Source: Stylophora pistillata (lineage: Eukaryota). From it: DNA of 64,000 nucleotides. The DNA lies in the NCBI RefSeq assembly GCF_002571385.2, contig NW_019217914.1, forward strand, positions 447,597 through 511,596, given 5' to 3'. The notes beneath the pieces were generated by a model. That model was not told the origin of the DNA. It did no database searches and saw nothing but the letters and a program-made list of their open reading frames with translations. Made by a program: the position numbers and the translations under genes. Positions within the stretch are counted from its first letter, which is position 1. Each line of letters begins with the position of its first letter. This document shows positions 1-64,000 of this stretch, one piece after another.

Positions 1-933
1 AGTCCAGTCCAGTCGTCGGTTTTTTTCACGGGAAAAATTTTGTTTGGGTTTATTACCGTGACCACAAAATCCGAGAAAATGAAATCTATGGTTTTTTTTT
101 TCTTCATAAGGGTTTGCACAGTCATGACAGAGAAACATTCGCAAATTAGCACTTTTGCGGGTGGAATGACATAGTGGCAGGTGGTGTACAATTAAAAATT
201 CATAATTAAGGTTATGAATAATTTTACGATGCGAGCGATTCTAAATGAAAAACAGCACAGTCAAATTTTCGTCAAAATGAAAGGTTCTAGACATTTCATG
301 CTGTTTGTTTATTTTGGAACGGTTTTTCACTTAACTCCATTGTATTTTCCATTGTGTGTGGGAAACTTGACTCCCAATTGAAAATGTCTATTCCTCTCAG
401 ACTGGTTTTTTTCAAATTTGTTAATTTTAAGTACAAGTTCTGAGAATTAACGGAGAATTTCAGAGACTTATCATGGACATGAAATTAAAATAAATTTTAT
501 GTTTATAAAATAGCCGAGAAACCGACCCGTTTTGTTTCGTATTTAGTACGTGCGAAGAAACTATATAAATACTTCATAATTCTTAAGATGGGCGAGTATT
601 GACAGAAACAAGCTGCTATCATGATCTTTGGTGGATAAATCATCCGGCCATGATGTTACAGATTAGTGTGAAACGATAATACCGTGAGCACAATTATTTT
701 TACGCACTGTTTGCGTATACAGAAAAACCGGGATGTCCACTTTAAAACCATCAGGAAATGATTTCTTAACCCTTTAGATCCAGATGATGCCATTGGCTCA
801 CGTCAAGAGCTTATAAACATTCTCTTGCTTACGTTTAAGAATAATTTTTTAACCTGGAAATGTCGGTCAATGCTATTCTTGGCTACTCCTCAATTTTAAA
901 TATGCCGAACTGATCGACCAAATTGAAAGCTAA

Positions 934-1302
934 TAGGGACCTTAAGCAGTCAGGACGGCAACGCCAAGGAAGACTCCGATTAAAAAATGAATTTCTACTC
1001 TTAGTTAGAATTTCAAACATAGCTGCAGGAGCTTACTGTCTCATATGGCGCCACGGCTCAACTTCAGCATGACGTATAAAAGTAGCGTTGAGCTCTAAAT
1101 GGAAATTATAATAATTTGCCGCCACGGTTTCGGTTCTCAGACGACGTAAATTTTGGCGATTTCAGGTTGTTGTTTTGCATAGGACGGCTAAAAAATGTAC
1201 AAAGTTTCAAAACGCACGTGCTGAGCTATTGTTCTGCCAATCAGATCTCTTGTTTTTCCACGTCCTCGTTGCTGTCGCCGTCGTGTTTGCTTTAGGTCCC
1301 TA
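934..1302. mobile_element. MITE (non-autonomous DNA transposon)
   Basis: Terminal inverted repeats tagggaccttaagca / tgctttaggtcccta in a TAATA context; no ORF. Confidence 0.7.
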
Positions 1303-1504
1303 ATATATTAAAAAATTCGATTCACCTGTAACATCTCGGAAACAAAGAATTTACACAGCTGAACTTTCGAAATCGTGTGTGAAGAAAAGGCATTCTTTAA
1401 CAATCACTTCGCTTGTTGAAAGCCATTGTGAATCGTAGAAAAAGCATTTAAAGCCAGTGGGAATGTTAAATGACATTTGGAGGGTTTTTCCTCTCTGATA
1501 AGCG

Positions 1505-2542
1505 ATGAGTTCCGGAAATAGTGAAACTAATTTTACCATCGACGAAAGAATTGTCGACGGCGTTGCCTCTGAAAACATCGTTTTCGCAACGATTTACTCA
1601 ATCATTGTGTTTTTTGGTGTGATTGGCAACGGTGTTGTGATCGCCATCGTGTGTAAAACGCGATCCATGCATACAACAACAAACTATTTGCTGGTGAACT
1701 TAGCCCTGGCCGATTTACTGTCACTGTTGTTCTGTCCGGGCTTTTATGATTTCTCTTTACATAACGTAAGACTGAGTCAAACCACTGGGGATTTCATTTG
1801 CAAGGTGTTTGCAGGAAATGCTGTGCTCTCTGTCACTGTTCTAGAGTCTATTTTCACATTGACGGTCATAGCTGTGGAAAGGTACTTTTCTCTCGTGAAA
1901 CCATTTAACACAAATGCAAGACTTGGTAAAGGAAACGTCCGTCATGCAATTGTCGCAACGTGGGTATCAGCGTTGCTACTATGTTTACCAGGATTTTTAT
2001 CGAACGACTACGATCCAGAGGCTAGAGCATATCCTTGTAATCGACCATGGACTCTCGATCGACTCACGCCGTATAAAAGGACGTATATAATTGTATTTTG
2101 CAGTCTGTTTATTGTGATGCCCACAGTTGTGATTCTGTTTTGTTACTGCTCTGTTTTCTATGGAATACACTTTAAGAGAAACATCTGTTGTGAAAACTCC
2201 GCTGAAAGTGGAGAAGCGGAAAAATCCAAGAAACACCTTTTAAAGTTACTTGTCTCTCTCGCTGTAGCTTTTGCTGTTTGTTGCATTCCGTTTGCAGTGT
2301 TCTTTATTTACGTCTCCCTTATCTCAAAGAGTACACTGAAACAAAATTACTACTCTCTTCACCTTGTACACCGAGTGGTTCGCTTTTTTCTTATTCTCAA
2401 CTCTTTTATCAATCCTGTCCTTTACGCAGCGCAAAGTTCTAACTACAGACAAGGACTGAGGAGAATTAGCCGACGCTTTTTAAAAACACGTTCAAACAGA
2501 ATGGCAGAAAATAATCAAGAACATTTAGAACTCGGCGAATAG
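1505..2542 (+). CDS. Intronless rhodopsin-family (class A) GPCR, 345 aa, orphan peptide-receptor-like
   Basis: 7 hydrophobic segments; GN in TM1, NLALAD in TM2, ERY in TM3, W in TM4, ECL2 Cys, NPVLY in TM7. Confidence 0.93.
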   Translation: MSSGNSETNFTIDERIVDGVASENIVFATIYSIIVFFGVIGNGVVIAIVCKTRSMHTTTNYLLVNLALADLLSLLFCPGFYDFSLHNVRLSQTTGDFICKVFAGNAVLSVTVLESIFTLTVIAVERYFSLVKPFNTNARLGKGNVRHAIVATWVSALLLCLPGFLSNDYDPEARAYPCNRPWTLDRLTPYKRTYIIVFCSLFIVMPTVVILFCYCSVFYGIHFKRNICCENSAESGEAEKSKKHLLKLLVSLAVAFAVCCIPFAVFFIYVSLISKSTLKQNYYSLHLVHRVVRFFLILNSFINPVLYAAQSSNYRQGLRRISRRFLKTRSNRMAENNQEHLELGE

Positions 2543-3953
2543 CAGAAATTTCTTGCACTTGTAGAAGTAACCTGAGTTTAGAGTTTTTTTGTTAAATTTA
2601 TGCTGCTTTAGTAGTAAAAACCATCGCAAAGATATGGAAGCTCAATATTGCTATCTTTCGCACCCAATTTCTTCAATTAACATTGATAAAGACGATGAAA
2701 TCTGAGGATATGCATTGGTGAAGGGAACAAGGAAGATCAATTTTTCCCTCTCGAGGAAGTTGTTCGAAAATACACAAATGTGAAAGCTGATTTTCCTTTC
2801 ATCTCAACGTCATTGTGATAGTCATGGCAACTAAATGAACTCGAGATTGCTCAAATGACTCTTTATTTGGCTTATGAGAACAAGGAAATTATACATAGAA
2901 GATTCAAATTTATCAATCGATTATTCACTCAAGGGTAAGTGCAAGTGACGCTGTGGACTTGCAGGTGAATTTTCCAGAATATGGTGATTGGCAGGTGAAT
3001 ATTCAGTACGCACTAAGGCCTTCAGACTCAGAGGTTTGACAGAATATTTGACGACCTCCGCCCGGCGATATTAGATTACAGTCTATCTAAGTCGACTGTG
3101 GATGATGTTAAGACGATTCTCGAGTGAAAATGTAAACTACTTTGTTTTTTATTTATTTATTTATTTTTTTTTAGCAGATAACACTTCAGAACTGAATCAT
3201 GAATATTCCGATGGCATATTTTGGAGCACTTTATGCTTTCCGCAGCGTTAGCGCCAAGCATACCTGGCGCCTTTAATCCCATTCGGATCGGCAGCGTGTT
3301 TTTGAAATGATTAATGATGATTAATGATTGCAACGACCTTTGTGCGAAAATTGAAGCGATTTGTAATGTTATTAGACAGTAGGCATGATTGGTTTCAATC
3401 TATCTGGAGCACCTATTCTATTCAGATATTCGTGGTGTCAGATTCCGTTTAGAAAAGCGTGTTTATTTAATATTTTTAAGGTTCAGCTATTGTTTAAAAT
3501 CATAAATCCAACGTTACCTTTAAATTTTCTTAAAATTGGTATGGTGAACCGCACTAAAGAATTTCTTTTACATGAGCAGGAGTGGAAGAAGTTAGAAGGA
3601 GAGAGATAAGAAATTTGCGACACGATAAATCTGAAGCAATCATGTGCTGCTTTCGACATTCATTTCAAAGTGAATATGAGATTGCAACAATACTGTCTAT
3701 TCACATGGAAGCATCCTGCAGAAGTGTTTTGTTCAGGAAAGGCAAAAGAAGACTANNNNNNNNNNNNNNNNNNNNNNNNNNNNNNNNNNNNNNNNNNNNN
3801 NNNNNNNNNNNNNNNNNNNNNNNNNNNNNNNNNNNNNNNNNNNNNNNNNNNNNNNNNNNNNNNNNNNNNNNNNNNNNNNNNNNNNNNNNNNNNNNNNNNN
3901 NNNNNNNNNNNNNNNNNNNNNNNNNNNNNNNNNNNNTTCCTCTCTGATAAGCG

Positions 3954-4991
3954 ATGAGTTCCGGAAATAGTGAAACTAATTTTACCATCGACGGAAGAAT
4001 TGTCGACGGCGTTGCCTCTGAAAACATCGTTTTCGCAACGATTTACTCAATCATTGTGTTTTTTGGTGTGATTGGCAACGGTGTTGTGATCGCCATCGTG
4101 TGTAAAACGCGATCCATGCATACAACAACAAACTATTTGCTGGTGAACTTAGCCCTGGCCGATTTACTGTCACTGTTGTTCTGTCCGGGCTTTTATGATT
4201 TCTCTTTACATAACGTAAGACTGAGTCAAACCACTGGGGATTTCATTTGCAAGGTGTTTGCAGGAAATGCTGTGCTCTCTGTCACTGTTCTAGAGTCTAT
4301 TTTCACATTGACGGTCATAGCTGTGGAAAGGTACTTTTCTCTCGTGAAACCATTTAACACAAATGCAAGACTTGGTAAAGGAAACGTCCGTCATGCAATT
4401 GTCGCAACGTGGGTATCAGCGTTGCTACTATGTTTACCAGGATTTTTATCCAACGACTACGATCCAGAGGCTAGAGCATATCCTTGTAATCGACCATGGA
4501 CTCTCGATCGACTCACGCCGTTTAAAAGGACGTATATAATTGTATTTTGCAGTCTGTTTATTGTGATGCCCACAGTTGTGATTCTGTTTTGTTACTGCTC
4601 TGTTTTCTATGGAATACACTTTAAGAAAAACATCTGTTGTGAAAACTCCGCTGAAAGTGGGGAAGCGGAAAAATCCAAGAAACACCTTTTAAAGTTACTC
4701 GTCTCTCTCGCTGTAGCTTTTGCTGTTTGTTGCATACCGTTTGCAGTGTTCTTTATTTACGTCTCCCTTATCTCAAAGAGTACACTTAAACAAAATAACG
4801 ACTCTCTTCACCTTGTACACCGAGTGGTTCGCTTTTTTCTTATTCTCAACTCTTTTATCAATCCTCTCCTTTACGCAGCGCAAAGTTCTAACTACAGACA
4901 AGGACTGAGGAGAATTAGCCGACGCTTTTTAAAAACACGTTCAAACAGAGTGGCAGAAAATAATCAAGAACATTTAGAACTCGGCGAATAG
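3954..4991 (+). CDS. Intronless class A GPCR, near-identical copy of 1505..2542 (7 aa differences)
   Basis: Same motifs. The duplicated block 3938-5647 matches about 1487-3197 and is bounded by N gaps. Confidence 0.85.
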   Translation: MSSGNSETNFTIDGRIVDGVASENIVFATIYSIIVFFGVIGNGVVIAIVCKTRSMHTTTNYLLVNLALADLLSLLFCPGFYDFSLHNVRLSQTTGDFICKVFAGNAVLSVTVLESIFTLTVIAVERYFSLVKPFNTNARLGKGNVRHAIVATWVSALLLCLPGFLSNDYDPEARAYPCNRPWTLDRLTPFKRTYIIVFCSLFIVMPTVVILFCYCSVFYGIHFKKNICCENSAESGEAEKSKKHLLKLLVSLAVAFAVCCIPFAVFFIYVSLISKSTLKQNNDSLHLVHRVVRFFLILNSFINPLLYAAQSSNYRQGLRRISRRFLKTRSNRVAENNQEHLELGE

Positions 4992-5884
4992 AGGAAATTT
5001 CTTGCACTCGTAGAAGTAACCTGAGTTTAGAGTTTTTTGGTAAATTCATGCTGCTTTAGTAGTAAAAACCATCGCAAAGATATGGAAGCTCAATATTGCT
5101 ATCTTTCGCACCCAATTTCTTCAATTAACATTGATAAAGACGATGAAATCTGAGGATATGCATTGGTGAAGGGAACAAGGAAAATCAATTTTTCCCTCTC
5201 GAGGAAGTTGTTCGAAAATACACAAATGTGAAAGCTGATTTTCCTTTCATCTCAACGACATTGTGATAGTCATGGCAACTAAATGAACTCGAGATTGCTC
5301 AAATGACACTTTATTTGGCTTATGAGAACAAGGAAATTATATATAGAAGATTCAAATCTATCAATCGATTATTCACTCAAGGGTAAGTGCAAGTGACGCT
5401 GTGGATTTGCAGGTGAATTTTCCAGAATATGGTGATTGGCAGGTGAATATTCAGTACGCACTGAGGCCTTTAGACTCAGAGGTTTGACAGAATATTTGAC
5501 GACCTCCGCCCGGCGATATTAGATTGCAGTCTATCTAAGTCGACTGTGGATGATCTAAAGACGATTCTCGAGTGAAAATGTAAACTACTTTGTTTTTTAT
5601 TTATTTATTTATTTATTTTTTTAGTAGATAACACTTCAGAACTGAATNAAGCAATCATGTGCTGCTTTCGACATTCATTTCAAAGTGAATATGAGATTGC
5701 AACAATACTGTCTATTCACATGGAAGCATCCTGCAGAAGTGTTTTGTTCAGGAAAGGCAAAAAAAGACTACTTACAGGTTCCAATGTGACAACTCAGTTC
5801 AGCCCAATGTTTGGCAGAAAAATGACAAATCATCCTCTTTCGCTTCGTACCAAGAAGTTTGTTTTTCAAGTCAAGTTTCGATTA

Positions 5885-6059
5885 ATAGCCCATTTCCGAA
5901 TTACCCTTGGCCTCATTTTCAAAACGAGTCGTGGTACCCATCCTTTCATATGATAATAAGTTTTCATTTACATGCAAATTAAACTCATTTTCAGAAGAAT
6001 AGTTGAGCACCAGGCCTCGTTTTGAAAAAGAGGCCAAGGGTAATTCGGAAATGGGCTAT
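5885..6059. mobile_element. MITE
   Basis: About 30-bp TIR: atagcccatttccgaattacccttggcctc / gaggccaagggtaattcggaaatgggctat. Confidence 0.8.
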
Positions 6060-7633
6060 CGAGTTTGGAACTAATTCAAAATTGATCTTTTTTACCCCTT
6101 TGCTGTGCCTTGCTACTGGCTTTCGAAACTGCCATTCCCTTACCAACACACTTCATTCAGTGGAAGATTTAATATCAAACCAAATTTGAATTAAAGCACG
6201 TACAAATGCGTGGCTTTTAAAATTTTAAAGATCAGAAGAACAAATATAAAAGTAATTAAAATTAAAAGTAGAAATAAAGCGAAAAAGTAATAGCAACCTT
6301 AACGTATATTTCAGAAGCTTTTAGGATCGTAAGTATGAAATTGTTTTTGTTTCAGTCTTATTCCCCGAGATAATTTGCATTTAAAAACCAAATTGCAAGA
6401 CCAAAACTAAGAGCGAATTCGTCATTACTCATTCTTCATTTTCTAAGCTCAAAGCCCAGTCACGAACACTCAGTTTTAGTTTTCATTGCTCACTTTTGGT
6501 ACCACCCTTATCCTGATAGGCTAATATATATTTTCCGTGGTTTCACGATACCTCTTCTAAATAGTGGTATCTTTTAATCCACAGAAATAAGAACCATTCG
6601 CAGATCATCTTTAGGATAATTGGCTTCGTAATACCCACTGCGGGTCGATACCTATAAAGAGGCGCAAACTTAGCGGGAGTCGAGCGAAGTCATCAGGTGG
6701 AAAAAGTAAAACGTTGGTGCTATTTTTGCCTGCACATCGAATAAAAGAAAGCGGAATGACTGCCACACATAAAAGCGATCAATAGGAGACGGCCCCCATA
6801 GGGAAATTTAGCTCGAAAGCTTATAGAAAGCAAAATCATCTTGGAGATTTAGTTATCTCTGTGATCGCAGATTAACATTGATAACATAAGATGAGATAAA
6901 TTCAAGTCAGTAGTGTTAAGAATGATAACATTCTACAGTTAGCAAAGATTAGCGATTGTTGACCTGTCGACGAAAGCCAAACAATCCGTAGTTATATATA
7001 TTAGTTGTTAGAATTTAGAAAGCATCCAAAATTTCCGAGAATCTTCATCGGTATTGAATCTCTTCCAATGGACGATTGTGCGTCTCCATAAATTGTCAAT
7101 AGGTTGATGACCAACTCTTCAGCAATCTTACGACTGGCAGTTTAATTCACTAAAACTTGACAAATCGACGGTGGTTTGACGTGGTCTGTACTCATGTTGA
7201 CAACGATATTCTATCATCACAATGGTCAAAATGTTGTGGATTCGCGAAGCGAAGCCGACTGGGTCCGCAGACTACGATTAACCACTTTCGATTTATTTTT
7301 TTATCACAATATCGAAGTCAAAAAACAAAAAAAAAAAAACTGATTCTTTCAGTAAGTGACACGTCGCGTGATACTTTGACGCGAGCAGCGTTGTCTGTAC
7401 TCTTATCGACAACGGAAAACTGGCCAATCAGATTGCGACATTACTGCCAATTGCGGTAAAAATTATCATTTATATAGGTGATATTCTATTTTGGGTCTGA
7501 TTGTAATCTCTTTGAATGTTTCTGGCGATTAGCGTCAAGGGTTTTTGAGAACACAGTCTTCTATTTCGTGATAATCCTACAAAAAAAAAAAAATCAAATT
7601 TAACCATTTTGTTCTCACTTGTCAGAGGTATAT

Positions 7634-7739
7634 CCAGGGGGTTAGTGCTCTGACGAAGGGCTGACACTCAAGATGTCAGCTTTTTAACTCTTTAAGGTGG
7701 CCAATTTACAATTTCAGTTTAGTTGATAAAACCAAATTA
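7634..7739 (+). mobile_element. Short Penelope-like 3' fragment with a degenerate hammerhead motif
   Basis: ctctgacgaagggctgacactcaagatgtcagc...ggtggccaatttac resembles 36528-36592; direct repeat cagaggtatat at 7623 and 7740 (TSD). Confidence 0.65.
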
Positions 7740-8124
7740 CAGAGGTATATTCAGTTCGCTTCAAAAACATCAGGCGTATACTTGCGACTGAGTTCAAAAT
7801 GAACCATATTCTTCACTATCCTCATAGAATGCCTTTGACCGATTGTTGATCTTAAGAATAAGAAGGTCCCTTTTCACATGTGGGCTTAGTCTATGACTCA
7901 ACACACCCTAAACAGGTTACAGTTTATAAGTTACAGTTTATTCATCTTCCAGAACCTTTAATTATGAAGTCGAAACGGTTCGGCGAATAGGTTTCGAATC
8001 GCCTTCGGATTCCGTTTTCCTTCTCCGTCTTTCTTTCTGTTCGTCAAGCAAGAATAAAGATGTTTTCTACGAAACACGCTCGTGACAAATGTGTCACTGA
8101 CCTTTCTTTATTGTTACAATTGTT

Positions 8125-9162
8125 TCACACGGCTGTTTCGTAATATATTCTATGTTTCTCCTCTCTGGCTCTGACTGCAGCATCGTTTTCTGTGTTACGT
8201 GCGTTGTTTTTGGGGCAAAGTTTCTGAAACAGAACTTCTCTGTAGTTTTTGCTTTGAGCAGCGTAAAGAAGGGGGTTTACGAATGAGTTGGAAAATGTCA
8301 AAAAACGAACGATTCTGTGTGTCAGATACAACGTTTTAAAACTTTGCTCTAAATGGTTTGGGGCGAGTGCAGTGACATAGAAAAAGAAAACCGCAAATGG
8401 CAGACAGAGTGTGCAAAATGCCAAAGCTAACGAGATAAGAAGCTTTAAGAGTCTTTCCATGTTCCGTTTGCTAGCGGGATCTTCATCCGGTTTACCTGCG
8501 CTTGATTTGAGCGCTGCGGAACTCGAAATATAGCAAAAACAAAGCAAGACTGAAGGCAGAACGATTAAAGCGACAGAATGACCAAGGATGTAAGCTTTGA
8601 CGTTCAATTTCTGGTGCGTAACTGTCCAGGGACGCGTGCATGGATACCGCCATGGCGACAGAACGTCTTCGTTATTTTCCTTCGTCCACAGTATATCGGG
8701 AAGGCTTGAAAAAGCAGCTGTCACCCAAATAACCACAATAATAAAGTTCACTTTCTTTTTCGTCATCACCCAACGTTTGTGAAAAGGTTTAACAATACCG
8801 AGGTAGCGCTCCACCGCAATGGTACACAGAGTCAACACAGAGGCATCGAAAGAGACACAAACGATTGCATTTCCTGCAATAAACTTGCAAAAGATGTCAT
8901 CCAATCTGTCAGAGCCCAATCGAAGATTGTGTAATGCAAAGTCGTAGAAACCCGGACAAAATAATAACGTTAGGAAATCGGCTACAGCCAAGTTCATCAA
9001 CAGGTAGTTTGTTGTTGTGTGCATGGTTCGCGTTTTCCGTACAATAGATACGATCATGCCATTCGTTATGACGCCAAAAAACACAATAAACGAGTACAAC
9101 GTTGCAAAAACGATGTCATGAGTAGTAATGAGTAGAGAGGCGTTGATGTTGCTTTCGTTCAT
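8125..9162 (-). CDS. Intronless class A GPCR, 345 aa, same subfamily
   Basis: NLAVAD, ERY, YPCTRPW, NPLLY. Confidence 0.92.
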   Translation of the reverse strand: MNESNINASLLITTHDIVFATLYSFIVFFGVITNGMIVSIVRKTRTMHTTTNYLLMNLAVADFLTLLFCPGFYDFALHNLRLGSDRLDDIFCKFIAGNAIVCVSFDASVLTLCTIAVERYLGIVKPFHKRWVMTKKKVNFIIVVIWVTAAFSSLPDILWTKENNEDVLSPWRYPCTRPWTVTHQKLNVKAYILGHSVALIVLPSVLLCFCYISSSAALKSSAGKPDEDPASKRNMERLLKLLISLALAFCTLCLPFAVFFFYVTALAPNHLEQSFKTLYLTHRIVRFLTFSNSFVNPLLYAAQSKNYREVLFQKLCPKNNARNTENDAAVRAREEKHRIYYETAV

Positions 9163-11149
9163 TCTGAAAATAAAACCTGCGTTAGCTTCCTCTGATCAAT
9201 TATCAGTCTTAATTAAACCATTGGAAATTTCATCCAGCATGCACGGGTTTTAAATGTTTTTTAGTCATACCTTGCGTTTAGTTCACCGCAAAACCGATAT
9301 CATGCGGATTCTTTAACAATTCCTGCAGCAGCATTTGAAATGAATTGTGGTAAGGAAGAGGTTGCCAACAAGTGAGTCGGAAAGTCTCTCGAACTCTTGA
9401 TTATAAGAATACAGAATAGCGTGGTAGTTGTGCATTTTAATTTGTCTGGATGTCATTTATTCCATTCTTACACTTCCCCAGTCTTATTGGCTTTAAATTC
9501 CCACCGAATAATTGAGCAATATGTTTTGACATGTAAGAGTCTCAGTATGACGATGGTTTTTACGATTAATGGCTAAAATTTTGGCCATTTTACGGCTTAC
9601 GGTTAATTTCTTTCCATTGTTTTTAAAAAGGAGAATTTTAAGGGTAAAACGGCTAATTTTTTTTTGCAGTTAAATAATTATCAGTTAACCCCGCGGAGAC
9701 CCTCATATTTAAGAAAAGATGATTGCTCACCATAGCACCGGTAAATCGCGATAAAAGTTCTCAAGAGTCATCGCAATATATCATTATTCGACACGTTCTT
9801 TATCTTTTAGAACGATTTCTAGTGAATAAACCACTAGCTGACAAACGGCTTTTTTTCGGCACAGAGTTAAGTCGCTAGCTATACTAATTTTAATTAGGAT
9901 AAAAAATGATTATTTTTATTCACATTAAAAATGGCATAATTTACTGGGAGCAAAGGTGTTGCAGATCGGCTTACACTGCGAATATTCCATGAATTTTTAT
10001 CTCATACTGAAGAATTAGTCACTGATTCTTTTGTCATTTTTTCTACTTTTTAAACTTTGGGTAGTCCCAATAGATGTGAAGTTACTTTATTTCACTTCTC
10101 TTCACAGAGACTGACAGCAAGATGTTTATCTGGATGACGTGTATCCTAGAGGTTTATTGGGCAACCAGCTCTAACCTTTCTTTTTAGCACGACATAAGAC
10201 GGTGCAGTAGTAGAGGATGAGGTGGAAAAACTAGGGAGATTTGGGTCGGGTTGTGTATTTATTCTCTTCCTTGGGCAATCCGATCACGATCTTTTAGCAA
10301 GACCATGTCAGTGCTGATAAAAGTATAGTTATGGCGAGGAAAATAGCGAAGTGGGAAAATTATTTTAACTGTCATGTTTAATAAGGGGTAGAGAAATTTT
10401 GTGTTCTGATCAGTATATTAGTCGAACGAATCAGGCGAGAAATGCGCTTCAGACAGTCCCGTAACAGGATTTTGTAATATCTTTGAAACACCAGCGGACC
10501 TATATTAGGCAAAACACGTAAAATGCACGAAACTTCATTGTATTCCCAAAGCAGTAAATTATCGTTCCTATCCTGCGCAATTTTTTTTTCAGGCTAGATC
10601 GACATAAATGTGGGGACTTTTGGCACCAATTCGCCAAATTTTACCGCTTCAATCCACTTTTGCGCCTTTTGCTGGGGACAATTCTGCAAAATTCACGATC
10701 TTGAGAAATTCATGATAGCATTTCTGGGACCCTGCTATTTTATTTATTACACCCATTAGAAGGCTGGTCAAATGCGTCACGATTTACACTCATCTGTGAA
10801 CAGTTTGATAACAGTCTACTTAATTCTTGCTTTGCCTTGTTACAACAGCAAACTGATGATGTGAAAATTGATTTGAATATCTTCATATTTAACTGTTAAA
10901 AATCATTCGTGATTAACAACTTAGTTAGTAAAATAAAATGCCCTTCTCCGATATCACTGTGTAAATTGGTATTCATGAGGCAGCGCAGTAATGATCGTAT
11001 AGAGGGGAATAATTAGGTAACATATTTTGCCTTATTTACCCAAATGTTCAGCTATGATAATTGTCAAGAATTGAAACTGGTGAGTAGATGCAAATTCCCG
11101 GAGGTGACCACGAACCGGGGGGAAAAGCGTCACAGAAGCTTGACTTTGG

Positions 11150-12304
11150 TTACTTAATCACCAGAGTTTCGATTGTAATTTTCCCGAAGAATAATTGTTC
11201 TCTTTCACTCAACTTGACATTTATTACGAAATGTTCTTTGCTGTGTAATGTTGCCAGTGTGCTCCTCGATGCTGTACACCAATTAGTAAGGCCTTGTGTA
11301 GAATTTGTTACCAAAGAATTGCGGCAAATCAACCTGGAGCTAAAATCAATTTACATCCATCACGATAGTTCGAGGTTTGTAGCGTATACAAAATAGGATT
11401 TAGGAAAGAATTAGAAAAAAGTAGAAAGAGTGATGCTTTGTGAATCCAATTCAATGTGCTGCAGTTTTTTTGGACCGTTTCATTATCCAAGGAAATAAGT
11501 AAGAGGAAATATATATGAAATGGCAGTGAACAGAAGGAAAAGGCAACAGCCAGCCAGATCAGAGGTCGACTGAGCTAGCTGCTTCTTTGTTTTTCTGTCT
11601 GCTTCTGTGTCCGATGACTTAGAGCAAATTGTGTTCGTAAAGTACAATCCACGGATGATTTCAAAGTAACAGATAAACATTATCATAGAACTAACAAAGC
11701 CAAAACAAACAACACTGAATGTAATGAAGGACTTGTGAAGGAAATACTCGTCTAAACTCCGAGGGCGTTTGCACGGATACGTGGAAGACGAGATGTTGTA
11801 TGTATTGGCTTGAATATATGGGATACAGGATAGCCGGGCAAGCAACCACAGCACGGAACTCATATATTTTACTTGATCTTGATACATCCTCGAGTTGACT
11901 TTAAAAGGCTTTAGAAGAGCCAAATACCGCTACACAGCAATCGTACAGACATTTAGGACGGCGACATTGATGGTGATTGGAACAACAGCATTTCCCACAA
12001 ACAACTTGCGGATCAAATCCCCCGTAATCCCTTTCAGCTGCAGGTTGACGTTAGATAAAGCAAAGTCGTACTGCACATCCCAGGACACAGAATGAAAGTC
12101 AGGAGATCAGCCACAGCTAATTTCAAGAGAAGATAGTTTGTTGATGTGTGCATTGAAAGCGTTCTTCGCACTATGGTTATCACGATAGCATCACTGACAA
12201 CACCGAAAACAGCAATGAATGTGTAAAAAGTCGCTAAAAGAACGTCTTGTGCTGTGCCGGGTGCCAGCTGATGATTGTTGGTCCTTTTTGTTGTTACCTC
12301 CCAT
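11150..12304 (-). pseudogene. GPCR pseudogene, closest to 19303..20364
   Basis: Fragments in different frames (MHTSTNYLLLKLAVADLL; IQANTYNISSSTYPCKRPRSLDEYFLHK; NSFLNPILYTLQ) separated by frameshifts and stops. Confidence 0.85.
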
Positions 12305-14636
12305 TTCTCTCGTTTTCTTCTTTCTCGCTGTACTTTCGTGATACCAACCCGTTTGCTTACTTGCAATTGACAGATGTTTACTCTAAAGAAACTAATAAAA
12401 CCAAAGAATGGGTCTAAACATTCCAAATGACAGTTTAAATTGAAAGCATTTTATTTCACGAAACAAATTTGGGAGCTTTGAATTGACGTTTGATAGTTAC
12501 AGTATCTTTTTTGATAGTTGGTTGTACGGTATTAGCTTCAAAGGTACGTTCCTTAGTGGGAGAAACTCTTAAAACAAATGTGATCTTGGCCGGCTCTGAT
12601 AGGCACTGTTCTGAGGCATTCAAATGTCAGCGAAATTTTCCGTTACAAGAAAAAGATTTACACCGACATGTTGTCTATTAAAGATGCAAAAAATGGTCAT
12701 AACAATTTATTTCTGAGATGGCATTTCAATTATCAAATAGCTCCACAGGAATATATTCGTGCCATTCAGTTTCTGTCTCATGTGACTAAAATTGTCTTTG
12801 AACCGTTTCTGGAAACAGCTGGTGATAGCTGGCAGAGGTTGAACAATGAATACGTTTAATTTGTAGGAACTGTTCCGCTCTTATGCTGTTTAAATTTTTA
12901 ACCCACTTTAACTACAATATGCTTTTTAAGCCTGCTAAACGGCGCCAGGCGATAATTGGAACTGGTCGCACAACGCATATGTTAATTTCCAAAAATGCGC
13001 AATTGTCGTGTTATTCTAATCTTTTACCTTCTGCGACAAATATAGCGTTTTAACCGCTTTTCGAAATCGTTGAACCATTAGATAAACAAGATTGGCGATA
13101 ATCGGAAAAAAAGACACGTTTAAATGTTGACCAAAGATCTGCGCTGTTAGTAGTCAGTTTTATTCAAATCCTACCAGCTTTTTTTTCAATGAGGCTGAGT
13201 CAAACGAAAACCATCTGGATCTTATTTCGAATTCGAGTTGATAAAGCGACAATTTTGCCTTTAAAGTTGTATTATGTCACTGAGGTGTCTATTTCACTTA
13301 AAGTTATCATATCTCAAACTCACAGACCACTTTCCTATATAGTCAATTTACGAAATCATGAGCTTTTTCCGGAGTGCAAAGAAAAGTTGTTTTCTTTCAT
13401 TGGAGAAAGTTTGAAGTTAATGATCAAGTCGCTTTTGTAGATTTTATTTATTTGATATACGGCAGACCACAGTATGGTCTGGGACTCAGTTCAATTTTTT
13501 CATTTACAAAAACAACTACATTCATAGAATAGATTCCTCTCAAGAGATGATTACAAATTTGTAGTAACACCAGCAAACTCGATTTGGAAGTGGAACGACT
13601 AAACTTTGTTGGAGGATCAATCATTATTCATAGTAAGCCTTGTCGAGTCTCGTGGCTGAGAATTACGGAAAAGGTATCGGCCAATCGCTTTTTAACTACG
13701 CCTTGTTCTTGAGAGCTGATTGGTCACTTTTGCCGTTATTTTATTGGTGATTTATTAAAATATTCGATTGATATTCGATTGATAATCAATTCTTATCGCA
13801 CACTTAACTCATCCTTCTTCTTTTAGACACAAGAAACGTTCGACATTGCTAATTAGTCCGAGGAAAGACTTGGTAATTAAAGAAACTTTTTGATTTATTT
13901 TCTTTTTTAGTCGAGTAAAGCATGTAGTGCATACATATTGTGCATTCAGTGTGATATCGATTTTTCAAACATGGATTAACTTCAAGGAATCGTTATCTTA
14001 AACAGAAACTCCGTCATCATAATTGCGGTTTTGATAGATTTATCTCCTCAGTCCCACGGCTCTAGTTACCCGCTGTTATCTGGATCAAGTATCAGTGAGT
14101 TTAAAAATGATATTCTCGGCACTGTAACGTTCGTAGGAATGGCTAAAGCCTGAAACGAACTCTGATTCTACTCACTTTTTATATCATTATTTTTTACTCA
14201 CTTTTTAGTTATTAGTGCTCATACGACTGAAAGCAGAGGGAAGGACTAGTTGACCAATTTGTGCGAAAAACGTCATGCTGAATCTAAGTCTCTTTCATCA
14301 CTGTAGCCATTGCAAAACAGCAGTTAGTGAAATACGTGTTTCTCCGTCGGAGACAAAGAAAGTGTATGGTCAAATAAAATCAATGCAAATGATATCGATA
14401 TATCTGAACACTTAAAAGCGATCTGAATTGCTTATATTTATGGGCATTTTGAAAAAGTTGTTCCGGGCTATTTCATTCCATAGTTTCTATCGATGAAATT
14501 AATCACTTCGAAATTTAAAAAAAGTTCATGACAAGCGAATAATGCTTTCTTTGATTGTTTTTTTTTTAGTTGTCACTTAACTCGTCATTCAATTCTGCAT
14601 CTGGTTTGTTATCAATCCTTCACACAGATGCAGCTG

Positions 14637-15680
14637 TCAGAGTCTCTGTACTAGGACTGTCTCTCCAATTCCAGTGGGTGAGGTTCTTTCCGCCAGTTTC
14701 ATGGATCTGCGCCTTGAATCGACCACTTTAGTGCGGCAGCAAATTTCATCCATTGCCTTTCTGTAATTTGCGCTCTGTGCGGCATACAACAGCGGATTTA
14801 TGAAAGAATTAAAAAATATCAGTACCCGAACAATTCTGTGTGCGAGAAACAATTGTGCGAAATCTTGCTTAATTTGAGCGTCCGTGATCGCGGAAACATA
14901 CATAAAGAAGCACGCAAACGGCAAACAGAGCGCGCAAAATGCCACCGCTAAAGAGACAAGAAGCTTTAAAAGCCTTTTCATACTGTTCTTTTCGGCTTCG
15001 TCTATCCCTGGGTCTGACAAGTCCCACTTGAGCACTTTAAGAATCGAGAGATAGCAAAATGAAATCAAAATGGAGGGAAATACAATCATGACCAGACAGT
15101 GCGTGATAATATAGGCCTTAACAGTCGACCCGTGTTCCAGCGTCCATGGGCGAGTGCATGGATAACTCGAACTGGGATCCTTCTTGTACATCGTCCACAA
15201 GCTGTCCGGGAAACTCAAAATGAACGACAGTACCCAAATCACGACAGTGACTAAATTCGTGTTCTTGGAAGAAATGTTCCAACTGCTACTTTTAAAAGGT
15301 TTGACAATTGCCACATAGCGCTCCACGGCGATAACGCACAGAGTCAACACGGACGCATCGAATGTGATGCAAACGACGGCATTTCCAGCAAAGAGTTTGC
15401 AGACGATATCACCCAGTGTGGAGTTCATCCTCGAATGATTCAAAGCAAAGTCATAAATAGCGGGACAAAGAAGTAACGTCAATAAATCGGCCACAGCTAA
15501 GTTTAGCAGAAGATAATTCGTTGTCGTGCGCATCGAAGGCGTTTTGCGTACGATAGCAATCACTACACCATTACCCAACACGCCAAAAAACACCATGAAC
15601 GAATATAATGTGGCAAAAACGATGTCTTGTGAGGTTGTTTTTAAATGTTCTTGGGATCTATTTGAATAGCTTTCATCCAT
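14637..15680 (-). CDS. Intronless class A GPCR, 347 aa from the ATG at 15680
   Basis: GN, NLAVAD, ERY, YPCTRPW, NPLLY; the ORF-track GTG start at 15710 is unlikely to be used. Confidence 0.92.
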   Translation of the reverse strand: MDESYSNRSQEHLKTTSQDIVFATLYSFMVFFGVLGNGVVIAIVRKTPSMRTTTNYLLLNLAVADLLTLLLCPAIYDFALNHSRMNSTLGDIVCKLFAGNAVVCITFDASVLTLCVIAVERYVAIVKPFKSSSWNISSKNTNLVTVVIWVLSFILSFPDSLWTMYKKDPSSSYPCTRPWTLEHGSTVKAYIITHCLVMIVFPSILISFCYLSILKVLKWDLSDPGIDEAEKNSMKRLLKLLVSLAVAFCALCLPFACFFMYVSAITDAQIKQDFAQLFLAHRIVRVLIFFNSFINPLLYAAQSANYRKAMDEICCRTKVVDSRRRSMKLAERTSPTGIGETVLVQRL

Positions 15681-17895
15681 CGTAAAAAAGATCGGAAAAC
15701 CACAAACCACGTTAGCTTATGATCCGCTCAGACTACAAGCTCCGAAGACTCAGCTTAGAACTATGAAAAAAAGAGTTTTTAGGCGGTTGTTGTTAAGAAA
15801 ATTCCTCCGTCCTGTTCCGTCTCAGCGATGAATGAATCTTGAAGCAGTTTTGAGTCAAGTTCTAAACGACTTTAATACATAGAAGCTCGACCAAAATGAT
15901 AATTAATTGCAGCGTTTGATGAGCCGGCGATAAGTACGACAGGTGTCCATAAAAACAATTAGTAACAAGGCAACATTTAAGTTCAACAGTTACGCTTTTG
16001 TTTGGTGTTTCATAGCTTTTTAGCCTCAATGAAATTACACTCGGCCTAACGCACCGTGGCAAAAACGTACCAGGCACCGCGAGCCTGAATGTTTCCTTAT
16101 TTGTATTACAAAATAAATGCCCTCATAAATCACAAGGCAATGAGCCAAAATCTTAGTCGTTGAAACCATCGTTGCTAACGCAACTGTTCTATTCTGAGAG
16201 AAGAACAGAGTAAAAAAAGTCCATTTAAAAAGTTAATTGGACTCTTTTCATTCTTCCGACATCTTAGAACAAATTTCCGCTAAGATTATTTAAGAAGTAA
16301 TAAAAATTACAGGAAACGACATTATTGATCTATTTAACGAATATTGCACCCTTCAGGTCTGGAGTGGCGTTACTTAGTGCACAGATAACACATAGCTTTC
16401 TACCAGACAGAAAGGTGTTAAACGAAAATCGCCTGAAATTAGATGTTTCTTTTCTGTAGCGGACTACCGGAAAATAAATCGTGATAAATCCCTCATTTCC
16501 TGTTGAACATTGGTTGCATTTACTGGGTTGTTTGGTTATGGAATTACAAACTCAAATGTTTTCTGTGTCAAACCACTAAAAAAATAAAAATTAGGATAGT
16601 TTACTCACATCCTTTTAAATGCAAATTATAAGGTAACCCGATTAAGTGGTAAGATAGATTAGTGATTACGTGAAACATCTTTCTGCAGTTCTGTACATTT
16701 AACTCTGGATAATCGTTTAGTGATACCCTTTTCTCCCGAAAAAACTAAGAACCCTGTTTTTTTCCGGTACTATCACTTATCTATCTCGGATCTTGCAAAA
16801 TAAATAAATAGATAAAATAATATTATGAAAGATTTTATTTTTGATCACCACTGTGCGAAAAAAAAAGCGGGTGATTTCAGGATAACGTAGATAACGTGGG
16901 CAGCTGGAAAAAATAACAATCTGTAGAAACAGGGTAGTGTTATGAAAACCTAAATGATATGGTTTACCGCAAACCACAAAAATTTATTACACCGAGTTTC
17001 ATCGCGATTTTCTCTTATACCGGTTTTTTTTTTCTTGGGCCGAACTCTTTCTCCTTAGGTGACTAAACTATATCACATGACAGTAATTCTAAATTCACTT
17101 CAGTGTCACCGTACCTGCAAATCTTGAGCCACCTGAGGTTATCCTTATCACTACATGTAACTAAGAGTAGCAAATTGTATGCTGAGAAGTGCTGCTAATC
17201 AAACGAAACAATGAACAGACACAATAATAGGTTGTGGTTCAACGCAAAAAAAAAAAAAAAAAAATTCGAAGAAGAATAGTTGCTACGAAAGTTCTCTCCG
17301 TCGTATTTGTTTTTCTGTCGCGAGTCGACCTTTGAGATTTGAAATCGACCTTTGACCTTTGAGACATGGCTTCCTTTGAGACCGTTGACCTTTGAGATTT
17401 GAAATCGTGGAAAGGAGGCATCTTACTGTTTATGACACATGCCTCATTTCTAGCATTCCTGCTACACCCAACACGTATATAAGCATGATGGACCTTAGTC
17501 TTCTTAGTTTTCTTTACATCATAAGACCACTCTGAAAACTGATGCAGTCTACACTGGAGTTACTCAGAATACCACATATCTTGATAAAACACCTACGGCG
17601 TTAATTTCAGACTTGGCTCAGTGAATCTGGTGTTTTTACGAAGCTTACGTTTTATTCATTTATGGTACAGCGTTTATGAAAGGTGTTGTGCAATTTGCTA
17701 CCATTTCTTTAAGTTTATCTTTTTAACACCTGTCCTCCGAGACCCACGGGTGTTTAGTAAAAACGGCATGATTGATTCCTCCCCCCCCCCAACCTTGGTC
17801 CAGCTCCCTTCCTGAAGTTGACTACAAGGTTGGCCAGAGACAGTATAATTTCTTGTCAGAGAAACTTTTTTCAAATCGTATTCAGAAGTCGAGGT

Positions 17896-18687
17896 TATGC
17901 GTCGATCAATTCGAAGCTTCAACATCCTCCCAGTGCATCCCCACAGGGGCATTTGAACTTTAGAAGATTGGTCTGTTCAAATTACCTTCCCCGGGGCAAA
18001 AATTGTGTTCAAATGCCCCACCCAATTTTTTTGCAAAAGGAAAAATCCCCGACTGTGACTTTCTACACGTTGAGCTCTTCTTCCGAGCCATTCGCTCGCG
18101 AAAACTAATTATTTACCATAAACACCTCAATATTTTTAAATATTGAAAAGATGCAACACTTGTATTCCACTGGAAAGACTTGACACTACGGTGCAAATTC
18201 CCCACCCCAGCCTGGCAAAGTTTATATTTTTCCCACCGGGTGCGGACGACGGTTAAATACCCGTGACGTGACGTGGCGCGCGGGGGAGGGATATTAGAGA
18301 AATTTAGCACCGCGTTTACATGAAACATGAACGGCAAGAGTGACCACGAAACCATGTTTTTCCCGCCATTTTTTCACGTTTGCCGGTTGCACTATGCCGT
18401 CTGTACGTGAAAGTAACCTGTTTTGCGTTTGCCGAGTACGTTAAACTTTCTTCACTTTTTCTCTCACAGACTAGAAGTCAGTAGCTGGAAAAAGTGCGCC
18501 AAAACTATTCCTTGTGAGTCACACAAGGGCGCTTTCAAATCCACCATGACGTGAGCTCACGCGAAGCTAAAGCAGTAAGGTTGACGCTATTTTACATGAA
18601 ACGTGAAAGGGAAAGCTAACGTTTGCCGTTTCACGAAAGTGCGGTGCTAAATCTCGCTATTGAAGTTTCGAATTGATCGGCGCATTA
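17896..18687. mobile_element. MITE with a second MITE (about 18295-18659) nested inside
   Basis: Outer TIR atgcgtcgatcaattcgaagcttcaa / ttgaagtttcgaattgatcggcgcat; inner TIR tagagaaatttagcaccgc / gcggtgctaaatctcgcta splits the outer right end. Confidence 0.75.
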
Positions 18688-19302
18688 AGCCAATCTTTTG
18701 ACGCAGACAACGTGAAGGAGATTTTTACAACTTAGTTCGTGAGTCAAAATTTGGCGGAAGTGAGTTTTACCTCAGGTATTTGAACAGCAGAGTATCAAAC
18801 AACACATTTACGGCACCATTCTGCTCTTATAGGCATTATGGTCAATCATGCCGGCTGAAATTCATTGTGGTTTGTTGTGAAAAATGTGTTAAATGATAAG
18901 TTTAACGGTTACACAGATGTTTTTCCATATTGCTTTTGTCATAAGGCCCTTTAATTATGATTTATTCGTTCCCAACACCCTACACAGTAATATCTATTTT
19001 CTCATATTGCTCTGATTCGTTATAATTCGACGCGGCAACAGTCACGTGTGATTTCCCTTCTTGGCTAAATTACTTACACCACTATGGGTTGATGTGCTAA
19101 GCAGCCGGTGTGCCACTTCAGTAATTCAATGGGGTGTCGTTTTCTCTCTAAATTTAGAGACATAAAACTTCAAAGTCATCGAAAACAATTGTAAAAAAAA
19201 AAAAAAGGAAAACTATCCAAAAATTCGAATTGCGATCTCAACAACAATTTTTGAAGACGCTGCCGAGGCGAATATAAAATAAGGACTTGAAAGGCAAAAG
19301 CA

Positions 19303-20364
19303 ATGGAAATCAACATCACAGAAGAATATTCTCATCGTCATTCGGCGGCGACCTTCATCACAACTCGGGACATTATTTTTGCAGTGCTGTACTCAATTAT
19401 TGCCGTTCCAGGGGTAATAGGTAATGCTATCGTGATTACCATAGTGCGAAAAACGCCTTCAATGCACACGACCACGAACTATCTCCTCTTAAACTTAGCC
19501 GTGGCCGATTTATTGACATTGCTCCTCTGTCCTGGTCCATACGATTTAGCTCTGGTGCACGTTGACTTAGAAGGATTCACTGGGGATTTAATCTGCAAAC
19601 TGTTTGCGGGAAATGCAATTGTTCCGATCACCATCAACGCCGCCGTTCTTTCGGTTTGTACGATCGCCGTGGAAAGGTATCTAGCGCTTCTCAAACCTTT
19701 CCGCGCTAATCTAAGAATAGACAAAGATAAAGTGAAACATGTGATAGCAGTGCTGTGGTTGCTTGCCTTAATCTCATGCATCCCAGATATTCAAGCCAAT
19801 ACGTACAATATCTCGTCATCCAAATATCCTTGCAAGCGTCCTTGGAGTTTGGATGAATATTTTCTTCACAAACCCTTCATCATCTTTACTTGTGTTTGGT
19901 TCGGAATTATTAGCTCCCTGATAGTCTTCCTCTGCTATTTTTCAATCATCCGTGGAATATATTTCACAAAAACAGTTTTCTCGGAATCAACGGTAACGGA
20001 GGCTGAACGGCAAGCAAAAAAACAACTAGGTAGCCTTCTTATCTGGTTGACATTTGTATTCGCTACCTGTTCTCTGCCATTTGCAATTTACTTTATGTTT
20101 CTTAGCTTCGTTGATGTTAGAACTGTAAAGGACAATTACGACACATTGTATTTATTTCACAGAATTTCTAGATTTGTTCTCTTCACAAATTCGTTTTTAA
20201 ATCCTTTATTGTATGCTTTACAAAGTTCAAATTTTCGAGATGGATTCAAATTAATTTTTCGTTTAAAACTCCTCCGCTGTAAGCCTTTGGCAAACAGGAG
20301 AAAGAGTGGAAAAAGCTCCAGTTCGACAGGTTTTCAGTTAAGTAAAGCCGGGAAAACTAGATAA
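19303..20364 (+). CDS. Intronless class A GPCR, 353 aa
   Basis: GN, NLAVAD, ERY, YPCKRPW, NPLLY. Confidence 0.93.
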   Translation: MEINITEEYSHRHSAATFITTRDIIFAVLYSIIAVPGVIGNAIVITIVRKTPSMHTTTNYLLLNLAVADLLTLLLCPGPYDLALVHVDLEGFTGDLICKLFAGNAIVPITINAAVLSVCTIAVERYLALLKPFRANLRIDKDKVKHVIAVLWLLALISCIPDIQANTYNISSSKYPCKRPWSLDEYFLHKPFIIFTCVWFGIISSLIVFLCYFSIIRGIYFTKTVFSESTVTEAERQAKKQLGSLLIWLTFVFATCSLPFAIYFMFLSFVDVRTVKDNYDTLYLFHRISRFVLFTNSFLNPLLYALQSSNFRDGFKLIFRLKLLRCKPLANRRKSGKSSSSTGFQLSKAGKTR

Positions 20365-21594
20365 AGGAATAAACCGGCGATCCCGTGCCAGGACGTAACC
20401 AACTAATGAATGATTATAAAATACAAAATATCAATCATGTTGTGTTCAGTTGCCGTAAAACCGAGTCTTAAGAGGTTTAAAGCTTATTTTAGAATTGTGG
20501 AGGGAAATAAATAAAATAAATAAGAGTGACAATTTTCATCCGCTATGCAAATAGTTTTCAAATTAAATTTTTCTCAAAGTTATTACCATACCCATGAAAT
20601 ATCAGGTAACTTGTATATCATGGATTACAACACTACTTTACCGTTGGTACTTTGAGGTTACACAAAAGAAGAAATTTTGAAAAAGCCCTCATTACAAACA
20701 CAACACATCATTTCCTGGTTAATTCCATGGTGTCTTCTTCATAATTCAAACTCGAAAAGCCGGCCCCATGTCTTTGAAGGTAAAGATGTTTTCAAACTGG
20801 GCGAGTTGAAAGTTAATATGAATATATTTTAGTTTCGTTTGAAAAAGAGAAAGTCATGTTTTGTTTTCTAGATAATGAAAATGCAACGCAAGTTGACCAA
20901 GAATCTAACAAATTTGCCATCAAGATAAAAAAATTACGTTACTTTCGTCATTTTTATTGCCATCTGCAACGTTAAGCGGCAAGTTCAGAAATGTGCAAAA
21001 TAACATACTAAATGAGGGAATGAATTTTGGTCATGGAAGTCATTTCCATAGAAATTCAAAAAACGGAGAAAAATTTTGAAAAAGAAGCAAACTGGAGAGC
21101 TAGAGAAATCCTTGAATTGGACCCAAAGAGGTGCATATACACAACTTATGTTTACTGTACGAGTTCCTCGATATAAAGCATTGACTGATTACAAATTAGG
21201 GAGCAATATGAAAGCAGGTGAAGCTATGACTGTTCTCTAGATGTGTACTTGCTAGATTTACTTAATACTGGTTAATGTGAAAACGTCCTTCAATTTTTGT
21301 TTTTCTGCTCATAACTTTTCATTGAGATCGATATGCTTGAAAAAATGTGGGCATATTTAAGGTGGCAATCTTAGCTACCTTAAATCTCATGCAAAATGGA
21401 TTCAGAAGGAGCTCTGAAGCCTCAAATAAACAGCTTACGGTTTGAATAACTTTTCTTTTACCTACGTCATGCTAACGTCGCAGCAGGTCCCACATTTGTA
21501 ATGTGGTGACTGGGGTTTAAAACACTTTAGTCCACATTAGAAGTTATGACCTCTCCTTAGAAAGAACTTGGGTCTTTAATGAGAGGTTGGCTAT

Positions 21595-21639
21595 GCAGCG
21601 CTGACGAGCTCTAAAAAGAGCGAAACAGCTTTCCACTGC
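21595..21639 (+). ncRNA. Type I hammerhead ribozyme motif, copy 1 (stem III mismatch)
   Basis: GCAGCG CTGACGA GCTC TAAAAA GAGC GAAA CAGCT TTC CACTGC. Confidence 0.8.
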
Positions 21640-21950
21640 TGCCGCTTCCAAGGAACCAACGCTGGGCATGCGTAGTTGCTTCTATTTGGTAATGTCTTCT
21701 CCATGCTGGAGACAGACACAGATGACCGAGTTATTGGGACCCTTGATATCCATTGATGACCGAGGTGGGATGCAACCAAAATCTCTCGATGTACTGTTGA
21801 AGACACTTTTCTTATTCCTACGTCATGCTAACATCGTAGCAGGTCCCACAGTTGTAATGTGGTGACTGGGGTTTAAAACACTTTAGTCCACCTTCGAAGT
21901 TATGATATCTCATTACAAAGAACTTGTGTCTATAATGAGAGGTTGGCTAT

Positions 21951-21994
21951 GCAGTGCTGACGAGCTCTAAAAGGAGCGAAACAGCTTACACTGC
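21951..21994 (+). ncRNA. Type I hammerhead ribozyme motif, copy 2 (degenerate cleavage site)
   Basis: GCAGTG CTGACGA GCTC TAAAAG GAGC GAAA CAGCT TA CACTGC. Confidence 0.75.
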
Positions 21995-22361
21995 TGCCGT
22001 TTCCAAGGAACCAACGCTACGCATACGTAGTTACTTTGGTTTGAATAATAATGACTTTTCTCGAAATATGCCAAGAGCTGATAAATCCCTAAATGTTTCT
22101 AGAATTTTATCCTCCCTCAGGAACAGCTGAAATTACCATATTGGCTCGGATATTTTGCTTTGCTAATCGCAAACTAATCTACCAAATATGGAAAAACGCC
22201 TACTTCATATAACGAGTGCCGGAAGAGGAAATATTTGAGTGCTTCAAGAACAATTGAACCCCAGAACCTTTAAACTGTGCTTTCCTATGTTCTCTCATTG
22301 AACCAAAGTGGTGTATCAAGGCCACATGTTGGGTTTATATGTGCCAAGCATCCTGAATACT

Positions 22362-22568
22362 TAACAAATGGTAAACACCACAGCGTAGGTTCCACAGCGT
22401 ACACTATTGAGTTATGGATGCACGCGGGAGGTTGCTAAGCACGAAAGAAGCGTAAGAGTCGCGCGAGGCGATAGCTGAGAGCAACTCTAGCTTCTTAAGT
22501 GCTTAGCAACCTCCCAAGTGCATCTCTAACTCAACAGTGTGCGCTGTGGTGTTTACCATTTGTTTTAT
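22362..22568. repeat. Long palindromic MITE-like repeat
   Basis: acaaatggtaaacaccacagcg / cgctgtggtgtttaccatttgt, with internal inverted arms gggaggttgctaagcac / gtgcttagcaacctccc. Confidence 0.75.
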
Positions 22569-22886
22569 AGCATGACATTGATACATTGTAGCAAAAGAGC
22601 TCCCTTTGATTTGCCACGTCACCCATAGCCAAATGGTGGACGCTGAATTGACCAATCAGAGCGTGCGCTTTACTTTGGTTACGTTATAATGTTTGTTGGA
22701 AGAGAGGATCAAGCTAAGACACCTTTTCCTCAGAAGGCCCAAGTCTTAGGACAGTGTCACTGAAGGTTTGTGAGCGCCCGAGTTGTTTGCGGATTGTGAT
22801 GCGTAAGTAATTGTAATTAACGGTGATAAACGAGTTTTCTTATTTTGGGCGCCGGGATTTCTTCCCCAGAGGCATTTTCAATACCT

Positions 22887-23314
22887 ATCGTAAATCCTCA
22901 AATAAGGGGAGGGGGGAGGGGGAGAATATTTTATTTCAAGTTCTTTGGGGAGGAAGCTTGTTAGAGGGGGAGGGAGCTCAATAGAGGGGGGTGTTATCAA
23001 TTTAGCCCGATGTTCACTTCCGGGATACAATAGGATATGATGTACCGTATTTATTCAAAAAGTTGTTCTCATTTAACATTTCTTATTTTTTTTAATTACA
23101 GCACTTGAATAAATTTATCGTACCTACTGACATGGAGTGTTATTTTGAATTTTTTTGAGGGGGACGGATTGGGGAGGGGGCTTAATGGAGGAAGGACTTA
23201 ATAATTTCCTTCCTATAAAGAGGGGGGCTTAAAAATTTCCTTCCTTTAAAAAAGGGGGGGACTTGTTAGAGGGGGTGGTTCATTATAGGGGGGCTTATTA
23301 GAGGATTAACAGTA
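22887..23314. repeat. G-tract-rich dispersed repeat (MITE family), related to 42205-42622
   Basis: Shared internal segment taaatt(t/g)atcgtac(c/t)tactgacat(g/t)gagtgttatttt; ends cgtaaatcctc / gaggattaacag. Confidence 0.6.
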
Positions 23315-23943
23315 TTTCAAAAATCGATGGGAGATTAATAGATAGCAAATCTTGAGCCGTGTATTTTTCTCAAGGGGATAACCCAAGGGACTTCGGCATA
23401 TTTTTCGCAAAAACATCTTTGCAACGCTCGAGTTATACGCATCACCATAATGACTAAGCTAGACTTAAATAGTAAAAATCGAACTTTTTGCCTTTGAGAT
23501 AAACGTCTTGTTTGAACTGACTATATATATTACAAGAGATGCGACTCTTTGCCACTTGATTACAGAAAAGAATGATCACCTTTGGAAGAAGACTCTTGTG
23601 GGGGAAACTTTCCAAAATTCTCCCTTGTTTTTTTTTTTTGCCGTCAGCTGTTCTAAAAAAAACAAAGTTCAGTTGACCGAAACATTTGAAGGACACAAGC
23701 CCGAACCAAAAAGAAAAAAAAAATGTTCCGACGTTGATGATGCCACTAACTGAATTGTCCATTATTTTTACTTAATTTCAATTAAAAATGTTTTTTTCGT
23801 CTACAAAACAATTAAGACCGTTGGTTCAGCAAGAAGCGTTAAATTACAACTATTAAGCATACAATTTTTTAGTCATAGCCGCAGCAGCATGAATCCCTGA
23901 AGGTTTTATAAGCACGCGATGAGAAAGTTTCAGCTATTGCATG

Positions 23944-24974
23944 TCAGACAGGTAACCATAGATTTTTGCTTCTTCCTAGGCTGGCCATGCTTTCTCTCCG
24001 AATGCGCTTGTAATCTTCAGAAATACTTTCTTGGCTTTTGTTTTCGATGTTCATTTCTTTGGGGCCAGCAGAGAAGGTCGTCGTGATTCGACACGATGAT
24101 GTCTTGAGGGAAGGAAAGATATACATCACAGTTAAACTTTTTACTCCTAAGTGTGCATGACCTTGAAGTTAATTCTCTTTGTAATACGAATTAAGTACCA
24201 TGCAAACCGGTAATGGGGAAAAAAAAAGGATCATGCCAACTAAAGGATATCATTTGATCAAAGGGCAAATTCTTAGAATGTACATGGTAAGAAATGAATG
24301 GCAGACAGTAAGGAGAATTTCAGTTGAGATCCTGGCAACGAAAAGGTGAAACATAATCCCTACACAAGACTGCAAACACATCGTCTATGATACGGCTTGT
24401 TTCTATGTTGATCATAGTGTTTTTTCAGTTTTTTCTCTCAAAAAAATATCACTCACAACTGATTTTTCGCCGATAAAGACTAAATTTTGTAAAAACTACC
24501 ACGAAGCCGTCTTTCGTTGCCAAGAAATTTTTTGCACAACTGTATTATCGTCGCGACATTTATATCACAAGGTTAAAAAAAAGGCAATCGCCAAGACAAG
24601 ACTATTGTGAAAAAGTAAGGTGTTCAATAACCTCTTCCTTCTAAACAGGTTATGCGCTATCTGCCGCATCAGCAAAGAAAAACAAACAAAATACAAAAAC
24701 AGACTCATTGAAGAAACTAATCAACGCTTGATTAAAGAGGATTCTAGTCAATAAAAATATCTTCTACCTTTTTGTTATCCTCTCGATTTTCCTCCTGAAT
24801 GGGTCTTTTGTCGTAGCAAGGATCAAATGCTTTAAAATCGAGCGCCTTGGGAAATGAAGCGCAGCCACGAATTACCATGAAAACAGCAACAGCCAAAACT
24901 ACCGCGAGCAAGCTTGCTGGTTCAAAAGCGCTTTTGTACTGAAATTCAAAGGTAATGGTAACAGAACAGGACAT
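23944..24974 (-). CDS. Small single-pass membrane protein A, 121 aa, 2 exons (24974-24768, 24102-23944); unknown family
   Basis: A-rich start context aaaaaATG; hydrophobic SLLAVVLAVAVFMVI; phase-0 intron AAG|gtagaa...ttccctcaag|; homologous to gene B in both exons. Confidence 0.7.
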
Positions 24975-25104
24975 TTTTTCTCAGTTCCACGGCTTGCTCG
25001 TGATAGTCAATTCTTTTCTTGAGTTTGATTTACTAAGTTTCTCACGTAAGTCTTTCACTCAAATGGGTGCTTCTCTTTTTGAGTATTAAAATTCTGACAA
25101 GAAA

Positions 25105-25200
25105 AAACTACTTATTTGACGTTATCAGTCATTTTCCCAAACTAGCTTCAATATGATTGGCTGACTGAAAGACATCTGAAAGTTGGTAGTTTCACCTAAG
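25105..25200 (-). promoter_or_regulatory. Promoter of gene A (CCAAT box and TATA-like caaataag)
   Basis: Conserved with 29247-29340. Confidence 0.55.
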
Positions 25201-27379
25201 AACAAAATCGACTGTTTTAAGAGCGAAATATGGTGAAAAGCCACTAAAAAAATCATTGGTGAATTTTCTTTTTAACTTGGGAAAAAAATCGGGGTAAGAA
25301 ATGAAAGTTTTTCTAATGGCACTTGTCATGATATAAGACTGTTCTCTTTTCAAGGTCTTTACCATTTCCCAAGCGCCGCCAACGCAATCCTTGAATCAAC
25401 ACACCCCGCGCTCTATTACGAGCTATTTTAAGAACACAAAGTATTTTTAGCCAAATGTTACTAAATTTAGAGCCAGTTTCGGAAAATCCTTATTGTGCGT
25501 TTTTTAACGTATTTTCTTTATTTATTCAATTTATCATGATTGGTTAGGAAATTTTTAGAACTCAACAAATGGAAATAATTTCTGTTATTTTGAGAAGACA
25601 TCTAATCAAATCAACATCACGTATACTTCTTTTGAAGGTTGTAGAACGATTGGAGATAATTTCCTGCTTTTACGAAGATCAAGAATAGGGATAATACGAA
25701 ATGTTAAATTTACTATGAATTGAACACTAATATCAATTTTTTTTCAAGGGAAAATTGCCTAGTGCGTTAACACTGTGCAGTTCAAAAATAAAAAATAAAA
25801 AAAAGAAAAAGACAAATGAAAAGATATAAATCAACTATTTGCATAAACCAGTTAGGAAAGTAGATCTACATATTTATAACACGATTTGCTTAATTGTGCG
25901 AGACACATACTAAACCGGCTACTTTTCATCTTTTTTGTTAAAGTTTGTTCCATTTTACTCCACTGGGGTGAAATAAGTAATCAGGTCAAATCATCGATGG
26001 CCGCTCAAACATTTTTTTAGAAAGCTTCAGTGTTTAAAGGCAGCAGTTTTTCTCCTTTAGTGCGACCTTGGCTTTGTTGAAAGTGCTTAGCTCCTTTCGA
26101 TAACTTTCAGATACGTGACGTTGCGTAGAAACAAAGGTAAACAGTTTGTTGCCCGCGAACGACTGGGGAAGACAGATGCAACTAGGCCTTACTTGGCTTT
26201 ATGAGTAGTTTGGTTAGTCACGAATGGCTGCTAGCTCAGTGATAAAGGTTTTACCACGTATTGGAGTAGACAACTTTCTCTCGTATCAGATACAATGAAA
26301 TATATGAAGATTATATATTTTGAACTGCGTATTAGANTTTTTTTTTCGATATTTGTTTAAGCATACTAATGGTAGGGTTCATAACATCATAATCAAACGG
26401 CATACGTGTTGTAGTCTTGTTTGTACATGTCATGATCACGGGGAGCTTTTTATTTCTACCGAGGTTTCAATTGCCAAGAAACAAGACTGTCTATTAGAAA
26501 GCCCAACTTTGCAATTTATAAGACATGTGGTCACAATTTAATACTTCTATTTGCCATTCGGTAAAATGCAAAGGTGATACATCGATCGGCTAAATATCGT
26601 CATGAATTTAATCACGGACATTTTCATTCTGTCTCGAAAATAATTTATGAAATTCATAGGTTAGTACCTCGACGGAAAATCGAAAAAAAAAAAAAAAAAG
26701 GCAAAATATTTATTCTTCGGTTCCACTTGATTAGAATTACTCTCTATGTTTATTTTGAGATGTGATGCAACGTTAAAAAGCGTCATATCGTGTTCTCATT
26801 GACAATCGAAATTGAAAACAAACAATGAACAACTTTTTGGAAAGCATATTCGCGGCGGGAGCGGGGGGTTGTCACCTACTCACAAGATAATGCGATTCAG
26901 TTTTCCTGTAGAGGTAAGAAAATTTGGCGATATTCTTCGGGCCATTTAACAAGAAGTTTGGGCATAATTACTGTAAGTCATAGATCGCACTTTCGTTTAA
27001 TTTTCACTCGATAATATCGATGCACCTGTCAGCCGTGCGTGTTTTTTGCTCACCACTGGAGGTTCAACTGACGTGAATACTTTTCCTGATATCATCCTCT
27101 CCACCTCGTCATGTTCATGAGGATTATTTTACAGACCCTGCACCGAAAACTATAGATTTTTAAACAATTATCATACCTTGGGGTCTTTACTAGTAAAACT
27201 AATCTATGAATTGAATACGTATTCGAATATTGTTTTCAGGATGCATCAGCAGTAGGAAAGATTTACTGTATGATTAAGTCTCCTCTCACGTTTGTCGATT
27301 TGTACGAGGAACGACAGTAAATCTTCTGTCAGATCAGATCTTCCGTAAAATATTTTACAAATCTAGATCAATTTATATA

Positions 27380-27401
27380 GGTAATCACATGATTTCGGGT
27401 A

Positions 27402-27434
<33 letters not shown>

Positions 27435-27832
27435 TCAAAGCCTAACAAAATTGCATGAGCCCGTAGGGCGAGTGCAATTTGTGGTCTTTGAAAAAATTTA
27501 CAGGTGCTTATTTACTCCAAATTGCACGAGAAAATCATGTGATTATCTATTAATAATATACATGAAAAAAATACGAGGTAGTTTCTCATAACTTCGCAGA
27601 AGAAAAGCGCGCGCATCACGTGCAAAAATAATTTATTCAAACCCTGCAAGTGACATTGACCTTGACATTGACCAATCATTCTGACCAATCAGAATGTCTG
27701 GTTTGTTTCTTTCTTTGCACTGAATTAACCCTCTTCTGCACTGAATTAACTCTCTTCTGCACTGAATTAACTGAAAACTGCATTAATCTTAACCAATCAG
27801 AACTGAGAAATTTTTTCATGTATATTATTAAC
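27380..27832. repeat. Dispersed repeat with an internal palindrome and 21-bp tandem units (tgcactgaattaaccctcttc, about 3 copies)
   Basis: taatcacatgattt...aaatcatgtgatta inverted arms; tandem units at 27716-27775. Confidence 0.6.
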
Positions 27833-27928
27833 AAGGTTATTCTCACTTAGCTTCAGAAATCCGAAGAGGTCCGAGTGTTCTGGGGTTTTTACACGTTTTT
27901 AAGCTATTTGATAATAATGAACTTCTTG

Positions 27929-29137
27929 TTATCCCAGCAAGGACAACTTTTCCACAGAGGACTTGTTCTTTCTCTCTTCTTGATTTTTTGGATGGTGTCG
28001 ATAGCGTTCAGACAGTGAATGTTCTTGGGAAATTCTCGTCTGTTCGTCATTAATAATTTTAATTCCCTGGAGCTCTGTAACGCAAGCTGTCATAATTTCA
28101 GACCATGGCGAATTCTTAAAAAAGTAAGCAGAGAAATTCGTCATTAAAAACTCAGAAGAATGGCCATCTAGGAGCTAAGCAACACGGTGTTCTTTTAAAG
28201 GAGTAGCAAAAGTCACTTTTGACTAAGTTCAGTCAGAAGAAAATGACTGAAATGTAGAGACATTCACATCAAAGGTAACCTTTCACCAATATCCAACCCG
28301 CTGACAGGGACCGCTTTCAGCCCCCTACGTTTTTGAAAAAGCTTGTCCTGTTTTAAGCATGCTCCACGCCCCTGCCTTATCGGCTGAAGCTTACGCGTTC
28401 GTCTTTAGCCCTCCTTCCCCTCTCCCACTAAAAATAAGTTTGCTGCGCAGGCCCTGGGACTATCCCACATTTGACAATTGAGATTAATATGGAAATCAAA
28501 AGTTTTGTAACTTTCATTTTACAGATATTATACATGCACAGAAACTGATCAAAAACGAAATGAAATTAAGTTATCTTTAAAGCAAACAAAACTCAATCCA
28601 AGGGACAAAAATCAGCAAAATTCGCTTGATCATCTCTCGCGATGGAGTTATCAACTACTTCCCCGCACAAAATTAATACATTAACCAACAAACAAGTGAT
28701 AAGAACACTGCCAGAAACGTATCAGTAAATAGACGTATTCTCGATGTAACACCTAATTCTCATAGCTATTATAAAAGGAAATGTCTGTCGGTTTCTAAAA
28801 GAGGGAATTATTGCACAGATTTTGGAAATTTCATGGACGCTTCACTAAAAGGACTTACTGAGAATGTGAACTTTCTCAGAAGAAAAAAAAAAACGGAACA
28901 GCTACGTTACTTTTAAAAGTTATCACTTACGTTCCCACTTTTTTCTTCATTCTCCACAGGAATCGGTTTTGAGCAACAAGCGCTTGTATTGAAACGTTTA
29001 TCCACAAACGTCCTAATACGCCTATGATGTCGCTGCTTTACCGCAACGATGGCCACAAACACTAAAATAGCGATCAAAGCTGGTGTTTCTAAAGAATCCA
29101 TGAAGTTTATCTCAAAGCTGATAGCGAAAGAAAACAT
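27929..29137 (-). CDS. Small single-pass membrane protein B, 130 aa, 2 exons (29137-28931, 28114-27929); paralog of A
   Basis: caaaATG; hydrophobic ALIAILVFVAIVAV followed by basic KQRHHRR; phase-0 intron AAC|gtaagt...cttttttaag|; exon 1 is 69 codons, as in gene A. Confidence 0.72.
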
Positions 29138-29246
29138 TTTGGTTGAAATTGTAAAAAGCGATACCAATCTTGGATTGTTTAGTGTTTCACGCCTTCTTGT
29201 TTTGAACCGGCTTGAAACGTCCCTTTGTCGCTACTCTGTCAAAGGG

Positions 29247-29340
29247 CTACTGCTTATTTGACCGTATCGTTTATTTTCTCGAAAATTCCGATAATACGAT
29301 TGGCTGATTTGAAGACATCTGGAAGATAGTTGTTTGCCAA
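29247..29340 (-). promoter_or_regulatory. Promoter of gene B (CCAAT box and TATA-like element)
   Basis: cttatttgac...gattggctga-ttgaagacatctg shared with the gene A upstream region. Confidence 0.55.
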
Positions 29341-32300
29341 GCAGGACAACTAATTAAGTATTGGCTGTGGAATGTTTTGTGAACGAAGCACGCCACTTAG
29401 GGTTTGCGACTTTTCACGTTACTTTTTAAACGTTTTTGTATTGAGTACTCTGTGTTAGCATTTGGTAAAAAAAAAAAAAAGATTAATACTACAGGCTCTG
29501 ATCTTGTTAGATTCCCTTCATTCACGCTTAATTTTCCAGCATTATCATCATCAGAACTGTTGACAACATCCCACGCATTTCATAAGCTAAGTTTAGAGCT
29601 GTCAAACCCGATATTTTTAGCACAAAGTTACCGAATTTAGAACAAAATTTGACAGTCCCTAGTCAGCGCTTTCTATTTTGGGCCCAACTGTTTCAGTCTA
29701 GGCTAAAAATTGGGGAAATATGTATTTAATAGGGCAGTTTCAGCTTTGAATTGCAAAGAACGAGTTATTTTAACACGACTTACGAAAATTCACTCCAGGT
29801 GTAACACAAAATGAACGAAAAAGAACAAAGCATGCATTCAGTTCACAGTGATGAATTAAACAATGTGTTTCGAGAGTAGAGGGAAGGAAGGCCGGCCAGG
29901 AAAAAAAAATTAACCCGAACGTGATGGGAAAAACAATAAGATGAATGGATCAGATTAAATAAGAACCACGTAATCGCTATTCCATTTAAAGAAAGTAAAC
30001 AAGAAAATAAAGCATGACACAGCCATGTTGAGGACGCGTGGTCGATGTCTATTCAAGCACATCCGATTTCCTACTTTAATCAACTAAAATTAAATACGTT
30101 ACTATAAAATGTAAGTATATTGAGGCTTATAAGTTTAGTAAGCGTGGTGTTTGGTAAGTTGCTTTGCCGCATTCACTTGCAAACATATCAACAGGGTAGA
30201 GTTTCGTCACCTAATGGAATGATACGTAAGGTGATGTTACATGTTAGTGAAAAAGCAATCACGCGTGAATCGCAAATAAACAGAAGTAAAGACAGACTAT
30301 TTGTACCTCGAATCACAATGAAGCAGGCAATGATCAAAAAAAAAACAAAACAAACAAAACAAAAAAACTCAGAGATCTAACAGGAATCGAGACCGAAAAT
30401 GTTAGTTTCTCGCTTTGACCAATTGACCTGTAACAGTTCAAAATGTTAATTCCATCGATTTTGAATATTGTTTCCACTTCACTGTCTTGCTTCTTATCAT
30501 TGGCACCTCAAAAGGAAAACAAGTATTACCCATTTCCTTATGATATAGGAATCATTCACGACACTTAACAAATCGCGGAAGAAAGTCAAATCCAATATTG
30601 CTAATTATCAAGATATTTTGCTCATAGAGACATCTATTTTTCTCTCAATAAAACAGTGCGCGCCGCAACACATCACTCGGCACTGCGGTAAAAGTAATCA
30701 CCCATAAAATTTTCACAATTTCATGGGATAACGAGTTTAAAGAAGACAAGAAGGTCTAATATAAATAACGACCCTTTGATTATGTACTGAACGCCTATTA
30801 CCTCTAGCCGTTCGGTAGTTTATTCGTCTAATACGCAATCTTTAGATCAAATTGAAAAAAAAAGCGCTGGCTTTTATCGATAACATTGACTGTGTATTTG
30901 TTATGGAGAAAGAGGCCGTGGTACTTAACCTTCTTTAGGTGACTGTGAGTAGAGGGTGGGTAGAGAGCATTAAGTGGACCCTAAAAGCATTCGTCGAAAG
31001 TCCACTTAGCCGTGTATTTTGAGAGAAGTACGATGGGGGGGAGGCCTGATTCAGCAATACGGTTGATTTGGTAGGGATCGATAATGACTGTAATAGGTTA
31101 CACTTCAAGTCATCACTGCCCTGTTGTCATTTACTAATAAATGTTTCTGAAAAAAACACTGAGTAAAAAATTTATGTTGATAAGTGCAAAACAATTACCT
31201 GCCCGTACTCGCACATGTACCAGCTATTAGCATTTTTTTATTTCATCCCATCTCCTCTCCCTCCCTCTTTTAACTCCCCTTTCCACTTATCGCTAATACT
31301 ACGAGTTTGATAATCTGGTGCTGTCGAAGAAAACTGTTTAAGAGTGCTTGTTTCGCAAGCTGAGTTTGTTTTGCTTTCTTAAACAGATTTACTGACTTCA
31401 GCCTGTTTATAAACAAATCGTGTAACGATTTATTCATTCATTTTGTTCATAACCTATATTTTAAGCCAATCAGAACAAAACGCAATTTATCTGCGCTTGG
31501 TTTAACCATTTGCGTAATCAAAACTTCAATGTCTTGGATTTAAAACCCACTCCACTATGAAAAATATATTACACTATCAAGATGTTTATACATGAATTAA
31601 AGAGTACACACAAACACAAACACAAAAATACTTCAATAGAACCAATACTCGGAAAAACAGACGAGTTGTTCGTGTTGAACGAAGAATTTTAGGGATCCTT
31701 ATCAGTCAGGATTAATTTAGTCCTCATATGTTGTGTTCCAGGTTTGTTCTGAAAGGAAAAAAAAAAAAGAAGTTCTTAAACATAACCTTTTATTCTTCTT
31801 ACAGATTTGTATCAATTAACGAAATTCAAGGTTAGCAATGATTTTAGAAGCTCGGTTTACACATCGGTTAGAGTAATCTGACAAAAGACTGAGGCTTACA
31901 GAATACAGGACGGTAATAAATATAGTTGATTAGGGAAAGGACACATTGGTTTTGTTGTTACTTATCAAAAAGGCTGCATTTTTCTAGAGTATTGTGTTAC
32001 ATAGCGTGACAGATGGAAGGACATTCTCAGTGGGATTCATGTTTTGCTTATTCACCTTGTTCTTTTTTTCTGTACATGCCACTTTTTCGATGAAAGTATT
32101 TCTCACCCTGACGGAAAGATATGAAACTCCTCTCAACGTGGACCACCGATAGCGGTCCTAGCTTTTAAATTTTTTTCTATCAGTTCGCCAGAAACGTTGC
32201 ATCATTGTCCTAGATGTGGAAATTATGAGACTGAAAATGCTATGCAAGGTAGCTCGGGGCGATGGTGACGTATTTTTGCGCCCATATAAAAAACCATGCA

Positions 32301-34150
32301 AACATCTAAGCCGCCAACAAAAGATTTTAAGTACCGTTGCATTATCAGATACCATTAGTGTTCACCACCGAACGATGGATGCTGTAACTTTCTGCCTAGC
32401 CGAGTCTTAAGACTTTGATAAAGTTGAGAAGCTTGGTGGAGAATCGTGCAAGGCGTCAATACCCTCCTGTTAGCATTCCACAAGTTGCTTAAGAGGTATC
32501 ACATGGCTTACAGCACTCGCTCAATTTTGCGACAAATCGATTGGTTCATCAGCATTCGCCACATCAGATAGCGTCACAAGACTTAACCGCGAACAGTGCG
32601 CATTCGTGTAGATTTTTCAAGATTGCATACGAAATTTGACAGAATACGCTGTAGAACATTGAAACGTTTCCCCAAGATGCAAAGGTTGTGTTTTTAGTTT
32701 TATGACGTAAAAGAACTGAACTATTCACAACTTGTAAAAGGGGTGCAGTATCACATCACGTTGATAGAATAGTCTTTTTTAATCCACTTAATCAATCGAA
32801 ACAAAATCATACTCAACTGAATAGGTCTCCATTATTATTCTTTCTAGTCTTGTGAAAGTAAGCTTTTCCCAAATGATAACTCGCTTGTTAATGGACTTCC
32901 CCAGGGGCCTATGCTATCTAATATTCGTCACTGGTTACGAGAAAGTACTGACTTTCTTTTCGAAAAATGCAGCAACTGTGTCTTTCCCAGCTAATTCAAT
33001 GTTGGAACGTTTTCTCTGAGATTCTCCTAGTTTAGACTTTTTGTGCGAATGACTCCACTTTATTGGAAGCACATCTTATCAAAATATTGAGAGGGGGTTT
33101 ACTTACTGAAGAGTGGGTCGTTTTGTTCGGATAACCCCACATAAATTGAAGCACATCTCATAAAAATATTAAGAGGGTTGGTGGGGGGTTTATGGAAGAG
33201 TAGCAAACTAATGACAAAGAGGGACTAATTAGTAGGGTAAATTTTTTTTAGTGGGGGGAAGGCTTATAAGAGGGAGAGGAATTCCTAAGGGAGGGTGGGA
33301 CTTGTCAGATGGGAAGTTTTTTTAAGGAAGGGGGCTTATCAAAACGTAAAATGCCACTCAGTATTTCACTTCTGAACTGTGATATTACTACAACCATTAC
33401 TACTAACTTACACTTTTCGTTTAAACTGTATTCAGTTCACTTACCAAAGGAAAACTCAGATGTGTTACGAGGATGTGCGTTCTTGTATTTCTCTAAAAGT
33501 TCATGCTTTAAAAGCCCATCGAGATCCGGGTTTTCCTGCATAAAATTCATTATTTCATAACTTCAGAACAATTCTTTTAAATTTTTGTTCACTGATAACT
33601 GAATTTATTGTATAGTTATCAATGAAAGACTGTTCCATGACATGATATTGTCACTGTATTTCGAGCAAATGAAATATTTTCTAAGATTGTCCATATCATT
33701 TTTAAATATGCTGTATAAAATAAGCAGAACATTACTTATCTGCCTGTTGATAAAAACGTTATCTACCGGCGGCGACGATGTTTAGGAGTTATTCACTTCA
33801 TTTTCTCGTGAGCGATAATATCAGTAAAAAGATAGAAATAGTACCCATTAGCGCAGCCATGCAATATCCCCTTTGTATTATGAAATGTTTCATTATCTTT
33901 ACTCATAGTCATTTGATAAGGGTCTGTCATTCCCGTAAGGAAACCAAGACTTCTAAATGAAGTCTCCCTCGCATGCATACGATTGATAAACGGAAGGAAC
34001 TTTAAAGCCTTTCCATACGCTTCTGTAGTATACGTATCCTTACCCAATTCTCTTACCTTGGTGCTCCTTTTAGGGATTTAAAAAATGAACTATAGACTAA
34101 CTCTTCACATCACACACAAGCTTACTTTGAGTTAAATAAATTTTACAAAC

Positions 34151-37100
34151 CTTATCCTGTTCTCTATCATTTTCTTTCATATATTTGGCATTTCCCGAAG
34201 CATGTGGGGGCTTCAGCGCTTTCTGAGCCTGATTCAACGCCTTCACATCTATCCCCACAAGAGGCTGGCGGATGACAGGCTCCAGGACTTGACGAGGCGG
34301 AATTTGACGCTCTTGACGAGGTGACTGAGAATGCATTGGGATCGAGGCTTGGGGTGCGGCAGATGATAGGCTCACCTTTTTACCAGTGAGTAGCTGTTTG
34401 TAAAACGTCTGAAAAACGGGGAAAAAAATCAGTCAAGTTATCAGTGAGTGCAACTGGTAAAAAGATAACGTTTAGTACTGTTTGAAATCTGCGGTAAGGC
34501 ATTTCTTTATAATATTGATAATTTTATGAAAGTCAGATCGGATTTTCTGATCGCTATGCAATCAGACAAATGGGTAAAGGAGATTACGTTAAGCATTCTT
34601 TGCATACAAGCTAGTTTAGTTTTATTTACTCTGGAAACGTTAAGGCCCATTCTTGAAACGAGTATCAATAGTGAAAAAGCAAAGTGAAATAAGATGAATG
34701 ACATCCTCACACCTTCAGCCCAAAATAATCAGTGGCGTCCCGCACAGTGATAGAAAATAAATGCCTTTGATTTTCTTGGAAGAAGTCTCCAAATTTTTTC
34801 AGAATCTTTGCTAGTTCGTGACAGGCTTGATTAAGACAAATCTTACCTTACTAAGAGCTCGCACCGAGCGGGGAGAGTTGACATCTGCCTTGGCGAACTC
34901 CATCAGGACATGAAACATTTTGTCTTCATCCTCAATTTCCACCGGGGGATCTGATGGTAAGACAGCAATACATCACTCGAATGATTTTGCGCTCTGTGCG
35001 ACTTTGTAATAGCCATGCTCTCTTTAATAGATTCACGCATGGCAGATGCTTGTTATTAAATTAAAAGTATCAAATTGGGGAACAATAACGTGTGAAACAG
35101 TTGGTGATTTTAAATAATTGAGCTGTTTTGCGATAAACCTGTCCCTTTTGGTGCCGAGCGCCATCAACTTAGCTTGACCATGTAAGAATACATTGTTAAA
35201 AGTTAGGCTTTATACACTTTTTGAGCGATGAGCTTGTATAATGCCAATAACCTGCTTGCATTCTACAACTAACACACTGGATACGTCTATTTTCTGCGAA
35301 ATAACTTGGATATATCAACAAAGTTGAAGCGGTAAATTGGCCACCGTAACGATTACAAAAGCTGACGTTTCGAGCGTTAGCCCTTCGTCAGAGCGAATAG
35401 AGGAATTATGGGTTGTGTCTGCTTTTAAAGGCAGAGAATGGAGCTACGTTATTGGTGGGAACATGGAAACGAGAAAAACAAGAATAAATTAGTGGAATGA
35501 AAAGCGTTCGTTGATCCCTGTGGGATTTAGACTGCCGGTTTGAAAGATGAACTTTTGTTCAAGATTTTTACGGCTTTCCGTGCTACCTAAGTGTAAGGAA
35601 AGACCGCAGATTGCCGATGTTGCTTAGAATGATTAGGTCAATTAAAATGTCTAGCGACTGGTTTCGACGGGTCCTTGTCATTCCTTTCCGGGTAACCACG
35701 TTTATCGAAAAACGAAAAAACGTGGTTACTCCGTTTCTGTCGTTCAAGCTGGTTACCACCGCGCCCAACTTATTGATTGACATTCAGCACTACAAACGTC
35801 GCATAAGGAAGATTCCGACCGCATTCCATTCACTCTCACGTTTCACCCTCACAACCACTCAGTTAAATCGATCATTCTTAAAAACTTTAAATTACTTCAA
35901 AACGATCCAGAGACAAGCACTATCTTTTCGCAGCCTCCGCTCATTTCATTCAAACGCGACAAAAACATAGGCAATTTTTTGGTCAGAAGTTCTTTTCAGA
36001 CTAATGACCAACCAGGCACTTTTAAATGCGCTCGTGCACGATGCAAAACGTGTCCTTTCATTCACAACACTGATAAAATATCGGGACCTAAACGATCCAT
36101 TAAGATCACCGATCACTTCACGTGCACCTCCGCCAATGTAATCTATTGCATAACTTGTACTTATTGCAAAAAGATATACATCGGCGAAACAGGCAGAAGA
36201 CTAGGTGACCGATTCCGAGAACACCTTCGAGACGTGGAAAGGAATGACAAGGACACGTCGAAACCAGTCGCTAGACATTCTAATTTACCTAATCATTCCA
36301 AACATATGGCAATCTGAGGTCTTTCCTTACACTTAGGTAGCACGGAAAGCCGTAAAAATCTTGAACTAAAGCTCATCTTTCAAACCGGCAGTCTAAATCC
36401 CACAGGGATCAACGAACGCTTTTCATTCCACTAATTTATTCTTGTTTTTCTCGTTGCCATGTTCCCACCAATAACGTAGCTCCATTTTCTGCCTTTAAAA
36501 GCACACACAACCCACATTTCCTCTATTCGCTCCGACGAAGGGCTAACGCTCGAAACGTCAGCTTTTGTAATCGTTACGGTGGCCAATTTACCACTTCAAC
36601 TTTGTTGATATATCCAAGTTATTTCGTTACTCCCACCGACGCAGCCCCAAACAGTTTCTTTCGAAACTATCAGCCTATTTTCTGCGAAAGACTGACTGAG
36701 TTTGCTGCTATACTCTATTGACAAACAATTTACCTTACTTCAACGCTGACACACTCACCATGTGATGGAGGATTTATGTAAGGGTGAGCCAACAACTGAG
36801 GGATGGTATAACGCTCCTTGGGATTCCGGAGAAGACAACCCTAAAAATACCAGGAAAGGCAAACAGTCACACAGGAGACGGCTGAACAGGTGTGATGTTT
36901 TTCTTTTTGGTTTTTGGGGCGAGCAGAAGCAAGTGCAAAGGGTGGAATCACACGCGAGAAGAGCACTCGCCTCGCGTTGCGTGTCATTCGCGCAGAGTTC
37001 TCACTTCTGCTCGTCGGAAAAACGCTAAAAAGTGGCCTTTCTTTAGACATCAATGGACGAGGGGAGTTCTTTCAGGTTTGTAAATAGACACGATCATTTT

Positions 37101-62200: not shown

Positions 62201-63788
62201 AAAAAGGCCTTATGCTTATTAACATCAAAATAGTCAATTTCCGCTCCACACCCATATTGCAAGGTGCGACTGGTGAATTTTATCGACGAATTATTCCTCA
62301 GAAATTGAGGTAAAAGAAATAAAAACAAAATGGCAGAAATTAGAGAAAATTGTCTTGCTAATGAGGTCTAGGTCTTTTTCAGCAAATGACGTAGTCATGC
62401 GTACTGGCGTAAAAATTCATCACTGCCAAAAACTAATTGTATGAATTGATCTGACCGAAAACGGAAATATTTAGATGCTTTGACAGTACCTAAGACTTTC
62501 CTGCTTAGGCTCCCGAAGTGACTGAGCCTCGTAACTTCGGTGAGCTGCCGCTCAAACCAACGAGGCAGGAGAACTAAGAAAAACGAATCTGCTCCTATTA
62601 AGATACCCAATCCTGTGCGCTCAAGGTAGTTGGCAGCTCTTCTGCATAGATGATCTCCCTGGATGCCGCACTCACTAGCCAGACTCTTAAATTTAGAATA
62701 ATCAAGATGTTCAATCCCTTCCATCTTCAACTCAAGGACTTTTGAAGCCAAACTGTCTAATCTGTACCAGACCGGACTTTGGTGGCAGTTTGTTTCACTT
62801 AGCACCAAAAGCAATTCCTCCAACAGCTTGTCTGGTTCTGAAGCAAAGGTGGTCCCAACAAGAATAGATCGCTTCATCTTTGGATTCACTTTCTGGAATG
62901 GCTCCAAGTCGATGTCATTGGCATGTGTAGTGCTTATATTTATACCCAAAAGGATAATATCGGCGGAAGATGCATGTTGTGACAGTAAGTGCAACCAGAA
63001 GTTAAGGTCCTCCTCAGGCAGGCTTCCGTTACAGGCGTCCCAGACGTAGACGTAAATTCCACTGTCGGTCATCGACGTCATCATAAAGGCTACCTGTGTC
63101 AATAAATCTGTGTTGATGACTGGAACCCCCATCAACTGAATCCACGATTCATACGGACCGATGGCTTTCTGAAGGACCCCACCAACTTCTCTCATGCAGT
63201 CAGTGTCTGAACTAATCAGCGACAGTTTAGTTCTTTTCGACGTAACACTTTTTTCTGCTTTGACTTTAAACGGACTGCCAAGAAGGTTCTTTCCATTTCT
63301 TGTTATAGAGACTTTGAACGACCCTTCAGAATAGAAAACCATGGAAGCAACGTACACCCCATCCGCATTAAGTGACTGCTTTATCTTTCCTTTGGAATGA
63401 AGATTATTTGGGGGGTCTTGGCAGTTAATTATCTCGGCTCTAAATTCCTATGCAGAGAGAGGAGAAAAAAGGCAAGATGAGAGTTTTGAACAAAAACTTG
63501 TTTGCAGCTCTCTGCATCAACATTTATTACCGTGCAGGTACTGTCTTGTGAGTTTTCGTTTCTTTTGGATATTTCCACTTCAAATAATCTGCCAACTACA
63601 GCGAGGTGATTGTCTGCGGTTCCAACGTCGCCTATGATGTCCAATTTGTATCCGGCAGGAGAAGAACTGCTCTGCGTCTCTTCCAGAAGGTTTGGAATGT
63701 CAATGGGCTGGGCTGCAGCAGTGATACTCGAAAGTTTTTTCCTTGTTTTTTCCCCCTCTGGTAAATCTAGCTGGCCCCAGAAGTACAC
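59204..63788 (-). CDS. Roco-family-like protein, 3' part: filamin repeat, degenerate Roc, COR, CxxC region, TORNADO1-like C-terminus; 5' end lies outside the window
   Basis: Exons approx. 63788-63531, 63447-62490, 62039-61404, 61159-60921, 60352-60098, 59945-59805, 59470-59204 join in frame. Motifs GVYVAS..GSPFKV; IYVYVWD..LNFWL..IILLG; AANYLERTG..LLPRWF; YIIPRL. Confidence 0.75.
60379..60743. mobile_element. Intronic MITE with ~100-bp inverted repeats
   Basis: aaaagatagctttcatgtaagaagaaact...ctagggaataccaatcttatct and its reverse complement at 60645-60743. Confidence 0.8.
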
Positions 63789-64000
63789 CTGAAAGAAATA
63801 CGCAACATTAAATGATCGAGGAATCCACGAAATTTGACTAAAAGTCGTTTAAACAATTTGTCACATTGTTGGAGGTTCTGGTGAACATCCTTTAATTCGT
63901 TAACACCTGTAAGAATGCAGGTATTCAAGGCGGAAATTTGTAAACAAATTTATTTCCGCCAAGAGATGACCATAACATACATAGAAGAGGTGAATTAAAA

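What the first reader, a model, noticed from the sequence alone, without database searches (positions are those of the whole stretch)
21439..22048. Hammerhead-ribozyme tandem element (retrozyme) with target-site duplication
Seen: a non-coding 356-bp unit is repeated about 1.65 times and flanked by an 11-bp TSD. Each unit has stem I (GCAGYG/CACTGC, extendable across a bulge to GGC/GCC), the core CTGACGA, stem II GCTC/GAGC, GAAA, and a very short near-palindromic stem III (ACAGCT). Established: metazoan non-LTR retrozymes have this layout. Self-cleavage at successive ribozymes releases monomers that circularise, and mobilisation is attributed to Penelope-like RT. Inference: the ancestral site was GAAACAGCTGTC^CACTGC and acted as a dimer. 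Both copies here are mutated at that site, so this locus is probably a fossil of a ~356-nt circular RNA family. This particular family may be undescribed.
Basis: partly seen in the sequence, partly recalled or inferred. Interest (0 to 1): 0.8.

Follow-up and report, generated by a model that had tools for sequence, protein, structure and literature searches.

The report
Decayed hammerhead retrozyme insertion, coral genome
This is a real but dead copy of a small non-coding mobile element that carries a self-cutting hammerhead RNA motif and was pasted in the way Penelope-like retrotransposons insert; it belongs to a known kind of element, in a small and apparently extinct family.

Summary
Window 21450-22037 is 1.65 head-to-tail copies of a 356-bp non-coding unit, bracketed by an exact 11-bp duplication. 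Each unit has a type I hammerhead motif.

The genome holds only about 14 loci of this family. They share a fixed 3' end and have variable 5' truncations. Four loci carry an inverted 5' arm, and target duplications are 9-16 bp. This is the documented insertion signature of Penelope-like elements (PLEs).

One paralogue passes the Rfam Hammerhead_1 threshold. An intact natural copy folds in silico as a double hammerhead with an 8-bp helix III.

Both window ribozymes are damaged. This locus is also the only one in the assembly with two ribozymes in tandem, so no assembled locus could release a unit-length RNA. RNA runs gave almost no reads, so no circular RNA is shown.

No autonomous partner shares its sequence. 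Metazoan retrozymes, coral ones included, and their PLE link are already published. This is a new member of a known kind, of modest interest. Earlier notes of this scan describe the canonical 244-254-bp coral retrozyme elsewhere in this genome, not this family.

The parts
21439..21449 (.). Left target-site duplication GGTTTGAATAA
   Evidence: Exact 11-mer repeated at 22038-22048; chance about 0.004
21450..21805 (+). Repeat unit A (356 nt). In PLE terms, roughly the first 233 nt are a 5'-truncated upstream copy that ends at the family's 3' terminus (about 21675-21692). A full-length copy starts after that.
   Evidence: all family insertions end at unit position about 223-243
21806..22037 (+). 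Repeat unit B (232 nt, partial), ending at the family's usual 3' terminus
   Evidence: 90.9% identical to unit A over 231 nt
21589..21643 (+). Hammerhead 1 (type I, extended stem I). The ancestral cleavage site would lie between 21633 and 21634. Damaged by C at 21599 (stem I mismatch; T in paralogues) and T at 21631 (helix III; G in paralogues).
   Evidence: Rfam 28.2 bits; paralogue comparison; reads from paralogues show T>G at 21631 and C>T at 21599
21945..21998 (+). Hammerhead 2. Core and stems I and II are intact. Helix III and the cleavage site are disrupted by a 1-nt deletion plus a substitution (reads CAGCTTAC then ACTGC, 21982-21994).
22038..22048 (.). Right target-site duplication GGTTTGAATAA

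Best explanation
Window 21450-22037 is one old retrotransposition event of a 356-nt non-coding, hammerhead-bearing, non-autonomous retroelement. This is a metazoan 'non-LTR retrozyme', in effect a passenger of Penelope-like elements, in a coral-type genome. Inferred life cycle: a transcript with two or more units self-cleaves at GUC^ through two hammerheads. These pair through their palindromic helix III (ACAGCUGU) into a double hammerhead, and the released unit may be circularised by a host ligase. A PLE reverse transcriptase/GIY-YIG nuclease then copies an RNA that is continuous across the cleavage site, either a circle or an uncleaved concatemer. Copying starts at a fixed site about 40-60 nt 3' of the cleavage site and stops at a variable point. 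That yields insertions of 0.3-1.65 units with 9-16-bp TSDs and sometimes an inverted 5' arm. Shown here: the repeat, the TSD, the ribozyme motifs, the family, the insertion geometry and the decay. Inferred: self-cleavage, the dimer mode, the circular intermediate and the identity of the RT. The copy is now inert, because both ribozymes are mutated.
For: Repeat and TSD. Hammerhead. Paralogue C367 scores 36.6 bits against a gathering score of 34, and others score 30-33.6 bits. The family has about 14 loci and 20 arms, and the window's flanks are unique. The 3' end is fixed at unit position about 223-243, and 5' ends vary: 97, 113, 113, 292, 304, 352, 381 and 588 nt. The unit closes on itself at 356 nt in seven loci. 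Inverted 5'-truncated arms at C168, C206, C367 and C5 lie within single TSD-bracketed insertions of 12 and 13 bp. TSDs are 11, 12, 13 and 16 bp. These features are those listed for PLEs in PMC8557442: 5' truncation, partial tandems, an adjacent inverted 5'-truncated copy, and hammerheads in pLTRs. The genome has at least 90 GIY-YIG ORF copies with a PLE-type C-terminal architecture. The homodimer MFE of the intact natural C289 motif is a double hammerhead with an 8-bp helix III, -45.9 kcal/mol against 2 x -20.9. None of the 16 fixed differences between the two subfamilies falls in the 55-nt hammerhead, where 3.6 are expected (P about 0.017). GC is 44% and there is no ORF, as described for metazoan retrozymes in PMC7229834.
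Against: No RNA evidence. Three raw RNA runs, sampled at 2-6%, gave 0-4 reads and no pile-up of ends at the cleavage site. Only low-depth contigs appeared in one metatranscriptome, which may contain DNA. No autonomous PLE sharing the hammerhead, the 3' tail or any other part was found. The RT cores of candidate PLEs are withheld as N. Predicted folding of the unit is only modestly better than shuffles, and is equal on both strands (z -2.15 and -2.41). Self-cleavage was not tested.
Confidence: 0.85

Rival explanations
1. The copies are only 5'-truncated ends (pLTRs) of an autonomous, protein-coding Penelope-like element, not a separate non-coding family.
For: PLE insertions are mostly 5'-truncated and carry hammerheads in their pLTRs. 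The minimal hammerheads of A. millepora were ascribed to autonomous PLEs and Terminons. Three arms (C48, C289, C423) start at similar unit positions, 126-137.
Against: In seven loci the sequence upstream of unit position 1 is always unit position 234-356. In the window and C1622 it runs on into the previous unit's 3' part, so the template closed on itself at 356 nt. No copy continues into an ORF. The upstream flanks of C48, C289 and C423 are unrelated to each other. The genome holds no further match to any part of the unit.
Confidence: 0.07
2. The 1.65-unit block arose in place, by tandem duplication or unequal crossing-over of a single inserted unit (satellite birth), not by copying a multimeric or circular RNA.
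For: The preprint 10.64898/2026.07.22.740005 proposes local amplification of retrozyme arrays. The two units are only 90.9% identical.
Against: The TSD brackets the whole block. Its 5' end is a truncation point and its 3' end is the family terminus, as in the single-event composites at other loci. C1622 also exceeds one unit, at 1.06. The two units share two or three derived changes, and their divergence equals that between separate old insertions. This fits co-insertion followed by decay.
Confidence: 0.06
3. A variant of the main reading: the template was a linear, uncleaved concatemeric transcript, not a circle. Ribozyme cleavage is then not needed for mobilisation.
For: All 3' ends lie 40-60 nt past the cleavage site, so the template was continuous across it. 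Both window units may share the helix III G>T change, which would mean that the template was already impaired. That alignment is ambiguous, because unit B can also be read as a G deletion plus C>A.
Against: A circle gives the same continuity. The hammerhead stayed unchanged while the two subfamilies diverged, which argues that it mattered for propagation. Circular RNAs are documented for the canonical coral retrozyme.
Confidence: 0.3
4. The hammerhead-like motifs are chance matches in an ordinary dispersed repeat.
For: Both window motifs score below the Rfam gathering thresholds.
Against: The motif is complete in the paralogues and one exceeds the threshold. The reversed-pattern controls found nothing. 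The core and all helices are present in most of the 18 arms.
Confidence: 0.02

Closest known systems
Canonical stony-coral retrozyme (Acropora millepora, 225/245-nt units; Cervera & de la Pena 2020, PMC7229834). It is present in this genome as 254-bp arrays.
   Same: A non-coding, low-GC unit repeated in tandem, with one type I hammerhead per unit, dispersed with TSDs, in a genome with PLEs.
   Different: No sequence similarity outside the ribozyme core. The canonical hammerhead has a stable capped helix III and scores 38.6-40.4 bits. This family's helix III is a loopless 8-nt palindrome. The canonical family forms long arrays and is highly expressed. This family has about 14 loci and at most 1.65 units, and RNA reads are almost absent.
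Amphibian retrozymes (axolotl, Xenopus) and newt satellite hammerheads that act as dimers
   Same: Units of about 300-350 nt. Type I hammerhead with a very short palindromic helix III, expected to need a double-hammerhead conformation (abstract; cofold).
   Different: The host is a cnidarian. PMC7229834 reports efficient monomeric cleavage for most invertebrate retrozymes. Activity was not tested here.
Minimal hammerheads in pLTRs of Penelope-like elements and Terminons
   Same: Minimal helix III. The insertion geometry matches: 5' truncation, partial tandem, inverted arm, variable TSD, no poly(A).
   Different: The unit has no ORF and closes on itself at 356 nt. No autonomous element in this assembly shares its hammerhead or its tail.
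Rfam Hammerhead_HH9 (RF02275)
   Same: Stem II and loop 2 (GCUC-NAAAAA-GAGC) and an extended stem I with an internal loop align well.
   Different: Scores of 21-34 bits are far below HH9's gathering score of 52. HH9 is a conserved amniote intronic motif, not a repeat. The resemblance is in the motif only.

Membership tests
Hammerhead ribozyme, type I (Rfam RF00163) | Conserved core CUGANGA ... GAAA and an NUH cleavage triplet | tested here: met
   Present in both window copies, except that the cleavage triplet of copy 2 is disrupted. GUC is present in most paralogues.
Hammerhead ribozyme, type I (Rfam RF00163) | Three helices with helix I open (type I topology) | tested here: met
   Stem I is 6 bp plus 3 bp across an internal loop, and stem II is 4 bp with a 6-nt loop. 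Helix III is a loopless palindrome that can pair fully only between two motifs.
Hammerhead ribozyme, type I (Rfam RF00163) | Score at or above the curated gathering threshold (34 bits) | tested here: inconclusive
   Window copies: 28.2 bits, and 21.3 bits for the HH9 model, both below threshold. Paralogue C367: 36.6 bits, above threshold. Other paralogues: 30-33.6 bits.
Hammerhead ribozyme, type I (Rfam RF00163) | Self-cleavage activity | not testable with these tools
   Only in silico evidence: the double-hammerhead MFE of a natural intact copy. No read ends pile up at the site.
Metazoan non-LTR retrozyme (PMC7229834) | Non-coding unit of 150-450 bp in head-to-tail copies, each with a type I hammerhead; GC below 50%; no LTR, PBS or PPT | tested here: met
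   356-bp unit, 1.65 copies, GC 44%, no ORF over 71 aa.
Metazoan non-LTR retrozyme (PMC7229834) | TSDs longer than the 4 bp of plant retrozymes; dispersed copies | tested here: met
   TSDs of 11 bp (window) and 12, 13 and 16 bp at other loci; about 14 loci.
Metazoan non-LTR retrozyme (PMC7229834) | Expressed as linear and circular unit-length RNA | tested here: inconclusive
   0-4 reads in sub-sampled raw RNA runs, and low-depth contigs in one metatranscriptome. No joint or end signal. No assembled locus has two working ribozymes in tandem.
Passenger of Penelope-like elements | PLE insertion geometry: fixed 3' end, frequent 5' truncation, partial tandems, adjacent inverted 5'-truncated copy, variable TSD | tested here: met
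   compared with PMC8557442.
Passenger of Penelope-like elements | Sequence similarity of its terminus to the pLTR of an autonomous PLE in the same genome | tested here: not met
   No match outside the family for the unit, the hammerhead or the 3' tail. Only a few PLE loci could be read, and their RT cores are withheld.

The most novel reading that the evidence does not exclude
The family's geometry says something general about how animal retrozymes are copied. Every insertion starts (3' end) at one site 40-60 nt past the self-cleavage site and reads through that site. The RT template is therefore never the cleaved linear monomer; it is a circle or an uncleaved concatemer. The window's 1.65-unit insertion may come from a template whose helix III was already weakened. 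In that case a ribozyme-impaired concatemer can still be mobilised by the PLE machinery, and cleavage matters for RNA accumulation rather than for integration.
Probability: 0.3. Interest if true: 0.45.

Novelty: new member of a known kind. Interest (0 to 1): 0.3.

Why it matters
[quoted passage not shown] That preprint tested the proposal mainly in vertebrates. The unit here is small and non-coding, carries the PLE-type minimal (dimer-dependent) hammerhead, and shows the full PLE insertion signature. In Acropora, such minimal motifs had been assigned to autonomous elements. The fixed 3' end downstream of the cleavage site limits what the reverse-transcription template can be. The locus itself is an inert fossil with no sign of a host function.

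Tried and rejected
- TRF missed the repeat; the repeat finder and the alignment show it.
- I searched for an autonomous partner by whole unit, hammerhead pattern, helix III pattern and 3' tail. Only family members came back, plus one unrelated single hit at C345.
- BLAST of the unit against the canonical 254-bp array and against 14 GIY-YIG loci gave nothing significant.
- I asked whether the short arms at C48, C289 and C423 are the 3' ends of one longer element. This is rejected, because their upstream flanks are unrelated.
- I looked for an empty-site haplotig. The flanks are single-copy in the assembly.
- Unit folding has z about -2 on both strands, which is not diagnostic.
- No tRNA-like module is present.
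- The 11-nt identity between the left flank (21428-21438) and hammerhead 2 is at chance level, P about 0.10.
- RNA runs gave no support for expression or for ends at the cleavage site.
- The RT parts of candidate PLE ORFs read N (withheld). I did not try to fill them.
- I built no full-length consensus of the element.

Full report
**1. The observation**

Window 21436-21631 repeats at 21792-21987 (89% identity), and 21631-21688 repeats at 21986-22043 (84%). The spacing is 356/355 nt (alignment). The repeated block, 21450-22037, is 588 nt, or 1.65 units.

The block is bracketed by the exact 11-mer GGTTTGAATAA at 21439-21449 and 22038-22048. In random placements within this window, a shared word of 11 or more between two such 60-nt windows occurs 0.4% of the time. 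Here it lies exactly where similarity to the family stops.

The element has no ORF longer than 71 aa and no tRNA-like module, and its GC is 44%.

Rfam finds Hammerhead_1 at 21595-21639 (28.2 bits, E=5.7e-4, gathering score 34). The second copy matches the related HH9 model at 21938-22013 (21.3 bits).

**2. The family**

The genome is 398 Mb in 5,513 contigs. Public runs that hold this stretch are labelled 'coral metagenome' or carry one coded species label.

The genome holds only about 14 loci and 20 arms of this unit, at 78-94% identity to the window copy. The window's flanks are single-copy.

I laid every copy on the 356-nt unit, with position 1 at window 21450. Two regularities appear:
- All copies end at unit position about 223-243, in the sequence ...GCGTAGTTGCTTC....
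- They begin at variable positions, giving lengths of 97, 113, 113, 292, 304, 352, 381 and 588 nt.

In seven loci the stretch before position 1 is positions 234-356 of the same unit. In the window and in C1622 it runs on into the preceding unit. The template therefore closed on itself at 356 nt.

Four loci (C168, C206, C367, C5) carry an inverted 5'-truncated arm, head-to-head with the direct arm. At C168 and C206 the whole composite lies between one TSD, of 12 and 13 bp. C2663 has a 16-bp TSD. There is no poly(A).

PMC8557442 lists exactly these features for Penelope-like elements: high 5' truncation, partial tandems forming pLTRs, an adjacent inverted 5'-truncated copy, and hammerheads in pLTRs.

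The genome has at least 90 GIY-YIG ORF copies. Their visible C-terminal parts show the PLE-type HTH-plus-GIY-YIG layout. Their RT cores are withheld as N, and I did not try to fill them.

**3. The ribozyme**

Across 18 arms that cover the motif, the commonest state has these parts:
- stem I GCAGUG/CACUGC, extended to GGC/GCC across a UAU/U internal loop;
- the core CUGACGA;
- stem II GCUC/GAGC with a 6-nt loop;
- GAAA;
- the palindrome ACAGCUGU;
- the cleavage C.

Paralogue C367 scores 36.6 bits on Hammerhead_1, above the gathering score. Others score 30-33.6 bits.

Helix III has no loop, so it cannot form fully within one motif. The homodimer MFE of the natural intact C289 motif is a symmetrical double hammerhead with an 8-bp helix III, at -45.9 kcal/mol against 2 x -20.9. 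Its monomer MFE is a non-hammerhead fold, and the two window copies do not form that helix.

This is the dimer-dependent design known from amphibian retrozymes and PLE hammerheads.

The two subfamilies (main, and C206/C5) differ at 16 fixed positions. None lies in the 55-nt ribozyme, where 3.6 would be expected (P about 0.017). This suggests the ribozyme was under constraint while the family was active.

**4. State of this locus and of the family**

Unit A has a stem I mismatch (C at 21599) and a broken helix III (T at 21631). Unit B has a 1-nt deletion plus a substitution at helix III and the cleavage site.

The two units share two clear derived changes, and possibly the helix III G>T. That last alignment is ambiguous. 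They now differ by 9%. This points to one template followed by long decay, much of it at CpG.

Only 5 of 18 arms keep all pairs and the core when G-U pairs are allowed. Only one arm (C289) is fully Watson-Crick. Each of these is a solitary motif.

The window locus is the only assembled locus with two ribozymes in tandem on one strand. No assembled locus could therefore release a unit-length RNA.

RNA evidence is consistent with this:
- Three raw RNA runs, sampled at 2-6%, gave 0-4 reads, and those carried paralogue-type letters.
- Nothing fell on the flanks, and no ends piled up at the cleavage site.
- One coral metatranscriptome has low-depth contigs of the element but none of its flanks. That is weak evidence, since DNA cannot be excluded.

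One ENA metagenome contig ends in an 86%-identical copy with an intact motif, so relatives exist outside this assembly.

**5. Mechanism**

Shown: the geometry described above.

Inferred:
- A transcript with two or more units self-cleaves through a double hammerhead.
- The unit may be circularised by a host ligase, as proposed for coral, mussel and axolotl retrozymes (PMC7229834).
- A PLE RT/GIY-YIG enzyme copies it by target-primed reverse transcription.

All 3' ends lie 40-60 nt downstream of the cleavage site, and the cDNA runs through that site. The template therefore cannot be the cleaved linear monomer. It must be a circle or an uncleaved concatemer, and the data cannot separate the two.

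**6. Partner**

No autonomous element shares the unit, its hammerhead, its helix III or its 3' tail.

The short arms at C48, C289 and C423 are independent truncated copies, not ends of one longer element.

The canonical 254-bp retrozyme of this genome (hammerhead 38.6-40.4 bits) is unrelated outside the ribozyme core. A PLE-type ORF at C520 carries that canonical-type hammerhead about 230 nt upstream.

**7. Comparison and verdict**

Metazoan non-LTR retrozymes, coral ones included, were described in 2020 (PMC7229834). A 2026 preprint (10.64898/2026.07.22.740005) argues that they are non-autonomous PLE derivatives. It states that this was not examined outside vertebrates.

This locus is a correct call of a known kind. 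The family is small, old and apparently extinct, with a dimer-type hammerhead. In Acropora such minimal motifs had been assigned to autonomous elements.

Earlier notes of this scan describe the canonical coral retrozyme and PLE-style passengers elsewhere in this genome. None that I retrieved describes this family.

The novelty rating is new member of a known kind, and interest is modest.

I built no consensus of the element. Whether a restored family sequence should be made for assays is left to a person.

Noticed in passing
window 22353-22600: A palindromic, MITE-like repeat of about 230 bp (arms 22368-22451 / 22490-22573) with over 1,500 first-look candidates genome-wide at 88-94% identity. 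It is heavily covered in RNA runs on both strands, with many strand-switch joints.
   Followed up: partly
window 19303-20364 (+): An intronless 353-aa rhodopsin-family GPCR ORF (Pfam 7tm_1, E=2.9e-38) lies 1.07 kb upstream. The element sits in silent DNA downstream of it.
   Followed up: partly
G000 C28:1248043-1249111, C137:446353-446911, C199:255613-256425, C77:512211-512515 (L035, L043-L057): Arrays of the canonical coral retrozyme with a 254-bp period and hammerheads of 38.6-40.4 bits. Solo ends abut (TA)n tracts.
   Followed up: partly
L090 (G000 C520:62500-69500), ORF 2928-4442 (-), hammerhead 4671-4713 (-): A GIY-YIG ORF whose RT core reads N carries a canonical-type hammerhead about 230 nt upstream of the ORF on the same strand. 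This links that ribozyme type to a PLE-like element.
   Followed up: partly
L092 (ENA contig ERZ1740055 NODE-83032), 1438-1548 (-): A metagenome contig ends in an 86%-identical copy of this family's 3' 110 nt with an intact hammerhead. Relatives therefore exist outside this assembly.
   Followed up: partly
L012 (C5:754720-757911) and L016 (C2056:7635-10810): These two loci share the same left flank and the same inverted arm (96% identity) but differ in the rest of the insertion. They are probably haplotigs or a segmental duplication with a deletion between 12-bp direct repeats.
   Followed up: no
window 21428-21438: An 11-nt identity (AAACAGCTTAC) with hammerhead 2 (21979-21989) directly abuts the left TSD. 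A local-alignment null gives P about 0.10, so it is treated as chance.
   Followed up: yes
G000 C345:144072-144104 (-): A single hammerhead-like hit shares the GAAACAGCTGTC end but has a different, poorly pairing stem II. Its context could not be read.
   Followed up: no

What the first reader, a model, noticed from the sequence alone, without database searches (positions are those of the whole stretch)
23944..29137. Hidden tandem pair of two-exon genes for an unrecognised small membrane-protein family
Seen: four short ORFs in the track resolve into two paralogous genes. Both first exons are exactly 69 codons and align (ITFEFQYKSAFEPASLLAVVLAVAV vs ISFEINFMDSLETPALIAILVFVAI; RPIQEENRE vs KPIPVENEE). 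Both end at a phase-0 GT donor. Both second exons follow a polypyrimidine-AG acceptor and align (SQE-SISEDYKR vs SQEHSLSERYRH). Protein similarity and intron position persist although the DNA has diverged, which implies selection. Inference: short N-terminus, one TM or signal anchor, and a basic, disordered tail. Their position beside a GPCR cluster raises an MRAP/RAMP-like accessory role, but that is speculation. Intron retention would give short 76- and 74-aa isoforms, both ending V-x-D-x-F.
Basis: partly seen in the sequence, partly recalled or inferred. Interest (0 to 1): 0.8.

Follow-up and report, generated by a model that had tools for sequence, protein, structure and literature searches.

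The report
Coral-only small membrane-protein gene pair
Two neighbouring two-exon genes in this stony-coral genome encode members of a small single-pass membrane-protein family that is conserved across stony corals, has no name and no known function, and is listed elsewhere only as "hypothetical protein".

Summary
Gene B (exon 1 28931-29137, exon 2 27932-28114, minus strand) and gene A (24768-24974, 23947-24102) are paralogues.

- **Splicing:** an RNA contig from a poly-A library joins 28932 to 28114, the predicted B junction. Gene A had no spliced RNA in the four runs laid.
- **Orthologues:** both genes lie in the same order (kinase, B, A, GPCR) in coral metagenome scaffolds. Exons are 83-90% identical against 71-73% for introns, GT/AG sites are kept, and pooled dN/dS is 0.35-0.56.
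- **Family:** an exon-1 profile finds 24 relatives among 1.84 billion proteins.
- **Independent models:** three stony corals have annotated homologues. Those of Desmophyllum pertusum and Porites harrisoni, the two checked, have the same phase-0 intron.
- **Other databases:** Pfam and PDB give nothing.

The proteins have about 19 outside residues, one transmembrane helix, a basic stretch, an invariant P-x-P-x-E-N acidic motif and a C-terminal helix. In most members, A included, that helix holds a Y-K-R-L type motif; B has lost the tyrosine. I read them as N-out/C-in membrane proteins with a sorting or adaptor tail, which is inference. The MRAP/RAMP idea rests on synteny alone and was not tested. 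The family is real but of modest interest.

The parts
29298..29321 (-). Gene B upstream element: E-box (CAGATG) followed 12 nt later by a CCAAT box, about 166 nt before the ATG
   Evidence: The same composite lies 150-190 nt upstream of 9 of the 11 family genes examined in 7 loci; one has CAGGTG instead and L017 has only the CCAAT box. The 24-nt pattern occurs only at these two genes in the 398-Mb genome. It lies inside the low-depth RNA contigs, so promoter versus 5' UTR is unresolved.
28931..29137 (-). Gene B exon 1 coding part, 69 codons from the ATG at 29137. Holds the N-terminal about 18 residues, the TM helix, a basic stretch and the P-I-P-V-E-N-E-E motif.
   Evidence: It is 80% identical in protein to the L004 orthologue and scores E 1.8e-37 against the exon-1 profile. 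RNA contigs cover it.
29039..29083 (-). Gene B transmembrane segment (residues about 19-33)
   Evidence: Hydropathy maximum. Flank charges are -2 on the N side and +6 on the C side.
28943..28966 (-). Gene B conserved cytosolic motif P-I-P-V-E-N-E-E
   Evidence: The first P, the E and the N are invariant in 26 aligned family members.
28115..28930 (-). Gene B intron (816 nt, GT..AG, phase 0)
   Evidence: The X2 poly-A RNA contig joins 28932 to 28114 with one changed letter at 28931. Donor and acceptor are conserved in L004. Identity to L004 is 71% against 83-87% for the exons.
27929..28114 (-). Gene B exon 2 coding part (61 codons plus stop 27929-27931). The family core E-L-Q-G-I-K-I-I-N is present, the ancestral Tyr is replaced by His, and the tail is lengthened.
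   Evidence: The L004 orthologue differs by one in-frame 3-nt indel and a later stop.
25155..25178 (-). Gene A upstream element: E-box plus CCAAT box, about 186 nt before the ATG
24768..24974 (-). Gene A exon 1 coding part, 69 codons from the ATG at 24974
   Evidence: It is 78% identical in protein to the L004 orthologue and scores E 2.8e-34 against the profile. There was no RNA depth in the four runs.
24870..24917 (-). Gene A transmembrane segment (residues about 20-35)
   Evidence: Hydropathy maximum with a positive C-side flank.
24103..24767 (-). Gene A intron (665 nt, GT..AG, phase 0). Inferred, not seen in RNA.
   Evidence: Donor and acceptor are conserved in L004. The intron position is the same in annotated homologues. 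Identity to L004 is 73% against 85-90% for the exons.
23944..24102 (-). Gene A exon 2 coding part (52 codons plus stop 23944-23946) with the family core K-E-M-N-I-E-N ... I-S-E-D-Y-K-R-I
   Evidence: The stop is at the same place in L004. The only RNA here is one 213-nt contig in X1 that runs 16 nt past the acceptor, so it is unspliced.
24001..24012 (-). Gene A Y-K-R-I, a Y-x-x-hydrophobic motif in the predicted cytosolic tail
   Evidence: It reads Y-K/N-R/H/P-L/I in the A types, both Desmophyllum copies, L018, Porites and L019 B. The functional reading is inference.

Best explanation
These are two real protein-coding genes. They are tandem paralogues of a family restricted, as far as seen, to stony corals.

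**Gene structure.** Each gene has two coding exons split by a phase-0 intron, and its own conserved upstream E-box/CCAAT element.

**Protein layout (A about 121 aa, B about 130 aa).**
- About 19 N-terminal residues with alternating hydrophobic positions, strand-like, predicted outside the cell or in the lumen.
- One transmembrane helix.
- A basic juxtamembrane stretch that fixes an N-out/C-in orientation.
- A disordered cytosolic linker with an invariant P-x-P-x-E-N-(E/G)-E acidic motif.
- A short C-terminal helix carrying E-L-x-E-I-K-I-x-N ... I-S-E-D/E-Y-K-R-L-W-R.

**Mechanism (inferred).** They are small membrane-anchored proteins whose cytosolic tail is read by cytosolic machinery. The tyrosine motif and the acidic cluster would act as sorting signals or adaptor-docking sites. 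The short outer strand and the helix would contact an unknown membrane partner.

**History.** The duplication is old. Desmophyllum, L019 and L004 have the same pair in the same order. Gene A keeps the ancestral tail. Gene B in this lineage lost the tyrosine and gained a longer charged tail, which suggests divergence of function.

**Shown:** the gene models, paralogy, conservation, purifying selection and splicing of B. **Inferred:** topology, motif function and any partner.

**Confidence.** The figure given is for the whole statement. The gene models and family membership alone stand at about 0.9, the topology at about 0.7, and the sorting or adaptor role of the tail at about 0.3.
For: **Splicing of B.** The X2 poly-A RNA contig joins 28932 to 28114.

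**Orthologues of both genes.**
- GT and AG sites are kept and there are no frame-breaking indels.
- Exons are 83-90% identical against 71-73% for introns.
- Pooled dN/dS is 0.56 (p 0.016) against L004 and 0.35 (p 2e-8) against L019.

**Family.**
- The exon-1 profile finds 24 proteins at E<=1e-3 among 1.84 billion. All start at the aligned Met, and all read a Val (GTN) 6-9 codons after the E-N motif, which marks the donor.
- Spliced annotated homologues KAJ7372236.1 (Desmophyllum pertusum) and KAM7451259.1 (Porites harrisoni) share the intron position and the exon-2 motif.
- The suborders Vacatina and Refertina are both represented.

**Duplication.** Tandem pairs occur in L004, L019 and L015. 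The tree places Desmophyllum copy 1 with the B clade (support 90/92).

**Topology and structure.**
- Mean flank charge is -1.5 on the N side and +4.35 on the C side. The C side is higher in all 46 members tested.
- The AlphaFold2 model of P0035 has a helix at 22-44 (pLDDT above 90) and a helix at 100-115 (pLDDT 70-74). The rest is disordered.

**Upstream element.** It is unique in the genome.
Against: - Gene A exon 1 had zero depth in all four RNA runs. Its exon 2 was covered only by an unspliced low-depth contig.
- Gene A exon 1 alone gives dN/dS of 1.5 against L004 (3 synonymous and 17 non-synonymous changes). Selection shows only when exons are pooled or a more distant species is used.
- One RNA contig (X3) joins 28958 to 28121 through a non-canonical GT..TT junction that would shift the frame.
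- The motif readings (Y-x-x-hydrophobic, acidic cluster) are short patterns recalled from general knowledge and have low specificity.
- The tyrosine is missing in B and in the third subfamily.
- The model puts the tyrosine inside a helix, which is not the usual bound form of such signals.
- No function has been tested for any member.
Confidence: 0.65

Rival explanations
1. GPCR accessory subunits. The small membrane proteins would bind the neighbouring rhodopsin-family receptors through the transmembrane helix and control their trafficking or pharmacology.
For: - The family gene sits next to a 7tm_1 receptor in the window, L004, L015 (Desmophyllum), L016 (Porites) and L018.
- The receptor at 19303-20364 has orthologues at 86% (L004) and 77% (L015). 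The Porites and L018 neighbours are orthologues of the receptor at 14637-15710, at 64-66%.
- A trafficking-type tail would fit an escort role.
Against: - The evidence is synteny only, and the protein kinase gene on the other side is equally syntenic.
- Neither L017 nor L019 has a receptor within the sequence held.
- The conserved upstream element is not shared with any receptor gene in the genome.
- The RAMP architecture (long ectodomain) and the MRAP features are absent.
- No binding test was run.
Confidence: 0.07
2. Phosphotyrosine signalling adaptors of the transmembrane-adaptor kind (like LIME1, SCIMP, LST1 or DAP10). The acid-preceded Y-K-R-L would be phosphorylated and recruit SH2 proteins for an associated receptor.
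For: - The overall layout fits: a short ectodomain, one helix and a disordered tail with an E-D-Y-x-x-L motif.
- Language-model look-alikes include LIME1, SCIMP and LST1, all at scores of 0.84-0.89 or TM 0.41. The tool rates these as leads only.
Against: - There is no sequence match to any such family.
- There is only one tyrosine motif, and it is lost in B and absent from the third subfamily.
- No charged residue lies in the helix to pair with a receptor.
- All look-alike scores are below the tool's 0.9 threshold.
Confidence: 0.12
3. Conserved non-coding transcripts or regulatory DNA whose open frames are incidental.
For: - Flanks and intron starts are also well conserved, at 82-85%.
- Gene A exon 1 shows few synonymous changes against L004.
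- Expression is very low in the runs laid.
Against: - The frames, start codons, donor phase and peptide motifs persist in corals whose copies share only about 25-45% protein identity with the window's.
- Pooled dN/dS is clearly below 1.
- Control frames give higher ratios for B exon 1 and A exon 2.
Confidence: 0.03
4. Only gene B is a working gene here. Gene A is silent or decaying in this species despite its intact frame.
For: - No RNA lies over A exon 1 in four runs, and only an unspliced piece lies over exon 2.
- dN/dS for A exon 1 against L004 is above 1.
Against: - The frame, splice sites, stop position and upstream element are all intact and conserved.
- dN/dS is 0.23-0.37 for A exon 2, and 0.29-0.33 for A exon 1 against L019.
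- Four whole-colony runs at low read depth cannot exclude expression limited to a cell type or life stage.
Confidence: 0.1

Closest known systems
Hypothetical proteins KAJ7372236.1 (OS493_019680, Desmophyllum pertusum) and KAM7451259.1 (ABFA07_001302, Porites harrisoni); more distantly OS493_019693 (D. pertusum) and ACROYT_G003014 / G003012 (Oculina patagonica)
   Same: They belong to the same family by profile search. The first two, whose gene structure was checked, share the two-exon structure, the phase-0 intron position, the exon-2 core motif and the position next to the protein kinase gene.
   Different: None has a name or a function. The last three belong to a third subfamily (N-F-N-L-H-Y-E start, a different exon 2) that was not found in this genome.
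MRAP and RAMP (vertebrate single-pass GPCR accessory proteins)
   Same: They are small single-pass membrane proteins. Here the genes lie beside a receptor cluster.
   Different: - RAMPs have a signal peptide, a large folded ectodomain and a very short tail. This family has about 19 outer residues and a tail of about 85-95 residues.
- MRAP's topology-setting basic motif lies before the helix. Here the basic residues lie after it in all members.
- There is no sequence match, and binding was not tested.
Small type III membrane proteins and transmembrane adaptors (SMIM36, stannin, TMIE, LIME1, SCIMP, LST1)
   Same: The layout is the same: a short N-terminal outer part, one helix and a disordered cytosolic tail with short linear motifs. 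They are the nearest clusters by language-model features.
   Different: All scores are below 0.9, which the tool calls leads only. There are no Pfam matches. This is a resemblance of class, not of family.
Tyrosine-based sorting signal of TGN38 (S-D-Y-Q-R-L) and acidic-cluster signals such as furin's (recalled from general knowledge, not tested)
   Same: The family consensus S-E-D-Y-K-R-L in a cytosolic tail has the same Y-x-x-hydrophobic form with acidic residues before it. An acidic cluster lies upstream.
   Different: These are short motifs of low specificity. The tyrosine is absent from gene B. It is predicted to lie in a helix. No adaptor binding is known.

Membership tests
Unnamed stony-coral small membrane-protein family (OS493_019680 / ABFA07_001302 type) | Exon-1 profile match: Met start, alternating hydrophobic N terminus, one TM helix, basic stretch, P-x-P-x-E-N | tested here: met
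   A scores E 2.8e-34 and B scores E 1.8e-37 against the profile. Relatives score 1e-35 to 2e-4.
Unnamed stony-coral small membrane-protein family (OS493_019680 / ABFA07_001302 type) | Phase-0 GT donor 6-7 codons after the E-N motif, followed by an AG acceptor and a short second coding exon | tested here: met
   The junction is seen in RNA for B only.
Unnamed stony-coral small membrane-protein family (OS493_019680 / ABFA07_001302 type) | Exon-2 core E-L-x-E-I-K/N-I-x-N ... I-S-E-D/E-Y-K-R-L | tested here: met
   A matches in full, at E 6e-32 although it was in the profile. B matches at E 0.005 against a profile built without B types, and has His in place of Tyr.
RAMP | Signal peptide, folded ectodomain of about 100 residues with conserved cysteines, very short cytosolic tail | tested here: not met
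   The outer part is about 19 residues and the tail about 85-95 residues. There is no Pfam match at E up to 10.
MRAP | Sequence match to the MRAP family, with the basic topology motif on the N-terminal side of the helix | tested here: not met
   There is no Pfam match. The net charge is negative before the helix and positive after it in all 46 members.
MRAP / RAMP (function) | Physical binding to a GPCR and an effect on its trafficking | not tested
   No complex prediction was sent, because neighbourhood was the only ground for it. This needs bench work.
Transmembrane adaptor proteins (LIME1, SCIMP, LST1 type) | Family sequence match, juxtamembrane palmitoylation cysteines, and several tyrosine docking motifs | tested here: not met
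   There is no Pfam match. There is a single tyrosine motif at most. Cysteines lie 3 to about 25 residues after the helix and are not at a fixed place. Feature scores are below 0.9.
Cargo with a Y-x-x-hydrophobic sorting signal | The motif present in a cytosolic, accessible tail | tested here: inconclusive
   It is present in A and most relatives and absent in B. It is predicted to lie in a helix of moderate confidence.
Cargo with a Y-x-x-hydrophobic sorting signal | Binding to a clathrin-adaptor medium subunit, and tyrosine-dependent internalisation | not testable with these tools
   Needs a binding or uptake assay.

The most novel reading that the evidence does not exclude
The family is a coral-specific escort or accessory subunit for the adjacent rhodopsin-type receptors. 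The linkage kinase / small protein / receptor would have been held together since the two stony-coral suborders split because the pair works together. That would be an invertebrate, independently evolved counterpart of MRAP.
Probability: 0.06. Interest if true: 0.75.

Novelty: new member of a known kind. Interest (0 to 1): 0.4.

Why it matters
It adds a well-defined family to the catalogue of lineage-restricted coral genes. The family comes with gene models, diagnostic motifs, a conserved intron, a conserved upstream E-box/CCAAT element and a stable genomic address.

Gene callers miss it often. Most database members are intron read-through ORFs, and the second Desmophyllum copy is not in the gene list shown for that record. 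The exon profiles could therefore improve coral annotations.

The unique upstream element gives a way to ask which cells express these genes. The tail motifs give simple mutational tests.

Until a function is shown, this is one orphan family among many. Only if it proved to partner the neighbouring receptors would it be of wider interest.

Tried and rejected
- **Pfam on all four exon peptides and on full-length homologues:** only sub-threshold noise. Hits were the TRIP13 lid (E 0.0044, 17.7 bits against a cut-off of 27), nematode Fn3, DUF1505, the ErbB1 TM segment and CaATP_NAI. All were rejected.
- **PDB profile search:** nothing at E up to 10.
- **Rfam over 20500-30500:** nothing.
- **Further copies in this genome:** the exon-1 profile and single-sequence searches gave only weak hits from hydrophobic segments, some with stops. 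The third subfamily's profile matched only A and B.
- **Upstream ATG as a conserved short ORF:** rejected. One orthologue has GTG, Desmophyllum has a one-base shift, and Porites stops after four codons.
- **Shared V-x-D-x-F retention tails:** not conserved.
- **Literature:** one full-text search found nothing on this family.
- **Earlier scan notes:** none on this family.
- **Joined (spliced) window proteins:** never assembled or searched. All searches were exon by exon, by reference. Full-length analyses used the natural annotated homologues P0035 and P0045.
- **Fragment-based alignments (A7, A8):** MAFFT misplaces the last few exon-1 residues. A7 was not used further. The model from A8 is used only for helix positions.

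Full report
**Setting.** The window is from a stony-coral genome. RNA and DNA runs holding it are labelled coral, and the assembly is 398 Mb in 5,513 contigs. Five intronless rhodopsin-family receptor ORFs lie at 1.5-20.4 kb. A protein kinase gene lies near 40 kb. An earlier scan note calls it TTK/Mps1; I confirmed only a kinase exon at 40051-40275.

**The observation.**
- The four ORFs are on the minus strand.
- Gene A starts at the ATG at 24974 and runs 69 codons to 24768, followed by GT.
- Gene B starts at 29137 and runs 69 codons to 28931, followed by GTAAGT.
- Pyrimidine-rich tracts and AG precede 24102 and 28114. From there the frames stay open to stops at 23944-23946 and 27929-27931.
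- The exon-1 peptides align at 24% identity (E 2e-5). The exon-2 peptides do not align significantly as a pair (E 0.22).

**RNA.** I laid four RNA runs on 23700-29400, which is 5,701 letters and within the operators' limit.
- In X2, a poly-A library, a 216-nt contig covers 27958-28114 and continues at 28932. One changed letter stands in for 28931, which would turn the last codon from Asn to Lys.
- In X3, from a different study, a 756-nt contig runs from 29392 to 28958 and then from 28121 to 27801. This is a different joint, GT..TT, and it would shift the frame after codon 60. I cannot explain it.
- Depths are low, at 4-8.
- Gene A exon 1 has no depth in any run.
- Its exon 2 is covered only by a 213-nt contig in X1 that runs 16 nt past the acceptor. 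X1 is a random-primed library with thin cover over most of the region. The contig is therefore unspliced RNA or DNA carry-over.
- Splicing is shown for B and not for A.

**Orthologues.**
- Word searches with the read-through ORFs, given by reference, found close relatives.
- Their contigs are coral metagenome scaffolds. In L004 the order is kinase, B orthologue, A orthologue, receptor, as in the window.
- The whole region aligns at about 73-77%.
- Exons are 83-90% identical, introns 71-73% and the 5' flanks 82-85%.
- Donors, acceptors and frames are kept. A's stop is at the same place. B's exon 2 differs by one 3-nt indel and a later stop.
- Against L004, Nei-Gojobori dN/dS is 1.55 for A exon 1 (only 20 changes), 0.39 for B exon 1, 0.37 for A exon 2 and 0.61 for B exon 2.
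- Pooled over the four exons it is 0.56 (p 0.016) against L004 and 0.35 (p 2e-8) against the more distant L019.
- Selection on the proteins is real but moderate.

**The family.**
- A profile of five exon-1 peptides was scored against 1.84 billion representative proteins. It gave 24 hits at E<=1e-3 and ten at E<=1e-10.
- All share these features: the Met start; an N terminus with hydrophobic residues at alternate positions; a hydrophobic helix; a basic stretch, often R-R-Y-R-R; and K-P-(I/V)-P-x-E-N-(E/G)-E.
- A Val codon follows 6-9 residues later. That Val is the GT donor read through by prokaryote-style gene calling.
- Cluster look-ups and a second profile search found annotated members. They are KAJ7372236.1 (Desmophyllum pertusum, 116 aa), KAM7451259.1 (Porites harrisoni, 122 aa), two in Oculina patagonica and a second one in Desmophyllum.
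- The first two are spliced two-exon models with the phase-0 intron at the same place. Their second exons carry the motif seen in A and B.
- Desmophyllum and Oculina belong to suborder Vacatina and Porites to Refertina. The family therefore spans both suborders of stony corals.
- Exon 2 was located in five more genes. The consensus is (T/I)-S-S ... E-L-x-E-I-(K/N)-I-(D/E)-N-K-x-Q-x-x-I-S-E-(D/E)-Y-K-R-L-W-R.
- A profile built without B types still picks out B's exon 2, just downstream of B's exon 1. It scores E 0.005 in the window, 7e-4 in L004 and 4e-6 in L019.
- In L019 the B type ends I-S-G-E-Y-K-L-I. This fixes the register and shows that the window's B replaced the Tyr by His and read on into a longer tail.
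- In this genome only A and B belong to the family.

**History and neighbourhood.**
- Tandem pairs occur in L004, L019 and Desmophyllum (L015). The second Desmophyllum copy is not in the gene list shown for that record.
- In the exon-1 tree the upstream Desmophyllum copy joins the B clade (90/92). The A types of the window, L004 and L019 form a clade (100/96).
- The duplication therefore predates the split of these lineages.
- The kinase lies upstream of the family gene in the window, L004, L015, L016 and L018.
- A receptor lies downstream in all five. It is the orthologue of 19303-20364 in L004 and L015, and of 14637-15710 in L016 and L018.
- This is stable micro-synteny on both sides. By itself it does not single out the receptors as partners.

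**Upstream element.**
- An E-box (CAGATG) followed 10-13 nt later by a CCAAT box lies 150-190 nt before the ATG of 9 of the 11 family genes examined. One gene has CAGGTG instead, and L017 has only the CCAAT box.
- The 24-nt version occurs nowhere else in the genome except for one two-mismatch site without the E-box.
- It is not a conserved short ORF.
- The low-depth RNA contigs extend beyond it, so I cannot say whether it is promoter or 5' UTR.

**What the proteins look like.**
- There is no Pfam or PDB relative.
- Net charge is -1.5 before and +4.35 after the helix on average, with the C side higher in all 46 members. By the positive-inside rule this gives N-out/C-in.
- AlphaFold2 on the Desmophyllum protein gives a confident helix at 22-44 and a moderate helix at 100-115 over the tyrosine motif. 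The rest is disorder.
- The nearest clusters by language-model features are small type III membrane proteins and adaptors (SMIM36, stannin, TMIE, LIME1, SCIMP, LST1). All fall below the tool's threshold.
- From general knowledge, S-E-D-Y-K-R-L resembles tyrosine-based sorting signals such as that of TGN38, and the E-N-E-E stretch resembles acidic-cluster signals. This is a lead, not a test.

**Verdict.**
The family has no name.
- The most likely reading is a small N-out/C-in membrane protein whose cytosolic tail carries sorting or docking motifs.
- The receptor-accessory idea stays a low-probability speculation.
- **Not done:** No stretch of N was filled.

Noticed in passing
window 27364-27830: An insertion of about 470 nt relative to the related coral scaffold L004, starting about 100 nt after gene B's stop. 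RNA-contig depth is in the thousands in all four runs, with many loose ends at 27830/27831. It has an internal inverted repeat and no Rfam match. It looks like a dispersed, highly transcribed repeat (MITE- or SINE-like).
   Followed up: partly
window 26285-26329: A 45-nt piece with depth 40-160 in all runs and loose ends on both sides. It is probably a fragment of another repeat.
   Followed up: no
window 28121/28958 (minus strand): The X3 RNA contig joins these two places through a non-canonical GT..TT junction (depth 8). It would end gene B's frame ten codons after codon 60. Artefact, allele or minor isoform: not resolved.
   Followed up: partly
L015:14723-14932 and 15447-15569; L015:19328-20302 (minus): In the Desmophyllum pertusum record, a second family copy and a receptor 77% identical to the window's 19303-20364 ORF are not in the gene list shown for that stretch.
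   Followed up: partly
window 1505-2542 and 3954-4991: Two receptor ORFs are 98% identical in protein, which points to a recent tandem duplication.
   Followed up: no
window about 34100-35300; L015:4910-6355: Desmophyllum has an annotated 134-aa gene without a Pfam match between the kinase and the family gene. The matching stretch of the window is 80-83% identical to L004. It may be another small unnamed gene.
   Followed up: no
window 29298-29321 and 25155-25178: An E-box plus CCAAT composite, conserved upstream of nearly all family genes examined in seven loci and unique in this genome. It offers a way to find out which cells express them.
   Followed up: yes
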